Shown here: one piece after another, positions 1-64,000 of the stretch | How the letters are laid out: each line of letters opens with the position of its first letter | Numbering within the stretch: the first letter of the stretch is position 1 | NCBI GenBank assembly: GCA_029261995.1 | Contig: JAJDAF010000050.1 | Coordinates: 215,152-279,151, forward strand | From: Candidatus Zhuqueibacterota bacterium | GTDB taxonomy: Bacteria; Zhuqueibacterota; Zhuqueibacteria; Oceanimicrobiales; Oceanimicrobiaceae | Direction: 5' to 3' | Length of the DNA: 64,000 bases | Made by a program: the position numbers and the translations under genes | The notes under the pieces: model-generated | Seen by the model: the letters and a program-made list of their open reading frames with translations, nothing else | What the model was told of the DNA's origin: nothing | Database searches by the model: none

Positions 1-2
1 TG

Positions 3-602
3 GAGGCGATCTCGCACTATCGCGATGTGGACTTATTCCTGACCGAAGCGCACCGTGTGCTGAAAAAAGGTGGCGTTGTCATTGTTTCGGATGGCAACAA
101 CGGTGCAAATCCATCGGTTCGCAGCAAAACCTATGAAATCTGGGATCGATTCGAGAATGGGCCGGTGGCGGATTCAGTACACGGTCATCGCATTGAGCGA
201 ACCTACGTGGACATGCGCAAAGAAATCATTGCAACGAATTTCCCAAAGATTTCCAGCAACGAAGTTAATGAACTCGCGGCAAGAACTTTCGGATTGGGCG
301 ACCAGAAAATCATAGAGGTGGTCCGGCAGTATCTTGATGGCGGTGAGAAGCCAAACAGCAAGTTCAAGATTGGCGTGCCAGCCTTCAATCCGCAAAAAAA
401 CGACTATATCGAGCGGCTGTTCGACCCGCGCGATCTGGCGCAGCAAATGGAAGAGATCGGCTTCAAGGCGACGCCCTACGCCCATTTTGGCGGCGCAGGA
501 GAAAAAGGCCTGAAGGGCAAAGCCAATGCTGTTCTGCGGGCAATCTCTCCAATCTCCTTGCTTGCTGCCCCAACGTTTAAGTTGGTCGGGGTGAAGCGCT
601 AG
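3..602 (+). CDS. class I SAM-dependent methyltransferase, 5'-truncated by the window edge
   Basis: Frame is open from the window start: EAISHYRDVDLFLTEAHRVLKKGGVVIVSD matches the 'H..D....L.E..RVLKxGG' motif of Methyltransf_11/25 enzymes. The SAM-binding motif I lies upstream of the window. Confidence 0.75.
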   Translation, partial: EAISHYRDVDLFLTEAHRVLKKGGVVIVSDGNNGANPSVRSKTYEIWDRFENGPVADSVHGHRIERTYVDMRKEIIATNFPKISSNEVNELAARTFGLGDQKIIEVVRQYLDGGEKPNSKFKIGVPAFNPQKNDYIERLFDPRDLAQQMEEIGFKATPYAHFGGAGEKGLKGKANAVLRAISPISLLAAPTFKLVGVKR

Positions 603-722
603 GTCGCGGCGTGAACGTTTTCATGCGCGAAACCAACTGGCGTTGGCAGATGGATTCAACTGCTTGCCAGGTCGGCCGGATACCAGTTCCGGCATGTGCT
701 GTTTCACGAAACATGCGTTGAC

Positions 723-2690
723 ATGACATCTAAAGAAAACTTGTTTGGCAACATACTTAAGACGCTGAGCTGGGGCCTGCTTGCAGGACTGCTCTGGGGC
801 CTCTATGAGGCAAGCGTGCTGCTTCTGACGCAATATCGCGCATTGATTGGCCAGGACGCCAGTGGCATCTGGAATCTCTACTCAGCGGCCCTTTTGAATT
901 ATGGATTCTTCGGGCTGGTACTCGGCGGCGCCTCGTGCGCATACCTGACAGCCACGTGGTTGACCTTCAAGAAAACACGAGAAGACTTTGCTGCCGGCCG
1001 CTACTTTGTGTTGAGCATAGCCGTTCTGGTAATGGTGCTGTGGGCGGGAGTTTATGCAAACCGCTACCCGTTGGCGCGCATTCCGCTTTCACATCCCTTC
1101 TCGATTGGGGCAAGCCTGGCGATCATCGTGGCAGGGTTTGCGCTCCTTCAGATTTTGTACAGGACGGTAGGAGGGCGCAGCTCAAGTCCCCAAACGGGCC
1201 TCCTGAATTTAAAAACTGTCGGCAAAATGTTGGCGCCGCCGGTGGTGGTTCTGCTGGGTGGTCTGATTCTGCACAGCTTTAGCAGTCAAGAAACGGCCAC
1301 GGCCGAGACTGACCTGACTACCTCCGCTGGAAGCACAGTTGTTTCGCACCCAGATGCCGGAAACCTGGATGCTCCTCCGAACATCATTTTGATCACAGCC
1401 GAAACCCTGCGGGCCGACCACCTGCCGCTGTACGGTTACGACAAGCCGTTGAAGACGCCAAACATCGAAAAACTGGCCCAACAGGGTGTAACGTTCGAGA
1501 ACTATTTCACCAATTCCTCCTGGACAAGGGCATCGGTCACGTCGATCATGACCTCTTTGTTCCCGCAGCAGCACGGGGCCACGGGCCTGCACGTGACGCT
1601 GATGGACAGCGTCTTGACCCTGCCGAAAATTCTGGAGGCCCATGGTTACCACTCGGCTGCATTTCTCACCAACGTCAATTCTGTTTCAAAGGGCTTTGCG
1701 TTTTCCGAAGTCTACTATGATGAAATGATCGAAGCGTTCCGGAATCCGCTGGCGGTCTCGCCATTTTCACTCAAGCCATTCCTGGTACGGCGTCTGCTCG
1801 GAACGGAGAATCAGTTGTCTCAGGATTTCCCCTTCGTATTTCCGACGGAGTTTGTCAACGATTGGTACCTGGATGCGGCAAACGTCAATTCGTTCATCCA
1901 GAAGTGGTTGGTCACAGCTCCGGAGAAGCCGTTGTTCCTCCAGATTCACTATCTGGATCCGCACGAGCCGTACCTGCGTCACCCCTACGAGGCTGTACAA
2001 TTCAATCTGAAATCGGGGTGGACCGTTGACTCAATTGTTGAGCTTTATGACCAGGAAATCGAGTATCTCGATTCTGAGTTGGGCCGACTACAGAAAATTC
2101 TCGCAGCAGCCGGAAGACTACAAAACAGCCTGTTCATTTTCACTTCGGACCATGGCGAGGAATTTCTTGACCATGGTGGTTGGGGGCATGGCAACCACCT
2201 CTATGATGAAACCTTGAGGGTACCCCTGGTCATGCGCTTTCCGGATGGCAAATGGGCAGGTTCGCGCGTGGCCAGTCCGACCTCGAGTGTTGACCTGGCG
2301 CCGACCATTGTTGAAGCCGCCGGAGTGGATGCACCGCCAGACTTTGAAGGCCACAGCCTGACGCCGGTGATCACCGGAGCCGAGCAAGGTCATCGACTGA
2401 TCACTTCGCACCTTCTGGCGCCTTCGTTTGAAATGGCGTCTATCATGAAGGACGACATGAAGTTCATTTCCCGGACTGGACTCAATTCAGGCAAATATCT
2501 GTTCAACTTGGCGCAAGACCCAGGCGAACAGAAGAATCTGATTGAGCAGCACCCTGAGATCGCAGCCGAGCTTGAAGCCACACTTGCAATAGTCGATCAG
2601 AAGTTTAAGGCGGAGCAGCGTCAGGGCAAACAACTGAGCCTGACCGAAGAACAAAAGAAAAGATTGCGGGCGCTGGGCTACTTGAAGTAG
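723..2690 (+). CDS. membrane-anchored sulfatase-fold (alkaline phosphatase superfamily) hydrolase/transferase
   Basis: About 5 N-terminal hydrophobic helices, then NIILITAETLRADHL, SWTRASVTSIMTSLFPQQHG, HYLDPHEPY, YDQEIEYLD, FTSDHGEEFLDHGGWGHG, VDLAPTI; ends RLRALGYLK. ATG 723 preferred over GTG 696. Confidence 0.85.
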   Translation: MTSKENLFGNILKTLSWGLLAGLLWGLYEASVLLLTQYRALIGQDASGIWNLYSAALLNYGFFGLVLGGASCAYLTATWLTFKKTREDFAAGRYFVLSIAVLVMVLWAGVYANRYPLARIPLSHPFSIGASLAIIVAGFALLQILYRTVGGRSSSPQTGLLNLKTVGKMLAPPVVVLLGGLILHSFSSQETATAETDLTTSAGSTVVSHPDAGNLDAPPNIILITAETLRADHLPLYGYDKPLKTPNIEKLAQQGVTFENYFTNSSWTRASVTSIMTSLFPQQHGATGLHVTLMDSVLTLPKILEAHGYHSAAFLTNVNSVSKGFAFSEVYYDEMIEAFRNPLAVSPFSLKPFLVRRLLGTENQLSQDFPFVFPTEFVNDWYLDAANVNSFIQKWLVTAPEKPLFLQIHYLDPHEPYLRHPYEAVQFNLKSGWTVDSIVELYDQEIEYLDSELGRLQKILAAAGRLQNSLFIFTSDHGEEFLDHGGWGHGNHLYDETLRVPLVMRFPDGKWAGSRVASPTSSVDLAPTIVEAAGVDAPPDFEGHSLTPVITGAEQGHRLITSHLLAPSFEMASIMKDDMKFISRTGLNSGKYLFNLAQDPGEQKNLIEQHPEIAAELEATLAIVDQKFKAEQRQGKQLSLTEEQKKRLRALGYLK

Positions 2691-2823
2691 TCTGTAAGAC
2701 CCAACGGAACGACCGACTGGTTTTGCAGTTACCTTGCTTTGGCCTGCGGGATTGGCTGTAGCGGAAACGGTTGACACAATTTTGAGCTGCATAAGCAGTA
2801 AAGATGTTATAAAGGAGGCACGG

Positions 2824-4635
2824 ATGGAACGGAGATGGAGAACTCAATGGATGACAGCGTGCAGCGCCGCGCTTCTGCTAGCCGCAAGCCTGACGCCGCT
2901 AACAACCGTGGTTGCTCAAGGCAAACACCCCTACCCCAGAATTGGGACATTCCACTTCTTCCGCGGCCAGGTACCGCCTGATTGGCATGCCCGAATGGAC
3001 CTTGTGGATATCAACAAAACCGACCCGGATATTCCGCGGGCGATCAAACGAAAAAATCCAAAAACCGTGGTGTTTTCAACAAGCGGTTGGACGGTCTGGA
3101 ACAGCAATAATCCGATTTCTGACACGGATATCAGCTTTCCGTCCGAGTGGTTTGCTCGTCGTGCTGATGGCTCGCCAATCGAGTTCGCTGGTAAGAAATT
3201 TCTGATCAATCTTTCAAATCACTGCCCGAAAGTCGATGGCAAGCGCTACAATGAACTGCTGCCAGACGTGCTCATTGACCGCGTAGATCTAACCGCGTTT
3301 GACGGCATTGCCAGCGACTGGCTCTGGCGCAAGCCGCATAACCAAACCGACATCGATCTCGACAACAACGGCCGCAACGATTACGACGAACACGGCAACG
3401 CTTGGGTTGAAGCGGAGTGGCGTGCCGGCGTGGAAACTCTGCTGCAGATTCTGCGCGGCAAGATGCCGCCCAATCGTTACGTCCTCGTCAACTCCGGACT
3501 GTTCCACCAGTATGGTTGGAACACCACCAACGGCCTGATTCTCGAAAACTACCGTGGCGTGCGCGGTTGGAACGGTTTCGAACGCAATTACTTCGGCTGG
3601 AGCGATACTTCACTGGAGCCGCGCATGATGATTTTCGACGTCATGCCGTCGCCAAAGGACCCGCGTATCAATGGCGAGCCGAAGGATTACTACACACACA
3701 TGCGCTTCATGCTGACCATCACACTCTTGGGAGAGGGCTATTTCAGCTATTCTGATTTTGAGGCCAGGGCGCTGCACCATTTCGACAAGTACTACGATGA
3801 ATATGATGTCGAGCTTGGCTGGGACCGCACCGGGCCACAAAAGTTGACCAATGGCTGCTGGGTTCGATTTTTCGATAAAGGCGTCTCCATCACCAATCCA
3901 TCTACTTCGACGACCAGGGTCAGTGATGGCGACTTGCGTGGTTTAAACGGCTACAACGGGCCTTACTACCGTTTTCTTGGGGGTCAGGATTCGCAGGTTA
4001 ACAACGGCCAGCAGTTCGATGGCATCGAGCTTTTTGGTGGCAAATTGGACGACGGCCTGATTGTCGGGGATGGCATCATTTTGTTGACCGAGCGCAAAAC
4101 CGTCATCGCGGATATCGTGGTGGACCAGCAAAACGCCGAGACCTCGCCCGGAAGCAAAAATGCGGACCTGCAGGGCGGCTGGACGGAAACCAATGATGTT
4201 GAAGACCCCTACAGTTTTCGCCAGGCCAAACACAACGGCTTATTTGGCGTCGCCTTTGCCAGTCCTGGCAGTGGCGGCAGCAAGGCGATCTATACTCCTG
4301 AAATTGGCATCGCCGGGGAGTACGACGTTTATGAGTGGCATGGCAAGCTCGAGGGGTTCAATATGGCGACCAACGTGCCGGTCAAAATCACCATTAACGG
4401 AGATGTGAAATTTAACCAGCGCATCGACCAGTCGCGCCAGTCCGGAAGCTGGAACCATCTCGGCAAATTCAGTTTTCCGGTTGGCGCTCGTTCTCGCATC
4501 GAGCTTTCAAATGACGCCAACGGTATGGTGGTAGCGGATGCCTTCAAGCTGGTTTCCGTGACTTCAGAGCAACCCGACAGAGATGTGACGGCGCCCACAA
4601 CGCCTTCCGGAGTGCGTGTCTCGAATGGCAATTAG
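2824..4635 (+). CDS. secreted putative glycoside hydrolase (GHL15-like) with golvesin/Xly-like C-terminal beta domain
   Basis: AGGAGG RBS at about 2813 and a signal peptide (MERRWRTQWMTACSAALLLAASLTPLTTVVAQ). Motifs FDGIASD, NGLILEN, MRFMLTITLLGEGYF, YYDEYDVELG, WVRFFDKGVSITNP resemble the GHL15 family. C-terminal YTPEIGIAGEYDVYEW...IDQSRQSGSWNHLGKFSF...VVADAFKL is golvesin-like. Assigned from recalled motifs. Confidence 0.65.
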   Translation: MERRWRTQWMTACSAALLLAASLTPLTTVVAQGKHPYPRIGTFHFFRGQVPPDWHARMDLVDINKTDPDIPRAIKRKNPKTVVFSTSGWTVWNSNNPISDTDISFPSEWFARRADGSPIEFAGKKFLINLSNHCPKVDGKRYNELLPDVLIDRVDLTAFDGIASDWLWRKPHNQTDIDLDNNGRNDYDEHGNAWVEAEWRAGVETLLQILRGKMPPNRYVLVNSGLFHQYGWNTTNGLILENYRGVRGWNGFERNYFGWSDTSLEPRMMIFDVMPSPKDPRINGEPKDYYTHMRFMLTITLLGEGYFSYSDFEARALHHFDKYYDEYDVELGWDRTGPQKLTNGCWVRFFDKGVSITNPSTSTTRVSDGDLRGLNGYNGPYYRFLGGQDSQVNNGQQFDGIELFGGKLDDGLIVGDGIILLTERKTVIADIVVDQQNAETSPGSKNADLQGGWTETNDVEDPYSFRQAKHNGLFGVAFASPGSGGSKAIYTPEIGIAGEYDVYEWHGKLEGFNMATNVPVKITINGDVKFNQRIDQSRQSGSWNHLGKFSFPVGARSRIELSNDANGMVVADAFKLVSVTSEQPDRDVTAPTTPSGVRVSNGN

Positions 4636-4696
4636 TGCAATGATTGCGAGCCAGATGAAGAGAGTATTGTGAGAGATAGAAAGGATTCGATTCTGA

Positions 4697-6613
4697 ATGC
4701 AGCAAGATAATACAAGTTTTGGCGCCTGGGTGAAGGCATTTTCCCGCAGCGCACTGTGGGCTGGTGGAATTGTTGGCGGGCTGGAGGCTCTGATTGTCGT
4801 GTCTCGAATCCTCAGCAGCAATGCTGTCGAGCTGGCGCTGCTTCTGCAAATTGTGATTTTTGTAAGTTTCGCGATAGCGCTGTTTGCGGGGCTCTTGCTC
4901 ATCTTCAATCTCATCTTCCTGCCCGTGCTCTATTTGCCGCTGAAGATGGTTGTCTCTCGATTTCAGAAGATCGGGCCATCGCAATTGAGTTGGGTGCTCA
5001 ATTTTCTTACAGCGACCTTTTTCTGTTTCCTGTTCTGGGCACACTACAATTCCGGCCGCTCGCTGCTCTCTGGCAAATCACTGCTTTATTCGGGTTTGGC
5101 GTTTGTCGGTGCTTTGGTCCTGGCGGAAATCGCAGCCCGACTCATGCATGGAGCTTCTGACAAACTCAAGTTGTGGCGCAAAGGAAAGCCAAGACCTTTT
5201 GTGGTTGTCTGGCTTCTGGTTCTCGGCGTGGCGCTGTTCATGAACTCGAATGGCATGGCTGGCGTTAGAAGCGCCAAGCCGAATGTGCTCTTGCTTATCA
5301 TCGATACACTGCGGGCTGACCGGCTCGGTTGCTACGGCTATGACAAGCCCACCTCGCCATCCATCGACCGGGTGGCCAGTGAAAGCGTGCTTTTTGAACA
5401 AGCTTACGTGTCGTGGGCCTCGTCTTTGCCGTCGCATTCGTCCATCATGACCTCCATGCAGCCCTACCACCACGGCGCTTTTCCAAACGGGAAATCTCTG
5501 AACGCCAAGCTTTTGACGCTGCCGAAGATTCTGCACGAGTACGGGTATAAGAATGCGGGCTTTGTTTCGAATACACTGGTTGGCAATCAGTACAATTTTG
5601 AGCTTGGGTACGACACTTTCACCGACCTGACCAAGTTTGACTACCACGACACCAGTTGGCAAATGTGGGTACGCACACTCGATACGATTCGGTTGTTCGA
5701 CAAAATCACTGACCGTGATTTGTTCACCGATTTGGCGCTTTCGTGGATTGAAAAACATCGCCACCGACCCTTCTTTCTCTGGGGGCAATGGCTACAGCCG
5801 CATGCACCGTACGAGCCGCCGGCCAGGCATCTGGCCAAATTCGAAGAGAGTTATTCCGGAATCGCCGACGGTAGCCTCAAGCAGATTTTCGACATCCGGC
5901 AGGGTAACGTGACCTTGAGTGATTCCGACCAACAACACTATTCTGCGCTTTACGATGGCGAGGTTGCTTGGTCAGACGAGCAAATCGGCGCCGTGTATGA
6001 TAAGCTGACCGAACTCGAGTTGCTCGAGAACTCGATCGTCATTATTACTTCTGACCACGGCGAAAACATGTTGGAACACGGACTGGAATATGGCCACGCC
6101 GGGGTCAACGAATCGAGCGTGCGGATCCCTTTGCTCGTACGACTGCCGGGCGGTAAGCGGATGCAGTTGGCACACGTCGTGCAGAGCATCGACATCGCCC
6201 CGACTGTACTCGACCTTCTGGACATCCCCATGCCTGACCAGTTTCACGGCAGGAGCGTTGTCCCACTGGTCGAGGGGCAGAAGGTAGAGTGGCCGAACGA
6301 AGCGTTCAGTGTCGGGTTTTGGAAGAAGCGCAATTTTTTCGGTCTGCGCAATGGGGATTGGAAGCTGATTCTGGATGTGCGGCAGCAAAATCAGACCTGG
6401 GCGCTATACCATCTACCCACAGACCCGCACGAGCGAAAGAATCGTTACGAAACTGAGCCCGGGACGGCGACCAAGATGAAGCACGCCATGGAGATTTGGC
6501 TTGCGAACGAGTTTGAGAATCTCGATCTCGTATACAAGCCCGGCGGTTTTTTTGAAGAAGATTTTGATGAAAAGACAATTCAGCGGCTGCGAACGCTTGG
6601 ATACATCAAGTAA
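4697..6613 (+). CDS. membrane-anchored sulfatase-fold hydrolase/transferase
   Basis: About 5 N-terminal TM segments; NVLLLIIDTLRADRLGCYG, SSLPSHSSIMTS, PHAPYEPP, YDGEVAWSD, ITSDHGE, SIDIAPTVLD; ends RLRTLGYIK. Confidence 0.88.
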   Translation: MQQDNTSFGAWVKAFSRSALWAGGIVGGLEALIVVSRILSSNAVELALLLQIVIFVSFAIALFAGLLLIFNLIFLPVLYLPLKMVVSRFQKIGPSQLSWVLNFLTATFFCFLFWAHYNSGRSLLSGKSLLYSGLAFVGALVLAEIAARLMHGASDKLKLWRKGKPRPFVVVWLLVLGVALFMNSNGMAGVRSAKPNVLLLIIDTLRADRLGCYGYDKPTSPSIDRVASESVLFEQAYVSWASSLPSHSSIMTSMQPYHHGAFPNGKSLNAKLLTLPKILHEYGYKNAGFVSNTLVGNQYNFELGYDTFTDLTKFDYHDTSWQMWVRTLDTIRLFDKITDRDLFTDLALSWIEKHRHRPFFLWGQWLQPHAPYEPPARHLAKFEESYSGIADGSLKQIFDIRQGNVTLSDSDQQHYSALYDGEVAWSDEQIGAVYDKLTELELLENSIVIITSDHGENMLEHGLEYGHAGVNESSVRIPLLVRLPGGKRMQLAHVVQSIDIAPTVLDLLDIPMPDQFHGRSVVPLVEGQKVEWPNEAFSVGFWKKRNFFGLRNGDWKLILDVRQQNQTWALYHLPTDPHERKNRYETEPGTATKMKHAMEIWLANEFENLDLVYKPGGFFEEDFDEKTIQRLRTLGYIK

Positions 6614-6663
6614 TGAAAGTTGCGCCCGCGCCCGCTGAAAAATGAATTGCCTGAGGAATTAGT

Positions 6664-8466
6664 GTGAACTATCTTAGACGTATAAGTGTGAATGTTGTTT
6701 TAGCCGCGACCCTTTTAACCGCCGCCAGCTCGATGGCTCAGCCAAATGGTCTTGGCGCTGACGGCAAAACCTTTGAACAGCGCCGTGACGATTGGCAAGC
6801 CCAGGTGCCAAGTCCCAGCGGCTCCATCAGCATGGTGGACCGCCGCAACTATTTGTTCACCTGGCTTGACGCCGGCGATCTTGATGGCGTGGTCTCCGAG
6901 ACCATCGAGAATTTTACGCGCGGCTATTGGCTGAACGACATCCGGGCGCAGCACGGTTTCGCTGCCGCGCTTCTCCTGAAATACGGTTCCAAAGGACGTG
7001 GCGTGCTTGGCGCGGGAGACGAGGATAACATCACGTCCAAGTACGACGACTGGATTTCGAGCAGCGGCACGTTTGGTGATTTAAATCCGAACAAACAGGT
7101 GTTTGCGATGGTGGGCGTTTATCTTTACACTACGAATTTTGACCGCAATCTCAAATTTCCCAACTTCGGGTACCCGGTAACGCTGAACCCACCGGTGCCC
7201 GGGCATTACAAGAACCACTGGCCATCATTCAGTTACAACGGCCACAGCTACGAATACGGCGGAGGCCCTTACAACGCCCGCCAGCTTGCGAAAGACTGGC
7301 TGGAGTGGGTGATGGATGGTCAGTATGTCCGCAAGCGGTCGCCGCGCGGTAATCGCGAGTTCGATTCCATCGTGTATGCCCGCGCTTACCCCGCGGCCAT
7401 GGCGATCCTGGCTGATCTGGCAGACGATCCCAAGCTGGCGCGCAAAGCGAAAATGTGCGCGGATTTGGCCCATCTCGACGCGGTGCTCGATTTTTCCGCC
7501 AACGCCTGGGGCGGCGCCATGGGGCGCAACGACTACCGGAAGAATTCTCGCTCGCCAATTTATCCTTTTCACCATTTTTGGGGAATGGGAGACAATCTTG
7601 ACGGTGACGAAGAAAAATGGAATGTGACCGCAAATTACTACCTCGACTACCGGGTGCCCGACGTTGCCGTGGATGCCGGTGTGCTGGAGGATGAGCCGGA
7701 CGACTATTGGCATTTCCACCAGGAGTACAACGAAGGCTATCTCAATGGAGAAGGCAAGGGCAAGTGGAATTGGGTGACAAAGTTCTACAATCTCGGCTCA
7801 AATGTCGGTCAGCCGCGCAATGGCTGGCAGCTTAGCGTCAAGGGCAGAGGACGGACCGGTTTTATCAGACTTTGGGTAAATGAGAGAGCCACCGAGCCCG
7901 ACGACAACCAGGAAACAAACTACATTGGCAGCAAGGGCAATCAGTTTCGCAACGCGTTGTTTGCGAACATCGGCAGCGGACCAAAACTTTGGGAAACTAC
8001 CACCGACGCAAGCTGGGAAATTGTCGATAAGGACGGAATCTGGAGTTTTCGCAAGCTGGGAAGAGTTATGGTCGCCGTGGGTATCGGCGCCTCCACCGCC
8101 TCGGTTGAGGTTGCCATTTCCGGTGTGGATTACCCGGACTGGAATGCTTTCAAGCAGGCCATTAAACAGAACGCGCTGCTGACCGCGGACTCCTATACGA
8201 CCTCCCGGGGCGCCGTAATTGGTAAGAAAGACTACTGTGGACTCAACGAGCCTGGCGACATCGACTTCCCGTTTCCGCGCATTCAAACCGTGGACCACCG
8301 CGGCAATTCGATTGTGAGCTGGCAGAACAATGTCATGACCGTTGCCCGGCATGGAAAGAAAATCGTTTACAACTTCAACAACTGGACTTACTCGGAGGAT
8401 GACTCCGAAGGGGATTTTGATGCGCCGCAGGTGCCGGTGGGCGTCAAGGTGCGGAGCGCGGACTAA
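6664..8466 (+). CDS. secreted hypothetical protein (600 aa)
   Basis: GAGGA RBS, GTG start, signal peptide (MNYLRRISVNVVLAATLLTAASSMAQ). Trp/Tyr/Asp-rich; helical middle (NREFDSIVYARAY...GGAMGRNDY) and beta-rich C-terminal half. No family recognised with confidence. Confidence 0.75.
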   Translation: MNYLRRISVNVVLAATLLTAASSMAQPNGLGADGKTFEQRRDDWQAQVPSPSGSISMVDRRNYLFTWLDAGDLDGVVSETIENFTRGYWLNDIRAQHGFAAALLLKYGSKGRGVLGAGDEDNITSKYDDWISSSGTFGDLNPNKQVFAMVGVYLYTTNFDRNLKFPNFGYPVTLNPPVPGHYKNHWPSFSYNGHSYEYGGGPYNARQLAKDWLEWVMDGQYVRKRSPRGNREFDSIVYARAYPAAMAILADLADDPKLARKAKMCADLAHLDAVLDFSANAWGGAMGRNDYRKNSRSPIYPFHHFWGMGDNLDGDEEKWNVTANYYLDYRVPDVAVDAGVLEDEPDDYWHFHQEYNEGYLNGEGKGKWNWVTKFYNLGSNVGQPRNGWQLSVKGRGRTGFIRLWVNERATEPDDNQETNYIGSKGNQFRNALFANIGSGPKLWETTTDASWEIVDKDGIWSFRKLGRVMVAVGIGASTASVEVAISGVDYPDWNAFKQAIKQNALLTADSYTTSRGAVIGKKDYCGLNEPGDIDFPFPRIQTVDHRGNSIVSWQNNVMTVARHGKKIVYNFNNWTYSEDDSEGDFDAPQVPVGVKVRSAD

Positions 8467-8568
8467 CTTGAACCGCAGATCGAATTCAGACTCGATGCCG
8501 ACGTGGTTCGACCGACAGAGTCCGGATGAAAACTCAACGACATCTTATCAAGATATTCAGGAACTTCA

Positions 8569-10713
8569 ATGAAACGACCACTTTCATCTTTTCTGGGGAC
8601 AGCCACGCTGTTTGGCGTGTGCGCCGCGCTCAGCCTGTTCTTGTCAGAATGGATTCTTGGCTCCTTCTACGCTGCAATCAATTATCGCACATTTCTGTTC
8701 TACCTTGCCCTTTATCTGCCGGCCGGTGCGGTCGGCGGTGCAGTGCTTGGGCTGTTCTTGAAGCTCTTCTCAAGTGTGCTAAGCTCCCGCTGGATAGGCG
8801 TAAATCGTCCATCCTTCTTGCCGGCCGCGGTGATGTTTTCGTTTTTCTACATCTACGGTTTCTACTACATCAATGAAAAACTGACTGCCCGCGTTGGCGC
8901 ACTGGCTCCCTTGAGTCTCGCCGCGGATCTGGCGTTTCTGTTGCTGTCTTTCCTGGTATTTCGCCTGGTTGTGGCGCTACCTGAACGAAAAGGTAGCGCA
9001 GTCCTGGGCTTTCTTGAAGTCGGTTTCTTGCCGCTGATTCTTCTTGTTGGAGTCAATTTGCGCTTTTTTATCTGGCAGCCGCCGCACACCCAAATACCCG
9101 AATTGGTCTTTGGCACAATTGCGTTTGGCCTGGCGGGTCTGGCGGGCGCCGCTTTGGTCTGGCTTCATGCAAAGATCTTGACCGCTTCAGCATCCACGGG
9201 TGCGCGATTCGCCAGTGTTGCGGTAATGGCAGCAATTGTGTTTGCCATTCTTGTTTGGAGCGGCACGCCATCGACCGCCAGTTTCGACCGCACTGACGAT
9301 GAGTTTTTGGCGCAGGAAGCCGTGCAAAAGCCAAAGAACATCATCTGGATTGTCACCGACACGGCACGCCGTGACCATGTTTCGGTGTACGGCGGCCAGC
9401 GACAGACAACCCCGAGCCTTGAGCAATTTGCACAGGATGCCCTGGTTTTTGATAACGCCATCTCGGCGGCGCCCTGGACTCTGCCTTCGCACGCCTCAAT
9501 GTTCACGGGCATGTTTCCTTCGAAACACGGCGCACATTTTGTTGGTGACGCCATGTTCTCGACACCGCTGGTGCCGGGCAATCTGACGATCGGTGAAATC
9601 CTTTCGGCGCACGGCTACAACACCGCTGGCATCGCAGCGAACAATGCCGGATTGTCGCGACAGCTTGGATGCCATCAGGGATTTCAGTACTATTTTGATG
9701 GCCGCCCGCTTGTCTTCAGTATGTTCTGGGGCAAGGTGCTGCTCCAGCTTTCGGATGATTTTCGCATCGACGAGTTGTGGGTGAATGAGGTCTGCCTGGC
9801 AACAGAAATGGAACCCATCGTCAACAACTGGCTCGATGACAATGCTGATGACGGACCCTTCTTCCTGTTCGTGAATTTGATGGAGCCGCACGGCGGCATC
9901 GCCTTTGTGCCCGAGCCCTATGACTCCCTGTACGGCTTCGATCGCCAACGCCAGCAAGAGGTCTTCAAAGACTTCGATGCAGACAAAGTAGTGTTTTACC
10001 AGGCGGAGGTGACGGACGAGCACCGGGCATTTTGGAATGGCTACGTTCAGCGGAAGATTACTTTCATGGATGCCTATCTCGGCCGTCTGTTCGCCAGGTT
10101 AAAAGAGAAGGGACTCTATGATGACAGCATGGTCATCGTAAATTCCGACCACGGCGAGCTTTTTGGCGAACACAACTCATTCGGCCATAACACGGATTTG
10201 TACAATGAGTTGATTCGAGTGCCGTTGATGGTGAAGTACCCGCAGGCCGCCAAAACCGGCCGTGATGCAAAACTGGTGCAGACAGTTGACCTCATGCCGG
10301 AAATTCTGGCCCAGCTAGGCATCGAGATCCCCGCTAATGTTCAGGGCCAGCCGATTGACCAGGCGAACCATCCGGTGATTGCCGAGCTTTTTCAGCAACA
10401 ACACAATGCGCATGCCAAACGCAGTCCCGGCAGATACTACCGTGACCTGCGAGCGATCTTTGGCAACGTTGCGGGCGATTCACTGAAATACATCTGGGCT
10501 TCAAATGACAAGGCCGAACTCTTTGACATGGCAAACGACCCGGATGAGCTAACCGACGTTCTGCAGCAGAGGCCGCTGGCGGCTGACTCCCTGCGTGCGA
10601 GACTTGGCCGATGGGCCAGTAGCTTCAAACCGATGGAGACCAAGGGCCAGACTCGGAATATCGACAAGAAGGAATTGGAGAAGCGTTTGCGCTCACTGGG
10701 GTATATCAAGTAG
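8569..10713 (+). CDS. membrane-anchored sulfatase-fold hydrolase/transferase
   Basis: About 7 N-terminal TM segments; NIIWIVTDTARRDHVSVYG, APWTLPSHASMFTG, NLMEPHG, NSDHGELFGEH..FGH, TVDLMPEIL; ends RLRSLGYIK. Confidence 0.88.
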   Translation: MKRPLSSFLGTATLFGVCAALSLFLSEWILGSFYAAINYRTFLFYLALYLPAGAVGGAVLGLFLKLFSSVLSSRWIGVNRPSFLPAAVMFSFFYIYGFYYINEKLTARVGALAPLSLAADLAFLLLSFLVFRLVVALPERKGSAVLGFLEVGFLPLILLVGVNLRFFIWQPPHTQIPELVFGTIAFGLAGLAGAALVWLHAKILTASASTGARFASVAVMAAIVFAILVWSGTPSTASFDRTDDEFLAQEAVQKPKNIIWIVTDTARRDHVSVYGGQRQTTPSLEQFAQDALVFDNAISAAPWTLPSHASMFTGMFPSKHGAHFVGDAMFSTPLVPGNLTIGEILSAHGYNTAGIAANNAGLSRQLGCHQGFQYYFDGRPLVFSMFWGKVLLQLSDDFRIDELWVNEVCLATEMEPIVNNWLDDNADDGPFFLFVNLMEPHGGIAFVPEPYDSLYGFDRQRQQEVFKDFDADKVVFYQAEVTDEHRAFWNGYVQRKITFMDAYLGRLFARLKEKGLYDDSMVIVNSDHGELFGEHNSFGHNTDLYNELIRVPLMVKYPQAAKTGRDAKLVQTVDLMPEILAQLGIEIPANVQGQPIDQANHPVIAELFQQQHNAHAKRSPGRYYRDLRAIFGNVAGDSLKYIWASNDKAELFDMANDPDELTDVLQQRPLAADSLRARLGRWASSFKPMETKGQTRNIDKKELEKRLRSLGYIK

Positions 10714-10758
10714 GTCGTTTCTCACCGCCGTTGATTGCAGGTTTCGCCAGCAAAATTT

Positions 10759-13326
10759 ATGGACGAATCAGGTCTCACCACAAAACTCAAACACGCCATC
10801 CATCTCGGCTGTTGGCTAGGTTTGATCGGCGGCGTAATACGCGTCGTCATTCTTCTTTTGCAAAACAATTACTTCACGCAGGAAATAGCCACGTTCGGCG
10901 TAAACTATCTGCAAGTTTCGGTCAACCATTTTCTCCTACTCGGTTTGGCATTCGGAATTCTGTTAGGGATCTGCTGGAGGTTGTTTCGTAGCCTGGAGGG
11001 ATTCCTGCTTGCCGGATTGCTTGTTGCGTTACCAATTCTGCCCGTCGCCAATTTTCTAAACAGGAATATCTTCCCCGGCCGTTTTCACCCAATCAGCCTG
11101 GCAGGCAACGCCGCCATATTGGTGATTATGATTGCCCTGGCAATCTGGCTGTTTCTACGCTGGTTCAAGCCGGTCCGTTTTCTGCACCGACTCTACAGCA
11201 AATGGACATTTGCTGCGGCATTCGTGCTCGTTGGATGTGTAAATCTCTTCTACCTGCTGCAAATGCCTGAAGCCCGTTTGCAGGCTGCATCCCCTGAACC
11301 TGACGGTTTGGCCGGGTTGTTCAGAACGGTGTCCGCATCAACTTCTGGCGGAGTGAAGACCGGTTTTTCCATGTCTGACATAAAGAATCACTTGACGAAA
11401 ACAGCAGAAGACAGACTCCCGTTGCTGGATGAACGCATCGCTCGCAAGGATACCGCGGACATCATGGCCGAGGCCGACGCCTCAATTGCCCGGACCTTTG
11501 ATCTTCTAAACATCGCACACACATTTCCGGGTGAGATTGAGTGGCGCCAGAATCCGACCAAAGACCGGGAATGGCTGCTTGCCCTCAATCGGATGGACTG
11601 GATTTGGAGCGTGGCCGTCGCTTACCGAATGACGCAGGATTCCCAATATGCGCTCGCCTTTGACCGCATCATGCGCAGTTGGTTCGAGCAGAATCCGGTG
11701 CCGCGTTGGAAAAACGAGCGCGACAACGTCTGGCGCCTGATCGAATCCAGCGCCCGCATGACCGACAGTTGGATTGAGGCATTTTTTATTTTCTATAATT
11801 GCGATCAAGTCAGCGAGGAAGTCAAGTGGCGCATGCTGGCCTCGTTTCATGACCACGCGCAATTCCTGGCACACTTTCGTTCTCCCAGGAGGAATCATCT
11901 GCTGCAGGAGACGTATGGCTTGCTAGCGGTCGCTGCCGCATTTCCTGAGTTCAAAATGTCAGAAACCTGGATCGAAATCGCCAGACTACGGCTTGACCGG
12001 GCCATGCGCGAGGACGTTTATCCGGACGGCGGTTACACGGAGGGGTCGATTTACTACCACCGCTTCGCCATTCGCATTCTGCAGGAGATTACCGATTTCG
12101 CGGCGGCGTACGATGTTCGCCTTTCCGACTTCTTCTACCAGCAGCTCGAGAAGATGTACAGTTTTCTCATGCACACTTCCCGTCCCGACGGCGTCATGCC
12201 GCAGATGAATGACGGCTTCCACGCCAAGAATCTCCGCATCATGTTTGACCGGCCGGCCGAGTTTTTTTCTCGGCAGGACTTCGAGTACTTTGCGAGCGAC
12301 GGCTACTCGGGTGTGCGGCCTGAATCACCGTCGGTAGCATTTCCCTATTCTGGCATTTACGTCATGCGCAGCGGGTGGGCGCGCCAGGCGCGCTACATGA
12401 TTACAGATGCCGGGCCGTTCGGTTCATCGCACGGCCACGAAGACAAGCTGAGTTTTGAGCTGTTCGCGTTTGGCAGGCCATTTATCGTGGAAAGCGGCAC
12501 TTACACGTACGTGCGAAACAAGTGGCGGAAGTACTTCACCAGTTCATTCGCGCATAACACGATTGTTGTGGACGGCCGTAGCCAGATTCGCTTTCCGGAT
12601 CAGGAGCTTTGGGTGAATGCGCCGCCCGAAACCCTGGCCAATCAATGGATTTCGACGGACGCATTCGACTACCTTGAGGCGCACTACGATGGCGGCTACG
12701 GCAGCGTTAAGGAAGATGTACTCAGCGGAATTGTCCACACCCGGCGCTGGCTGTTTGTAAAACCGGACTACTGGATCATTTGGGACGTTGTCGAGGGAGA
12801 GGGGGAGCATAAGTTGGAACAACTATTTCACTTCTGGCATGAAGCGAACGTCGAGATTCTGGGCGAGAACGAGATTCGGGCCAGCTACTCGGGTGGACCA
12901 GCCATGTCCGTCCATGTTCTTGGCGAGAAACAGGGCCGCTTGACTGCCGTGAGGGGACAAGATAGTCCGGTGCAGGGCTGGGTTTCTTCGGAGTACGGCA
13001 AGAAAATGCCGGCATCCAGCGTTCGCGTCACCCGCCAGGGCGTTCTGCCGATTTCCTTTGTCACTATTCTGGCGCCATCGGAACTTGGACAACCGGATGA
13101 ACGTGTAGAATCTGTTCAAGTCACGGCCGGCGGGCAGTCTACTCCCCAAACAGAAGCAATTGCGGTTAAGCTCACATTTGAGAATCAAGTCGATCACATT
13201 TTGATTGCGCCAAATCTTCGAGAAGAAAAATCCTTCGGGGAGTTTGCAACCGGAGCAGAGTTGTTCGCGGTTCGGGAGAAAGGCGCAACTGCTACTCAAC
13301 TGTTCAGTCGGGAGGATGTGAAATGA
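10759..13326 (+). CDS. membrane-anchored heparinase II/III family (polysaccharide lyase-like) protein
   Basis: About 4-5 N-terminal TM helices, then LNRMDW, NHLLQETYGL, YPDGGYTEGSIYYH, HGHEDKLSFEL, HNTIVVDG, HTRRWLFV, typical of Hepar_II_III_N plus Hepar_II_III. ATG 10759 preferred over TTG 10735. Confidence 0.85.
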   Translation: MDESGLTTKLKHAIHLGCWLGLIGGVIRVVILLLQNNYFTQEIATFGVNYLQVSVNHFLLLGLAFGILLGICWRLFRSLEGFLLAGLLVALPILPVANFLNRNIFPGRFHPISLAGNAAILVIMIALAIWLFLRWFKPVRFLHRLYSKWTFAAAFVLVGCVNLFYLLQMPEARLQAASPEPDGLAGLFRTVSASTSGGVKTGFSMSDIKNHLTKTAEDRLPLLDERIARKDTADIMAEADASIARTFDLLNIAHTFPGEIEWRQNPTKDREWLLALNRMDWIWSVAVAYRMTQDSQYALAFDRIMRSWFEQNPVPRWKNERDNVWRLIESSARMTDSWIEAFFIFYNCDQVSEEVKWRMLASFHDHAQFLAHFRSPRRNHLLQETYGLLAVAAAFPEFKMSETWIEIARLRLDRAMREDVYPDGGYTEGSIYYHRFAIRILQEITDFAAAYDVRLSDFFYQQLEKMYSFLMHTSRPDGVMPQMNDGFHAKNLRIMFDRPAEFFSRQDFEYFASDGYSGVRPESPSVAFPYSGIYVMRSGWARQARYMITDAGPFGSSHGHEDKLSFELFAFGRPFIVESGTYTYVRNKWRKYFTSSFAHNTIVVDGRSQIRFPDQELWVNAPPETLANQWISTDAFDYLEAHYDGGYGSVKEDVLSGIVHTRRWLFVKPDYWIIWDVVEGEGEHKLEQLFHFWHEANVEILGENEIRASYSGGPAMSVHVLGEKQGRLTAVRGQDSPVQGWVSSEYGKKMPASSVRVTRQGVLPISFVTILAPSELGQPDERVESVQVTAGGQSTPQTEAIAVKLTFENQVDHILIAPNLREEKSFGEFATGAELFAVREKGATATQLFSREDVK

Positions 13327-13715
13327 GGAAGCAATCCAGTCTCTTCACAATTGTTGGTGCTTTTGTTCTTGTCTTTTCTTTCAGTTCAACCGTTCAGAGT
13401 CAAGTTGCTTTGTTGGAGGATGGCCAGAACGCTCTTGGCCTGGGCGGGAGTTTGTACTACGACTTTGACGGTGCGGGAGGGTTTTCCGGGACTTTTTCTG
13501 CGCTGCTGCTTGATCGTCTGGATTTCAGTGTGACGCAAGGCAGGTTATATCCAAATTCAGAAGATTTCGTCGATTCGGTGTTGTCCCAGAGTTTCGATGT
13601 CCTGATCGGGACGCAAAACGACGACCGCAAACTCGTCTTTCTTGAACTTGGTGCGTCTCGTACCGAGGGCGACTTCAGCGGCTCGGTCTCGGCGGGTATG
13701 GTAATATCTTTCTGA
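13323..13715 (+). CDS. small secreted hypothetical protein, possibly outer-membrane beta-strand protein
   Basis: ATGA overlap with the upstream stop; signal peptide; alternating hydrophobic beta-strand pattern; terminal Phe (GMVISF). Confidence 0.55.
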   Translation: MRKQSSLFTIVGAFVLVFSFSSTVQSQVALLEDGQNALGLGGSLYYDFDGAGGFSGTFSALLLDRLDFSVTQGRLYPNSEDFVDSVLSQSFDVLIGTQNDDRKLVFLELGASRTEGDFSGSVSAGMVISF

Positions 13716-13992
13716 GAACCTATAGGTGAATTTCCGCAGCGCGAAAACGGTATTGGTGCTGCCGAGACGTCCGTCCTGACGCTCTCATCAATACCCCATT
13801 GTTTCACAATGCAACACCAAAAGAAACTATCTGATCCCTTTTAAGACATCAAAGTTATGTGCCGATAACATTAACGCCGACGTGTCACTGTTTAGGTCTT
13901 AAAAAATAGCATGTTAACACGATATTGAGAATATTTGAAATGACTGTGAGTATCGGTATAGAATTTGCAAACGCAAGACGACTGTTTTCAGA

Positions 13993-16224
13993 ATGGCTCA
14001 ATTCAAAAAGGACGGTGAATCGTTGATCAATCCGGAGAGTAGAATTAGACTCAAGCTTGGAGTCATTGTACCCTTCTTCCTAGTCTTCCTGCTTATCCTC
14101 GGATCCCAGCCGGCGCATGCCTACATCGGACCTGGCGCAGGCTTTGCTTTTCTGACCTCGTTCCTGATGTTGTTTGCCAGTTTTTTCATGGCGTTTTTTA
14201 CCCTGCTGACCTGGCCCATGAGGGTGTTCGTTCGCTTCTTCAAACGCCGCAAAGCGTTCGTACAAGCCAAAACGGACCGCGTCGTCATTCTGGGCCTCGA
14301 CGGCCTTGAGCCGACGATTACGGAACGGTTGCTCAAGCAAGGCAAGTTGCCGAACCTGCTGAGGTTGAAGGAGCAGGGGTCCTATTCGCATTTGCAAACC
14401 ACCTATCCCGCGATTTCGCCAGTGGCATGGTCAGCGTTTTCGACAGGCGTGAATCCGGGCGGGCACAACATTTTTGATTTCCTGTCTCGACACAAGCAGA
14501 CCTACATGCCTGAGCTTTCCTCCTCCAAAGTCGGCACACCAAGCCGGAAGCTATCCTTTGGGCAATATGAGATTCCGCTGGGCAAACCGATTGTTCGTTT
14601 TCTGCGTCGCAGCAAGAGTTTCTGGAAAATCTTGGGCGACCACGGCATTTTTAGCCATGTCCTGCGGGTTCCGATTACATTTCCACCCGAGAAATTTAAC
14701 GGCGCCATGCTATCCGCCATGTGTGCGCCTGATTTGTGGGGAACTCAAGGCACCTTTTCTTTTTTCACCACCGACGATTCGGTGGACCCCATCAAGGAAG
14801 GCGGAGACACACAGATTGTGACACGCAACGGCGACCGCGTCGAAGGCAATATCAAGGGGCCTGAGAATTCCATTAAGAAGAATCACGGCCAGATGCTGCT
14901 GCCATTTGTGGCCAAAATTTTGGGTGAAGACGAAGCCGAGCTTATCATCGGCAAAGAGAGGATTCATCTCAAAAAGAAAAAATACACGGAGTGGATCGAG
15001 CTTAAATTCAAAGCAGGCTTGGGCATCAAAGTGCAGGGTATCGCGCGGTTTTACCTGCTCGACACCAAACCGCATTTCCGTCTTTACATGACGCCCATAA
15101 ATATCGATCCTGAGACGCCGGCGTTGCCGATTTCGTACCCCTATTTCTACTCGGTCTACCTGGCCAAGCTGCACGGCAAGTTTGCAACTCTCGGCCTGGC
15201 CGAAGACACCTGGTCGCTCAACGAAGGCATCCTGGACGAGCAGGCGTTTCTGGAGCAGGCTTATCTGATTCATGACGAACGCGAAAAGCAGTTTTTCCAC
15301 GCTCTTGATAAAACCAAGAAGGGCTTATGCGCGGTCGTTGTTGATGCGACGGACCGAATTCAGCACATGTTTTTCCGAACGCTGGAGGATGACCATCCGG
15401 CGAACAAGGGCAAAGAAACGGAGAAATACAAGAACGTCATCGAAGACATGTACATTAAGATGGACGGCCTGGTGGGCCGAACCATGGAAAAAGTCAACAA
15501 AGACGACCTCTTTATCGTGCTCTCCGACCACGGCTTCAAGTCTTTCAAACGCGGCATCAATCTGAACGTTTGGCTGAAGGAGAATGGCTATCTCACCCTC
15601 AAAGATGGGGTTGAAAAAACAGGCGAGTTTTTTCAGGGCGTAGACTGGTCGAAAACAAAGGCCTACGCTTTTGGGCTTGCGGGTATCTACCTGAATGTGA
15701 AGGGCCGGGAGAAGCACGGCACTGTCGAACCAGGTGATGAGTACCAGAAGCTCAAGAGAGAGCTGATTGAGAAGCTTTCCGGCTTGATAGACCCGAAAAA
15801 CGGTAATGTCGCGATCACCGAAATGTATGATGGTCAAAAAATTTACAGCGGTCCCTACGTTAATGACGGCCCAGATTTGATCAGTGGTTACAACATCGGT
15901 TACCGCATCTCGTGGAACGGAGCCACCGGCGTTATTGATGACACTCTTTTTGATGACAACACGAAAGCCTGGAGTGGCGACCACTGCATCGATCCCAAGC
16001 TGGTTCCGGGTGTGATTTTCAGCAATATGAAAATAGCCGCGGCAAAGCCGGGACTTGTCGACTTGGCGCCAACGGTTCTGGATATGTTTGGAGTCGCCAA
16101 GCCGGGTTACATGACGGGGGCAAACATCTTTGAGACGACGCGTAGTGGCGTAAACGGGCGTGCTCACAAGATCGGCAAAGTCGAAACGGTTGAGATTACG
16201 GAGGTCGCGAACCCCAATGAGTAG
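13993..16224 (+). CDS. alkaline phosphatase superfamily protein (type I phosphodiesterase/nucleotide pyrophosphatase-like), membrane anchored
   Basis: VVILGLDG, PAISPVAWSAFSTGVNPGGHNIFDF, DRIQHMFF, VLSDHGF, WSGDHC, VDLAPTVL. N-terminus: signal-like segment ..PAHA|YIGPGAG followed by a TM helix and a basic stretch. Confidence 0.85.
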   Translation: MAQFKKDGESLINPESRIRLKLGVIVPFFLVFLLILGSQPAHAYIGPGAGFAFLTSFLMLFASFFMAFFTLLTWPMRVFVRFFKRRKAFVQAKTDRVVILGLDGLEPTITERLLKQGKLPNLLRLKEQGSYSHLQTTYPAISPVAWSAFSTGVNPGGHNIFDFLSRHKQTYMPELSSSKVGTPSRKLSFGQYEIPLGKPIVRFLRRSKSFWKILGDHGIFSHVLRVPITFPPEKFNGAMLSAMCAPDLWGTQGTFSFFTTDDSVDPIKEGGDTQIVTRNGDRVEGNIKGPENSIKKNHGQMLLPFVAKILGEDEAELIIGKERIHLKKKKYTEWIELKFKAGLGIKVQGIARFYLLDTKPHFRLYMTPINIDPETPALPISYPYFYSVYLAKLHGKFATLGLAEDTWSLNEGILDEQAFLEQAYLIHDEREKQFFHALDKTKKGLCAVVVDATDRIQHMFFRTLEDDHPANKGKETEKYKNVIEDMYIKMDGLVGRTMEKVNKDDLFIVLSDHGFKSFKRGINLNVWLKENGYLTLKDGVEKTGEFFQGVDWSKTKAYAFGLAGIYLNVKGREKHGTVEPGDEYQKLKRELIEKLSGLIDPKNGNVAITEMYDGQKIYSGPYVNDGPDLISGYNIGYRISWNGATGVIDDTLFDDNTKAWSGDHCIDPKLVPGVIFSNMKIAAAKPGLVDLAPTVLDMFGVAKPGYMTGANIFETTRSGVNGRAHKIGKVETVEITEVANPNE

Positions 16225-18199
16225 AATGTTACAATCTATTGCAGGCACGAGTTGCCTGCTCGTAAGCCTGTGTTTGCTTGCTGCGAGTTTCACTGGTTGC
16301 GACAAGACACGTGCGGATGCGCCACAAAAAAAAGTCATTGTGATAGGATTTGATGGCGCTGATCCCGACCTTTTAAATCAGTACATGAAAGAGGGCAGGC
16401 TGCCCAATTTTTCAAGGTTTGCACAGACCGGTGACTATATGCCGCTCGGGACCAGTGTACCGCCGCAAAGTCCCGTGGCGTGGTCGAATTTTATCACCGG
16501 CATGAATCCGGGCGGGCACGGCATCTACGACTTCATTCACCGTGACCCTGAGTTGATGACGCCGATTTCTTCCACCTCGAAGACCGAAGGTTCATCGAAC
16601 ACGCTCAAGATCGGCAAATGGTTGATCCCACTATCCAGTGGCCATGTCAAGAATTTGAGGCAGGGCGAGGCTTTCTGGACCATGCTGGAAGATAGGGGCA
16701 TCTCTACCACGGTCATCAAAGTACCGGCGAATTTCCCGCCTATTGAATCGGATGGCAAGACCTTGAGCGGCATGGGCACGCCTGATTTGCTCGGCAGTTT
16801 CGGGACGTTTTCCTTCTACACCGACGATCCGCCAGCCAACCGGGACGATATCTCCGGGGGCACGATTTATCCGGTAACTCTGGTCAACAACAGCTTTGAG
16901 TCAAATCTTGTGGGGCCCAAAAACGCTTTACTCGAAGGCGAGCCGGACGCAACCATTCCGTTCAAAGTCTACCGGGACGCTGAGAATGCGACTGCCAGAA
17001 TTGATGTGCAGGGCAAGCAGATTCTGCTGCAGGAGAAAGAGTGGAGCGACTGGCTTCAGGTCAACTTTGACCTCCTGCCCGCCGGTTTGACGGGTGTGAG
17101 CGGCATCTGCCGTTTCTACCTGAAAGAAGTTCGTCCCAAGGTGAAATTGTACGTCACGCCGATCAATATTGACCCATCGGCGCCTGCGCTGCCGGTCTCA
17201 ACACCGGAAGACTACGTTGAGGACCTGCACAAGTGTTGTGGCAATTTTTATACGCAGGGCATGCCCGAAGACACCAAAGCGCTCTCCTGGGGTGTGTTTG
17301 ACCACGATGATTTTCACAGCCAAAGTAAGAATGTTCTCGAAGAGCGGCTGCGCATGTTCAATCATGTCTACGACAACTATGAAGACGGCTTGCTCTTCTT
17401 CTACTTCTCCAGCACGGATCTCAACGCCCACATGTTTTACAATATGATCGATCCCGAGCATCCGGGCTACAAGCCCGAGTTGGCGGCGAAATATCATGAC
17501 GTGATTGCATCGGTCTATGAAGGCGTGGATGCAGTAGTCGGGCGTGTGCTTGACACAATCGACGATGAAACGACCGTGATGGTAATGTCAGACCATGGTT
17601 TTGCTCCTTTCCGAAGGGCCGTGCATCTCAATACCTGGTTGCTGCAGGAGGGCTATGTCTCTCTGCTTGACGAAACAAAGCAGGAGGAGTCAGACTATTT
17701 TTTGAACGTAGACTGGGGCAAGAGTCAGGTTTATGGCCTCGGTTTTAACGGGCTTTACGTCAATTTGCTTGGCCGTGAGAAATACGGCATCGTCAAATAC
17801 AGCGAGAAAGGCAAGCTCATTGATGAGATCGCCGACAAGTTGCTAGATCTGCGCGACCCGAAGAATGGCGAGAAAATTGTCGATAGAGTCTACCGCGCTA
17901 GCGAGATCTATTCCGGTGTCAACCTGCGCGGGGCCCCCGATCTTGTGATTGGTTATAAACGGGGTTACCGTGCATCCGACAAGACGGTGTTAGGCAGCTT
18001 TCCGAGGGAATGGATCGCTGACAACATGGATTCCTGGAGCGGTGACCACTGCATGGCGGCTGAGTTGGTTCCAGGAATCATTCTGTCAAACAAGAAGATC
18101 GTAGCCGAGAATCCGAAGCTGTATGATCTTGCCCCGACGATTTTATCAGAATTTGGGGTAGGTAAGAACGCAGATATGGTAGGGGAGTCCATCTTTTGA
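16217..18199 (+). CDS. alkaline phosphatase superfamily protein (NPP-like), probable lipoprotein; paralog of 13993-16224
   Basis: ATG 16217 overlaps the upstream stop by 8 nt; lipobox-like LAASFTG|C; VIVIGFDG, PPQSPVAWSNFITGMNPGGHGIYDF, MSDHGF, WSGDHC, YDLAPTIL. Confidence 0.85.
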   Translation: MSRMLQSIAGTSCLLVSLCLLAASFTGCDKTRADAPQKKVIVIGFDGADPDLLNQYMKEGRLPNFSRFAQTGDYMPLGTSVPPQSPVAWSNFITGMNPGGHGIYDFIHRDPELMTPISSTSKTEGSSNTLKIGKWLIPLSSGHVKNLRQGEAFWTMLEDRGISTTVIKVPANFPPIESDGKTLSGMGTPDLLGSFGTFSFYTDDPPANRDDISGGTIYPVTLVNNSFESNLVGPKNALLEGEPDATIPFKVYRDAENATARIDVQGKQILLQEKEWSDWLQVNFDLLPAGLTGVSGICRFYLKEVRPKVKLYVTPINIDPSAPALPVSTPEDYVEDLHKCCGNFYTQGMPEDTKALSWGVFDHDDFHSQSKNVLEERLRMFNHVYDNYEDGLLFFYFSSTDLNAHMFYNMIDPEHPGYKPELAAKYHDVIASVYEGVDAVVGRVLDTIDDETTVMVMSDHGFAPFRRAVHLNTWLLQEGYVSLLDETKQEESDYFLNVDWGKSQVYGLGFNGLYVNLLGREKYGIVKYSEKGKLIDEIADKLLDLRDPKNGEKIVDRVYRASEIYSGVNLRGAPDLVIGYKRGYRASDKTVLGSFPREWIADNMDSWSGDHCMAAELVPGIILSNKKIVAENPKLYDLAPTILSEFGVGKNADMVGESIF

Positions 18200-18320
18200 G
18201 GCGCTATTCGCAGGTCAGGGCATCTCAGGGTGGCTGAAGAAGAACATTGAGCTTGTGGAATTATTCATCGAGCTAGTGCAAATAGAACAAACCAGGGTTA
18301 GTCGATAAAGGAGTAAATTG

Positions 18321-18506
18321 ATGGCAAAGGTAAAACTTGAGAACGAACTATTTGACCGCGTCAAGAAATTTGCGGAGGTGGCTGGCTATTCGTCGGCTGA
18401 GGAGTTCATCGCTCACATTCTGGAGAAGGAGCTTTCATCGGTAGACGAAACAGATAGCGACGATGAGATCAAAAAGCGTTTGCAGGGTCTCGGTTATTTG
18501 TCCTAG
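18321..18506 (+). CDS. 61-aa hypothetical protein, CopG/ribbon-helix-helix-like N-terminus plus RLxxLGY C-terminal motif
   Basis: AAGGAG RBS at 18308-18313. Sequence MAKVKLENELFDRVKKFAEVAGYSSAEEFIAHILEKEL...DDEIKKRLQGLGYLS. Confidence 0.8.
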   Translation: MAKVKLENELFDRVKKFAEVAGYSSAEEFIAHILEKELSSVDETDSDDEIKKRLQGLGYLS

Positions 18507-18541
18507 TTTCTAAGAACCTAAGGAATGAAAAGCATCAGAAT

Positions 18542-19363
18542 ATGGATCTCATAAACGCAGCACTAAATACAGTTTTTGGGCTAGTCTTTTTGCCCTTCAG
18601 AAACGCAAGCCCGGTTTGGCCCATGCTTGTGATCTCCGTGGTCACGGGTGTGGCGATGCTGGTCATTTTCAAGGCGACCTCCGACCAGAACGCGATCAAA
18701 AGGGCGAAGAATTTGGTCAAAGGCCATTTCCTTGCGATCCGCCTGTACAAAGACGATATCGGGTTGATGGTAGACACGATGAAGAACATCATCGTGAGCA
18801 ATCTGCTTTATATGAAACAGTCGCTGCGTCCCATGCTGTTTTTGCTGGTTCCGGTTGGAATCATTCTGATTCAGCTTGGCGTGCGGTACGAATTCCGGCC
18901 TCTGAAGGTTGGCGAGGCCGTTGTCGTGTCTCTTCGTGTTGAAGATGCGGCTGTCGAGCTTGCGGATGTCCGCCTTGATTTGCCGGAAGGCTTGGAGTTG
19001 AATATCCCCCCTGTACGCGTGGAGCAACTTCGGGAAATCAACTGGCGGCTCAAAGCAACCCAATCGGGTGTTTTCAACCTGGCGTTCAAACACGGCGACC
19101 ATGTGGTTGACAAGCGCCTGCAGGTTGTCGATGCCCTCGCGCCTGTGACAGCTCAGGTAGCAAAACATGATATCGGTGTGACCATCATGAACCCGGCCGA
19201 ATCCAGCCTTGGAGAGGCATCGTTTGCCTCACTGGTGTCCATCTCATACCCGGTGCGGGATTTCGAACTCTGGGGTTTCAGCCTGCACTGGCTGGTGGCT
19301 TTTTTTGTCATCAGCTTGATTGCCGCTTTCGGATTTAAGGGCATGTTGGGCGTTGAAGTTTAG
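18542..19363 (+). CDS. DUF106/EMC3/TMCO1-like (Oxa1 superfamily-like) membrane protein with soluble insertion
   Basis: TM1 (MLVISVVTGVAMLVIFK)-ATSDQ, helical linker, MKQSLRPMLFLLVP-TM2, about 130-aa beta-rich insert, TM3 (LHWLVAFFVISLIAAFGFKGMLGV). Pattern recalled from archaeal DUF106; not searched. Confidence 0.6.
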   Translation: MDLINAALNTVFGLVFLPFRNASPVWPMLVISVVTGVAMLVIFKATSDQNAIKRAKNLVKGHFLAIRLYKDDIGLMVDTMKNIIVSNLLYMKQSLRPMLFLLVPVGIILIQLGVRYEFRPLKVGEAVVVSLRVEDAAVELADVRLDLPEGLELNIPPVRVEQLREINWRLKATQSGVFNLAFKHGDHVVDKRLQVVDALAPVTAQVAKHDIGVTIMNPAESSLGEASFASLVSISYPVRDFELWGFSLHWLVAFFVISLIAAFGFKGMLGVEV

Positions 19364-19411
19364 ATTATTAATGCGTAGTTGGTTCAAACTGCATCTCTGA
19401 GAAGGAGTAAA

Positions 19412-20284
19412 ATGAGCTACAAGCTACTATCGTTCAAGACGAGCGAAGAACACGACATCGAGCAATGGAACGACCGCAGTTTGGAAGGAGAACTCAAAAG
19501 TTTCGAAGACCGGACGCTTGTCCGCATTTTCGACAAGTATCTGGGTGGCTCTAAGGCAAGGATTTTGGAAGGAGGCTGTGGATTCGGTGCCTGGTGCGAA
19601 TGGTTTCAGAATCGCGGCCACGACATCGTTGGCATTGAGTATGACCAGAATATCGTCGCTCGCGCCAGAGAATTCAAGCCGGATGTAGCTGTCGAGTTGG
19701 GGGATATCACCGATCTCAATTATCCCGACAATTCGTTTGACGCATACATTTCGTTGGGCGTCATTGAGCATTTTGAGCATGGCCCCGAAAAGTCCCTGGC
19801 AGAGGCTCACCGAATTCTTAAACCAGGGGGACTGGCGTTTGTCACGACTCCGTGGCTAACTGTCCTGCGTCGTACTTTGTCCCACCCGATACGCAGTCTT
19901 TATTTTCTGAAAAGAAAGCTCAAAGGACAGCCGAACTACTTTTGGGAGTATCGCTTCACCAAGATCGAGTTGCGGAACTACCTGGAGCAGGCTGGTTTCG
20001 AGATCATCTGCGAAGACGTTGACGATTACGAATCTGAAGCGACCAACAGGCATATTGGCTTATGGGCAGACTGGTTTTTTCTGAGAGAGCCGGACGGAGA
20101 GATTTGGGAACTCAACCGGAAAGGCAAATTTGTATTGAAGCTTTTGAAAACGCTGGCGCCGGCCACCTGGTTTTGTTCAGGGCTGCATCTGGTAGCACGG
20201 GCCAAGAAGGATGACGTGGCTGAAACTGTCTCCTCATCCGACAATCATAAAGAGGTTAAAAAGATGCAAGCTACAATTGCATAA
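19412..20284 (+). CDS. class I SAM-dependent methyltransferase
   Basis: AAGGAG RBS; ILEGGCGFG (motif I), GIEYD, GDITDL, DAYISLGVIEH, RILKPGG. Confidence 0.9.
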   Translation: MSYKLLSFKTSEEHDIEQWNDRSLEGELKSFEDRTLVRIFDKYLGGSKARILEGGCGFGAWCEWFQNRGHDIVGIEYDQNIVARAREFKPDVAVELGDITDLNYPDNSFDAYISLGVIEHFEHGPEKSLAEAHRILKPGGLAFVTTPWLTVLRRTLSHPIRSLYFLKRKLKGQPNYFWEYRFTKIELRNYLEQAGFEIICEDVDDYESEATNRHIGLWADWFFLREPDGEIWELNRKGKFVLKLLKTLAPATWFCSGLHLVARAKKDDVAETVSSSDNHKEVKKMQATIA

Positions 20285-20348
20285 CTAGTGTAACTGTTCT
20301 ATCTTAACTCAGTTTACCGAATTCAGTAACGATAAAGGAAATTGTTTT

Positions 20349-21512
20349 ATGAATCTAATTGCGCCACACGGTGGCCAACTTGTCAATCGAGTTTTAAAAG
20401 GTGATGAACGTGATGCTGCCCTGGAAAGAAGCAAGGGCTTACGGAAACTGCAACTGGGCCCTACTTCGGTTTCTGATCTCGAGTTGATTTCTGTCGGCGC
20501 GTGTAGTCCGCTGACAGGCTTTATGAAGAAGGCTGATTACGAGAGTGTCGTCGATAATATCAGACTTGCAAATGGCATGGTCTGGTCGATTCCGATTACC
20601 TTGGCCGTCTCCAGGACCGTGGCAGACGAGTTGAAGGAGGGCGACGAGCTTCTGCTGACCAATGACGCCGACTACCCGCTTGCGATTATGACCCTGGAGG
20701 AAAAATACACTTACGACAAGAATCGAGAGGCCGAGCAAGTCTATCGCACTACTGACGAAGCTCATCCGGGAGTGGCAAGAGCGCTTCGGCAAGGCGAGAT
20801 TCTATTGGGTGGGGATATCCAGCTAATCAACCATTTGCCTGATTTACCGTTTCCGGATTTCCGCCATGAGCCTGCCGCAACTCGCAAAGCCTTCGCGGAG
20901 CGGGGCTGGACAACTATCGTGGCATTTCAAACCCGGAACCCGATTCATCGGGCGCATGAGTATCTGACCAAAGTCGCTCTTGAAGGCGTCGATGGCCTTC
21001 TGATTCACCCCCTCGTCGGCGAGACGAAATCGGATGACGTGCCGGCGGCAGTGCGCATGGAATGCTATAAAATGATGATGAAAAACTACTACAATCCGAA
21101 GCGAGTTATGCTGAGTGTGTTCCCGGCTGCCATGCGTTATGCCGGCCCGCGTGAAGCCATTTTTCACGCCATGCTGCGAAAAAACTATGGCTGTAGCCAT
21201 CTCATCGTTGGCCGGGACCATGCGGGTGTTGGTGACTACTACGGAACTTACGATGCCCAAGAGATTTTCGACCAGTTCACGGCTGATGAACTAGGCATCG
21301 TCCCGATGAAATTCGAGCACTCATTCTACTGCAAATTAACGAAACAGATGGCGACGGAAAAAACAAGCCCGAGTACGGGTCCGGAACATCGTGTTTTTCT
21401 GAGCGGTACGAAGGTGCGCGAAATGCTGACGCGCGGCGAGATGCCGCCGGAACAGTTTACGCGGCCCGAAATAGCACAGGTGCTGATCGATAGTTACAAG
21501 AAGAACGCGTAA
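20349..21512 (+). CDS. sat: sulfate adenylyltransferase (ATP sulfurylase)
   Basis: PHGGQLVNR, SPLTGFM, WSIPITL, FQTRNPIHRAHEYL, MRYAGPREA, VGRDHAGVG, LSGTKVREML. Confidence 0.97.
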   Translation: MNLIAPHGGQLVNRVLKGDERDAALERSKGLRKLQLGPTSVSDLELISVGACSPLTGFMKKADYESVVDNIRLANGMVWSIPITLAVSRTVADELKEGDELLLTNDADYPLAIMTLEEKYTYDKNREAEQVYRTTDEAHPGVARALRQGEILLGGDIQLINHLPDLPFPDFRHEPAATRKAFAERGWTTIVAFQTRNPIHRAHEYLTKVALEGVDGLLIHPLVGETKSDDVPAAVRMECYKMMMKNYYNPKRVMLSVFPAAMRYAGPREAIFHAMLRKNYGCSHLIVGRDHAGVGDYYGTYDAQEIFDQFTADELGIVPMKFEHSFYCKLTKQMATEKTSPSTGPEHRVFLSGTKVREMLTRGEMPPEQFTRPEIAQVLIDSYKKNA

Positions 21513-21571
21513 CAGAAAACAGAAAAGAAAAATGAATTCAAATTCTACCCAGAACAGGAGGTAATAGTTAG

Positions 21572-22153
21572 ATGTCCGAATCATTGAAAGCAGCGACGAT
21601 CTGGTTTACAGGACTTCCATCTTCCGGCAAGTCAACCTTGGCGGTTTTGTTGGAAAACGAACTAAAAAAACGCGGGCGCACGGTTGAAGTTCTCGACGGT
21701 GACGTTGTAAGAACGAATCTGAGCAAAGGCCTGGGCTTCAGCAAGGAAGATCGCGACACCAATATCAAACGAATTGGCTTTGTCTGCCACTTGCTGTCAC
21801 GTAATGGCACCTTTGCCGTATCCGCAGCCATCTCACCCTACAAAGAAATTCGTGACGATGTCCGCGACATGATTGGCGATTTCGTCGAGATCTTTGTCGA
21901 TTGCCCGCTCGACGAGTGCATAAAGCGCGACGTCAAAGGTCTCTACAAGAAAGCCATAGCTGGCGAAATTCAGGGCTTTACCGGCATCTCTGACCCTTAT
22001 GAGCCACCAACCGATGCTGAACTCATCGTCAAGACCGGTGAAGAAGAGCCGCAGGAAAGCCTACGGAAGATTCTCGCGAGGCTCGAGGAGTTGGGCTATC
22101 TGGCAAAGAATGGCGTGGCCGAGACTTCTGAAGCCGAAATGGCATCCGCCTGA
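21572..22153 (+). CDS. cysC: adenylyl-sulfate kinase
   Basis: AGGAGGT RBS; [13 protein letters not shown]-loop, [41 protein letters not shown]. Confidence 0.97.
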
Positions 22154-22216
22154 ACTGGAATCTGAATGATTGGCTGTTCCGGACTCCGGGACAGCCACTT
22201 TTACAACGGAAACCCT

Positions 22217-23359
22217 ATGTCACAGAACGGAAGAATCAGAGTCCTGCAGCTAGTTGAGGGCATGAATTGGGGCGGAGCTGAAACCAAGCTCCTAGAGCTT
22301 ATTGTAAACATGGATCGTGAGCGATTTGAGACCACGGTGTGCAGTCTCGGCATGGGTGACCGTCTGAAAGATCGGTTTGATGAACTGGGGATCCCGTTTG
22401 TCAATTTTGCGCGGCGGGGCAAAGTTGACCCCAGATTGATCTGGGATGTTTCCAAGCTCATCCGCAAAGAAAAATTTGACGTCGTGATGACGACCCTGTT
22501 TTACGCTGACGTCGTTGGAGCGCTGGCGAGCGCCATCAGCCCAAACAAGGCCGTCTTCTCCTGGGAAACGATATCCGCGCCGGAGTGGTTGATCAAACAC
22601 CGCCTGCTCGCCTACCGTTTTGCGATGAAATTCTGCAGCAAGGTTGTTTCGGTGTCGCACGCCACCGCAAAGTGGCTGGTAGACGAACGTGGGCTGTCTG
22701 AGAACCAGATTACCGTGATCCCCTACGGCGTCAACCTTGAGCTTTACAAGCAGGGCAGGAGTCCGGAACTGCGGGAAGAACTCGGAATTTCTGCCGATGC
22801 AAGAGTGGTTGGTGTCGTGGCCCGGCTTCACCCTCAGAAGGGACATTGCTACCTGATCGACGCGGCGCAGAAAGTTGTTGAGGACCATGAGAACGTCGTT
22901 TTTGTGTTTGCAGGAGATGGCGAGCTGCGCAAACCTCTTGAGGAGCAGGTGGCCGAAGCAAATCTGAGCAATCACGTCAAATTTCTCGGCTTCAGAAGTG
23001 ATGTCAAGGAACTGCTGACAACGTTTGACATTTTTTGCTTACCTTCGCTCTATGAGGGCCTGCCGAATGTCATCCTGGAAGCGATGGCCTGCGCGCTGCC
23101 CGTTGTAGCCACTTCCGTCGATGGCACCGTTGAATTGATCGACGACGGCAGCACCGGCTTTCTTGTGCAGCCAAAACAACCGCAGACACTTGCCTCAAGG
23201 ATTTCTGCTCTGTTGGACGACGCCGACCTCAGACAACGTTTTGGCCAACAAGGGCGTCGCAAAGTAGAAGAGCAGTACTCTTTGCGAATGCAGGTCGAGA
23301 ACTTTCAAAATCTCTACAGTGCGCACGCCGGAAATGGCAATCTGAATGGAAAGCACTAG
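22217..23359 (+). CDS. glycosyltransferase family 4 (GT-B)
   Basis: GGAETKL, IPYGVNL, ARLHPQKGH, FLGFRSDV, PSLYEGLPNVILEAMA, PVVATSVDG. Confidence 0.93.
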   Translation: MSQNGRIRVLQLVEGMNWGGAETKLLELIVNMDRERFETTVCSLGMGDRLKDRFDELGIPFVNFARRGKVDPRLIWDVSKLIRKEKFDVVMTTLFYADVVGALASAISPNKAVFSWETISAPEWLIKHRLLAYRFAMKFCSKVVSVSHATAKWLVDERGLSENQITVIPYGVNLELYKQGRSPELREELGISADARVVGVVARLHPQKGHCYLIDAAQKVVEDHENVVFVFAGDGELRKPLEEQVAEANLSNHVKFLGFRSDVKELLTTFDIFCLPSLYEGLPNVILEAMACALPVVATSVDGTVELIDDGSTGFLVQPKQPQTLASRISALLDDADLRQRFGQQGRRKVEEQYSLRMQVENFQNLYSAHAGNGNLNGKH

Positions 23360-23624
23360 CAGTGCTATTCCGGTCTCCCGATTTGTTACCATCTGAAACA
23401 CTTGTATTCACGTGAACATCATTGCGGGCCCGACCTGCGCGGTTTGGCATGGTCCGTCGCGTAGTCAGCACGACTGTTGGCAATCTGCGCTGGATTTGGC
23501 AGTGGCACGCTTCTTGCAAAATTCTTGGTTTGTCTCGGATGTAACAGTTTGAAAATGCCGGACTAAAAGTTAATTTTTTTTCATCTATTTCCGATAAGTA
23601 GTGTGACGGCACATAAGGGTGACT

Positions 23625-24347
23625 ATGAAGACGAATGACAAGATAGCGGTCCTAATCCCGGCTTACAATGAGGCTGGCTCGATAGAGCGAGTTGTCCATG
23701 GCATTCAGGAGACCAATCCGGGTGTCGATATTGTCGTGATCAATGATGGTTCGGCTGACCAGACGGCTGCGTTAGCTGAGAAGGCCGGTGCGACGGTTCT
23801 GTCTCTTGCTGTAAATCTGGGCTACGGTGCGGCGCTTCAGACCGGATACAAGTTTGCTGTGAAGCAAGGCTATGACTACACCGTCCAGATCGATGGTGAC
23901 GGCCAGCATGATCCGCGCTTCATCGACAAGCTGATTTCCGAGCTTAAAGACGGCGCGGATGTCGCAATTGGCTCGCGGTTTCTGGGAAATCTCGGCAAGT
24001 ACGACAATCCGGCCCTGCGCCAGCTTGGAATGACTTTTTTTCGGTTTCTAATCTATCTGTTCATCAAACGAAAGATAACGGATCCGACTTCTGGTTTCCA
24101 GGCGCTCAACCGTCGAGTTGTGGAGTTTTTCGCCACCAGTCAACAGTACCCGTCCGATTTTCCGGATGCGGATATTATCATCCTGTTGCACTACGCAGGT
24201 TTCAGCGTCGCCGAGGTGCCGGTCGTGATGTACAACAGCGAGACTGGCAAATCGATGCATAGCGGCCTCAAGCCTATCTACTACATCATCAAGATGCTCT
24301 TGTCGATTTACGCTGTCTTATTCGGGAAGGAGCGACTGGCAAACTAA
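23625..24347 (+). CDS. glycosyltransferase family 2, polyprenol-phosphate sugar synthase (DPM1/PpgS)-like
   Basis: LIPAYNE, VINDGS, VNLGYGAA, QIDGDGQHDP, GSRF, TDPTSGF, EVPV. Confidence 0.92.
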   Translation: MKTNDKIAVLIPAYNEAGSIERVVHGIQETNPGVDIVVINDGSADQTAALAEKAGATVLSLAVNLGYGAALQTGYKFAVKQGYDYTVQIDGDGQHDPRFIDKLISELKDGADVAIGSRFLGNLGKYDNPALRQLGMTFFRFLIYLFIKRKITDPTSGFQALNRRVVEFFATSQQYPSDFPDADIIILLHYAGFSVAEVPVVMYNSETGKSMHSGLKPIYYIIKMLLSIYAVLFGKERLAN

Positions 24348-24348
24348 C

Positions 24349-24756
24349 ATGCCTCTAAAAGCACAAATCATCATCATTTTTCTGAGTTCCGGACTTTTTC
24401 TTTTCGTTCTCAATTTGATACGCAAGCGTCGCCTCAAGATCGAACATTCGATCCTCTGGTTGCTCGTGAGCGTCACGATTCTCGTGGCGTCAATTTGGAC
24501 GCGGCTAGCCGACAGCGTCGCGTTGTTCATCGGGATTGAATACCCGCCGGCGCTATTTCTATCGATTGCCATCCTGTTCTCACTTGTCATCTTGATGCAT
24601 TTCTCGATAGAACTTTCGAAGCTGAAAGACCAGAACAAGAATCTCACTCAGGAACTCGCGATTTATAAAACTACTGTGAACAAGCTAGCAACAAGGACTG
24701 ATTCGCTGAATGACAATAACGCCGCTCACGAGAGAGAACGCACCTCTATGGAATAG
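24349..24756 (+). CDS. DUF2304 domain membrane protein
   Basis: Three TM helices, IRKRRLKIEHSILW, GIEYPPALF, SIELSKLKDQNKNLTQELAI; directly downstream of GT2, the usual DUF2304 context. Confidence 0.85.
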   Translation: MPLKAQIIIIFLSSGLFLFVLNLIRKRRLKIEHSILWLLVSVTILVASIWTRLADSVALFIGIEYPPALFLSIAILFSLVILMHFSIELSKLKDQNKNLTQELAIYKTTVNKLATRTDSLNDNNAAHERERTSME

Positions 24757-25747
24757 CTTCGTCGACGCTCACCCAGGCGCCAACTTGTATCAGCACCTGG
24801 GATGGAAAACCGTTTTCGAGGACGTCTTCGGATATTCGCCGCATTATTTGCTCGCCCTGGACTCGGGCAATTCGCCACAGGGCATCCTGCCCATGTTTCT
24901 CATGACCGATATTTTCAGAAGGAAATACCTGGTCTCGAACCCCTTTTCGAATTTTGCGGGGGTGTGCGCCGAGAATGGCGATGTAGAAGGCCTGCTTGTC
25001 GATGAGGCCATCAAGCTTGCCAGACAACATAAGGCGAGATATGTTGAGTTCAGACAGCTCGGGTCCAGGCTGCAACGGGATCTGCCTGCAAAAGACAGCT
25101 TCGTGACGCTCATGTTGAATCTTTCTGGCGACCCGGAGCTGCATTGGTCCAAGATCTCGTCACGCAATCGCAACAAGATCCGGAAGGCTGAGAAGAGTGG
25201 GTTGAGCGTGGACTTTGGTATGCAGCACTTGGCTGATTTCCACCGGATTTATTCGATCAACCTGAGGCACTTGGGCACGCCCATATTTCCGCTGCGCATG
25301 TTTCAGAAAGTAGCGGAGGTCTTCCAGGAGCAGGTTGAGTTGCTTGTTCTCAAGCATGGTGGGGAGGTGGTTTCGGGCATGTTTCTCTTCAAATTCAAGG
25401 ACATGATTTCTGAGCCTTGGGTCGCATCATTGCGCAAATACAATCGAGTTTATGTTAACAATCTTCTGTACTGGCAGGCGATACGGTATGCTTGTGAGAA
25501 CAACTTTTCCGTGTTCGACTTCGGGCGGTCTACGGTCGATACCGGAACTTACAGTTTCAAGCTGCAGTGGGGAGCCGAGCCCGTTCAACTCCATTATCAG
25601 TACCATCTCAACCTCGCACGTGAGATTCCCGTGGTCGATGCCAGGGACAACAAATATCAAAAGGCGATAGATGTCTGGAAACGCCTTCCGCTTGCGCTGA
25701 CGAATTTTGTTGGCCCACGCGTGGTACAATATTTGCCCGAACTCTGA
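24710..25747 (+). CDS. FemAB-like GNAT-fold protein (PEP-CTERM/XrtA locus-associated type)
   Basis: WKTVFEDVFGY, LVSNPF, YVEFRQ, RNKIRKAEKSGL, NLRHLGTP, FDFGRS, YSFKLQWGA. Confidence 0.85.
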   Translation: MTITPLTRENAPLWNSFVDAHPGANLYQHLGWKTVFEDVFGYSPHYLLALDSGNSPQGILPMFLMTDIFRRKYLVSNPFSNFAGVCAENGDVEGLLVDEAIKLARQHKARYVEFRQLGSRLQRDLPAKDSFVTLMLNLSGDPELHWSKISSRNRNKIRKAEKSGLSVDFGMQHLADFHRIYSINLRHLGTPIFPLRMFQKVAEVFQEQVELLVLKHGGEVVSGMFLFKFKDMISEPWVASLRKYNRVYVNNLLYWQAIRYACENNFSVFDFGRSTVDTGTYSFKLQWGAEPVQLHYQYHLNLAREIPVVDARDNKYQKAIDVWKRLPLALTNFVGPRVVQYLPEL

Positions 25748-25767
25748 GTTCATTCGATGCTAAACCA

Positions 25768-26643
25768 ATGAAAAACATACTGACATTCGACATAGAAGAC
25801 TGGTACCATCCTAATTTGGCGGATAAAGATTTGCTGGGCGCGGGACCTTTTGAAGACCGCGTTGAGGAACCTACGTTACGAATTCTCAATATCTTAGACG
25901 AGACTCATAACAAAGCTACTTTTTTTGTAGTTGGTGACATCGCAGAAAAATTTCCGGACTTAGTTCGTGAAATCGTCAGACGCGGCCATGAAGTCGGCTC
26001 GCACGGTTACCGCCATAATTTGGTTTATGACTATACAGAAGCTCAGTTTGAAACAGATTTGGGCAACTCCGTTCGACTGCTCGAGAAAATCACCGGTAGA
26101 AAAGTGTTAGGTTACCGGGCGCCTTCCTGGTCTCTAGGCGAAAAAACCCCATGGGCCTGGGATGCCATGCACGACTTGGGACTGCAGTACGACTCTAGTT
26201 TATATCCTTTCAAAACATTTCTTTACGGCGACAGCACATCATCGCGTTTCGAGTACAACTTGACTTTGTCGGGTGACAAGCCATTTCGAGAGATTCCACC
26301 GTCGGTGGCCGAAGTGCTGGGGCGCCGGGTACCATTTTCTGGAGGCTTTTATTTCAGGGTCGTGCCGTACGTCTTTCTGAAGGCAGGAATTCGGCAGTAC
26401 AATCGTGCAGGCCAGCCGGCCGTGGTGTACTTGCATCCCTGGGAGATCGATGTTGAGCAGCCCCGCCTCAAGCCAGACGCACTCAAGCGTTTTATCTTGT
26501 ACGCGAATCTTAAGAGAACAGAAAAGAAGCTGCGACGCTTGCTTACAGACTTCAGATTCATCTCTATCAAAGACCACTGGGGTTTGACTGATGCCAGGCC
26601 ACAACCGCAGCTAGCGGTTTCTGCCGGGGAGCCAGTGCAATAG
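25768..26643 (+). CDS. polysaccharide deacetylase family protein with DUF3473 (XrtA-system type)
   Basis: LTFDIEDWY, ATFFVVG, GHEVGSHGYRH, GYRAPSWS, YDSS, FSGGFYFR, VYLHPWEID. Confidence 0.9.
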   Translation: MKNILTFDIEDWYHPNLADKDLLGAGPFEDRVEEPTLRILNILDETHNKATFFVVGDIAEKFPDLVREIVRRGHEVGSHGYRHNLVYDYTEAQFETDLGNSVRLLEKITGRKVLGYRAPSWSLGEKTPWAWDAMHDLGLQYDSSLYPFKTFLYGDSTSSRFEYNLTLSGDKPFREIPPSVAEVLGRRVPFSGGFYFRVVPYVFLKAGIRQYNRAGQPAVVYLHPWEIDVEQPRLKPDALKRFILYANLKRTEKKLRRLLTDFRFISIKDHWGLTDARPQPQLAVSAGEPVQ

Positions 26644-28182
26644 ATGTCGGCCCTGCAGAAAAAAATGAGGATGCTGAGCTACTACGACAGACTGGCAATC
26701 GCCTTTAGCATACTCATGTTTGCGGTCTTGCTGGTCGTTGGTTCGTACCATAGAATGGGCGGCTACGGCGTAGAGACCGACTTCTACTGGTCGTACGCCC
26801 CAGATGCTCAGCGGATAGTGCAAGGGCAAACACCCCAGGAACCTGGCGTCGGGCCGGTTTATGCGCTCACTTTGGCATTTAGCAATTTGTTCGTGCAAGA
26901 CTGGTTTGTGAGTGGTAAGCTCCTGTCAATGTTTTCAGCCGTTCTGTGTGGTCTGTTTACCTTCAGTTTTATCAAACAGTTTTTCGATGACCGCCTTGGT
27001 TTTTTCACGCTTGTGCTCTGGCACGCTACGGTGCTGCCCTGGGCTATTGTCGCTTCGACAGATTTGTTCTTCGCCATGCTTGTCGCATTCTCCATCTATT
27101 TGATGTTTAGGGGAGGGCAGATAACAAACACAAACCTCGTGCTCGCCGGCATTCTGATGGCCGTGACTTACATGACAAGGCACAATGCTGTGGTTCTGCC
27201 GATTGGCGTTGTGATGATTGTTGCCTTGATCAATCCGGATGAATGGACATGGAGCAAGCGTTTGCAGGGGCTGGCGGTCTTCGCCGGCGCATTTGCCCTG
27301 GCCAGCCTACCCTGGTCGATTGTTCAGTTGATGAGCAGCGAACCAGCGGTTCGAGGTGATAGCTATCTCATTATAGCCAGCCATTTTTATGGCGCGCCAG
27401 GCGTGGTATCTTCAGAGGATATGAGACTGGCGGCCGGAAAATTCGACTCTTTATCCTCGGTCGTGTTTTACGATCTCGGGCATTTTGTAAAGCACTATCT
27501 ATCAAATCTATATCGCCACTTTTACAAAGTGCTTATTACATCCATCAGATTCCCGACTTTTCTGTTCGTCGCGGCGGGCGCGTTTGCTTTGGTCACCCGG
27601 ATGAGTCGCAAACAGGCATCCTTGTTTGTCTTTCCCGCACTGAGTTTCCTGTTGCTTTGTCTGGTGCACTATGAGCCCCGCTACTACCTGTATCTGGTTT
27701 CGTTTTTTATCATGCCTGCGGCCTACTTTCTATTCAGTGATGATGCAATAGACGGTGGCGCAAACGCAGGTGTCTTGAGGTGGATAAAATATGCAGCTTT
27801 TGGCCTGACCGTCCTGTTTGTTTTAATTTCATCGACTCGGGAAGTCAGACAGAATATCAGTGGCGAGCCTAGAGAGTTGCTCGAAATGGCTGCTGAATTA
27901 CGCCAGAAAGCGGATAACCATGAGGCCATCATCGCGAGGAAACCTCACCTGGGATTTCTGACCGAGCGAGAGACTGTCTACTTTCCCGAAGCATCTACGT
28001 TGCCCATGCTGCTTGAATATGCTGCCGCGGAAAACGCCGGCTATCTGTTGTACGGCGAGATGGAAGCCCAGCGCCGGCCAGAACTCAACTTCTTGTTGGA
28101 GCCAGACGGCCTGCCAGATGAGTTGGAACCGATCTTCGTCTGGGACAATCCCAGGACAGTCGTCTATAAAATAAGAATCTAA
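26644..28182 (+). CDS. GT-C fold glycosyltransferase (ArnT/PMT, GT39/GT83-like) integral membrane protein
   Basis: About 11-12 TM segments; acidic first loop (VETDFYWSY), PGVGPVY, STDLFF, YMTRHN, HYEPRYYL; small soluble C-terminal domain. Confidence 0.72.
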   Translation: MSALQKKMRMLSYYDRLAIAFSILMFAVLLVVGSYHRMGGYGVETDFYWSYAPDAQRIVQGQTPQEPGVGPVYALTLAFSNLFVQDWFVSGKLLSMFSAVLCGLFTFSFIKQFFDDRLGFFTLVLWHATVLPWAIVASTDLFFAMLVAFSIYLMFRGGQITNTNLVLAGILMAVTYMTRHNAVVLPIGVVMIVALINPDEWTWSKRLQGLAVFAGAFALASLPWSIVQLMSSEPAVRGDSYLIIASHFYGAPGVVSSEDMRLAAGKFDSLSSVVFYDLGHFVKHYLSNLYRHFYKVLITSIRFPTFLFVAAGAFALVTRMSRKQASLFVFPALSFLLLCLVHYEPRYYLYLVSFFIMPAAYFLFSDDAIDGGANAGVLRWIKYAAFGLTVLFVLISSTREVRQNISGEPRELLEMAAELRQKADNHEAIIARKPHLGFLTERETVYFPEASTLPMLLEYAAAENAGYLLYGEMEAQRRPELNFLLEPDGLPDELEPIFVWDNPRTVVYKIRI

Positions 28183-28372
28183 TGAAGGGCAAAATGGAGC
28201 TGTGACCTCAGGGGCGGATAGCGCGATGAGCTAGCAGAATGAGACTGCGTTGGGAGGAAAACAACGACCAGTTCACCACCAGGGACTTCAAATGAAAGCA
28301 ACGGACGTAAACATCTTGGGTCAGAGAGCAGACGGAATTGCTGGAGAATCAAGCATCAGGAGAAAGATTAAC

Positions 28373-31300
28373 ATGACTAAGTTCCACAGCACCCGCATCG
28401 TCGCAATGGTTATGCTGACCACATTTTTTGCACTGGGTTTGACTGCGAACACTAGCGCGCAAGTAAAGATAATGCCACTTGGCGATTCGATCACCAGAGG
28501 AGTCAGCGGCGCAACCGACGATGCTGGTTACCGAAATGACCTGGCGTCCTTGCTGGCTGGCGGCGGACTTTTTTTTAACTTCGTCGGTTCTCAAGTGGAT
28601 GGTTCAGGCTTTGATCCGAGCCACGAGGGACATGACGGATTTCGGGCCGATCAGATTCGCGACAACGTCATCAGCTACCTGAACGGCGCTTTCACCACCA
28701 ATGAAACCGGAATCATCATCCTGATGGTTGGAACAAATGACATCTCAAGCGACCAGACACCTGAGACAACGCGAGATGAGATTGAAGGCATCATCGATGC
28801 AATTCATGCATACAACGCCAACCTCAAGATCATTCTCTCCAGTGTCGTGCCGCGTACAGATGAGAAGGATGCACAGACCACTTCGCTCAACAACTTGATT
28901 GAAGCTCTGTTCTATAAGAAGCGTGACGATGAAGGCCGCAATTTGTTCTACGCGGGCAGCAACGAGGTTTTTAAACAGAACGCAGGTTGGGCAGTTGACT
29001 ATTTCGCTGACTCGGTTCACCCCAATGACACCGGATACAATCAACTTGCCGAAGTGTTCTTCAACGCAGTGATGGTGGCTTTCAACAGCACAAGCACTGA
29101 GGTTACCGATAATTTCCAGCGCGTCAGCCTGGGCACGACTTGGGACGCAGACCCGGAAGTGCAAATTCAAAGTGGCGACCTCGCAAATACCGCAACCAGC
29201 GGCGGAGGCTCGTGGGACCAGATGGCGACCTACCGGGGCATCAAGAACCCGACAAGTATCGCCGTGAAATGGGCTGCCGATGCTGACGTGGCAGGCCTCA
29301 CGGAGGCTGGTCTGGCTCTGCTGCTCAATGCCGCTACGAAAGATGCCGACGGCTATCTTGCCTGGATTAGTCCTGCAGACAACCAGCTTCGCCTTTGGAC
29401 GATCAATAACGGTAGTACCGATCAAGATCTTCTGGCCAGCAACCCCAGCAGCCAGGCTTCGCCCCCGGGCGCAGGAGACATTTTGCAGGTCGATGTTGCC
29501 GTCACGCTCAGCAACATCCAATTTGATTACTATGTTAACACTGTATTTGCAGGCTCCGTGTCGATTACAAATCCCGGACTGACTGGCGAACGTTACTCCG
29601 GCATCCTTTCAAAACATAGCCTGAAGAACGATGTCGCGGAGTTCTCGATTAAGAAGACATCAGACACCACACCGCCCGATGCGATTGACAATCTGATCGC
29701 GACTTCTCCGACCGCAACCTCTCTCACGCTTAACTGGACATCGACAGGTGATGACGGCAACACAGGCCAGGCCTCTAGCTACGATGTCAGGTTCTCCACC
29801 TTCAATATCAATGAGGCGAACTTCGAGCAGGCTGTGCCGGCCACAGACGCTCCTGCGCCGGCATTGTCGGGAACTGCTGAGAGTTTTGTTGTTTCGGCAC
29901 TACAGCCGGGCACACAGTACAATTTTGCTCTCAAGATCATTGACGAGGCGGGCAATGCTTCCGCCATCTCAAACATCGCGTCAGCGACAACGGTTGCCGG
30001 CAATGTTGTGGTTGACGAGTTCAATCGTAGTACGCTGGGCTCGGAATGGACCACGGCGCCTGATTACGCGATCGTCAATAACCAATTGGCCAACACATCC
30101 TTGTCCGACATCCAGTGGAACGAGATGGCGGTTTACAATGCGCGCAAGAAGCCAAATGAAGTCTCCTTCAAGTGGGGCGATAATGCGGACGCCGGCGGCA
30201 TCGATCAGGGTGCTTTCTTTATTGCAGTCGGCGCGGCAAGCGCAAATGCCAACGGTTATGCGATTTCCCGGCGAACAGCGGCCAACGAACTACGCTTGTG
30301 GCGGGTTGAAGATGGTGAAATCACTAGCGTCGTCGAGAAAAACACCTCGCCGCTGCTTTCAGCGCCGCAGCCAGGGGATGTTGTCAAGGTTCAGATTACG
30401 GTCGATGAGTTCGGAAATCGCTTCGACTTCTACAAGAATGGCGTCCTGGATGGACGAGTGGAAGATACTGGGCTCATTCACGACATGACAGGTGACTACT
30501 GGGTGGGAGTTGCGCTACGCGGCAACCGCAATAACGATCTTGATGATTTCACCATTCTTCTTGAGCTGGGTACTCCCTCGCGATTTGAAGTTGCAGCAGG
30601 TGACGCGCAGGTTGACACCGTAAGCCAGGAGTTGCCCACGCCAATCACCGTTCGCGTCACCGATGATGCCGGTAGCCCGATTCAAGGCATCAACGTGAAT
30701 TTCGCTGTTATCGCGGGCGGAGGTTCAGTCGATGTGGCGCCACCAAAAGACGACATTGTCATCGAGGCAGAGCAAGGAGTTCTCAACTCACCGATGGTGA
30801 CCGCTACCGACGCCAACGCATCGAAGGGGCAATATATTCACGTTCCGGATGGAGGCGGTGGTGATGCCCAGAACCCTGGCATCGCGACCTTCACAATCAA
30901 TATTGAGACTGCTGGCAACTACATCATGTGGGGCCGGGCAATTTTTCCGAATGCCAACGCAGATGCCTATAAGGTACTTGTAGACGGCACAGCTTACAAC
31001 TGGGACATCGGCCAGAGGATTCATCAGCCAGACTGGACATGGGACGCGTTGACACACCGGGGCAGTGGCTCGGCTACAAACCCGGAGCTTGACCCGGTTG
31101 TTTTGAATCTGACTGTTGGCCTCCACACCATTAAGATTCAGGAGGCAAAAGATGGCGCAAAGCTTGACCAGTTCGTGATTACACGGCAAGGCTCGAGTTT
31201 CCTGCCGCCCGTCGATCAGGGCCCGGTTGAGGCAGGTGGCACATTTACCGATGCCACCGGTGAAGCCAACACCGTATGGAGAATCGGTCCGACCCCAGGA

Positions 31301-34300
31301 CTGAATCAGGTGCAGGCAACTGCGACTGGGTTTACGCCGCTAACTTTTTCGGCAACTGGCCGCGCCGGACGCGTGACGACGATTACCAAGGTTTCGGGTG
31401 ACAACGCGACTGGCGACCGCGGGCAACAGTTATCTCAGCCATTTATTGTGCAACTACGTGATGAGTTCGGCAATCTTGCTGCTGACGCTCCCACCACCTG
31501 GACGGTAATTACTGGAAACGGAACGCTCTCATCGTCCAACCCGGTAACCACCGATGCTCAAGGTCGGGCGCAAAGCACATTGACGCTTGCTACCGATACA
31601 GGGTTGAATGAAGTGCGAGTGACCGCAGTAGGTTACACTGGAGAAAACATCATATTCACCGCCACGCCAAATCCTGGCGCTCCGTCGGCCATTACTCTGC
31701 ATTCGGGCGACGGCCAGGTTGGGACAGCAAACAGCGCGTTGGCAACTCCCTTGCGGGTTCGTGTGACGGATGATATCGGTACGCCAGTGCCCAATCATAG
31801 TGTGACCTTTGCAGTAACGGGTGGCAACGGAAGTGTGAATCCAACCTCCACCACTACCGGTGCTGATGGCATAGCTGAGACAGTTTGGACACTTGGTTCG
31901 GAGATCGGTGTCGTGCATCAAGTGCAGGCCACCGCGGCTGGTGTACCGGGTTCCGTAACCTTCAGTGCCAGTGTGGCAACACCGGCGAGCTTCGAAGCTG
32001 TTTCGTCGCTGGCGCACCAGGGCATCGCGGGTATCCCGCTGCCCGATTCCATTAAGATTCGGGTCAAGGACACGTTGGGCAAGAACCTTCCGGGCTACCC
32101 CGTTGAGTTTAGTATCGTGACTCTTGGAGGATTCGAGCAGGGCAGTGTTAACGGTAGCACCGACCCGGTCACCGTGCACACAGGTCAGGACGGAATCGCA
32201 AGAGTCGAATGGCGGCTCGGCCCGCAGGCAGGCACCAACAACAACAAGCTTCGGGCTACGGCGACTTTCAACGACAGCCCGATCAACGGCGCACCCATCG
32301 AGTTTACTTCGTCAGCTCAGATTGGTTCTGCCACTCATCTTGTAGAAGTTTCTGGCAACAATCAAGGCGGTTTTATTGAAGCGCAACTGGCCCAGCCTTT
32401 TGTGGTTCAGGTGACTGACGGAAGCAACCCGGTGGAGAACTGGCTTGTTACCTTCGAGATGATTGAGGGCGGCGGCAAATTTCCGAATGGCCAGAGCGTG
32501 ATGACTCGCATTACGGATGCGAACGGTCGAGCCAGCATCAACTACACGCTTGGCAGTTCGGCCGGGACGCCGCAGAATCCTTTTAACAATGTCATTCACG
32601 CTATTGCGGAAAACAACAATCAGGCGTTGAGCGGTTCGCCAATCATCTTTCGCGCTTCGGCCTTGGCTTCTAGCGCATCTACTCTGGCGAGATTGGGTGG
32701 TGACGGCCAGCAGGGCGACGCAGGTCAACCGCTGCCCCAGGCCATTCAGGTCAAAGTGACGGATGACGCCGGCAATGGCATCGGCACTCACGATGTATTC
32801 TTCAAGGTAACCGCCGGTGGCGGAACCATCAACGGCGAGACTGCGACCGAGGTTCTGGTTCAGACGTCCGGAAATGGTGTCGCCAGCGTGAATTGGTACT
32901 TGGGCGGCGCACTTGGCGTGAACTCACAGAACCTGGAAGTTCGGGCCGATGATGGCATCAACCAACTCAGCGGCTCGCCAATGACTTTTCAGGCGACATC
33001 TATCGCCGGCGCAGTTGACCCGGCGGTATCGACCGTGACTTCAGACCTGAGCGCGGTGCAGGCCAATGGCATCGCCAAGGCGACAATTACGGTAACCCTG
33101 ACTGACAAGTTCGGGAATCCGATTCCAGGGAAGCCCGTGGTTCTCACTTCCACCGGCGGCGGCAACGTTTTTGCCCAACCGCTGACGCTGACAAACGCTA
33201 GCGGACAGGTTACCGGAACGCTGGCCTCAACGGTGGCTGAGCTCAAGACGGTCTCGGCGCAGATCACGGGAGGCATCTCACTGACATCTTCTGTCGATAT
33301 TTCCTTTATTCCGGAGCCGCCGGAGCGGGTCACCCTAAATCGCGGCAACAACCAGACTACCAACGTTGGCACGGCGGTTCAGGACCCAATCGAGATTCTC
33401 GTTACCGACCGGTTCAACAATCCGGTCCCAGGCGTCAATGTTCGATTTGAAGTCACGAGCGGCGGCGGTTTCATTCTCGAAACCAACGAGCCGGCGCCAT
33501 CTGAGTCACAATCTCAGGCGAACGAGACCGTTACCAACAGCGAAGGCAAGGCGTGGGGCGTTTGGATTTTGGGTTCTTCGCCAAATACCAACACCGCTAT
33601 CGCACGTGCGTTCTTCAGCAACCAGGAGTTGAGCGGCTCACCGGTTACTTTCACGGCCATCGGTGTTACCGCCTCCGCGACCCGAATGGAGGTTCATGCC
33701 GGCAACAATCAAGTCAATGAATACGCAGGCTTCGAACTGCCGGAAATGCTGGAAGTGAAGGTCACCGACAACAGTGGCAGGCCGGTTTCAGGCGTGACAG
33801 TGGATTTCAATGTCTCGCTCGGCGGTGGAACGCTGTCAGACACCGCGCCGAAATCCAATCACAACGGTCTTGCGCGCACCCACTTCACGCTTGGACCCAG
33901 CGTGGGAACAAATGAAGTCGGCGCATCAAACAGCAGTCTCTCCGGTTCGCCCATCATTTTCCGTTTCGAGAGCATTACCGGCGGGCCGTCTAAGATCACG
34001 ATTGACTCGGGAGACGGGGGGATAGCCACGGTTAATGGTGCTTTGGGTGTGGCGATGAAAATCACTGACTTATTTGACAATCCTGTTCGCGAAGCCGACA
34101 CCAATTTCGAAGTCGTTCAGGGCGGCGGCAGCGTCCTTGACAGCGACGCGCAAACCAACTCGCTTGGAGTCGCACGCGCGACGATTCTCATGCCACAGAA
34201 TGCCGGAGAAGTTTATGTTAAGGGCACAGCCGATGCCATGTCAGGCTTCTTCGTTACATTCAGGCTGCAGGCCCTGCCTGGCTCTGCTGCCAAGCTGGCC

Positions 34301-35728
34301 CTGTATGATGGCGACGGACAAGAAGGCACGATCGGGCGCTCCCTGGTTCAGCCATTGCAAGTGCAGGTGACAGATCAGTTTGACAATCCGGTGTCTGGCG
34401 TTTTGATTCGTTGGATTGGCACCATTGGTGGTGGTTCGGTTTCGCCTGCGGAATCCAACACGGATGAGAATGGGTTGGCCGCAACCAGTTTTTCAGTCGG
34501 TAGCCAACCTGGCACGAACAAAGCCCAGGCATTTTCATCGATTAGCCTCAATCCGTCTCAGATTGAGTTTACAGCGGTGGGAGTGGCGAACAACTTTCCG
34601 ATATTCACCAACCTTGCCGACCAAACGGTGACGGAAGGCAGTCCGCTGCAGTTCCAGGTCACAGCTCAGGACGATGACGGCGATCCGATTAGCTACGAGG
34701 CGCACAATCTGCCGCCAGGTGCTTCGTTCAGCTCGAACAGTGCTACCTTCGGTTGGACGCCCTCGGCGAGCCAGCAAGGCGAGTACCAAGTCACCTTCAT
34801 CGCCCGCGACAACCGCAACGGTCTGGATTCCGAGACAATCACCATCACGGTGAACAACAACAATAATCCGCCGCAGATCACGGCTTTTGAGCCAAGCCAG
34901 GCGAAATTAGACAGGGTTTGGGGTTCGGTGATTCGCTTTTCAGTGGATGTGTCAGATGCAGACGGCGACCAACTCACCTATCTCTGGCAACTGTTTGGCC
35001 CGTTCGTGCCAAACGGACAACTTTTGTCCACATCGCAATCCTTGGATTTCGACACGGGCAGTACCGAACCGGCCACCGATTCCGTCAGAGTGATTGTCTC
35101 CGACGGACAGGATGCCGACACTCTCAGCTGGGAAGTCAGCATCTTCGTCTCGGTTGAACTTTCCAGCTTCTCAGCGGAGTTTGCTGGATTCGAGGGTGTC
35201 AAAATCGCCTGGGGAACCAGCCGCGAAACAAGCAACACGGGCTTTGATATTTTCCGCAGCGACTCGAAAGATGGTGAGTACACAGCGGTCAACACTGAAC
35301 TCATCCCGCCGACAGAAGGTGGCGGGCTATACGAGTTTCACGACACAGAGGTAGAAGCCGGAAGGCGCTACTACTACCTCCTGGAAGATATGGACATCAA
35401 CGGCGTCCGCACCGAGCATGGTCCGATTCAGGTTGATGCTGCTGCACCCGAGACTTTCGCGATGAGCCAGAACTATCCGAATCCGTTCAATCCGGAAACC
35501 AAGATTCGCTATCAACTACCGAAGACCACGAAAGTCGTCATCAGAATTTTTGACATTCTGGGCCGTCAGACCCGGGTTCTTGTGGAAGACCGTAAAGAAG
35601 CCGGCTTCCATGTGGCAACATGGAATGCTCGTAACGATGATGGCACGAGGGTTGCGTCCGGAATCTATTATTTCACCATTTCAGCAGGTGAGTTTAAGAT
35701 GACAAAGAAGATGTTATTATTGAAGTAA
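28373..35728 (+). CDS. giant secreted protein: SGNH/GDSL hydrolase, beta-sandwich, FN3, beta-sandwich, Ig repeats (with inserted CBM-like domain), T9SS-type-A/FlgD-like CTD
   Basis: AGGAGA RBS and signal peptide from ATG 28373. SGNH blocks GDSIT, GTND, DSVHPN; FN3 DTTPPDAIDNL; about 10 G(D/N)xQ-led Ig repeats plus one Big_1-like; VELSSFSA domain; NYPNPFNPET...KKMLLLK. Confidence 0.85.
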   Translation: MTKFHSTRIVAMVMLTTFFALGLTANTSAQVKIMPLGDSITRGVSGATDDAGYRNDLASLLAGGGLFFNFVGSQVDGSGFDPSHEGHDGFRADQIRDNVISYLNGAFTTNETGIIILMVGTNDISSDQTPETTRDEIEGIIDAIHAYNANLKIILSSVVPRTDEKDAQTTSLNNLIEALFYKKRDDEGRNLFYAGSNEVFKQNAGWAVDYFADSVHPNDTGYNQLAEVFFNAVMVAFNSTSTEVTDNFQRVSLGTTWDADPEVQIQSGDLANTATSGGGSWDQMATYRGIKNPTSIAVKWAADADVAGLTEAGLALLLNAATKDADGYLAWISPADNQLRLWTINNGSTDQDLLASNPSSQASPPGAGDILQVDVAVTLSNIQFDYYVNTVFAGSVSITNPGLTGERYSGILSKHSLKNDVAEFSIKKTSDTTPPDAIDNLIATSPTATSLTLNWTSTGDDGNTGQASSYDVRFSTFNINEANFEQAVPATDAPAPALSGTAESFVVSALQPGTQYNFALKIIDEAGNASAISNIASATTVAGNVVVDEFNRSTLGSEWTTAPDYAIVNNQLANTSLSDIQWNEMAVYNARKKPNEVSFKWGDNADAGGIDQGAFFIAVGAASANANGYAISRRTAANELRLWRVEDGEITSVVEKNTSPLLSAPQPGDVVKVQITVDEFGNRFDFYKNGVLDGRVEDTGLIHDMTGDYWVGVALRGNRNNDLDDFTILLELGTPSRFEVAAGDAQVDTVSQELPTPITVRVTDDAGSPIQGINVNFAVIAGGGSVDVAPPKDDIVIEAEQGVLNSPMVTATDANASKGQYIHVPDGGGGDAQNPGIATFTINIETAGNYIMWGRAIFPNANADAYKVLVDGTAYNWDIGQRIHQPDWTWDALTHRGSGSATNPELDPVVLNLTVGLHTIKIQEAKDGAKLDQFVITRQGSSFLPPVDQGPVEAGGTFTDATGEANTVWRIGPTPGLNQVQATATGFTPLTFSATGRAGRVTTITKVSGDNATGDRGQQLSQPFIVQLRDEFGNLAADAPTTWTVITGNGTLSSSNPVTTDAQGRAQSTLTLATDTGLNEVRVTAVGYTGENIIFTATPNPGAPSAITLHSGDGQVGTANSALATPLRVRVTDDIGTPVPNHSVTFAVTGGNGSVNPTSTTTGADGIAETVWTLGSEIGVVHQVQATAAGVPGSVTFSASVATPASFEAVSSLAHQGIAGIPLPDSIKIRVKDTLGKNLPGYPVEFSIVTLGGFEQGSVNGSTDPVTVHTGQDGIARVEWRLGPQAGTNNNKLRATATFNDSPINGAPIEFTSSAQIGSATHLVEVSGNNQGGFIEAQLAQPFVVQVTDGSNPVENWLVTFEMIEGGGKFPNGQSVMTRITDANGRASINYTLGSSAGTPQNPFNNVIHAIAENNNQALSGSPIIFRASALASSASTLARLGGDGQQGDAGQPLPQAIQVKVTDDAGNGIGTHDVFFKVTAGGGTINGETATEVLVQTSGNGVASVNWYLGGALGVNSQNLEVRADDGINQLSGSPMTFQATSIAGAVDPAVSTVTSDLSAVQANGIAKATITVTLTDKFGNPIPGKPVVLTSTGGGNVFAQPLTLTNASGQVTGTLASTVAELKTVSAQITGGISLTSSVDISFIPEPPERVTLNRGNNQTTNVGTAVQDPIEILVTDRFNNPVPGVNVRFEVTSGGGFILETNEPAPSESQSQANETVTNSEGKAWGVWILGSSPNTNTAIARAFFSNQELSGSPVTFTAIGVTASATRMEVHAGNNQVNEYAGFELPEMLEVKVTDNSGRPVSGVTVDFNVSLGGGTLSDTAPKSNHNGLARTHFTLGPSVGTNEVGASNSSLSGSPIIFRFESITGGPSKITIDSGDGGIATVNGALGVAMKITDLFDNPVREADTNFEVVQGGGSVLDSDAQTNSLGVARATILMPQNAGEVYVKGTADAMSGFFVTFRLQALPGSAAKLALYDGDGQEGTIGRSLVQPLQVQVTDQFDNPVSGVLIRWIGTIGGGSVSPAESNTDENGLAATSFSVGSQPGTNKAQAFSSISLNPSQIEFTAVGVANNFPIFTNLADQTVTEGSPLQFQVTAQDDDGDPISYEAHNLPPGASFSSNSATFGWTPSASQQGEYQVTFIARDNRNGLDSETITITVNNNNNPPQITAFEPSQAKLDRVWGSVIRFSVDVSDADGDQLTYLWQLFGPFVPNGQLLSTSQSLDFDTGSTEPATDSVRVIVSDGQDADTLSWEVSIFVSVELSSFSAEFAGFEGVKIAWGTSRETSNTGFDIFRSDSKDGEYTAVNTELIPPTEGGGLYEFHDTEVEAGRRYYYLLEDMDINGVRTEHGPIQVDAAAPETFAMSQNYPNPFNPETKIRYQLPKTTKVVIRIFDILGRQTRVLVEDRKEAGFHVATWNARNDDGTRVASGIYYFTISAGEFKMTKKMLLLK

Positions 35729-35751
35729 TCGAAGAGTAGTTGCATCACGAC

Positions 35752-35788
35752 CCGCGCGAGGGTGCGCCTGCTCTCGCGCGGATTTTTT
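35752..35788 (+). terminator. Rho-independent terminator
   Basis: Stem CCGCGCGAG (35752-35760) / CTCGCGCGG (35773-35781) followed by ATTTTTT, 24 nt after the 35728 stop. Confidence 0.75.
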
Positions 35789-36076
35789 ACCATGACGTTT
35801 TTGCAGCTTTTGTCCGCGTGATGCCGAGCAGGCCGTAATTACCAGAATGGATGGAAGAGTCAAGACAAGGAGACCGAATGTAGAACGAATTGCGCAAGAC
35901 CTGATACTGCAACAACTTCATCATAAGCATCTTTCACTGCCCCACACTGAACTGCTTCTTTGTTTTGCTTCGACGTAGCCATACTTTGGTGACTAGATGG
36001 ATCTCATCCTCAACCGATTGTGCACGTGCAGCACACTACCCTTTAAGGAGGGTATGATTTTTTTTGGAGAAGGAAA

Positions 36077-39000
36077 ATGAATACTAGAATTTTCTCGATA
36101 GGCTTGTTGATTGTTGTGGCCATGACTGCTGCCACAACTTCCCGGGCAAATGCCCAAACCAGGATCATGCCGCTCGGCGACTCCATCACGCGTGGCGTCG
36201 ATGGACCATCAACCGACGATGCCGGCTATAGAAACGACCTGGATGCTTTGCTTACCGCGGAAGGCGTCAGCTTCGACCTGGTGGGCTCGCTCACCGACGG
36301 CGCCGGATTTGACAGCAACCATGAAGGCCACGACGGCTTTCGTGCAGACGAACTACTGCTGAACATCGGAACCTATCTGTCGGCCACTCCGGACATCATC
36401 ATTTTGCATATCGGGACAAACGATGTTTCGAATGGTCAGTCGGCCGAAAGCACACGCGACGAAATCGAAGATATCATCGATACCATTCACACCTTTGATC
36501 CCACCATCAAGATCATTCTGTCTAGCATCGTGCCGCGCATCGACGGAATGGACAATGAAACCACGACACTGAATACGCTGATCGAAGATTTGTTTTACAA
36601 GAAGCGCGACCAGCAGAGCCGCAATCTCTACTACGCCGGGATGAATGAGCTCTATAAGCAAAACCCGAGCTGGGCAACCGCCTATTTTGACGCCGGAGAC
36701 GACGTGCATCCCAATGATGCCGGACATGCCGTCGCGGGAGAAACCTATTTCAACGCGGTCATGACCGCATTGAACAGTAGCAGCACTTCAGTCACCGATA
36801 ATTTTGAACGAACGAATCTGGGAACCACCTGGAGCGCAGATCCCGAGTTCGCGATTCAGGGTGGGGACTTGGTCAACACGGCCATCACCGGGACCTCGCG
36901 CTGGGAGTATCTGGCTACTTATCGCTCTATCAAGAACCCAAACAGCGTTGCCGCAAAGTGGGCCGCGGACGCTGACGCCGACGGCATCGACAACGCTGGA
37001 TTGGCTTTGCTGCTTGATGCCGCCAGCGCCAATGCCTCTGGCTACCTTGCCTGGATTTCGGCGTCAGCGAACGACCTGCACCTCTGGACGATCACCAGCG
37101 GCACCGTTGATCAAGACCAGTTGACGACCAATCCGGCCAGTCTGGTGGCTGCCCCTGTAGCTGGCGCGGTGACCCGAGTTGAGGTTATCGTCGATCCGAC
37201 GAACCTGAAGTTTGACTACTATGTCAACGACGCGTTTGCCGGCAGCGTCACCATCGACAATCCCGGTCTGAGCGGAGACAATTACGCAGGCGTTGTGATG
37301 CGCCATGACAAAAGTAATGATATTGATGAATTCACCCTGCTGAAGGCGACAGACACGACGCCACCTGATGCGGTTAGCGATCTCATCGCGGGCACGCCTC
37401 TGGCGACGTCAGTTCCACTATCGTGGCTTTCGACTGGAGATGACGCCGCCACGGGCATTGCTAGCCGCTATGATATGCGGTATTCAACACAGGAGATCAC
37501 GGTGGCCAACTTCGAGTCGGCTCTACAGGTTTTGGGACTTCCCGATCCTCTCGTAGCGGGCACGTTGCAAGAAGTCAACGTCACAGGTCTACAGCCTGGC
37601 AGGCAGTATTTTTTCGTCATGAAAGTCATCGATGAGGCCGGCAATGAATCCGACCTCTCGAATCAGGCCAGCGCGACCACGGTAGCCGGCAATCTGTTCA
37701 CCGACAATTTCAACCGCAGCACCGGCTTGGGCGACGATTGGGTCGCCGATCCCGCTTATGACATTAGTAACAACCGCTTGACCAACACTTCTTCCGACGG
37801 TTTGTGGGATGATATTGCGGTGCTCACAGCCCGAAAGAATCCCGTTGAGGTCTCGTTTAAACTCGGTGAAAACTCAGACGCCGACGGCATTGACCAGACT
37901 GGTTTTGTGATTGTGTTTGATGCACCGAGCCCCACGGCCAGCGGATATGCGGTGACTCGCCGCACGGCGGACAATTCCCTGCGGCTCTGGCGTCTGGTTG
38001 ATGGTGCGATTTTCACCGTAATCGACAAAGTCTCAGCACCCTTGCTTGCTGTACCCGAGCCTGGTGACGTCGTTAAAATTCAGATCACGGCTGATGGCAG
38101 CGCAAATAAGTTCGATTTCTTTATCAACGGCGTCTTCGATGGCAGGGTGGAAGACATCGCCTTCGAGCACGACTTGTCTGCAGATAGCTGGGCTGGCGTT
38201 ACCTTGCGCAGCAATCTCAATAACGACATCGACGATTTCACAGTACTGCTCGAAGTCGGAGCGCCGGCCAGTCTCGTGGCCGTTGGAGGCGACGCACAAG
38301 TGGATACGGTTGGGCAGCAGCTTCCCGAGCCCCTGTGCGTGAAAGTCGTGGATGAGAATGACAGTCCGATTCAGGGTATTAACGTCACATTCGAGGTTCT
38401 CGAAGGCGGCGGTAGTGTCGATGTTACTCTCCCATCCGACGACATCGTTGTCGAAGCGGAATCTGGGACAATTCATTCCCCCATGAGCGTGGAGTTTGAT
38501 GCCAACGCGTCTAACGAAAAATATATCGAGGTCCCGAACGGTTTGGGAGGCGGTGGCGGCAATCTGGGCTCGGCTGAATATCTGATAAACATCGACCAGG
38601 CGGGCGACTATGTGATGTGGGGACGTGCGATTTTTCCCGATGCAGAAAACGACGCATTTCGAATCATTGTCGGTGGTCAGTCCTATCAGTGGGACGTCGG
38701 CCAACGAGTGCATTCTTCAAATTGGCAGTGGGACGCGGTGTCGCATCGCGGCAATGGCAGCGCTAAGAGTCCTCAGTTTGATCCTCTTGTCTTCAGCTTT
38801 GAGGCCGGCATTCACACGCTGGTCGTGGAGGAAGCAAAAGACGGCACCAAGCTGGATCAATTCGTCATCACGCCGGTTGGTTCCGACTTCGAGCCTCCTG
38901 TCGACGATGGCCCGGTTGAAGCCGGTGGCGTTTTCACGGATGGGGAAGGCCTTGCGTGCGCGAATCTGACTCTTGGTCCGATACCAGGTACGAACACGGT

Positions 39001-42000
39001 GCAGGCGAGTGTCTCTGGCTTGCCAAGTGTTGCGTTTGTGGCGACCGGTGTTTCGCCGGCGATCGCTACGATCACAAAGATTTCCGGGGATGGTCAGACA
39101 GGCCAACAGAGTGAGGTTATTCAGCCGTTTGTTGTCGAAATGCGTGACAGCCAGGATAATCTGGCCGTTGGTGCAGAGGTCAATTTCGAGGTGCTCGCTC
39201 CGGGCAACGGAACCATTTCTACCACCAATCCCGTCATCGCCAATGCGCTTGGCCGTGCCAGCACAACCCTGACCATGGCGACCAACGCCGCAGTTAACCA
39301 GGTTCGAGTCACTGCTCCCGGTTACGTTGGTAGCGAGGTCATCTTCACCGCTACCTTGCCATCGGGCGATCCCGAGAAAATCGAATTGGCGGGTGGCGAC
39401 GGACAGGTCGGTACCGCCGGACAAATGGTCCCCAATCCGCTGCAAGTTCTGGTCACGGATGCGGATGATATTCCCATTGCTGGCCACAGCGTGAGTTTTC
39501 GAGTTCTGGATGGCGGCGGCTCTCTGGATGGCTCACCCACTCAGTCCGTAGCAACTAACGCCTTGGGTATCGCGGAAGTGAATTTGACTCTCGGAACGCA
39601 GGGTGGGACTCTGAACCGGGTGGAGGCATCAGCTCCAGGCCTGGCGGGTTCGCCAGTCATCATTTCCGCGACGGCAGCGCTTGCGCATGAACTGACGGCT
39701 GTGTCTGACATCAATCAGAGTGGCACGGCGAACCTCCCCGTTGCTGATTCAATCGAAGTTAAAATTCTCGATGAGCTGGGTGGCAATCTCCCCAATCACG
39801 ATGTGCTCTGGACGATAGTGGCTGGCGCCGGCTTTGTCAATGGCAGCCCGCAAATCATGACCCGAAGCAACAGTGACGGAATCGCAAAAGTGGAGTGGCG
39901 CCTTGGCGCCGCTGTTGGCATCGATACGCACACTCTGCGAGCCGAAAGCTCGCAGAAGGGGGAGGCGCTTGTCGGTTCTCCCGTCACGTTCACTGCCGAT
40001 GCTGTTGAAGGCCCCGCGGAGAATCTCAATGTTGTGTCTGGCGACGATCAGACTGGGGTTGCTCTACAGCAGCTTCCGCAACCTCTCCTTGTCAAGGTGA
40101 CGGACAAGGACGATGCGGCCGTGGCTGGCTGGCCCGTTACCTTTGCAGTAACCGCTGGTGATGGCAACATCGAAGGCGTCTCCAGCAAACTTGTTTTTAC
40201 CGACGCAAAGGGTGAAGCGGAAGCAGTTCTCACGCTTGGCAGCGGTGTCGGCTTTGAGAATAACAAAGTAGAAGCATCCGCTCCCCAGACGGTTTCCGAG
40301 ATGTTTACAGCCTCAGCGCGCGCCACCGCAGCCACACAAATGACTCTTGTTGAAGGAGACGGCCAGACAGGACCCGCGGGTTTACCTCTGCCGAAAAAGG
40401 TCCAAGTACGCGTCACCGACGATGACAACAACAATATCGCAGGACAGATTGTTTCTTTCAGAATTGAAGGCGGTGATGGGACGATAAATGGCATAGCGGC
40501 CGGAGATACCTTGAAAAATGCCACCAGCAACGAAACCGGGATTGCTGAAGTGACCTGGTACGTGGGCGGTGAGCTTGGAAGCCAAACTCAGGCTCTGGAG
40601 ATTGCCGCGGATGATGGGCTGAGCGATGTGGGTGGTTCTCCGATTCTGATAACAGCGACCGCAATCACAGGCCCGGTGGATGCCGACGAATCGACTATCA
40701 CCTCGGACAAATCCGCTGTTCAAGCCAACGGCCAGGACGAAGCAACCATAACGGTTCGTCTGACGGACCGATTCGGCAATCCGGTATCCAGTGCCGTGGT
40801 CACGTTGACCAGCGATAATTCCGGAGATACGATAGGTCAACCTCCGTCAGTAACGGATGCCAACGGTGAAGCAACAGGGACCATTTCCTCCACCGCGCCT
40901 GGAACCCGGCAGGTTGGCGCAAGTGGCGGTGGTGTGACTCTGAATCATCCGGTCGAGCTTGTCTTTCTGACTGTGACTCCGGAGAAGGTCGCGCTGCAGG
41001 CCGGCAACAATCAGACAGGAAACGTCGGTACTGTCCTGCCGGAGCCGCTTCAGGTTCTGGTTACAGACGAGTTCGACAATCCGGTACCCGGAATCACCGT
41101 TGAGTTCGATGTCACCGGCGGCGGTGGATTTATTCTCGACGAATCCGTTGCCTCCTCTGGCGGCAGCGCAGTCAACAAAGTAACCGATGCTTCCGGAATC
41201 GCCCGTGCCTCTTGGGTGCTTGGCGCCAATCCGGGGAGCAATCTCGTCGAGGCAAAAGCGGTTTTCGATGGCACTGAGCTTAATGGTTCTCCCATTGGTT
41301 TTTCGGCCACCGGAGCGACAGCTGTTGCAACCACGCTGAGCCTATTCTCAGGAAACGAACAGGCGGGAGGGGCAGGTGCACCTTTGCCAGAGCCTTTGCA
41401 GGTTAAGGTGACAGACGCCTCCGGGTTACCGGTTGCCGGCGTCACCGTGAATTTCGATATCCTCTCTGGCGGCGGATCGTTATCGACAGCCAACACCAGC
41501 ACGGACTATCAAGGCATTGCGAGTTCCGTTTTGACTCTCGGGCCTGAGGTCGGCACAAACCGCGCTCGTGCCCGAGCACCTGAAATGAGCGGCCAGCCTG
41601 CGTTCATTTTCACCGCCGAAGGGTTGAGTGGCACGCCATCGAGGCTCACTCGGGTGGACGGCCACAACGGCACCGCCGTTGTCAACAGCAACCATAGCAT
41701 TTCTGTGCTCGTTACTGACCTCAACGACAATCCCATCGAGGGGGTCGTGGTTGATTTTGAGGTCGTCACAGGCGGCGCCACGATGAACGCTCCATCCGCG
41801 ACCACCGATGCTGGCGGCATTGCAGAAGCCGAAGTCAGGATGCCGTTCACAGCGGGCGATGTGATTGTGCGGTCCAGATCAGTGCTGCTGTCCAATTTCT
41901 TCGTGGATTTCATCATCCATGGCGTCAGCGGGCCAGCGGTCAATATTGATGTTTTTGCGGGCAACAACCAAGATGGTACGGTTGGCCGGGAGCTGGTCCT

Positions 42001-43366
42001 GCCTCTTCAGGTATTCGTCAGCGACGTGTTTGGCAATCCGGTTTCAGCGCATCCCGTGACCTGGGTCGCGGATAGTGGTAATTCTGTCAGTGCGCAAAAC
42101 TCCGTCACCGGCGAGAATGGCGTTGCGTCAACCGGATTCACGATTGTAAACTTCGGCGAGAATTCCGCCGAAGCACGCGCCAACGGCTTGACGGGCAGCC
42201 CGGTCGTGTTCACTGCCAGTGGCGTCGGAAACAATTTTCCGGTATTTGTTGATATCGGCAACAAGCAGGTGAGCGAAGGCAACCTGCTGCAGTTTGTCAT
42301 CAACGCTACCGACGCAGACGGAGATGCCGTTACCTACGAGGCAGAAGACGTCCCAGCAGGGGCCGGTTTCAACGGCGCTTCCGGGAGTTTTACCTGGATT
42401 CCGTCCGCTGGACAGCATGGTGACTATCAGGTTACGTTTATTGCGAGAGATGGCCGCGGCGGACTTGACGTCGAGACGGTTATGATATCGGTAAGCAACA
42501 GCAACAACCCACCGGTTCTGACGCAATTCATACCCGAACAATCTGAAGTGCGCTTCATCACCAGCGAGGTGATTCTTTTCTCGGTCACTGTGACTGACGC
42601 AGACAACGATGATTTGAACTATTCGTGGTTCCTGTTCAAAGGTGAGTCAACCGATGGGCAGGAAGTGTCACAGGTGTCATCTTATGTCATGGATACCGGC
42701 GTGCAAGAGCCGGCAAGCTATACGGTCCGGGTCACCATCAGCGACGGCAAGGATGAAATCTCCCATGAGTGGAAGATCGATGTTGTCACTTCGGTTGAGT
42801 TGACGAGCTTCGCCGTTGATTTTGAAGGGTTTGATGGAGCCAGGGTTTCCTGGGCCACGAGCCGTGAAACCAACAATAGCGGGTTCAACGTGCTCCGCAG
42901 CCTGACTCAAGGCGGCGAGTACGAGAAGCTCAATTCCAAGCTTATCCCATCTAGTGAGGAACGGGATTATGTTTTCGTAGACCGGTTAGCAAACGCCGGG
43001 CGTCGCTTCTACTACAAACTCGAAGATGTTGATGTCAACGGCGTGAAAACCCAGCATGGCCCAATTGCAATCACTGTTGCGGCTCCGGAGACGTTCGCGT
43101 TGAGTCAGAATTTCCCGAATCCATTCAATCCGGAGACCCGGATTCGTTACCAGCTTCCCAGAGCTGGAGAGGTGACGCTGAAGATTTTTGATCTGCTTGG
43201 CAGGGAAGTGCTGACGCTGGTGTCTGAACAGAAAGATGCGGGATTTCATGTCGTCACCTGGAATGCACGCAACAGCATGGGGGCGCATGTGAGTTCTGGC
43301 GTCTATTATTATCAAATCGTGTCTGGCGACTTCAGGCACACGCGCAAAATGATACTCGTGAAATGA
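36077..43366 (+). CDS. giant secreted SGNH/Ig-repeat protein with T9SS-type-A/FlgD-like CTD; full-length paralog of 28373-35728
   Basis: GGAGAAGGA RBS; signal peptide; GDSIT, GTND, DDVHPN; same domain order as the upstream gene; NFPNPFNPET...RKMILVK. Confidence 0.87.
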   Translation: MNTRIFSIGLLIVVAMTAATTSRANAQTRIMPLGDSITRGVDGPSTDDAGYRNDLDALLTAEGVSFDLVGSLTDGAGFDSNHEGHDGFRADELLLNIGTYLSATPDIIILHIGTNDVSNGQSAESTRDEIEDIIDTIHTFDPTIKIILSSIVPRIDGMDNETTTLNTLIEDLFYKKRDQQSRNLYYAGMNELYKQNPSWATAYFDAGDDVHPNDAGHAVAGETYFNAVMTALNSSSTSVTDNFERTNLGTTWSADPEFAIQGGDLVNTAITGTSRWEYLATYRSIKNPNSVAAKWAADADADGIDNAGLALLLDAASANASGYLAWISASANDLHLWTITSGTVDQDQLTTNPASLVAAPVAGAVTRVEVIVDPTNLKFDYYVNDAFAGSVTIDNPGLSGDNYAGVVMRHDKSNDIDEFTLLKATDTTPPDAVSDLIAGTPLATSVPLSWLSTGDDAATGIASRYDMRYSTQEITVANFESALQVLGLPDPLVAGTLQEVNVTGLQPGRQYFFVMKVIDEAGNESDLSNQASATTVAGNLFTDNFNRSTGLGDDWVADPAYDISNNRLTNTSSDGLWDDIAVLTARKNPVEVSFKLGENSDADGIDQTGFVIVFDAPSPTASGYAVTRRTADNSLRLWRLVDGAIFTVIDKVSAPLLAVPEPGDVVKIQITADGSANKFDFFINGVFDGRVEDIAFEHDLSADSWAGVTLRSNLNNDIDDFTVLLEVGAPASLVAVGGDAQVDTVGQQLPEPLCVKVVDENDSPIQGINVTFEVLEGGGSVDVTLPSDDIVVEAESGTIHSPMSVEFDANASNEKYIEVPNGLGGGGGNLGSAEYLINIDQAGDYVMWGRAIFPDAENDAFRIIVGGQSYQWDVGQRVHSSNWQWDAVSHRGNGSAKSPQFDPLVFSFEAGIHTLVVEEAKDGTKLDQFVITPVGSDFEPPVDDGPVEAGGVFTDGEGLACANLTLGPIPGTNTVQASVSGLPSVAFVATGVSPAIATITKISGDGQTGQQSEVIQPFVVEMRDSQDNLAVGAEVNFEVLAPGNGTISTTNPVIANALGRASTTLTMATNAAVNQVRVTAPGYVGSEVIFTATLPSGDPEKIELAGGDGQVGTAGQMVPNPLQVLVTDADDIPIAGHSVSFRVLDGGGSLDGSPTQSVATNALGIAEVNLTLGTQGGTLNRVEASAPGLAGSPVIISATAALAHELTAVSDINQSGTANLPVADSIEVKILDELGGNLPNHDVLWTIVAGAGFVNGSPQIMTRSNSDGIAKVEWRLGAAVGIDTHTLRAESSQKGEALVGSPVTFTADAVEGPAENLNVVSGDDQTGVALQQLPQPLLVKVTDKDDAAVAGWPVTFAVTAGDGNIEGVSSKLVFTDAKGEAEAVLTLGSGVGFENNKVEASAPQTVSEMFTASARATAATQMTLVEGDGQTGPAGLPLPKKVQVRVTDDDNNNIAGQIVSFRIEGGDGTINGIAAGDTLKNATSNETGIAEVTWYVGGELGSQTQALEIAADDGLSDVGGSPILITATAITGPVDADESTITSDKSAVQANGQDEATITVRLTDRFGNPVSSAVVTLTSDNSGDTIGQPPSVTDANGEATGTISSTAPGTRQVGASGGGVTLNHPVELVFLTVTPEKVALQAGNNQTGNVGTVLPEPLQVLVTDEFDNPVPGITVEFDVTGGGGFILDESVASSGGSAVNKVTDASGIARASWVLGANPGSNLVEAKAVFDGTELNGSPIGFSATGATAVATTLSLFSGNEQAGGAGAPLPEPLQVKVTDASGLPVAGVTVNFDILSGGGSLSTANTSTDYQGIASSVLTLGPEVGTNRARARAPEMSGQPAFIFTAEGLSGTPSRLTRVDGHNGTAVVNSNHSISVLVTDLNDNPIEGVVVDFEVVTGGATMNAPSATTDAGGIAEAEVRMPFTAGDVIVRSRSVLLSNFFVDFIIHGVSGPAVNIDVFAGNNQDGTVGRELVLPLQVFVSDVFGNPVSAHPVTWVADSGNSVSAQNSVTGENGVASTGFTIVNFGENSAEARANGLTGSPVVFTASGVGNNFPVFVDIGNKQVSEGNLLQFVINATDADGDAVTYEAEDVPAGAGFNGASGSFTWIPSAGQHGDYQVTFIARDGRGGLDVETVMISVSNSNNPPVLTQFIPEQSEVRFITSEVILFSVTVTDADNDDLNYSWFLFKGESTDGQEVSQVSSYVMDTGVQEPASYTVRVTISDGKDEISHEWKIDVVTSVELTSFAVDFEGFDGARVSWATSRETNNSGFNVLRSLTQGGEYEKLNSKLIPSSEERDYVFVDRLANAGRRFYYKLEDVDVNGVKTQHGPIAITVAAPETFALSQNFPNPFNPETRIRYQLPRAGEVTLKIFDLLGREVLTLVSEQKDAGFHVVTWNARNSMGAHVSSGVYYYQIVSGDFRHTRKMILVK

Positions 43367-43385
43367 TAAGATAAGTGAAAGATAT

Positions 43386-43416
43386 GCCTCCCGGCGACGC
43401 TGGGAGGCTTTCTTTC
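43386..43416 (+). terminator. Rho-independent terminator
   Basis: Stem GCCTCCC (43386-43392) / GGGAGGC (43402-43408) followed by TTTCTTTC. Confidence 0.65.
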
Positions 43417-43637
43417 AGCAGGGGAAGAACTCGGCAATTCGCTTTGTTCTCAAGGGTGAAGCGTTTGATCTCGCAAAATTTTTGTTCGTCTTTGATATTT
43501 TCTGCGTTCATTATAAAAAGCGGTACTAATCTATGTGAAAATCAATCAGATACAATATTACTAGCAAACAGTAATTTAGATCGTGAAATAACTTTTCCTC
43601 ACTGAACCATACATCGACTGACGAACCAACGAGGATT

Positions 43638-46600
43638 ATGCTGCGACTTCTGCTACTACTTTCAGCGCTTACCTACACTATTCCCAATCTAGCATTCTCG
43701 CAAGTCGAGTTTCAGCGGCATACTATTTTTAGTGAGCTGCGCGGGGCCTATTGGGTTCATGCTATAGATGTCGATGGCGACGGCGACCTCGACCTGGTGA
43801 GTGCAGCGTTTGATGGCATTGACTGGTGGGAGAACGATGGCAATCAGAATTTCAGCCAACGTTCCGTGGACACCCAGATGCAGGGTGCCTGGTCCGCCCA
43901 CGCTGACGATATGGACAATGATGGTGACATCGATATTCTGGCATGCTCGCCAACAGATGACGAAGTCGTGCTCTGGCTGAACGACGGTCAGCAGAATTTC
44001 GACGACAAGATAGTTATTGACAACAAGGGGCAGGACCCAGAAACCGTCCTCACTACCGACCTGGATCAGGACGGCAATCGGGATATCATGGTCGCCATGT
44101 GGGAAAGCCGGCACATTGTCTGGTACCGGAATAAGGGCGACGGTGTCTTCGAAAAAAATGTGGTCGAGCGCGATATGAAGGGCGCGCATTCGGTGGCTGC
44201 CGGAGATTTGGACGGCGACGGAGATGTGGATTTGGTGGCGAACGGCTCATCGGAAACCAACTGGTACATGAACACGGGCAACCAGTCGTTTGTAACGGTG
44301 CCTTTGAGTGCTACGGGTGGTCTGGTCATCCACACGACTGACCTGGATCAAGACGGAGACATGGATATCCTGCGCAGCCAGCGTGATAATGGGGATATTG
44401 ACTGGTTTGAAAACGATGGCGCCGGCTCCTTCACCGAGCGAAATATCGCGACGGAATTCGGCGACTGCTGGTCCGTCAGAACCGGCGACGTCGATGCCGA
44501 TGGCGACCTGGATGTGGCGGCAGCTGGTTTTGAGGCAAACAATATCACGGTCTGGCTGAACGACGGCACCGAGACTTTCGGGCCCGGCATCGTTCTGGGC
44601 AACGTAAACACACCACGCTTCGTTCAGATTGCAGATATCGATGGTGATGGTGACGGTGATGTCGCGGCTGCAATTCGCGATGACCGGGATCTTGCCTGGT
44701 ACGAGAAAGTCGGCAGTCCGCCTCCTCCGAAAAGCCTGACTCTTGTGGCCCCTGCAAGTGGCGACACTCTGCTGGCGGCCTCGCAGTTCGAAGTTAACTG
44801 GACTTCCACTGGCGAGATCGCCGACGTCAGAATTGAGTTTTCCGCGGATAATGGCCAGAGCTGGAACCAGGTTGTGACCGTGCCCAATTCAGGTTCGTAT
44901 CTCTGGAGCGTCCCTGATATCTCTAGTCCTTTTGCCCTGTTGCGCATCTCCGGCTCTCTTGAAGGCGAGCCATCGGTGCAGCACGAAACACCATTCACCG
45001 TGCTGCGCGCACAAGACTTTCCGCGGAGAGTGACTCTCGTGAGTCCTAACGGCGGTGAAAGGATGTTCATCGATTCTACCTTCACCGTGACTTGGGTGTC
45101 GGAAGGCCCGGTAACGCTGGTAGGACTGGAGTTCTCAGCGGATAACGGGCTGCAATGGATACCCATTGTCAGCCAGACACAGAATGACGGCAGCTACGCC
45201 TGGAACGTACCTGACGTACCCTCTCAAACCTGCCTGCTGCGAGTCACCGATGTCGAAGATCCGTCCGTGTTCGATGGCAGCGACGCGAATTTTGCGATCG
45301 AGCGGTTCGTTGTGCCGCAAACCATCACAGTGGTCAGCCCGGCGACGGGCGAGTCGATTTGGGCTGATTCAAGTTTTGTGATCGCGTGGAATTCGACCGG
45401 TGAGATAAGCAATGTTCGACTCGATTTTTCCGCGGACAGTGGCCTGAGTTGGAGTGTGATTGATTCATCCGCACCGAACGCGGGTTCTTTTCTGTGGACA
45501 GTGCCGGACACCTCATCTCAAAACTGCCTGATTCGAATCGCGGATGCTGCTGATTCCGTTCCATCTACATTGAGCCCGGGTGCGTTTACTATTCGTCGCA
45601 TGCGTGACTTGGCGCCAGAAATTCGATCATTTGAGCCCATTTCCGGCCCACCCGGAACACTGGTGACCCTTCGAGGGAAGCAGTTTTCCGAAATAACTCG
45701 GGTTGATATCTCAGGGGTCTCAGCACCATTTGCCATGGTGTCCGACACGGTTGTGGTCATCACCATCCCGCAGGCCGCAACGACGGGATTCATCTCAGCG
45801 ACCAATTTTGCAGGGACCGGTGTCAGTCTCTCGGCCTTTGAAGTTTCAGCAGGGCTGGAGACGGTCACTCTGTTTTTCCCACCGACAGACGATGCGCAAG
45901 TCAAACTCGACTCTCCGGGCCGAAATTACGGCGATAAGCTATCTTTCAAGGTTGAGCTGGGCAGCTTCCAAAGCTACCTGAAGTTCAAGGTCGATGGCGT
46001 TGCTGGCAGGCTGGTTAGCGCGACTCTGCAGTTGATCGTCAGCGCGCCGAGCAGTTTTGGCGGCCGGCTGCATCATGTTTCGAACGACATGGTTGGCAGT
46101 TCTACGCCTTGGACAGAGGACAGCTTGAGCTTTGATAATGCACCTCTGGTGACGGGCTCGCCAATCGATTCGGTGGAGGCCGTGACGTTAGGAGAAAAAG
46201 TCCAGTTTGATGTCCAAACGGCAATCTCCGGCGACAGCACTATTTCTTTCGCCCTGACCAGTAGTTCTGGTGATCAGGTAGAATATCATTCTAAGGAAAG
46301 CGACTTCGCGCCCAAGCTTGTTGTGGTCATCGAGCGCGAGGGAAATATCGCTCCCTACGCACAGAGAGACCACGGAGTTACTTTTGAGGATACGCCTGTG
46401 ACAGTTGAGGTGCTGGCAAACGATGTGGATCCCGATGGCAATGTTGATGCCTTGTCACTAGCGATTGTCGCACCACCGTCGAGCGGTAGCGCAACCCTGT
46501 CAGCCGGACAAATCGAATTTACGCCGCAGCAGGATTTTTTTGGCGAGGATAGTCTGGCCTACACTGTATCCGATGATGCGGGCAAGGTGTCGAACGCGGC

Positions 46601-48074
46601 GATTCTTCACCTCACCGTCCTGCCTGTCAATGACATCCCGGTTGCCGTGCCGGACAGCATTCTCACCCTGTGGGCTGACTCAATCGCTGTACCTGTGTTG
46701 GGCAACGACTTTGATATTGATGACGAGTTAAAACCGGCTTCCGTGAGAATTGTGCGCGGCTCGCAAGCCAATGCCGTGCTGCATGTGTCTCCTGAAACCG
46801 GCGTTGTGTTCTATCTTCCGGCCCTGCATTTTTCTGGTGTTGACTCTTTCGCCTACACGGTTGAAGACAACGCCGGAGCAGTTTCGAATGAGGCGCTTGT
46901 CAAGATTCTCTTGCAGGACGGCAACCGCCCACCTGTGGCCGTCAACGATAGCGTTGACACGGCTGAAAACGTTGCTGTCGTCATCCCGATTGCTGCCAAC
47001 GACACCGATCCGGAAGGAAATCTAGATCTAACTTCAGTCACGATTTCGACGCAGCCTGTCTCTGGGACTGTTTCGATAGACGAGCAGACCGGCGCGGTTA
47101 GTTACATGCCGAACCCCGGATTTCGGGGGACCGATACTTTTGGCTACACTATTGAGGATGCCTTCGACCTGCTTTCCAACGAGGCTACGGTTTTGGTCAG
47201 GGTCGGGCATAGCAATCATGCGCCTGAGATTACCGGTTTCACACCGGAATTGCTGCTGCTTGCGTTACAACAGAACGAGACCAAACATTTCTCCGTCACG
47301 GCATCTGACGCAGATGGCGATGCGCTCACTTACTCCTGGGTGCTGCGCAATGAACTTACCGGAGAACAAGACCAGGTATCAAGCGACTCCGAGTATTTGT
47401 TGAATGCTACTGTCCTGCAACCCGCAGGCTATTCGCTGAACGCGGCCATTTCGGACGGCGATGCGTCAGCCACACTGGAGTGGCGGCTCGACGTGGTTAG
47501 TTCTGTCGAATTGACTCAGTTTGAAGTCCATTTCGCCGAATTCACCGGAGCCCAGATATCATGGTCTACCAGCCGTGAAAGCCGGAATAGTGGTTTCAAT
47601 CTTCTGCGCAGCCAATCCGAAACTGGAGAGTTCGTGCGGTTGAATGACGAGCTTCTCAATCCACGAGAGGATGGACTCTATGAATTCATCGACCCGGACG
47701 TAACTCCAGGCAGCTATTTTTACACCCTCGAAGACGTTGACATAAACGGCCGCAAGAGTCTTCATGGCCCGATTGCCGTAGAAATCGCCGTTCCACGAGA
47801 TTTTTCGGTGAGCCGGAACTACCCGAATCCATTCAATCCGGAAACCCGGATTCGATTTGAGTTGCCATCTTCCGGGCGGATTGTCCTGGCCATATACAAT
47901 GTCGTCGGCCAACTGGTCAAGACCTTGGCGGACGAGAGCATGGAGGCAGGGTTTCACGTGGCAAGCTGGGATGGCCGCAACGAAAATGGCCAGGTCGTGG
48001 GTTCCGGTATCTACTACTACCGTGTTAACTTTCAGAGCAAATCCTTCACGGGTAGAATGTTGCTGATGAAATAG
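43638..48074 (+). CDS. secreted FG-GAP/VCBS 7-blade propeller protein with Ig-like, IPT/TIG, DNRLRE (CBM96-like) and Big_9-like domains and T9SS-like CTD
   Basis: GAGGA RBS; signal peptide; 7 DxDxDGDxD-type loops; three 'L/V..P..G......W' Ig domains; PEIRSFEPISGPPG; DDAQVK...SYLKF...PKLVV; three PVAVND-type repeats; NYPNPFNPET...RMLLMK. Confidence 0.85.
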   Translation: MLRLLLLLSALTYTIPNLAFSQVEFQRHTIFSELRGAYWVHAIDVDGDGDLDLVSAAFDGIDWWENDGNQNFSQRSVDTQMQGAWSAHADDMDNDGDIDILACSPTDDEVVLWLNDGQQNFDDKIVIDNKGQDPETVLTTDLDQDGNRDIMVAMWESRHIVWYRNKGDGVFEKNVVERDMKGAHSVAAGDLDGDGDVDLVANGSSETNWYMNTGNQSFVTVPLSATGGLVIHTTDLDQDGDMDILRSQRDNGDIDWFENDGAGSFTERNIATEFGDCWSVRTGDVDADGDLDVAAAGFEANNITVWLNDGTETFGPGIVLGNVNTPRFVQIADIDGDGDGDVAAAIRDDRDLAWYEKVGSPPPPKSLTLVAPASGDTLLAASQFEVNWTSTGEIADVRIEFSADNGQSWNQVVTVPNSGSYLWSVPDISSPFALLRISGSLEGEPSVQHETPFTVLRAQDFPRRVTLVSPNGGERMFIDSTFTVTWVSEGPVTLVGLEFSADNGLQWIPIVSQTQNDGSYAWNVPDVPSQTCLLRVTDVEDPSVFDGSDANFAIERFVVPQTITVVSPATGESIWADSSFVIAWNSTGEISNVRLDFSADSGLSWSVIDSSAPNAGSFLWTVPDTSSQNCLIRIADAADSVPSTLSPGAFTIRRMRDLAPEIRSFEPISGPPGTLVTLRGKQFSEITRVDISGVSAPFAMVSDTVVVITIPQAATTGFISATNFAGTGVSLSAFEVSAGLETVTLFFPPTDDAQVKLDSPGRNYGDKLSFKVELGSFQSYLKFKVDGVAGRLVSATLQLIVSAPSSFGGRLHHVSNDMVGSSTPWTEDSLSFDNAPLVTGSPIDSVEAVTLGEKVQFDVQTAISGDSTISFALTSSSGDQVEYHSKESDFAPKLVVVIEREGNIAPYAQRDHGVTFEDTPVTVEVLANDVDPDGNVDALSLAIVAPPSSGSATLSAGQIEFTPQQDFFGEDSLAYTVSDDAGKVSNAAILHLTVLPVNDIPVAVPDSILTLWADSIAVPVLGNDFDIDDELKPASVRIVRGSQANAVLHVSPETGVVFYLPALHFSGVDSFAYTVEDNAGAVSNEALVKILLQDGNRPPVAVNDSVDTAENVAVVIPIAANDTDPEGNLDLTSVTISTQPVSGTVSIDEQTGAVSYMPNPGFRGTDTFGYTIEDAFDLLSNEATVLVRVGHSNHAPEITGFTPELLLLALQQNETKHFSVTASDADGDALTYSWVLRNELTGEQDQVSSDSEYLLNATVLQPAGYSLNAAISDGDASATLEWRLDVVSSVELTQFEVHFAEFTGAQISWSTSRESRNSGFNLLRSQSETGEFVRLNDELLNPREDGLYEFIDPDVTPGSYFYTLEDVDINGRKSLHGPIAVEIAVPRDFSVSRNYPNPFNPETRIRFELPSSGRIVLAIYNVVGQLVKTLADESMEAGFHVASWDGRNENGQVVGSGIYYYRVNFQSKSFTGRMLLMK

Positions 48075-48251
48075 GACGATTTCCCTCGGGGCAGAACCCA
48101 CTGTCGCATTTTTTTTCGACAAACTGCCCTTTCCCGTCTGCAAAACCTACTCGCAAGCCGTATAGTTAAATTGAAAATATTATGCCTTTTTGTGGCTGCT
48201 CACGGACGATTGGTCATGCACCTTTGACTTTCTACCTCTGGAGACCGAACG

Positions 48252-51200
48252 TTGCGCAAACGACTTGCTGCTCCCGTTTTCTTGATCCTCTCACTCCTGC
48301 TTGCGCCCGCTATTGGGGCCCAGCCATCATTTACCCGCCACCTGGTTGACGGCGCGCTTCGTGGCTCCTATTGGGTTCATGCGACAGACGTCGATGGTGA
48401 CGGTGACATCGACTTGGTTTCCGCTGCGTTTGATGGCATCGACTGGTGGGAGAACGACGGCAATGAGAATTTCACCAAGCATCTCGTGGACAGGATGCAG
48501 GGTAATTGGAGCGCGCATGCGGACGACCTGGATAATGATGGCGATGTCGATATCCTAGCCTGTTCACCCTCTGAAGATATCACCATGTTTTATGAGAACA
48601 ACGGTTCAGAATCATTCGACAAGATTTTGGTGGACGACCGCGGTCTTGACCCGGAGAGGGTGCACGCTGTTGACATTGATGGCGACGGCGATTTGGATAT
48701 TCTGGCGCCACTTTGGGAGGACCGCGACCTGGCGTGGTACCGCAATGACGGCAACTCCTTTTTGAAGCGCGTCATCGACGGTAACTTGTTCGGCGCACAT
48801 TCCATCAGCGCCGCTGACTTCGACGGCGACGGTGACATCGATGTGGTTGGCTCAGGTTCGGGCAAAACCAAGTGGTACGAAAACAATGGTTCCGAGTCTT
48901 TCACCCATCGTGAAATCGATGGCGTTGGTGGCCTGAGCGTGAATGTCGCCGACATCGACAGCGATGGTGACATAGATATCCTGCGAACTCAACGCAACAA
49001 CGGCGACGTTGACTGGTATGAAAACAATGGCAATGGTGATTTCACTGAGCGCCAGATTGAGAGTCAGTTCGGCGACTCCTGGGCAGCGGTTGCCGGCGAC
49101 ATTGACGGCGATGGTGATCTGGATGTTGCCGCGGCCGGCTTTGACGCGAATAATATCACCGTGTGGTTCAATCAGGGCCAGGGTAGCTTTGGACCAGCGG
49201 TTGTGGTTGCGGGAGGGACAGAGCCTCGCTCAGTTTACATCGAAGACATCGATGGCGATGGCGACGGCGATATATGCGCGGCAGTCCGCGGCGACAGGGA
49301 CTTGCTCTGGTTCGAAGTAGATGGCGTACCTACGCCTTCCGGGACGCTGACACTGACCGCGCCAAATGGCGGCGAGTCGTATGTCCAGGGCCAGAATGTA
49401 AGTGTGATGTGGAACGCAACCGGCACTTTCGCCGACATCAAGATCGAGCTTTCTCAGGACGACGGCAACAGTTGGTCTACCATCAGGAACAGCACCTCGA
49501 ATGACGGCAGCTACACGTGGAGCGTCCCCGCCACGCCATCGGACCTGTGCCTGATCCGGATTTCAGATGCGGCGGATGGATCGCCATCGGACATCAGCGA
49601 TGCCAGATTCACCATTGCAGCCGAGCCCACACCACAGATCTCTTCGTTCAATCCAAGCAGCGGAGAGCCGGGCACGGATGTCACGATTCTGGGCTCGACC
49701 CTTAGCGCTGTCAACGAAGTCAAGTTTAACGGCGCGGTGACGACATTTTTCATTCTTTCAGACACCGTGATAACCGCCACAGTGCCTGTCGGCGCAATAA
49801 CCGGTAAAATTGGCGTGAGTGACGGGGTCAACTCTCAGCAAAGTTCGCAGATTTTCACCGTGACCTCTGGTGGGGGCGCTGCTGTAGAGACCTTTCAGTC
49901 GGTCCACGACGCTCAGGTGAAGCTCACCGCGCTGGGCTCGAACTATGGTAGTAAATCCTCCACAAAAGTGGAAGTGAATAAGTTTGTTTCCTATTTCAAA
50001 TTTGAGGTTTCGGGATTGAACGACCCCGTTTCCAACGCCAGACTGCGTTTATTCTGCACAGGAGGCAGCGTTGAGGGCGGAGATGTTCGCCGGGTAGCAA
50101 ACAGCTATGCCAACTCAGCCACGGATTGGCAAGAGCAGGATCTCACTGCCGACAACGCGCCGCAACTTGATGCTCCTCAGGTCGGCAGTCTCGGTCCCGT
50201 TGCGGCGGAGACCCTCGTCGAAGTTGATGTTACCGCAGCAGTGAACGGGAACGGCACATTCAGTTTTGCCATTCAGAGCGGTACAGGGGATCAGGCAAAG
50301 TTCTCTACCAAAGAAGGGAGTGTCCCGCCCGAGTTGATCGTTGAAACGACTCCGGGGAGTGGGACTACTAAGTATTCTCTTGGTACGACCACGGTCGGTT
50401 CCGGCTCGGTTTCCCTGAGTCCGGCGGGTGGCGTTTACGAGAACAACACTTCCGTGCAACTCACGGCCATGCCAGTTTCAGGGTGGCAGTTTGCTGGCTG
50501 GGGCGGGGATCTCAGCGGTTTGGAGAATCCAGCCACCATCACGATGACCGCAAACAAAAATGTAACGGCCACATTCACGGAGCAGGGCGGAGGTGGCTCG
50601 TCGCTTACCTTTAACCCAGTCGATGATGCGAGGGTCAAATCGACCAGTCCTGACGGGAATTACGGAAGCGACGTGGAACTGCGCATTCGCAAAGGCAGCC
50701 CGAGCTATGACAGCTATCTGAAGTTTCAGGTCAGTGGGTTGACTGGTGGCGTCTCAAGCGCTACTTTGCGCCTCTATGTCACCGACGGTAGTCCTGGTGG
50801 TGGTGACATCTACTCGGTCTCAAATACCTACCGGGGCAGCAATGGTGCCTGGGATGAAGGTGGCCTGACTTGGGACAATCGGCCCGTCATAGAGGGAACA
50901 CCGCTATCATCAGTCGGTGAGGTTGTAGCAGAATCCTGGGCTGAGTTTGATGTGACATCAGCGATGGTCGGGAATGGAACGTTTAGTTTCGGAATTATGA
51001 ACAACACCTCAAACAGCGCCAAATACTACTCCAAAGAGGGCAGTAAACCGCCCGAGCTGGTGGTCGTCTCCGAGACCGGTGGCGTGACCCAATATGCAGT
51101 CGTCGCTTCCACGCAGGGCGCGGGAGCAGTCTCATTCAGTCCACCCACAGGGCTTTACGACGAGAACACCCAGGTGCAACTTACGGCAGTTCCAGAAAAC

Positions 51201-53399
51201 GGTTGGCAGTTTGTCGGTTGGAGCGGAGATCTGAGTGGTTCTCTCAACCCCGAGTCGTTGACAATGGATGGCAACAAGGGTGTTACGGCCACATTCTCCG
51301 AGATTCCGCTGCAAGAGTACTCACTGAGTGCGACGACATCTGGTTCGGGCAGTGTGACGTTCAACCCGGCGGGCGGAGTTTACCCTGCTGATACTCAGGT
51401 GCAGGTGACCGCGGCTCCGGCAAGCGGCTGGCAGTTTGATGGATGGAGCGGAAACTTGAGCGGCTCAGCCAATCCAGCCACTGTCGCGATGAATGCAAAC
51501 AAGAATGTGACGGCCAACTTTTCAGAAGCTACGGTCGAAGAATTCACTCTCTCCGCCATGGTGACCGGCTCGGGGAGCGTAACTCTGAATCCTGCCGGGG
51601 GAACCTACCTGGCAGGGACGCAAGTGCAGTTGACTGCGGATGCTGCTTCTGGTTGGCAGCTTGATTCGTGGGGTGGTGATCTTAGCGGCAACTCGGTAAC
51701 CCAAACCCTGACAATGAACTCAAACAAGAGTGTCACTGCTTCTTTCTTGCAGCAGAGTGGCGGCAGCTCGGCCATTGTCTTCAACCCAATCGAAGATTCG
51801 CGTGTCAAGTCCAGCAGTCCTGATGGAAACTACGGCGGTGACGGCGAACTGCGCCTGCGCAAGGGCAGCCCGAACTATGACAGCTATCTGAAATTTCAGG
51901 TCAGCGGCCTGTCCGGCGCTGTGTCAATTGCGACGTTGCGACTCTATGTGACCGACGGAGGTTCAGACGGAGGAGAGGTCTATTCGGTTTCAAACAGCTA
52001 TCGGGGGAGCAATTCATCCTGGGATGAAGATGTCTTGACTTGGAACAATCGACCCGTGATCGATGGTGCGCCACTTTCGACCGTCGGCGAGGTCGCGGTC
52101 GATTCCTGGGTTGAATTTGATGTGACCTCTGCCGTGACTGGAACCGGCACCTTCAGTTTTGGCCTTCTGAACAACAACTCGAACAGCATTAAGTATTTCT
52201 CAAAGGAAGGCGCAAATCCGCCGGAGCTGATTGTGACTTCGGGCTCAGGCAGCGGGAGTAGCAATCAGCCCCCGGTCGCCGTCGATGATGCCGCCACGAC
52301 TGCGCAGAGCGTGTCCGTGGTTATCAATATCGCGGGCAATGACACCGACTCTGACGGCGCACTTGACCTTGCTTCGGTTGTGTTGACGAGTCAGCCCGCT
52401 AGTGGTTCAGCGTCAGCGAATCCAGTCTCAGGGCTGGTGACTTATGCGCCGGCCATCGGCTTCTCTGGAACGGATAGCTTTTCTTACGTGATAAATGACA
52501 ATGAAGGGGCAACATCCAACCAGGCGACCGTATTGATTTCAGTGATCGGTAGTGGCGGAGGAGGCACATCTACCATTTCCTTCGCTCCCGTGGATGATAA
52601 TCAGGTCAAAGTCACCGAATCCGGTCGAAACTACGGCGACAAGAGCACGATGAAGGTAGAGCAAAACAAGTTCGTATCGTACTTCAAGTTTGTTGTGCAG
52701 GGGCTGACCGGTCCGGTTCAGTCCGCCAAGCTTCGGTTGTATGCAGTCAGTAGCAGTGACGACGGCGGCTCGATGTATCCTGTTTCAAACCATTTTGCCG
52801 GATCAAGTGCAGAGTGGCTGGAAGAGAGCCTGAATGCCGGAAACGCACCTGAGATTTTGGAATCGCCGATTGCGACTTTTGGCAGGGTAAAAGTAGAGAC
52901 ATTTGTCGAGGTAGACATCACTTCCGCGGTTACCGGCAATGACACGTACTCGTTTGCGCTGGCCAGCAATTCCAGCGACCAGATCAAGTATGAGACGAAG
53001 GAAGGCACTAACGCACCGGAACTCACCGTGGAGTTTGGTGGAACTGCAACATTGGGGACTCCCGACGATGTCGTGGCGGAATTCTCGATGCTGACCGAAG
53101 GCGCCCGAGTCGCACTGCCTGAGACTTTCGGCTTGAGCCAGAACTATCCTAATCCGTTCAACGCCGGCACCAACATAGAGTATGCATTGCCAGAGGGAGC
53201 GGCAGTCAGAATCGTGCTCTACAATCTCATCGGTCAGGAAGTCAGGACACTGATCGACCGTTTCCAGGATGCTGGCTTTCGAAACGTCCATTGGAATGGC
53301 AAGGACAATTCCGGGCTAGATGTTAGCTCTGGAGTCTATTTTGTGCAAATGGTGGTTGGCGAGCGCAAGTTTGTTCGTCGGGCTATGCTGCAGAAATAA
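48252..53399 (+). CDS. secreted FG-GAP propeller protein with IPT/TIG, four DNRLRE (CBM96-like) domains, four InlB B-repeat-like domains, Big_9-like domain and T9SS-like CTD
   Basis: GGAGA RBS and TTG start; signal peptide; 7 FG-GAP loops; four D(A/S/N)(Q/R)VK...SY(F/L)KF...SKEG..PEL blocks; four 'G.G.V...P.GG.Y...T.V.L.A.P..GWQF.GW.G' repeats; NYPNPFNAGT...RAMLQK. Confidence 0.85.
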   Translation: MRKRLAAPVFLILSLLLAPAIGAQPSFTRHLVDGALRGSYWVHATDVDGDGDIDLVSAAFDGIDWWENDGNENFTKHLVDRMQGNWSAHADDLDNDGDVDILACSPSEDITMFYENNGSESFDKILVDDRGLDPERVHAVDIDGDGDLDILAPLWEDRDLAWYRNDGNSFLKRVIDGNLFGAHSISAADFDGDGDIDVVGSGSGKTKWYENNGSESFTHREIDGVGGLSVNVADIDSDGDIDILRTQRNNGDVDWYENNGNGDFTERQIESQFGDSWAAVAGDIDGDGDLDVAAAGFDANNITVWFNQGQGSFGPAVVVAGGTEPRSVYIEDIDGDGDGDICAAVRGDRDLLWFEVDGVPTPSGTLTLTAPNGGESYVQGQNVSVMWNATGTFADIKIELSQDDGNSWSTIRNSTSNDGSYTWSVPATPSDLCLIRISDAADGSPSDISDARFTIAAEPTPQISSFNPSSGEPGTDVTILGSTLSAVNEVKFNGAVTTFFILSDTVITATVPVGAITGKIGVSDGVNSQQSSQIFTVTSGGGAAVETFQSVHDAQVKLTALGSNYGSKSSTKVEVNKFVSYFKFEVSGLNDPVSNARLRLFCTGGSVEGGDVRRVANSYANSATDWQEQDLTADNAPQLDAPQVGSLGPVAAETLVEVDVTAAVNGNGTFSFAIQSGTGDQAKFSTKEGSVPPELIVETTPGSGTTKYSLGTTTVGSGSVSLSPAGGVYENNTSVQLTAMPVSGWQFAGWGGDLSGLENPATITMTANKNVTATFTEQGGGGSSLTFNPVDDARVKSTSPDGNYGSDVELRIRKGSPSYDSYLKFQVSGLTGGVSSATLRLYVTDGSPGGGDIYSVSNTYRGSNGAWDEGGLTWDNRPVIEGTPLSSVGEVVAESWAEFDVTSAMVGNGTFSFGIMNNTSNSAKYYSKEGSKPPELVVVSETGGVTQYAVVASTQGAGAVSFSPPTGLYDENTQVQLTAVPENGWQFVGWSGDLSGSLNPESLTMDGNKGVTATFSEIPLQEYSLSATTSGSGSVTFNPAGGVYPADTQVQVTAAPASGWQFDGWSGNLSGSANPATVAMNANKNVTANFSEATVEEFTLSAMVTGSGSVTLNPAGGTYLAGTQVQLTADAASGWQLDSWGGDLSGNSVTQTLTMNSNKSVTASFLQQSGGSSAIVFNPIEDSRVKSSSPDGNYGGDGELRLRKGSPNYDSYLKFQVSGLSGAVSIATLRLYVTDGGSDGGEVYSVSNSYRGSNSSWDEDVLTWNNRPVIDGAPLSTVGEVAVDSWVEFDVTSAVTGTGTFSFGLLNNNSNSIKYFSKEGANPPELIVTSGSGSGSSNQPPVAVDDAATTAQSVSVVINIAGNDTDSDGALDLASVVLTSQPASGSASANPVSGLVTYAPAIGFSGTDSFSYVINDNEGATSNQATVLISVIGSGGGGTSTISFAPVDDNQVKVTESGRNYGDKSTMKVEQNKFVSYFKFVVQGLTGPVQSAKLRLYAVSSSDDGGSMYPVSNHFAGSSAEWLEESLNAGNAPEILESPIATFGRVKVETFVEVDITSAVTGNDTYSFALASNSSDQIKYETKEGTNAPELTVEFGGTATLGTPDDVVAEFSMLTEGARVALPETFGLSQNYPNPFNAGTNIEYALPEGAAVRIVLYNLIGQEVRTLIDRFQDAGFRNVHWNGKDNSGLDVSSGVYFVQMVVGERKFVRRAMLQK

Positions 53400-53765
53400 G
53401 CGTTTCCAGTCTCCTGTGAGTCATCTCTTCCGTTTTGTCGGGCTGGCTCCGTGGCCGAAAAGACAAGACGCTACTCTACCCACGTCACGTGACTCTTCTA
53501 TCATTCTCCCGAGGCTACTTAAGTTCACTTTTTGCTCCGCATTCAAGCACGATAAACGGTACTGTTCTGGCATACCGGAGATTTCATCCAGCACATGACA
53601 GGGCGCTGCGGTCGTCTTGAAGCCAGACCGCGTGTTTGCCGCCCAATCATGGTTTTCCGGTCTCGGGGGAGCACGCATCGTCTCCTATATCATCTGGAAT
53701 GCCGATTGTTCCACGGCTAGGAGAATGCCTGCACAGTCACCAACCTTCAACACGAGGGAGCATCT

Positions 53766-56700
53766 ATGCGACAGGTTCGCTACAACTCAGAAATGTGGAT
53801 TGCATCAGTGGTCGTTTTATGTCTGAGCCTTGGCGGTTCAACTTCCGTATTGGCCCAGGGTGAACCTATCACCTTCAGCGTTACCGGCGATATCCCTTAC
53901 GGCACAAATGAAGTGCCCACGATGGCGGAGCAAATAGCCAAACACAACTTGTACAGCCCGTCTGATTTCTTCGTGCATGTCGGCGATCTCAATGCCGGTA
54001 GTGAGTCCTGCAAAGAGTCACGATATATTGAAGTTGCGGAGATGTTGAAGACGCTCGCCGTGCCGGCCTACGTCATTCCCGGCGACAATGAATGGGTGGA
54101 TTGTTCTAACCCCGACCAGGCCTGGAATTGGTGGACTTCCAGTTTTTACGATTTCGAAGATAATTTCTGCGGTGTCCCCATCGTCGAGCGCCAGGATGTC
54201 CGGCCCGAGAATTTTGCATTTATGCTGAAAGGTGTCCTGTTCGTAGGCATCAACATCCCGGCAGGCCGGCAAGGCGGCACGCTGGAAGCGGACCGCCTGC
54301 AGGACGATGCCGACTGGGTAGATTTTCAGTTCACCGACAAGGTCAGCCAGGTTCGGGCGGCGGTTGTTTTTGGACACGCAGGCAATTCCGGCAATCGCGG
54401 GGCATTTTTTACTCAATTTCAGGTTTCAGCCCGCAATTTCGTGAAGCCAGTTCTCTACGTCATGGGTGATCGACATAGCTGGAAGGTCACTGATCCGTGG
54501 ATGGAACCGAACATGATGAAGATTGTGGTCAATCGTGGCGGCCTTGAGGATCCGGTTCAACTCACTGCGGGCATGGGTTCCGACAATAGCATTTGGGAGA
54601 TTGTACGAAATCCGCTTTCAGGGAGTCCGCAACTTTTCAATCGTGAGCCTTGTGTTGAAGCCGGCTCTGATCAGATTATTTCACAGTCTGACATTCTGAA
54701 CCTGAGTGGCAACGCCTCAGATGACGGCGTACCGAACAACCCAGTGAATTTTGAACTCACCTGGAGTAAGGCGAGTGGGCCAGGTACGGTCTCGTTCAAT
54801 GATGTGCATTCGTTGAGCACGACGGCGACGTTCTCAGCACCCGGCAATTATATGGTGCGGCTTACCGGCAACGATGGTGGCCTGCAAGGCACAGATGAAA
54901 TGCTGGTTACTGTCGAGAGCGAGGGGCCGGTGCTCACTGTTAGTGATCCCTTTGTTACGGAAGGCAACAGTGGTACCACCAGTCTCGTATTCACCGTCGA
55001 AGTCGTCAATGCCGACGGCTCCCCGGTGACGGTACACTATCAAACTGCCGACAGTACGGCCCAAGCTGGCCTTGATTATACAGCGATCTCAGGCGACCTG
55101 ACTTTCTCCGGCGGCACAACCACTCGCACTGTCGCTGTGGCTGTCATCGGAGAAACCGATTTCGAGCCCGATGAACTGGTGCAACTCAGGCTTTCAAACG
55201 CTACTGGCGCACCGATTGGGAAGAATGTCGGACTGGGAACCATTGAGAACGACGACCAACCGCAGCAGTTTACACTCGATATTTCCGTGCAGGGCATCGG
55301 CAACATGGCCCCGTCCCCAGGCCCAAATCTCTACATCGAAGATTCACAGGTTATCGTCAGCGCAAGTCAAACGCAAGGCGATTGGGCATTCGACCATTGG
55401 CAAGGCGACCTCACTGGCTCCGCCAACCCCGACACGATTCTCATGGACTCCGACAAGAACATCATCGCGGTGTTCGTTTTTAACAATCCTCCCACTGCAA
55501 GCAACGACAGCTACGCCGTCAACGAAGATGGCAACCTACAGATCACAGCACCAGGCCTTCTGCTCAATGATTCTGATGTGGACGGAGATGCCGTTGTCGT
55601 GGCCGATGTTCAGACTCCCGCGCATGGCAGCGTGACATTCAGCAGAGATGGTGCATTTGGCTACACCCCGACGCCAGATTTTTTTGGCCAAGACACCATG
55701 CTTTATATTGTCCATGATGGCAAGGGCAAGCAGGACACCGCGAATGCTCTCATCGATGTGCTTCCGAGCAATGACCTGCCGGTGGGGGTCGCGGACGTTT
55801 ATGCAGGCGATCCCAACCAGACCGTGGTGGTCGCCGCGCCAGGTGTACTGACCAACGATATCGATGTAGATGGCGACCTGCTGAGCGCACAACTTCAGAC
55901 CACAACCTCCAGTGGCACGTTGAATTTTCTGGCTGATGGCTCATTCACTTATGTGCCTGACAACGGTTTTACAGGCACCGATGAGTTTACCTACCTGGCC
56001 CTGGATAGTCAGGGGCCGAGTACTCTGACTACGGTTGAGGTCGCCATCGGCCTGCCGACCATCTTCACTTTTAATCCACTTGAGGACGGACAGGTTCGAG
56101 ACACGAGTCCGGATCAGAATTATGGCGCCGATGCGACGCTGCGGATCAGAGACGGCAGCCCGCTCTACAGTTCCTTCCTGAAGTTCAATCTCTCAGGAAT
56201 CGGAGCTGTGATTTCGGCCAAACTCAGATTGTATGTCACCGACCCCGGGCCAAATGGTGGCGCCGTGGCCCTGACCTCAAACAACTTCGTTGGCACGAGC
56301 ACGCCGTGGGACGAAGACCTGTTGAACTGGGGCAATGCTCCGGTCATCAATGGCACGCTGTCGAGCCTGGGCGAAGTTTTCGCGGACACCTGGGTCGAGT
56401 TTGATGTCACCAGCGGCGTCTCGGGTCCCGGCATTTACAGCTTCGGCGTGCAGCCGGCGTCAACCAACAGTGTCATTTTCAGTTCGAAGGAAGGCACTCA
56501 TTCACCGCAGCTCATCGTCGAGGCGTTTCCGAGTGGCGGCGGAAGTCTGCCGGACATTACGCTTCTGCCGGCGTCGCACGATTTTGGCGGCGTCAATATT
56601 GACAGCAGCCGAGCCCGCCTGTTTGAAATCAGAAATGACGGCACAGCGGATTTGCTCATCACCAACATAACGCTGCAGGGCGTGGATGTGATCGATTTTG

Positions 56701-59700
56701 GCATCCTTAGCGGCGGTTCTCTGGGGACACTCGCGCAAGCGGGTAGTCAGATCGTGGAAGTCCAATTTACGCCTTCGGCGACCGGTATCAGGAATGCGAC
56801 CCTGCACATCGAAAGCAACGATCCCGACGAGAATCCTTTCGATGTTTCGTTGGCAGGCACTGGGCTGGCGACGCCTGGGCCGAACTTGGTGGTGACGCCA
56901 GTCGGCCATGACTTTGGCCTTATCCAGACTGGCAGCAGCGCCTCCACGAGTTTCGATGTTCACAACAACGGCACCACCGATTTGGATGTGACTCTGGTGA
57001 CAATTGCGGGACTGGACGCTCCCGACTTCAGTCTTGACGGAACAACCACCAGCTTTATGCTGATTCCCGGGCAGACCCGGTCTTTGGGCACCAGTTTTAG
57101 TCCGGCGGCCACCGGAGCCAAGAGTGCCAACCTCCTTTTTGTCAGCAATGACCCGGATACGGATTCGCTGCTGGTTCCGTTGTCAGGAACAGCGTTCGAC
57201 GGCAGTGGAGGCAGTGGTCAGGTAGCGCATGAAGAAACTCAAACCGGTAGCGCGCTCAGCGCGGCCTCAGTCGCAACCGGTCTGCCGCTAGTTGCGCGCA
57301 CCGGGGATATCTACGTTGCTGCCATTGCCCTGCGTCGCGTAGTCGATGTCACTGCAGTTGACGGACTCGGGCTCAACTGGTCCCGGGTTCAGCAACAGTG
57401 CGCTGCGCGTGGACAGACCAGCGTTGAAGTCTGGATCGGACAGGGCGTGCCGACTACGTCTGAATCCGTCACCGCGACCTTCGCATCGTCGGTCACCAGC
57501 GCTTCCATTGCGGTCGCCAGGTACTCTGGCGCTGATTTAAACACTCCCATCGGCAACATTGCGAATGGCAACTCGCTTGGGCTTGCAGGTGCCTGCAGCG
57601 GTGGCACGGATTCTCCTGCATACAGTTTTAATTTGACAACGACAACCACTGGCAGTGTTGTGTTTGGCGCCGCCACGCTACGCAATCGTTCGCATACTTC
57701 CGGAGCGGGGTACATTGAGCGTGCCGAATTGGAATCTGGTACGGGTGGCGATGCCACGACTTTGGCGGTGCAAGATCAAAGCGTGACCATTCCGGGCAGC
57801 ATCGCCCTGAATGGGGCCTTTAGCAGCTCCGTGGATTGGGCGGTAGTTGGCTTTGAGTTGCGGCCCGGGAGTACTGGCCCGGACATCGCGCTATCCCCTG
57901 AGACTCACGATTTCGGCTCTGTGGTGCAGGGATCGAACGCTGAGCAGACCTTCAAAATCAGAAACCAGGGTGGAGAGAATCTGAATATCTCACAAATCCA
58001 GGTGACGGGCACGGATTCCACGGCGTTTGTAATCTTCGCCAGCGATGGCACGCCAACTCTCGCTGCTGGTGATAGCCACGAGGTGATTGTCCGGTTTACG
58101 CCCACCGTTTTCGCGACCATGACCGCGAATCTGAGCATCTTGAGCAACGACAGCGATGAATCACCGTTTGTTGCGCCGCTGTCGGGAACCGGGGTAGCAC
58201 CGCCGGCGCCGGACATCGCTGCAACACCGGCTTCAATCGATTTCGGGGATTTGCTTGAGGGGTTGACCACTTCATCTACCATCATATTGCGCAACATGGG
58301 CAGCGCCGACCTGAGTGTCTCGAGCTTGGCTATCAGCGGTGTGGACAGTGCGGAGTTTTCGATCATTGGCGGGGGACCGCCGTTCATTCTCAATCCTGAC
58401 TCGTCACGTGTGGTCGAGGTCGGTTTCTCACCAGCAACTGCTGGCGCCAAAACGGCGACTCTGAATATTGCCAGCAATGACCCGGATGAGAATCCTTTCG
58501 CTATTCCGTTGGCTGGAAATGGCTTGCCGGCCGTGCCAGACATTGCTCTAATCCCGGATACTCTCGGCTTCGGAGACTTAATTGCAGGACTCAGCAGCCA
58601 GCTTTCCCTTCAGGTGCGGAATGTCGGAGATCTCGATCTTTCTGTGTCATCTACGACGCTTGTGGGTGCGCAGGCTGGCGAGTTTGGTATTGCAAGTGGT
58701 GGAGGAGCTTTCGTGCTCAACCCGGATTCATCTCGCACCCTGACACTCAGCTTCAATCCTGACTCGGCTGGCGCCAAGAACGCCACGCTGCAATTCGCCA
58801 GCAACGACCCGGATGAGAATCCAGCACCGGCGGTTTTGCTCGGCAACGGTCTGCCGGCTTTTCCTGACATCTTTGTGAGCAAGGATACGCTCGACTTTGG
58901 CCAGGTTTTGACCGGAACGACCGGCTTGGTCGATTTCGAAGTCCGCAATAACGGTGTAGCTGACCTGAATGTCAATCCGCTGGGACTGCTTGGAGCAGAC
59001 ATAGCCGATTTCAGCGTCTTTTCCGGAGATGGCCCATTTGTTCTGAAACCAGACTCAAGCCGAATCATCCAAATGCAATTCGCGCCTGTTTCTGCTGGTC
59101 CGAAACAAGCGACGGTGCAAATCGTTAGCGACGATCCTGATGAGAATCCAACCGTGCAGACTCTGCTGGCGAATGCCATTCTGGCCGTTCCAGATATCGC
59201 CAACCTGCCGGATTCTCTCGATTTCGGCAGCCTGCTCGAGGGCACAACATCGACACAGCTTCTGGAGATTCAGAACACCGGCGTGGTCGCCTTGGATGTG
59301 ACAGTGGTCACTCTGACCGGGCCGGACGCTGGCGAGTTTGGCATCGTGGCCGGAGGTGGACCCTTTGTTCTGCAGCCTGATTCCAGCCGAATGCTGACCG
59401 TGCAGTTTGCGCCTGACTCGGCCGGCGCAAAAACCGCCTTTGTCCATCTTGAAAGTAATGATCCTGACGAGAGTCCGCGTGACATTCCGCTGCATGGAAC
59501 GGGTGTGCCTGCGCAGCCAAATCTCGCTTTGTCGCCCGATTCGGTGCAATATGGGGATGTTGTTTTTGGGGCCACCGTTTCTCGAACCATCGAAGTGCGG
59601 AACACCGGCGTTATCGATCTGGATGTCTTCTCCCTGGGGATTCGCGGGGCGACGGCGGAACACTTCAAAATGCCGGATAGCTCCGGATTTGTCTTGAATC

Positions 59701-62700
59701 CTGATTCGACGCGGCTGGTCGAAGTCCGTTTTACCGCATCGACGCTTGGGTTGAAGTTGGCATTTTTGCAGATTGTCAGCAACGATCCCGATCAAGGCGT
59801 CTTTGATGTGCCTCTTTCGGCCAACAGCGTGCCGCTTGCAGAACCTGAGATTGATGTCGCCCGTTCCAGCCTGGAGTTCGGCGGAGTGAAGGTAGGGGAC
59901 TCCAACGTCGGGTTTGTCACGGTTGAGAATCTCGGAACCGCGGATTTGCAGGTTAGCTCGTTGGCGCTGAACGGACCTGAATCCGGGGATTATCAGTTGT
60001 TGAGCGCACCATTCACGGTCTTGCCTGGCGATACTCATGACGTTGACATTCAGTTTTCACCATCGACGCCTGACTTGAGGAACGCAACGCTGCAAATTTT
60101 CAGCAACGATGCCGACGAAAGTCTGGTCGAAGTACAATTGAGCGGCGTCGGTTTGACTGGCTCTACCGGTGGCGGCGATGTCGTGTTTGAGTCCACTCAC
60201 AATGGAGCGACGGTCAACGCGACTTCCGTCGCGACAACCGAACCCGTACCGGGCGCTGCAGGTCAACTTTATCTTGCTGCTATTTCCATGCGCCGGCCGA
60301 CAGACGTCACGGGCGTAAGTGGTATGGGTTTGACCTGGGTACGCCTCCATGCCCAGTGTACAGGACGTGGACAAACGGGCCTCGAAGTCTGGCATGCAAT
60401 CGGCACAGGAAGCGGCGGGCCAGTCACCGCGACCCTCACAACCACCGTTGCAAGCGCTGTAATCAATGTGACGCGGTATTCTGGTATTGACGAGAACAGT
60501 CCGTTCGGCAATCTTGTTTTTGGAAACTCGAATGGCCCGGATGGCGCATGTTCAGGAGGCACGGATGGGGACGCATACAACTTTGATATCGCCACGACCG
60601 CGGATGGCGCCATAATCTACGGTGCCGCTGCTCTGCGCAACAAGCGCCACACGCCGGGCAACGGCTATGTTGAAAGGGACGAGGCATTTGCCGGTAGCGG
60701 CGGCGATATGGCCACTGTGGCCATCGAGGATCAGAGTGTGGCAGTTGCCTCCACACGGCCTTTGGACGGTGCGTTCAGTAAGGCCGTGGACTGGGCAGTC
60801 ATTGGCGTCGAAATCCGTCCCGGTGGCGGCGCGGCGCCGGATATCGTGGTCTCGCCGGTTTCACACGACTTTGGATCTATTGTACTCGGAAACACCAGTG
60901 CGCAGACTTTCCAGGTGCTGAATCTCGGCACCGTCGATCTCAATGTCAGCGCAACCACGTTGGAAGGAATCGATGCGAGCAGCTTTCAGTTTACGACTGG
61001 CCAGGGCGCGTTTGTTCTTCCGTCTGGTGTCAGTCGCAACATCGAGGTGCAATTTGCACCGGCCAGCTCTGGCACGAAGACTGGCGCACTTCGGCTGGTT
61101 AGTGATGATCCAGACGTAGCACAACTGGACATCCCGCTCTTCGGCACGGCGTTGGCTCCGGATATTCTGGCGCTGGCTGACACTTTGGATTTCGCTGTGG
61201 TGGTTGTTGGTAGCACCGGGAACAGGACCGCATCTCTGCGCAATGTTGGGACGTCACCACTGCAAGTATCTGCCGCTTTTCTGGTAGGGCCCGATTCCGC
61301 AAATTTCGCAATTGCCGGTGGCGCCGGTGCTTTTACGCTGCAACCGGACTCGACGAAAAACATCGCGATTCATTTTGCTCCAACAAGCTCCGGCCTGAAA
61401 CAAGCGACACTGCGGATTGCCAGCGACGATCCGGACGAAAATTATCTTGATATCACTCTGTTCGGCAGCGGATTGGATCCAATCCCGGACATTGCGGCTT
61501 CGCCTGTGGCGCTGGATTTCGGAAGCCAGTTTGTCGGTCAGGCAGCCACTTTGAGCGTCATTATTCAAAATCTGGGAGTAGTGGATCTCAGCGTAAGCAG
61601 CGCAACTATGGAAGGCGCCAATCCCTCTGAATTTGGAATAGTGAATGGCGGCGGCCCTTTTGTGTTAAGCCCCGATTCCAGCCGCGTCGTGGAGGTGCAG
61701 TTCTCGCCGACAGTTACCAGCGCCAGCACGGCCGCGTTGCGGTTGATGAGCAACGATCCGGACGAGAGCCCATTTGACGTTTCTGTTTCGGGAGTCGGCT
61801 TGCCCGCGTTGCCTGATATCAACACGGATATTGCCACAGTCGACTATGGCTCTCTCCTCGTTGGAGTTAGCAGTCTGCGAACAATCGTCTTGAGCAACGC
61901 AGGTGTTGTCAATCTGGAGGTTACAGCTACGGAAGTGATTGGTCCGGATAGCCTGGATTTTTCGATCACCTCTGGAGCAGGTGGCTTCACGCTGGCGCCC
62001 GATTCCAGCCGCACACTGGGCCTGATATTTGTGCCCGGCGCGTCCGGGTTGCGCCAGGCGACCTTGCGCGTCCAAAGCAACGACCCAGATGAGAATCCAT
62101 TTGATATCCCGCTTCAGGGTGGCGGAATTGCCGCAATCCCGGACATCGCGAGTTTGCCGGTGGCACTTGATTTCGGTGATGTGGTCGAGCAAACTACCAG
62201 TGCTCGAAACCTTGTGTTGTCGAATGCGGGCGTCGTAGACCTGGAAATCTCTGCTTTGCAGATTGTCGGAGTCGATCCGACCTTGTTTGCGATTACTGCT
62301 GGCGCTGGCCCGTTTACCCTCAATCCGGATTCAAGCCGGACGATTGAGATCTCGTTTACGCCGGATGGGGTTGGCGCCAAAAACGCAGTTCTACGGGTCA
62401 GCAGTAATGATCCCGATGAGAATCCGTTTGACGTGCCGCTCACGGGTAACGGCGTGCTACCTGACCAGCCTGATATCGCGGTCAGTCCCGCCAGTCTGGA
62501 TTTTGGCAACATCACGCAAGGCTCGAGCAGCGGTCTCTCACTGTTGGTTCGCAATGATGGCACGGCCGACTTGAATGTGAGTTCTCTTCAGATCACGGGG
62601 GCCGGCGCAGGTCAGTTTAGCGTAGCAGGCGCAGGTTTTGTTCTGGCTCCGAATACAAGTCAGTCCCTCGATATCGGCTTTACTCCCAGTTCAATTGGAA

Positions 62701-64000
62701 GCAAGAATGCCATAATGCAAATCACCAGCGATGATCCAGATGAGAACCCTTTTGAGACCACGTTGGCCGGATTCGGCCTGTCCGCGCCGATTGGCGGCGG
62801 CGATGTTGTGTTTGAAGAATCGCAAAGCGGTGGCGCCGTAAGTGCAACTTCCGTAGCCACTACGACACCTGTAGCAGGGGTGAACGACCATCTTTATCTT
62901 GCTGCTATTTCCTTCAGACCACCAGTGGCTGTCACTTCAGTTTCAGGACTTGGCTTGGTGTGGACCCGCGTCCAGGCGCAGTGTTCCGGGCGTGGGCAGA
63001 CCGGAGTCGAAGTCTGGAGCGCGATTGGGGTCAGCACAGGCACCGGTGTTGTCACCGCAGATTTTGCTAGCACGGTCAGCAGTGGCGTCATCTCGGTGAC
63101 GCGCTATTCCGGCGCAGATCCATCTAACCCGATTGGCGATGTCGTCTTCGGAAACACGCAAGGAATAAGTGGGGCTTGTTCCGGTGGAACGGACTCTCCT
63201 GCCTATCAGTTTAGCCTCAACACCTCCGTGGACGGCGCTGTCGTTTACGGAGCGTCCGCGCTGCGAAATCGTGACCATTTCCCGGGTGCAGCCTATACAG
63301 AGCGAGATGAAGCATCCGCCGGCAGCGGCGGAAGCACAGCAGGTGTAGCTGTCCAGGAGCAGACCGTTGCTTCTGCTGGTAGCGTCGTCTTTGACGGCTC
63401 CTTCAACAATAATGTAGATTGGGCGATTGCCGGCCTGGAAATACGCCCGGGAGCTGGAGGCGACCAGCCAGATATTGCCGCGTCGCCATCCAGTCACAAT
63501 TTTGGCGATGTCGTGGTTGGAGCGAACACGTCACATGTCTTCCAGATTCTGAACGCCGGCACGGCAGATCTCGCGGTCAGCACCACGGCTCTGACCGGCA
63601 CGGACTCGGCGGATTTTCAATTCTTGAGTGGTAACGGCACGTTCATACTCCCCTCCGGCCTGACCCGCGATATCGAAGTCGATTTTGCGCCAGGCAGCGG
63701 TGGTACAAAAAATGCCAGACTTCGGATCGAAAGCAACGACCCCAATGATAACCCGGTTGAAATCGACTTGTTGGGGAACGGCGTCGCTGTGCCGGAACCG
63801 GATATCACCGTAGGTCCGTTGTCGCACGACTATGGCAGCCTTTTTGTGGGCCAGAGCGCCACCCGTGGATTTGTGGTTAGAAATGACGGCACCGCCAATC
63901 TGGAAGTGACTTCGACTATGATCAGCGGTCTGGACGCGGCGGAATTCGCCGTGTCAGGCGGAGGCGGAACCTTTATGCTGGCTCCAGGTGACAGCCAGAC
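53766..64000 (+). CDS. giant secreted protein, >3411 aa, 3'-truncated: metallophosphoesterase, PKD-like, Calx-beta, B-repeat, two Big_9-like, DNRLRE, at least 17 choice-of-anchor D (ASH/Hydin-like) repeats, three copies of an unrecognised ~217-aa domain
   Basis: Not in the ORF track (no stop in window). GAGGGAG RBS, ATG 53766, MRQVRYNSEMWIASVVVLCLSLGGSTSVLAQ. Hand translation of the first ~900 nt and many later segments stays in one frame to ...GGTFMLAPGDSQ at 64000. Head motifs TGDIPY, VHVGDL, PGDNEW, FGHAG, GDRH. Confidence 0.9.
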   Translation, partial: MRQVRYNSEMWIASVVVLCLSLGGSTSVLAQGEPITFSVTGDIPYGTNEVPTMAEQIAKHNLYSPSDFFVHVGDLNAGSESCKESRYIEVAEMLKTLAVPAYVIPGDNEWVDCSNPDQAWNWWTSSFYDFEDNFCGVPIVERQDVRPENFAFMLKGVLFVGINIPAGRQGGTLEADRLQDDADWVDFQFTDKVSQVRAAVVFGHAGNSGNRGAFFTQFQVSARNFVKPVLYVMGDRHSWKVTDPWMEPNMMKIVVNRGGLEDPVQLTAGMGSDNSIWEIVRNPLSGSPQLFNREPCVEAGSDQIISQSDILNLSGNASDDGVPNNPVNFELTWSKASGPGTVSFNDVHSLSTTATFSAPGNYMVRLTGNDGGLQGTDEMLVTVESEGPVLTVSDPFVTEGNSGTTSLVFTVEVVNADGSPVTVHYQTADSTAQAGLDYTAISGDLTFSGGTTTRTVAVAVIGETDFEPDELVQLRLSNATGAPIGKNVGLGTIENDDQPQQFTLDISVQGIGNMAPSPGPNLYIEDSQVIVSASQTQGDWAFDHWQGDLTGSANPDTILMDSDKNIIAVFVFNNPPTASNDSYAVNEDGNLQITAPGLLLNDSDVDGDAVVVADVQTPAHGSVTFSRDGAFGYTPTPDFFGQDTMLYIVHDGKGKQDTANALIDVLPSNDLPVGVADVYAGDPNQTVVVAAPGVLTNDIDVDGDLLSAQLQTTTSSGTLNFLADGSFTYVPDNGFTGTDEFTYLALDSQGPSTLTTVEVAIGLPTIFTFNPLEDGQVRDTSPDQNYGADATLRIRDGSPLYSSFLKFNLSGIGAVISAKLRLYVTDPGPNGGAVALTSNNFVGTSTPWDEDLLNWGNAPVINGTLSSLGEVFADTWVEFDVTSGVSGPGIYSFGVQPASTNSVIFSSKEGTHSPQLIVEAFPSGGGSLPDITLLPASHDFGGVNIDSSRARLFEIRNDGTADLLITNITLQGVDVIDFGILSGGSLGTLAQAGSQIVEVQFTPSATGIRNATLHIESNDPDENPFDVSLAGTGLATPGPNLVVTPVGHDFGLIQTGSSASTSFDVHNNGTTDLDVTLVTIAGLDAPDFSLDGTTTSFMLIPGQTRSLGTSFSPAATGAKSANLLFVSNDPDTDSLLVPLSGTAFDGSGGSGQVAHEETQTGSALSAASVATGLPLVARTGDIYVAAIALRRVVDVTAVDGLGLNWSRVQQQCAARGQTSVEVWIGQGVPTTSESVTATFASSVTSASIAVARYSGADLNTPIGNIANGNSLGLAGACSGGTDSPAYSFNLTTTTTGSVVFGAATLRNRSHTSGAGYIERAELESGTGGDATTLAVQDQSVTIPGSIALNGAFSSSVDWAVVGFELRPGSTGPDIALSPETHDFGSVVQGSNAEQTFKIRNQGGENLNISQIQVTGTDSTAFVIFASDGTPTLAAGDSHEVIVRFTPTVFATMTANLSILSNDSDESPFVAPLSGTGVAPPAPDIAATPASIDFGDLLEGLTTSSTIILRNMGSADLSVSSLAISGVDSAEFSIIGGGPPFILNPDSSRVVEVGFSPATAGAKTATLNIASNDPDENPFAIPLAGNGLPAVPDIALIPDTLGFGDLIAGLSSQLSLQVRNVGDLDLSVSSTTLVGAQAGEFGIASGGGAFVLNPDSSRTLTLSFNPDSAGAKNATLQFASNDPDENPAPAVLLGNGLPAFPDIFVSKDTLDFGQVLTGTTGLVDFEVRNNGVADLNVNPLGLLGADIADFSVFSGDGPFVLKPDSSRIIQMQFAPVSAGPKQATVQIVSDDPDENPTVQTLLANAILAVPDIANLPDSLDFGSLLEGTTSTQLLEIQNTGVVALDVTVVTLTGPDAGEFGIVAGGGPFVLQPDSSRMLTVQFAPDSAGAKTAFVHLESNDPDESPRDIPLHGTGVPAQPNLALSPDSVQYGDVVFGATVSRTIEVRNTGVIDLDVFSLGIRGATAEHFKMPDSSGFVLNPDSTRLVEVRFTASTLGLKLAFLQIVSNDPDQGVFDVPLSANSVPLAEPEIDVARSSLEFGGVKVGDSNVGFVTVENLGTADLQVSSLALNGPESGDYQLLSAPFTVLPGDTHDVDIQFSPSTPDLRNATLQIFSNDADESLVEVQLSGVGLTGSTGGGDVVFESTHNGATVNATSVATTEPVPGAAGQLYLAAISMRRPTDVTGVSGMGLTWVRLHAQCTGRGQTGLEVWHAIGTGSGGPVTATLTTTVASAVINVTRYSGIDENSPFGNLVFGNSNGPDGACSGGTDGDAYNFDIATTADGAIIYGAAALRNKRHTPGNGYVERDEAFAGSGGDMATVAIEDQSVAVASTRPLDGAFSKAVDWAVIGVEIRPGGGAAPDIVVSPVSHDFGSIVLGNTSAQTFQVLNLGTVDLNVSATTLEGIDASSFQFTTGQGAFVLPSGVSRNIEVQFAPASSGTKTGALRLVSDDPDVAQLDIPLFGTALAPDILALADTLDFAVVVVGSTGNRTASLRNVGTSPLQVSAAFLVGPDSANFAIAGGAGAFTLQPDSTKNIAIHFAPTSSGLKQATLRIASDDPDENYLDITLFGSGLDPIPDIAASPVALDFGSQFVGQAATLSVIIQNLGVVDLSVSSATMEGANPSEFGIVNGGGPFVLSPDSSRVVEVQFSPTVTSASTAALRLMSNDPDESPFDVSVSGVGLPALPDINTDIATVDYGSLLVGVSSLRTIVLSNAGVVNLEVTATEVIGPDSLDFSITSGAGGFTLAPDSSRTLGLIFVPGASGLRQATLRVQSNDPDENPFDIPLQGGGIAAIPDIASLPVALDFGDVVEQTTSARNLVLSNAGVVDLEISALQIVGVDPTLFAITAGAGPFTLNPDSSRTIEISFTPDGVGAKNAVLRVSSNDPDENPFDVPLTGNGVLPDQPDIAVSPASLDFGNITQGSSSGLSLLVRNDGTADLNVSSLQITGAGAGQFSVAGAGFVLAPNTSQSLDIGFTPSSIGSKNAIMQITSDDPDENPFETTLAGFGLSAPIGGGDVVFEESQSGGAVSATSVATTTPVAGVNDHLYLAAISFRPPVAVTSVSGLGLVWTRVQAQCSGRGQTGVEVWSAIGVSTGTGVVTADFASTVSSGVISVTRYSGADPSNPIGDVVFGNTQGISGACSGGTDSPAYQFSLNTSVDGAVVYGASALRNRDHFPGAAYTERDEASAGSGGSTAGVAVQEQTVASAGSVVFDGSFNNNVDWAIAGLEIRPGAGGDQPDIAASPSSHNFGDVVVGANTSHVFQILNAGTADLAVSTTALTGTDSADFQFLSGNGTFILPSGLTRDIEVDFAPGSGGTKNARLRIESNDPNDNPVEIDLLGNGVAVPEPDITVGPLSHDYGSLFVGQSATRGFVVRNDGTANLEVTSTMISGLDAAEFAVSGGGGTFMLAPGDSQ
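56550..64000 (+). repeat. coding tandem repeats: 16 complete plus 1 partial ~109-aa (~327-nt) choice-of-anchor D/ASH-like domains
   Basis: Units begin P(D/N/E)I/L...(D/G/E/Q/N)(F/Y)G and contain S(N/D)D(P/S/A)(D/N). Approximate starts: 56550, 56880, 57880, 58208, 58535, 58863, 59190, 59517, 59843, 60837, 61157, 61485, 61812, 62138, 62468, 63467, 63797. Confidence 0.85.
57219..63452 (+). repeat. three dispersed copies of a ~217-aa domain (57219-57869, 60177-60824, 62802-63452)
   Basis: Shared motifs Y(V/L)AAI, G(L/M)GL.W, QC..RGQT..EVW, RYSG, GACSGGTD..AY.F, DWA..G.E(L/I)RPG. Confidence 0.88.

Follow-up and report, generated by a model that had tools for sequence, protein, structure and literature searches.

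A conserved bacterial four-gene module joining two NPP-like paralogs, an RHH-like protein and an Oxa1-superfamily protein: a possible inner-membrane complex with links to sulfation genes

The window analysed here, 64,000 nucleotides of a contig from a Candidatus Zhuqueibacterota bacterium, contains four adjoining genes (g1 to g4; Table 1), currently annotated just as 'alkaline phosphatase family' or 'hypothetical'. What do these genes build together, and is their position in front of sulfate activation genes meaningful? The initial annotation described four compact, co-oriented genes behind a gap of about 280 nt and just upstream of a methyltransferase gene and sat-cysC, and proposed that they encode one membrane complex handling an activated sulfate or phosphate donor; no published description of such a module was found. 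The layout was borne out. The four open reading frames were verified at the coordinates of the initial annotation, all on the plus strand and spanning 13993-19363, the gap 5' of g1 measures 277 nt (13716-13992), and the methyltransferase, sat and cysC genes lie directly 3' of g4. The start of g2 was set at the ATG at 16217 instead of the GTG at 16160 of the ORF list because of the orthologue N-termini and the lipoprotein signal; the two genes then share 8 nt at the g1 stop (ATGAGTAG). The other spacings are 121 nt between g2 and g3, 35 nt between g3 and g4 and 15 nt between g4 and the methyltransferase gene, with a GGAG 7 nt 5' of the g3 ATG.

Table 1. Features of the module and its surroundings, in positions of the window
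Feature	Position	Strand	Description
Three multi-TM sulfatase-fold genes	696-2690, 4697-6613, 8569-10713	+	
Imperfect inverted repeat TTTTAAGACATCAA ... TTTAGGTCTTAAAA	13839-13904	+	5' of the promoter-like site
Promoter-like site TTGAAA-18-TAGAAT	13935-13964	+	10/12 matches; consensus match only
g1	13993-16224	+	743 aa; membrane-anchored long NPP-like enzyme, alkaline-phosphatase superfamily
YIGPGAG motif	14122-14142	+	g1 residues 44-50
g2	16217-18199	+	660 aa; exported lipoprotein paralog of g1 (predicted)
g3	18321-18506	+	61 aa; ATG start; RHH-like domain, acidic linker, C-terminal tail
g3 tail KKRLQGLGYLS	18471-18503	+	C-terminal end
g4	18542-19363	+	273 aa; DUF106/Ylp1-type Oxa1-superfamily protein (putative), three TM
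g4 Ig-like beta-sandwich	18899-19285	+	g4 residues ~120-248, between TM2 and TM3
SAM-dependent methyltransferase	19379-20284	+	directly 3' of g4 in KSB1-like loci
sat	20349-21512	+	with cysC makes PAPS
cysC	21572-22153	+	with sat makes PAPS; sat and cysC span 20349-22153

What kind of enzymes are g1 and g2? They are 40% identical to each other over 634 aa and match PF01663 far above its gathering cut-off of 23 (g1, 102.7 bits, 4e-29; g2, 135.7 bits, 4e-39), while a sequence search of the PDB with both gave no match at E<0.01. The folds closest to the AF2 model of g1 (mean pLDDT 89.7) are hydrolases (NPP, PhnA, PafA and SPAP). Its best Foldseek matches, Xanthomonas NPP, ENPP1 and PhnA, have 10-12% identity and E values of about 1e-8 to 1e-9, with target-normalised TM-scores of 0.56-0.62 for the single-domain targets Xanthomonas NPP and PhnA. 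D103, S142, D454, H458, D512, H513, D663 and H664 are conserved among 66 sequences of both paralogs, the nucleophile S142 being a Thr in two of them, and the catalytic residues are as fully conserved in g2 as in the g1 clade. By Pfam match, two-metal ligands with Ser/Thr nucleophile and core fold, both proteins belong to the NPP/PF01663 branch; core fold, six metal ligands and nucleophile are those of Xanthomonas NPP (2gsn/7n1s), ENPP1-7 and PhnA (Foldseek probability 1.0). Unlike NPP and PhnA, they are about 250 residues longer and carry a large beta-rich insert that is absent from nucleotide NPPs. With a complete two-metal, Ser-nucleophile NPP-type site, both should therefore cleave or transfer phosphoryl or sulfuryl esters; the large insert and the low identity make their substrate uncertain.

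A second difference from NPP and PhnA is that g1 and g2 are predicted to form a cytoplasmic/periplasmic pair, in line with the initial annotation, which had seen paralogs with different membrane targeting. The g1 anchor runs from a signal segment and a signal-peptidase-like AHA site through the YIGPGAG motif to a TM helix, with a WPxR basic patch behind it. YIGPGAG is found in every g1 orthologue of all phyla with at most one conservative substitution, and the basic patch C-terminal to the TM helix is likewise present in every one of them; the catalytic domain of g1 is thus predicted on the cytoplasmic face. The signal of g2 is lipobox-like (...SFTGC), and its orthologues have lipoprotein, Sec or twin-arginine signals, which places g2 on the predicted periplasmic face.

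DUF106 proteins have been described as archaeal and eukaryotic (PMC5868721). Is g4, as first suggested, an EMC3/DUF106-like three-TM protein? Its family profile, built from 27 homologues, matches MJ0480/Ylp1 (PDB 5c8j) over residues 7-118 with E=3.2e-9, and seven of the 27 match PF01956 weakly (best E 1.4e-4). The g4 of the window has no PF01956 match above the gathering score and stays under every Pfam threshold with its own sequence; neither it nor the g3 of the window has a Pfam or NCBIfam match of its own. The AF2 model (mean pLDDT 89.4; helices 25-46, 49-68, 73-116 and 250-266) shows TM1, a coiled coil, TM2, an Ig-like beta-sandwich, whose only structural matches are generic Ig-like folds, and TM3. 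This model, the Lys- and Arg-rich loop between TM1 and TM2 and the exported domains found fused before TM1 agree on a three-TM core with a cytoplasmic coiled coil. The predicted topology is N-out/C-in, with the Ig-like domain in the periplasm. With MJ0480/Ylp1, EMC3, Get1 and TMCO1, g4 shares its core: TM1 is N-out and ends in ...TSDQ, the coiled coil is basic and cytoplasmic, and TM2 and TM3 complete it. Unlike them it is bacterial, it has an Ig-like domain of about 130 aa between TM2 and TM3, and its gene invariably accompanies, or is fused to, genes for alkaline-phosphatase-superfamily enzymes. It thus appears to belong, as a bacterial protein, to the DUF106/Ylp1/EMC3 branch of the Oxa1 superfamily, with putative insertase activity. 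If so, several bacterial phyla would have an archaeal/eukaryotic-type Oxa1-superfamily protein besides YidC.

The free-standing LGY tail noticed in the initial annotation is the end of g3 (...KRLQGLGYLS). The g3 family has at least 402 homologues, with G22, Y23, E28, L54, G56, L57 and Y59 invariant, and reads as a K-x-K-x-E strand, a helix, a G-Y-S-S turn and a second helix. RHH_1 (PF01402) matches six of 20 members, the g3 of the window not among them (best 2.6e-5), and similarity to the RHH domains of NikR and MazE6 is weak (E 0.3-0.5). The protein looks like a cytoplasmic ribbon-helix-helix-like protein. Is it mainly a DNA-binding autoregulator, like PutA or the type II antitoxins? An RHH dimer would then repress the operon, and capture of the LGY tail by the membrane complex would switch expression. 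Antitoxins typically consist of an RHH domain followed by a tail that binds the partner, a layout that g3 may share, as the RHH_1, NikR and MazE6 similarities of its family suggest. The DNA 5' of g1 also offers a possible operator, the imperfect inverted repeat (14-nt arms, 86% complementary) in front of the promoter-like site; its arm words TTTTAAGAC and GTCTTAAAA are found again 5' of g1 in close KSB1-like relatives. The second hexamer of the promoter-like site falls within GGTATAGAATTTGC, and of the six close relatives compared, four share the motif GGTATAG(A/T)ATTTGC and the other two come near to it (L012, L013 and L015 have it; L014 and L018 have one-base variants). However, g3 is about 45-50% identical between phyla that have no common motif in their upstream DNA, the predicted DNA-facing strand (K-x-K-x-E/D) has an acidic third position, and in a fusion of g3 to g1 the RHH domain is attached to a membrane enzyme. 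We consider regulation as the main role of g3 rather unlikely; it would be compatible with the complex proposed below.

Are the four genes kept together elsewhere? The initial annotation made its proposal depend on this, and the order g1-g2-g3-g4 recurs in about 45 fetched loci. They represent at least five lineages of phylum rank (KSB1/Calditrichota-like bacteria, Aminicenantes, Planctomycetota, Gemmatimonadota and Eisenbacteria), and their flanking genes vary among lineages; the exceptions are L015, which lacks g2, and L024, which lacks g1. The trees of g1 and g2 broadly parallel each other; the two clades are reciprocally monophyletic, and each contains all lineages. The parts also occur fused, in each case as known from metagenome gene calls. 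In P0214 g3 sits at the C-terminus of g1 (1e-19), a single cluster that may be an assembly or gene-calling artefact. P0245 joins g2 and g4 (hhalign probability 96%), and a g4-like domain follows an exported NPP domain, placed directly before TM1, in 41 clusters. P0201 has a PAPS-type sulfotransferase domain fused upstream of the g1 anchor, in keeping with the predicted topology of g1. At all three inspected g2+g4 fusion loci, the upstream gene encodes a free-standing YIGPGAG-TM miniprotein of 84-99 aa and the downstream gene an LGY-tailed sulfatase-fold protein. This three-gene variant has no cytoplasmic NPP domain, and the two-sided arrangement is therefore not obligatory. Strict order, parallel trees and fusions are strong, though indirect, support for the idea of one membrane complex, in which the proteins would be physically associated.

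The second part of the initial proposal, a link to activated sulfate, stood in some lineages. The sat-cysC pair lies downstream of the module in KSB1-like loci and upstream in one Eisenbacteria locus. An orthologous sulfotransferase of about 190 aa, 44-47% identical to the domain fused to g1, flanks the module at four distinct loci (L006, L008/L009, L020 and L027); ASST arylsulfotransferase paralogs adjoin a second module copy, and L048 has a Sulfotransfer_3 gene. Shorter PF01663 domains also occur, one fused to Sat and one after CysC (L001/L002/L017, L019, L021, L023). The sulfation neighbours are recurrent and arose independently, but they are not universal: the loci of Planctomycetota and Aminicenantes are uninformative here, with no sulfation gene found within 10 kb. 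LGY tails recur in the same company. The CysC of the window has an internal RLEELGYL, its relatives end in an extra tail of the KKRLSDLGYI type (a terminal LGY tail is present on CysC in five distinct loci), and the three sulfatase-fold proteins of the window, whose catalytic domains should be periplasmic by the positive-inside rule, each end in RL(R)xLGY(I/L)K. We know of no partner for this widespread C-terminal tail; the tail-less g1 and g2 are candidates.

How could these parts fit together? We propose that g1 to g4 form one stable inner-membrane complex that serves the PAPS-dependent sulfation of envelope glycans or lipids, or an ester transfer on them that is closely coupled to it, a reading to which we give as much credit as doubt. 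Here g4 would be the membrane core, which inserts and then retains the procoat-like anchor of g1, whose catalytic domain would remain in the cytoplasm, while g2 would lie in the periplasm against the g4 N-terminus and Ig-like domain. The ester chemistry of g1 and g2 would probably take place on a membrane-bound or membrane-near substrate. As a dimerising RHH adaptor, g3 would dock its LGY tail on the tail-less cytoplasmic domain of g1. If so, the LGY-tailed CysC in the cytoplasm and the sulfatase-fold enzymes in the periplasm could share such docking sites on g1 and g2. To our knowledge, it is not understood how the many glycan loci that make PAPS without a classical sulfotransferase arrive at sulfated exported polysaccharides or lipids, and the module would be a concrete set of proteins for this. 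In this reading g4 would also be an Oxa1-type protein built permanently into an enzyme complex, as opposed to serving general membrane-protein insertion, with a bearing on the evolution of the family and on other uses of its groove.

Is g4 needed for more than placing g1 in the membrane? It could be a transient insertase or assembly factor for the N-out hairpin anchor of g1, with g1 and g2 working independently as phosphodiesterases or phosphatases, in phosphate scavenging or in the turnover of nucleotides and lipid head groups on both sides of the membrane, and with any link to sulfation incidental. Oxa1-family proteins insert procoat-like and N-out anchors. The g1 anchor and the miniprotein have exactly this layout, that of M13 procoat and Pf3 coat (signal peptide, AxA, short exposed segment, TM helix, basic tail), which are the classical YidC substrates. 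The hydrolase character of the nearest folds and the many loci without a sulfation neighbour agree with scavenging, as does L006, which is surrounded by Pho-type genes and adjoins PhoD and a phosphate-selective porin. But YidC is expected in the carrier bacteria anyway, and neither a covalent g2+g4 fusion in 41 clusters nor a conserved periplasmic Ig-like domain would be expected of a transient chaperone. Sulfation genes have, moreover, been recruited beside the module on at least five separate occasions, and in one case through a fusion. YIGPGAG and WPxR are near-unchanged across phyla and always encoded with g4, which suggests a permanent subunit and not a client protein. We regard a transient role as unlikely.

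NPP-fold enzymes cleave nucleotide esters, and this raises the question whether the module disposes of the by-products of sulfation or recycles them. Hydrolysing PAP, PAPS or APS on both sides of the membrane, like CysQ or the Golgi PAP phosphatase, g1 and g2 would keep sulfotransferases free of product inhibition. The sulfotransferase+g1 fusion and the shorter PF01663 domains fused to Sat or following CysC would suit such a task. It would leave the membrane anchor, the Oxa1-like partner and the RHH-tail protein unexplained, however; the large insert is missing from nucleotide NPPs, and we know of no source of PAP in the bacterial periplasm. We consider clearance improbable. That the genes are neighbours by chance or local rearrangement, with no functional unit, is barely credible: nothing was found in its favour, the only variation being the two loci each without one paralog, whereas strict order between changing flanks, overlapping or tightly spaced genes, parts fused to each other and reciprocally monophyletic paralogs all speak against it.

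Does the proposed complex resemble a known system? LtaS, EptA/MCR-1 and OpgB are membrane-anchored transferases of the alkaline-phosphatase superfamily. Their membrane domain offers the lipid-linked donor to a catalytic domain outside the cytoplasm, which has the alkaline-phosphatase fold and a Ser/Thr nucleophile. The principle may apply by analogy, as g4 and the YIGPGAG helix would put four to five TM helices beside g2. The LtaS/EptA/OpgB enzymes belong to PF00884, their TM domain is one N-terminal bundle of five helices with no relation to Oxa1, and unlike the module they lack a cytoplasmic paralog and an RHH adaptor. Membership in the LtaS/EptA type was rejected for g1 and g2, which are PF01663 proteins with a hairpin anchor or a lipoprotein signal. 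Agl30 and Agl31 of Halobacterium salinarum are sulfatase-fold proteins required for N-glycan sulfation that act as sulfotransferases (PMC11980604), a precedent for the proposed role. They resemble the module in belonging to the alkaline-phosphatase superfamily, as a membrane-bound and a soluble protein whose genes lie in a glycan locus (PMC11980604). Their fold is that of sulfatases (PF00884), as opposed to NPP in g1 and g2, no pairing with DUF106 or an RHH-tail protein is known for them, and they are closer to the three LGY-tailed sulfatase-fold proteins of the window.

Could the complex even carry the activated group through the membrane? In a bolder version, the module would be a trans-membrane relay for activated sulfate (or a phosphoester) and the first periplasmic sulfation route in bacteria. 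CysC would dock on cytoplasmic g1 through its LGY tail and hand over PAPS, and g1 would pass the group to a carrier bound to the membrane, which could be a lipid or a conserved tyrosine. The hydrophilic groove of g4 and the YIGPGAG helix would then move this carrier across the bilayer instead of inserting proteins, and from periplasmic g2 the group would pass to the LGY-tailed sulfatase-fold transferases, which would decorate the exported polysaccharide. We think it improbable that the module works in this way. Of the genes around it, the methyltransferase gene is a lineage-specific companion, and the sulfatase-fold genes (696-10713) are associated with the module and lie outside its conserved core.

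The initial annotation read four co-oriented genes of the window as one membrane module, and all four ORFs are present at 13993-19363: g1, encoding a membrane-anchored NPP-like enzyme; g2, encoding a paralog of it with an export signal; g3, encoding a small protein with a C-terminal ...RLxGLGY-type ending (LGY tail); and g4, encoding a DUF106/Ylp1-type Oxa1-superfamily protein. Are these genes a unit? The proposal that they are conserved together was borne out by about 45 loci, collected from the contexts of g4 and g3 homologues and from a scan of species-representative genomes, in which tblastn mapping recovers the order g1-g2-g3-g4 wherever the contig extends far enough. All homologues come from metagenome-derived sequences. 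The ordered module occurs in KSB1/Calditrichota-like bacteria, Aminicenantes, Planctomycetota/Phycisphaerae, Gemmatimonadota and Eisenbacteria, with flanks that differ wholly from lineage to lineage. The few exceptions, one locus with g1-g3-g4 and no g2 (L015) and one with g2-g3-g4 and no g1 (L024), represent either naturally reduced forms of the module or gaps in the assembly. We conclude that the four genes are a unit. Phylogenetically, g1 and g2 separate into two clades, each holding all the lineages and branching broadly in parallel, which indicates that the duplication is old and that the pair has travelled together. A shared neighbour was considered as a functional clue for the Planctomycetota and Aminicenantes loci and dropped, as only HtrA, DnaA, LacI, nitroreductase and M1 peptidase genes were found there.

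Positions of the module genes and associated features (plain coordinates, window; prefixed coordinates, related loci)
Feature	Position	Length	Remark
g1	13993-16224	743 aa	
g2	start best at ATG 16217	660 aa	start overlaps g1 stop in ATGAGTAG
g3	18321-18506	61 aa	GGAG 7 nt upstream
g4	18542-19363	273 aa	
Imperfect inverted repeat	13839-13904		TTTTAAGAC...GTCTTAAAA on either side of TGCCGATAA word
Predicted promoter-like site	13935-13964		inside gap preceding g1
Sulfatase-fold proteins (three)	696-2690; 4697-6613; 8569-10713		multi-TM
Heparinase II/III-like protein	10735-13326		~5 N-terminal TM helices
Secreted ORF	13323-13715	130 aa	
CysC of the window	21572-22153		
Adhesins scanned	28250-35728; 43638-48074		FlgD_ig domains in both
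Three-gene variant	L047:7666-13218; L048:7624-13068; L049:1990-9406		one member labelled Geminicoccaceae
DUF2061-like LGY-tailed protein	L019:5241-5549; L021:5178-5483; L028:4901-5245	~100 aa	directly upstream of g1
ATP sulfurylase fused to shorter PF01663 domain	L001:11832-14465	877 aa	also L002/L017, L019, L021, L023
LGY-tailed CysC	L001:14731-15354; L004:16546-17157		also L019, L021, L023

Both g1 and g2 are matched by PF01663 and share 40% identity over 634 aa. Across 66 aligned orthologues, the NPP-type catalytic set is complete in both paralogs (D103, S142, which is Thr in 2 sequences, D454, H458, D512, H513, D663 and H664). The confident AF2 model of g1 (pLDDT 89.7) has as its nearest solved structures Xanthomonas NPP, ENPP1, PhnA, PafA and SPAP, at an identity of only 10-12%, and a phmmer search of the PDB sequences with g1 and g2 gave no match at E<0.01. 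What distinguishes the g1/g2 family from these NPP-type structures is a beta-rich insert of ~250 residues. In every phylum the N-terminus of g1 consists of a signal-like segment ending in an AxA site, a near-invariant YIGPGAG, a TM helix and WPxR followed by a basic patch. On which side of the membrane does each enzyme work? The positive-inside rule would put the catalytic domain of g1 in the cytoplasm, and so would P0201 of the g1 family, where a sulfotransferase domain of the PAPS type (Sulfotransfer_1, E=4.8e-9), necessarily cytoplasmic, precedes the same anchor at the N-terminus of a complete g1. The signals of g2, by their type, point to export: lipoprotein in the window and in Planctomycetota, twin-arginine in Aminicenantes and Sec in Gemmatimonadota.

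Neither Pfam nor NCBIfam has a match to the g4 protein of the window itself. Combined into a profile, 27 g4 homologues give a match to the archaeal DUF106 protein MJ0480/Ylp1 with E=3.2e-9, and seven of these homologues weakly match PF01956. The AF2 model (pLDDT 89.4) runs from TM1 through a coiled coil and TM2 to an Ig-like beta-sandwich (~120-248) and TM3; Foldseek returned only generic Ig-like matches to the insert, and the TM core was not recovered. From the charge distribution and the g4 fusions, the N-terminus and Ig-like domain are predicted to be periplasmic and the coiled coil cytoplasmic.

The third component, g3, has at least 402 homologues and is strongly conserved for its size, with G22, Y23, E28, L54, G56, L57 and Y59 invariant. 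Again the window protein itself has no Pfam or NCBIfam match. Over the first 40 residues it resembles a ribbon-helix-helix domain: RHH_1 matches six of 20 members, and NikR and MazE6 give weak matches. An acidic linker and ...RLxGLGY(L/I)x-COOH follow. The same ending recurs on other proteins. In the window it is found, as RL(R)xLGY(I/L)K, at the C-terminus of each of the three sulfatase-fold proteins, and across related loci 29 sulfatase-fold proteins carry the tail, a count in which the same sequence recovered twice is included. In five distinct loci CysC has gained an acidic linker and a terminal (K/R)KRL(S/A)DLGY(I/L/V)-COOH, the same tail as that of g3; the window CysC has only an internal RLEELGYL, which may be no more than a piece of the kinase fold. 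Three KSB1-like loci have a DUF2061-like membrane protein with the C-terminus ...EERLKELGYL immediately 5' of g1, a position taken in the window by the unrelated secreted ORF. Could all these tails be cytoplasmic? This reading was rejected, because the positive-inside rule predicts a periplasmic location for the multi-TM sulfatase-fold proteins and for a ~819-aa LGY-tailed partner in a variant of the module. The three sulfatase-fold proteins of the window carry a strongly basic loop ahead of their final TM helix and an acidic stretch behind it, and with their catalytic domains thus predicted to be periplasmic, the tail appears to serve on both faces of the membrane. That the tail is a generic membrane-targeting amphipathic helix was likewise rejected as the main reading, since L-G-Y never varies and the distance of the motif from the C-terminus is always 0-2 residues. 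A weak match of the g3 tail profile to yeast ribosomal protein uL13 (PDB 4v91 chain O, ...AKQLAALGY; E=0.05) is probably a coincidence.

Fusions connect the components further. The g1 family comprises 2749 representatives at E<=1e-30, and among the best 150 of these four kinds of fusion were found, some of which may be gene-calling errors. The first is the sulfotransferase fusion of P0201. In the second, known from a single cluster, g3 stands at the C-terminus of g1 (P0214; 47% identity over 59 aa, E=1e-19). The third joins an exported NPP domain to a g4-like module in P0245, P0307 and P0259: hhalign relates P0245 to g4 with a probability of 96% (E=1.5e-9), and since direct comparison of the g4 profile with P0307 and P0259 was not significant, their homology to g4 is drawn by transitivity, both matching the C-terminus of P0245 (4e-38 and 8e-11, respectively). 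The fourth (P0295, 953 aa) combines a UbiA prenyltransferase domain (E=1.4e-40) with a long NPP-like domain, and this UbiA-family fusion hints that some members of the g1 family may act on polyprenyl-linked substrates. A search seeded on the C-terminus of P0245 gave 41 clusters of the g2+g4 type, one of them labelled Geminicoccaceae. The gene order was identical in all three fusion loci inspected: a miniprotein, the g2+g4 fusion and an LGY-tailed sulfatase-fold protein. The miniprotein (84-99 aa) consists solely of signal, AxA, Y(I/V)GPGAG, TM helix, WPxR and basic tail, that is, a free-standing g1 anchor; the downstream protein (~819 aa) has a sulfatase fold, an N-terminal signal anchor and the LGY tail; a cytoplasmic NPP domain is absent. 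This uniform order shows that the YIGPGAG element is a separate module accompanying g4 and that the system also exists in a slimmer, three-gene form. One of these loci, L048, additionally holds Sulfotransfer_3, Metallophos and MprF-like LPG_synthase_TM genes.

Is the system connected with sulfation? The suggested tie to activated sulfate held in part: sat-cysC, sulfotransferase and ASST neighbours recur, but the link is not universal. The link comes from several independent associations. The sat-cysC pair lies 3' of the module in KSB1-like loci and 5' of it in one Eisenbacteria locus. Sulfotransferases of ~190 aa, all from a single family, stand beside the module in L006, L008/L009, L020 and L027, with mutual identities of 42-53% and 44-47% identity to the g1-fused domain of P0201. 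Three to four tandem ASST arylsulfotransferase paralogs lie upstream of the module in L029 and in L025, the latter a second module copy in the same MAG as L017, and the Sulfotransfer_3 gene of the three-gene variant adds a further case. The ATP sulfurylase-PF01663 fusion, accompanied in the same loci by a further 448-aa PF01663 gene after cysC, likewise ties PAPS synthesis physically to NPP-fold proteins. Agl30 and Agl31 are sulfatase-fold proteins of the alkaline-phosphatase superfamily able to act as sulfotransferases (PMC11980604), a precedent that makes it plausible that the LGY-tailed sulfatase-fold neighbours are sulfotransferases. Against a universal link count the Planctomycetota and Aminicenantes loci, with no sulfation gene within 10 kb, and L006, which also adjoins PhoD and a phosphate porin.

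How might the parts work together? In our general model, on which we are evenly divided, g1-g4 would form a stable membrane complex tied to sulfation, in which g4 would bind the YIGPGAG hairpin, g2 would sit on the outer face and g1 and g3 on the inner one. A specific relay of sulfate across the membrane is improbable. By predicted topology, every version of the module has a dedicated LGY-tailed partner sharing a compartment with a long NPP domain, a pattern that suggests that the tail may dock on tail-less long NPP domains; the cytoplasmic pair would be g3 with g1 and the periplasmic pair the 819-aa sulfatase with the g2-type domain. The parts belong to known superfamilies. DUF106 has been described as archaeal and eukaryotic (PMC5868721), and when the literature was searched for DUF106/Ylp1 and for sulfotransferases of the alkaline-phosphatase superfamily, neither a bacterial DUF106 member nor this module turned up; a search on the LGY motif gave no paper on the tail.

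The window at large is a big glycan locus, and its nearest relatives carry the labels KSB1 or Calditrichaceae. Upstream of the module lie the three sulfatase-fold proteins, a GHL15/Golvesin protein and the membrane heparinase II/III-like protein; directly 3' follow a methyltransferase, sat and cysC, and further downstream GT4, GT2, DUF2304, a FemAB-like protein, a DUF3473 deacetylase, PMT_2 and then giant adhesins, the first of those scanned also having a sub-threshold match to a T9SS sorting domain. The heparinase-like gene adjoins the sulfatase-fold genes, a setting that recalls the Halobacterium salinarum locus for a sulfated iduronic-acid N-glycan (C5-epimerase Agl32 with Agl30/31) and by analogy suggests that the exopolysaccharide may be glycosaminoglycan-like and sulfated. 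In the 277-nt gap 5' of g1, the second hexamer of the predicted promoter falls within GGTATAG(A/T)ATTTGC, common to four of six close relatives compared and nearly matched in the remaining two. In close relatives, too, both words of the inverted repeat are found 5' of g1, and the repeat is possibly an operator.

Follow-up and report, generated by a model that had tools for sequence, protein, structure and literature searches.

The small gene at positions 18321-18506 of the DNA stretch analysed here (64,000 nucleotides, hereafter the window) is a real gene, and its 61-residue product is a member of a large, unnamed and highly conserved protein family. Members of this family combine an N-terminal half that is, judging by structural modelling, a ribbon-helix-helix (RHH) fold with a short C-terminal tail built around the motif LGY. 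The gene is part of a cassette with three core products, namely NPP1 (an NPP-like enzyme of the AP superfamily), the small protein and a membrane protein resembling EMC3/TMCO1; most loci add a second NPP-like enzyme, NPP2. The interpretation that we tentatively prefer, while giving it not quite an even chance, is that the small protein is a cytoplasmic subunit or regulator of the cassette and docks through its tail. The relevant features of the window are as follows.

13993-16224, + strand: NPP1, NPP-like AP-superfamily enzyme (Pfam Phosphodiest), ending ...VANPNE, without an LGY tail.
16217-18199, + strand: NPP2, the exported paralogue (Pfam Phosphodiest), with the lipobox FTGC, ending ...MVGESIF, without an LGY tail in the window.
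18321-18506, + strand: the small gene, 61 codons plus stop, encoding an RHH-like N-terminal half and an LGY tail.
18321-18440, + strand: RHH-like domain of the small protein (residues 1-40), comprising a beta-strand (KVKLE), helix 1, the AGYSS turn and helix 2 (EEFIAHILEKE).
18456-18503, + strand: LGY tail of the small protein (residues 46-61, SDDEIKKRLQGLGYLS), predicted to form a short helix with a cap and, at the very C-terminus, GY plus a hydrophobic residue.
18542-19363, + strand: EMC3/TMCO1-like membrane protein with three transmembrane (TM) segments and a beta-rich insert of ~130 residues, directly 3' of the small gene.

The small open reading frame (coordinates including the stop codon) encodes the protein MAKVKLENELFDRVKKFAEVAGYSSAEEFIAHILEKELSSVDETDSDDEIKKRLQGLGYLS, which ends in KKRLQGLGYLS, and its ATG is preceded at a distance of 7 nt by the Shine-Dalgarno sequence AAAGGAG (18307-18313). 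Its homologues fall into 402 clusters (401 representatives at 50% clustering) and come from more than 540 species genomes, spread over KSB1, Calditrichota, Acidobacteriota (including Aminicenantes), Gemmatimonadota, Zixibacteria, Eisenbacteria, Myxococcota, Methylomirabilota and other groups. Two motifs, AGYSS..EF..H.LEKE and L.GLGY, are invariant in the family. The mean net charge in the family is ~0 for the RHH part and ~-2 for the whole protein, and a signal peptide is absent. A PDB sequence search with the small protein found no solved relative.

The fold of the N-terminal half was examined in an AlphaFold model of an orthologue 66% identical to the window protein. The model shows two confident helices (residues 11-24 and 29-45, pLDDT 91-94); the N-terminal strand is unformed, as expected for a monomer model because the partner chain is missing. 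When searched with Foldseek, it superimposes on the RHH domains of NikR, MazE9, VapB, ParD, FitA and Arc at 0.9-1.6 A over 36-48 residues, with E-values that are non-significant for so short a query; the best match is the RHH domain of NikR (rmsd 0.9-1.6 A, 42-48 residues, 25-26% identity). The small protein displays the arrangement typical of the RHH superfamily, i.e. a beta-strand, two helices and a G-x-S/T turn between them. The turn is here an invariant A-G-Y-S-S, polar and hydrophobic residues alternate along the strand, and the family alignment shows K3 and K5 on the strand to be nearly invariant and G22, Y23, S24, S25, E28, F29, H32 and E35 to be invariant. The window protein itself (P0001) matches no Pfam family at E <= 0.01, does not reach any curated RHH threshold and has a weak match to the NCBIfam NikR model (E 0.056). 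Among 26 relatives, RHH_1 (PF01402) is matched by eight (best E 3.5e-4) and DUF7557 by 19, with none reported above the curated cutoff (P0001: 14.9 bits vs 25); FitA-like and TacA matches in family members are likewise sub-threshold. Together with the Foldseek result, these matches bear out the RHH-like N-terminus that an initial annotation of the same DNA had proposed. By analogy with other RHH proteins, this half should dimerise, so presenting two tails, and may bind DNA.

The tail is also conserved in the family. Residues L54, G56, L57, G58 and Y59 are invariant in the family alignment, with S46 and E49 nearly so, and LG[YFW] occurs within the last eight residues in 245 of 270 homologues, the rest of which look truncated or frameshifted; the loss of LGY that the initial annotation had named as an argument against its own reading was not seen. 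In the isolated model of the orthologue the tail is predicted as a helix (pLDDT 83), and because this helix is fairly confident without any partner, it may pack on the protein's own RHH domain.

Around the small gene, the order NPP1, NPP2 (in most loci), small gene, EMC3/TMCO1-like gene is strikingly constant. Upstream of the small gene, the end of an NPP gene is less than 400 nt away in 65 of the 67 loci with sufficient flank; where the sequence 3' of it extends to 1 kb or more (78 loci), the next gene is always the EMC3-like one. The co-occurrence of tail-less AP-superfamily genes with the small gene, which had been put forward as something to look for, is therefore borne out. The genes are tightly packed, with a median gap of 16 nt upstream and 21 nt downstream of the small gene and start/stop overlaps in four and ten loci, respectively; the spacer between NPP2 and the small gene was not found to be conserved among the four closest relatives. 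NPP2 is absent from ~16 loci (none within 8 kb), which retain the three other genes. In one lineage the genes for NPP1 and the small protein are fused into one open reading frame (P0226, in the two independent assemblies L087 and L088), again followed by the membrane protein. Other apparent fusions (P0132 etc.) look like frameshifted or read-through gene calls and were rejected, so P0226 alone is counted. We also considered and rejected a toxin-antitoxin module with an RHH antitoxin: no toxin family was seen, the neighbours being the NPP-like enzyme (65/67) and the EMC3-like protein (78/78). In all 61 loci compared from outside the clade of the window, the small protein is the best conserved of the cassette products (64% identity vs 50, 46 and 32% for the others), which fits a protein with several simultaneous contacts.

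The other members of the cassette can be placed with respect to the membrane by prediction. NPP1, whose fold is nearest to those of Xac NPP, ENPP and PhnA, starts with a membrane hairpin (a signal-like segment, YIGPGAG, a TM segment, WPxR and a basic stretch) kept in 63 of 63 homologues, none of which was found to carry an LGY tail. Since a basic stretch follows the hairpin, a Sulfotransfer_3-NPP1 fusion (P0388) places both hairpin flanks in the cytoplasm, and the small protein is signal-less, the catalytic domain of NPP1 is predicted to be cytoplasmic and to share its compartment with the small protein. NPP2, which likely starts at the ATG at 16217, overlapping the NPP1 stop, is interpreted as exported because its homologues carry Tat (RRxFLK) signals or lipoboxes; the window protein has the lipoprotein type of signal, not Tat. 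The membrane protein, as read from its sequence, may have the EMC3-like layout of TM1, a cytosolic helical hairpin, TM2 and TM3. PF01956 (EMC3_TMCO1) gives matches below the gathering score, the best with E 9.8e-5, in 18 of 45 family members, and none for the window protein. A fusion, L051, favours a C-in orientation, and the N-terminus is predicted to be periplasmic.

The LGY motif recurs elsewhere in the window far more often than chance would allow. A six-frame translation of the entire window contains the pattern L..LGY[LIVM] five times, as against 0.09 times expected when the residues of long open reading frames were shuffled (2000 shuffles, mean 0.09, maximum 2). All five copies lie in real + strand genes and four of them exactly one residue ahead of the stop. 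Apart from the small protein, the carriers are three sulfatase-fold proteins and the APS kinase CysC.

2643-2687, + strand: LGY tail TEEQKKRLRALGYLK (RLRALGYLK) of the sulfatase-fold protein encoded at 696-2690.
6566-6610, + strand: LGY tail DEKTIQRLRTLGYIK (RLRTLGYIK) of the sulfatase-fold protein encoded at 4697-6613.
10666-10710, + strand: LGY tail KKELEKRLRSLGYIK (RLRSLGYIK) of the sulfatase-fold protein encoded at 8569-10713.
22079-22102, + strand: LGY-type helix RLEELGYL of CysC, after the kinase domain and 16 residues from the C-terminus.

The C-termini quoted in the initial annotation are exact, and the tail is indeed present on the three sulfatase-fold proteins and the small protein and missing from the two NPP-like proteins. 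It is, however, neither confined to the AP superfamily nor an element of that superfamily which the NPP-like proteins have lost: cytoplasmic APS kinases and a DUF2061 protein terminate in it as well. Of 36 other homologues of the 8569-10713 protein, 34 have a variable linker and then the terminal sequence L[RK].LGY[ILV][KQ], and the remaining two stop short of it; in a PDB search, alignments of solved sulfatases with the window's sulfatase-fold proteins are limited to the catalytic domain and leave the tail uncovered. The APS_kinase domain of the window's CysC ends at residue 154 of 193, and cassette-adjacent CysC proteins of other phyla also have the LGY element, six of them with a second, terminal tail. 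LGY-tailed APS kinases, the DUF2061 protein and sulfatase-like enzymes are encoded beside such cassettes and PAPS-synthesis genes. The linker ahead of the tail is acidic or variable in all carriers, and the small protein conforms to the general pattern, i.e. an acidic or variable linker and then [KR]..L..LGY[ILVM], one to four residues from the C-terminus. The distribution of the tail is that of a portable terminal module. The tails of the sulfatase-fold proteins are predicted to be periplasmic and that of the small protein cytoplasmic; because the carriers are thus found in the periplasm (sulfatase-like) as well as the cytoplasm (CysC and the RHH protein), one receptor cannot serve all LGY tails. 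As a side observation, nearby tail-bearing sulfatase-like genes were seen at five cassette loci with NPP2 and at none of the ~16 loci without it, numbers too few to interpret.

How might the small protein work? Under the docking interpretation, the RHH half would dimerise and present two tails, and the C-terminal 16 residues, a short capped helix ending GLGY-hydrophobic-x, would act as a docking peptide. Through the tail, the RHH dimer would be anchored to another cassette product on the cytoplasmic side, either the catalytic domain of NPP1 or, in the EMC3-like protein, the helical hairpin in the cytosol. This would make the small protein a stoichiometric subunit, an adaptor or a regulator, which might compete with CysC and other tail carriers. 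Dimerisation, docking, the identity of the partner and the regulatory effect are all points that we infer. It is possible that the tail is supplied in trans to NPP1, as the initial annotation envisaged for the NPP-like enzymes; bridging of the two paralogues, another of its suggestions, is unlikely, considering that NPP2 is exported, the small protein is signal-less and ~16 loci lack NPP2. Co-folding with NPP1, modelled with AlphaFold2 as a single-chain read-through fusion (read-through NPP2-small fusions serving as paired rows of the alignment), gave no sign of docking, with a tail pLDDT of 73-79 compared to 83 for the small protein alone, although a test based on pLDDT only is weak both ways. 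A much more speculative extension, which we consider improbable, is that the tail constitutes a two-compartment docking code, with the tail-less NPP paralogues acting as its receptors, one on either side of the inner membrane. In the cytoplasm, NPP1 would bring in the PAPS-making APS kinase and the RHH protein, the latter perhaps as a bivalent adaptor or a competitive regulator; after export, NPP2 would gather the periplasmic sulfatase-like enzymes that bear the tail. With the EMC3-like protein as an insertase or lipid scramblase, all of these would make up an undescribed trans-membrane machine that transfers activated sulfate or phospho groups to lipids or glycans of the envelope.

The same small protein could instead be an ordinary RHH repressor of the cassette operon, with its beta-ribbon on the operator, its tail serving self-association (cooperative dimers of dimers, as in Mnt/Arc-type proteins) or effector sensing, and the likeness to the enzyme tails reflecting a common helix-cap design. 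We regard this as rather unlikely, though several observations fit it. All neighbours in the fold comparison are RHH domains that bind DNA (NikR, MazE9, VapB, ParD, FitA, AtaR and Arc), a kinship echoed by the sub-threshold RHH_1, FitA and TacA matches in Pfam; the G-Y-S-S turn and the nearly invariant strand residues K3 and K5 are equally expected of a plain DNA-binding repressor; and the helix of the tail is modelled with fair confidence in the protein alone (pLDDT 83). Upstream of NPP1 there is a promoter-like site (13935-13964), as well as an inverted repeat, TTTTAAGAC-N38-GTCTTAAAA (13839-13904), partly kept in three relatives. On the other hand, an operator common across phyla was not found, in a search confounded by differing upstream genes. 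The gene is third in the operon, packed tightly between enzyme and membrane genes, and conservation across phyla above that of the enzymes (the 61 of 61 loci mentioned above) would be unusual for an operon-specific repressor. The net charge of ~0 (RHH part) and ~-2 (whole protein) is low for a DNA binder, and the natural fusion to membrane-anchored NPP1 would keep the RHH protein at the membrane. A set of 8-mers enriched upstream of NPP1 in 58 loci was also considered as an operator and discarded, as it proved to be coding sequence of a conserved Aminicenantes upstream gene.

Three further explanations concern mainly the tail or the neighbourhood of NPP2. The tail may be an intrinsic structural element of each carrier, i.e. 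a helix C-cap acting in cis or across a homo-oligomer, with no common partner and only convergent likeness. Helix ends of the LxxLGY type do occur in unrelated proteins (the family profile matches the C-terminus of eukaryotic ribosomal protein uL13, ...QLAALGYMS, in the PDB), the exact form is fixed within each family but differs between them (GLGY[LI]S for the small protein, [SA]LGY[IL]K for sulfatase-like proteins), and the isolated model contains a fairly confident third helix. This nevertheless seems improbable in view of the five copies in one 64-kb window, the recurrence of the tail on differing families specifically around the cassette and sat/cysC in several phyla, a likeness spanning ~14 residues including the N-cap and acidic stretch, and the combination of a variable linker and invariant tail that typifies tethered peptides. 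A slightly poorer prospect is an amphipathic membrane-targeting helix, like the C-termini of MinD or FtsA and usable on either membrane face. It would suit the short terminal helix with its basic residues, the hydrophobic face formed by I50, L54, L57, Y59 and L60, the flexible acidic linker before it, and the presence in both compartments of carriers that all plausibly act at the membrane. However, the invariance of L.GLGY / RL..LGY is far stricter than the loose amphipathicity needed, the helix has only a short hydrophobic face, its Gly-Tyr cap points to a conformation that is fixed and packed, and the sulfatase-like proteins and DUF2061 are already membrane-anchored. That the small protein is an export escort, binding folded Tat/Sec-exported NPP2 before export as TorD/DmsD-type chaperones do, seems highly improbable: many NPP2 homologues bear twin-arginine signals and the small gene directly follows NPP2 in most loci, but ~16 loci keep it with no NPP2 within 8 kb, the natural fusion partner is NPP1, not NPP2, and the signal of the window NPP2 is of the lipoprotein type.

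Our literature searches found nothing on the LGY tail or on the cassette. The cassette, with its four uncharacterised proteins, is carried by hundreds of species in poorly studied phyla and appears to be undescribed. If the tail is a docking peptide, the 16-residue peptide could serve as bait for its partner, and such an experiment would show the organisation of PAPS synthesis, of the AP-superfamily enzymes on either membrane face and of a bacterial EMC3-like protein. Docking would also make the tail a rare bacterial case of one short terminal peptide common to a regulator-type protein and pathway enzymes. Should the small protein be a plain repressor, it would define the regulator of a widespread operon.

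Among known systems, RHH type II antitoxins (ParD, RelB, CcdA, FitA and the N-domains of MazE9/VapB) resemble the small protein in being small and acidic, with an N-terminal RHH domain and a flexible linker, and their C-terminal peptide folds on a partner encoded alongside. They are among its nearest fold matches and give weak Pfam matches as well. In contrast to them, the small gene has no toxin gene, is third in a four-gene cassette and encodes a tail common to metabolic enzymes, and its product is ~64% conserved across phyla whereas antitoxins evolve fast. Transcription factors of the NikR/CopG/Arc/MetJ type share the RHH fold, the G-x-S/T turn and the strand alternation; unlike NikR, the small protein lacks a metal-binding ACT-like domain and has the LGY tail and a fixed synteny to membrane enzymes, its RHH matches being sub-threshold. 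That a tail can act in trans on an enzyme of the AP fold has a precedent in the oligomerisation tails of the AP superfamily: in the choline sulfatase of S. meliloti and in RlPMH, C-terminal helical tails cross to another protomer and reach the entrance of its active site, and truncation lowers activity (PMC5870055). Those tails are ~60 residues long, family-specific and covalently part of the enzyme, and show no sequence likeness to the LGY tail, which is carried by non-AP proteins and by an RHH protein that, the natural NPP1-small fusion aside, is a polypeptide of its own. The small protein may finally be compared with carriers of portable docking peptides, such as the C-terminus of CysE, which inserts into CysK, the cargo-loading peptides of encapsulins, the encapsulation peptides of microcompartments and the C-terminal tail of SSB. 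While the LGY tail differs from these in occurring on both sides of the membrane, and the cassette in having no shell or CysK-like partner, the likeness lies in a short conserved terminal peptide that follows a variable linker and is borne by several unrelated proteins of one pathway.

The small protein is encoded within a compact cassette, behind a strong Shine-Dalgarno sequence (AAAGGAG, 7 nt 5' of the gene), and ends in the peptide L..LGY[LIVM], here called the LGY tail.

13993-16224, + strand: NPP1, a membrane-anchored NPP-like protein
up to 18199, + strand: NPP2, its NPP-like paralog
18321-18506, + strand: small gene, 61 residues, translation MAKVKLENELFDRVKKFAEVAGYSSAEEFIAHILEKELSSVDETDSDDEIKKRLQGLGYLS
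18542-19363, + strand: membrane protein (EMC3-like)

The initial annotation described the tail as shared by the small protein and the three sulfatase-fold proteins (ORFs 696-2690, 4697-6613 and 8569-10713) and as missing from the two NPP-like proteins. This pattern is borne out: the sulfatase-fold ORFs end in ...KKRLRALGYLK, ...IQRLRTLGYIK and ...EKRLRSLGYIK, the NPP-like ones in ...VANPNE and ...MVGESIF. Six-frame translation of the 64-kb window yields five matches to the pattern, against a mean of 0.09 expected by chance from shuffled long-ORF residues; all five fall within real + strand genes, four of them one residue before the stop and the fifth (RLEELGYL) towards the C-terminal end of the APS kinase (CysC).

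It is firm that the small gene encodes a conserved RHH protein whose terminal peptide is invariant. Relatives form 402 clusters in a word-indexed search and 401 representatives at 50% clustering in an exhaustive HMMER search, and they occur in at least 540 genomes scanned at one per species, from KSB1 (a MAG of which provides the top match, with 85% identity), Calditrichota, Acidobacteriota (Aminicenantes, Holophagae, Thermoanaerobaculia), Gemmatimonadota, Zixibacteria, Eisenbacteria, Myxococcota, Methylomirabilota and Verrucomicrobia. Invariant positions lie in the first half (G22, Y23, S24, S25, E28, F29, H32, E35) and in the tail (L54, G56, L57, G58, Y59), and the nearly invariant S46 and E49 resemble an N-cap for the tail helix. 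LG[YFW] occurs within the last eight residues of 245 of the 270 relatives, and those without it appear truncated or frameshifted; the loss of LGY in homologs, which the initial annotation had named as evidence against its reading, is therefore not observed. When the window's own clade is set aside, the small protein ranks first in conservation among the four cassette proteins at 61 of 61 loci, with a mean identity of 64% versus 50, 46 and 32% for the other three.

The window protein has no Pfam match and matches NikR weakly in NCBIfam; among 26 relatives, the Pfam families DUF7557 and RHH_1 are matched by 19 and eight, respectively, below threshold, and FitA-like RHH and TacA by single members. 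An ortholog with 66% identity, modelled in AlphaFold2 from an alignment of 57 sequences (mean pLDDT 85.5), has helices at 11-24, 29-45 and 50-60. Foldseek matches this model exclusively to RHH DNA-binding domains, led by NikR (0.9-1.6 A over 42-48 residues) and then MazE9, VapB, ParD, FitA, AtaR and Arc; with a query this short, the E-values do not reach significance. We accept an RHH fold; such a domain would dimerise and may bind DNA.

Gene context, drawn from two look-ups and 80 species loci, follows one fixed order, and the obligatory linkage of the small protein to a cytoplasm-facing NPP1 and an EMC3-like membrane protein is likewise firm. Of the 67 loci with enough flank, 65 have the end of an NPP-like gene less than 400 nt before the small gene, and a membrane protein of ~275 aa is encoded next downstream in 78/78; the intergenic gaps have medians of 16 and 21 nt, and stop/start pairs overlap four times upstream and ten times downstream. 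The commonest order is NPP1-NPP2-small-membrane protein. NPP2 is not found within 8 kb at some 16 loci, which have NPP1-small-membrane protein only and belong to Holophagae, Thermoanaerobaculia, Methylomirabilota and one MAG labelled Chondromyces; this leaves NPP1, the small protein and the membrane protein as the invariant core of the cassette. That NPP1 and the small protein are naturally fused in some genomes is certain: in two independent assemblies of one lineage (L087/L088 4001-6454) the two form a single 817-aa ORF, followed by the membrane protein gene as elsewhere, and the junction looks like the old intergenic spacer minus its stop codon. A more distant cassette encodes two RHH domains in tandem, with one terminal tail.

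Some further features of these loci deserve mention. In Aminicenantes (L004 2486-3781 and other loci) a third, shorter Phosphodiest-family gene (431 aa) lies directly 5' of NPP1, giving a five-gene cassette, and a protein of 1292 aa (P0348) resembles an NPP1-NPP2 fusion. Before NPP1 in the window, upstream of a promoter-like site (13935-13964), lies an inverted repeat, TTTTAAGAC-N38-GTCTTAAAA (13839-13904), both arms of which can be made out in the three nearest relatives (L006-L008); this repeat may be a regulatory site.

All 63 NPP1 homologs begin with a signal-like hydrophobic segment, Y[IV]GPGAG, a TM helix, WPxR and a strongly basic stretch, immediately after which comes the catalytic GxDG; this module (window 13993-14280) also occurs in 106 of 120 database relatives. 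Because a protein with 19 member sequences (P0388) has a PAPS-type sulfotransferase domain (Pfam Sulfotransfer_3) fused ahead of the NPP1 hairpin, both flanks of the hairpin, including the catalytic domain (model pLDDT ~96; nearest folds Xanthomonas NPP, ENPPs and PhnA), are predicted to be cytoplasmic. NPP2 is predicted to be exported on account of the twin-arginine (RRxFLK) or lipoprotein signals of its homologs, the window copy having a lipobox, FTGC, after the probable start ATG 16217. The sulfatase-fold proteins have 5-7 TM segments, and the positive-inside rule places their catalytic domains and tails putatively in the periplasm; a soluble relative bears a lipoprotein-like signal. In a Polyangia MAG (L051 8178-10940) the EMC3-like protein continues through a very basic loop and an extra TM into a sulfatase-like domain ending ...SDEELSELKALGYIGD, which physically links the cassette to a tail-bearing exported enzyme. 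With no signal peptide in the cytoplasmic small protein, and with periplasmic tails on the sulfatase-fold proteins, the LGY tail would thus be present on both sides of the membrane. The bridging of the two NPP paralogs proposed in the initial annotation is contradicted by this topology and by the loci without NPP2, and we consider it unlikely.

A terminal-motif scan of all ORFs in the fetched loci found the tail on APS kinases that carry a 50-residue extension (...LELMGYIPPSDSEAEYTPEEEEKIKERLKALGYL), on a DUF2061 membrane protein adjoining sat/cysC (L024 3890-4372, ...DDLEIIRSQLKSLGYL; Pfam E 3.8e-12), and on further sulfatase-like proteins and the membrane protein-sulfatase fusion, with family assignments confirmed by Pfam. 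That the peptide is common to the small protein, PAPS-synthesis enzymes and exported sulfatase-like enzymes near such cassettes is firm. Judged by its carriers, the tail is a portable module and not an AP-superfamily feature, which undercuts the premise that an element of that superfamily was missing from the NPP proteins. Among the 36 further homologs found for the 8569 protein, 34 terminate in L[RK].LGY[ILV][KQ], preceded by a non-conserved linker, and two end short of the motif. NPP1 lacks the tail in all 63 homologs; a degenerate version occurs in some Gemmatimonadota-type NPP2 sequences only, so NPP2 is not always tail-less (such ends read ...KERLESVGYASGKD and ...NLEALGYVAGSK in L001 5819-7951 and at the C-terminus of P0348).

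A sulfotransferase gene or domain is linked to NPP1. In 12 of 83 loci, spread over several phyla, sat and/or cysC are found no further than 8 kb from the cassette (20349-22153 in the window). For single-copy genes this is far above chance, and it suggests PAPS or APS as the cassette's substrate or context. In each of the 12 cassette-near CysC copies the kinase domain is followed by an L..[LMAE]GY-type helix, and six of them end in a second tail. In such tandem-LGY kinases (L024 3444-4055; L041 1694-2386; L042 2518-3165; L039 1751-2383; L023 (-) 2747-3364; L009 5131-5811) the first element lies directly past the kinase domain and the second at the C-terminal end, past an acidic linker; the window CysC (21572-22153) has the first only.

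Docking on NPP1 was probed with a model of a single chain from L046, where NPP1 and the small gene share a frame: NPP1 catalytic domain, WGGRG and small protein, with TGA read as Trp (table 4) and an alignment of 56 NPP1 rows and 14 read-through NPP2-small rows.

pLDDT in the NPP1-small fusion model and in the small protein alone
NPP1 domain: fusion ~96; alone, not applicable
Linker: fusion <50; alone, not applicable
RHH helices: fusion 82-87; alone 91-94
Tail helix: fusion 73-79; alone 83
Last residues: fusion 44 (last two); alone 71 (last four)

The tail gains no pLDDT beside NPP1 in this weak test (one chain, short tether, monomeric RHH, pLDDT only), so the model lends no support to NPP1 docking. 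A second candidate receptor is the cytosolic hairpin of the EMC3-like protein. The window copy has no Pfam match, and 18 of 45 family members match EMC3_TMCO1 (PF01956, DUF106; best E 9.8e-5) below threshold. TM1 is followed by a basic, helical cytosolic segment (~55 residues), TM2, an insert rich in beta structure (~130 residues), and TM3 with a C-in end; this layout appears to fit the Oxa1 superfamily, the insert lying outside. The protein would be a bacterial Oxa1-superfamily member of archaeal/eukaryotic type, always encoded with NPP1 and its unusual N-terminal hairpin.

We tentatively favour the small protein as a subunit, adaptor or regulator of the cassette, whose tail would tether the RHH dimer to a cytoplasm-facing partner. 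The earlier idea that the small protein supplies its tail in trans survives in part: co-occurrence, tail retention and the fusion fit it, but bridging and the AP-superfamily premise do not hold up. An ordinary autoregulatory RHH repressor, using its tail for self-association, would suit the fold and is a less likely but serious alternative, and not mutually exclusive with the subunit or adaptor role. We think it improbable that the tail is a purely structural cis element, convergent between the families that carry it, and slightly less likely still that it is an amphipathic membrane-binding helix; a role as export escort of NPP2, a protein not found at some 16 loci, seems very improbable indeed.

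The searchable literature yielded no description of the LGY tail, the small family or the cassette; the tail is well founded as an observation, and its mechanism is still a proposal. RHH antitoxins have the same architecture of an RHH plus a partner-binding tail, but, unlike them, the small protein is encoded in a cassette without a toxin gene. In choline sulfatase and phosphonate monoester hydrolases, C-terminal tails unrelated in sequence to the LGY tail attach to a second AP-fold protomer and shape the entrance to its active site (PMC5870055), which provides a mechanistic precedent for tails that act in trans.
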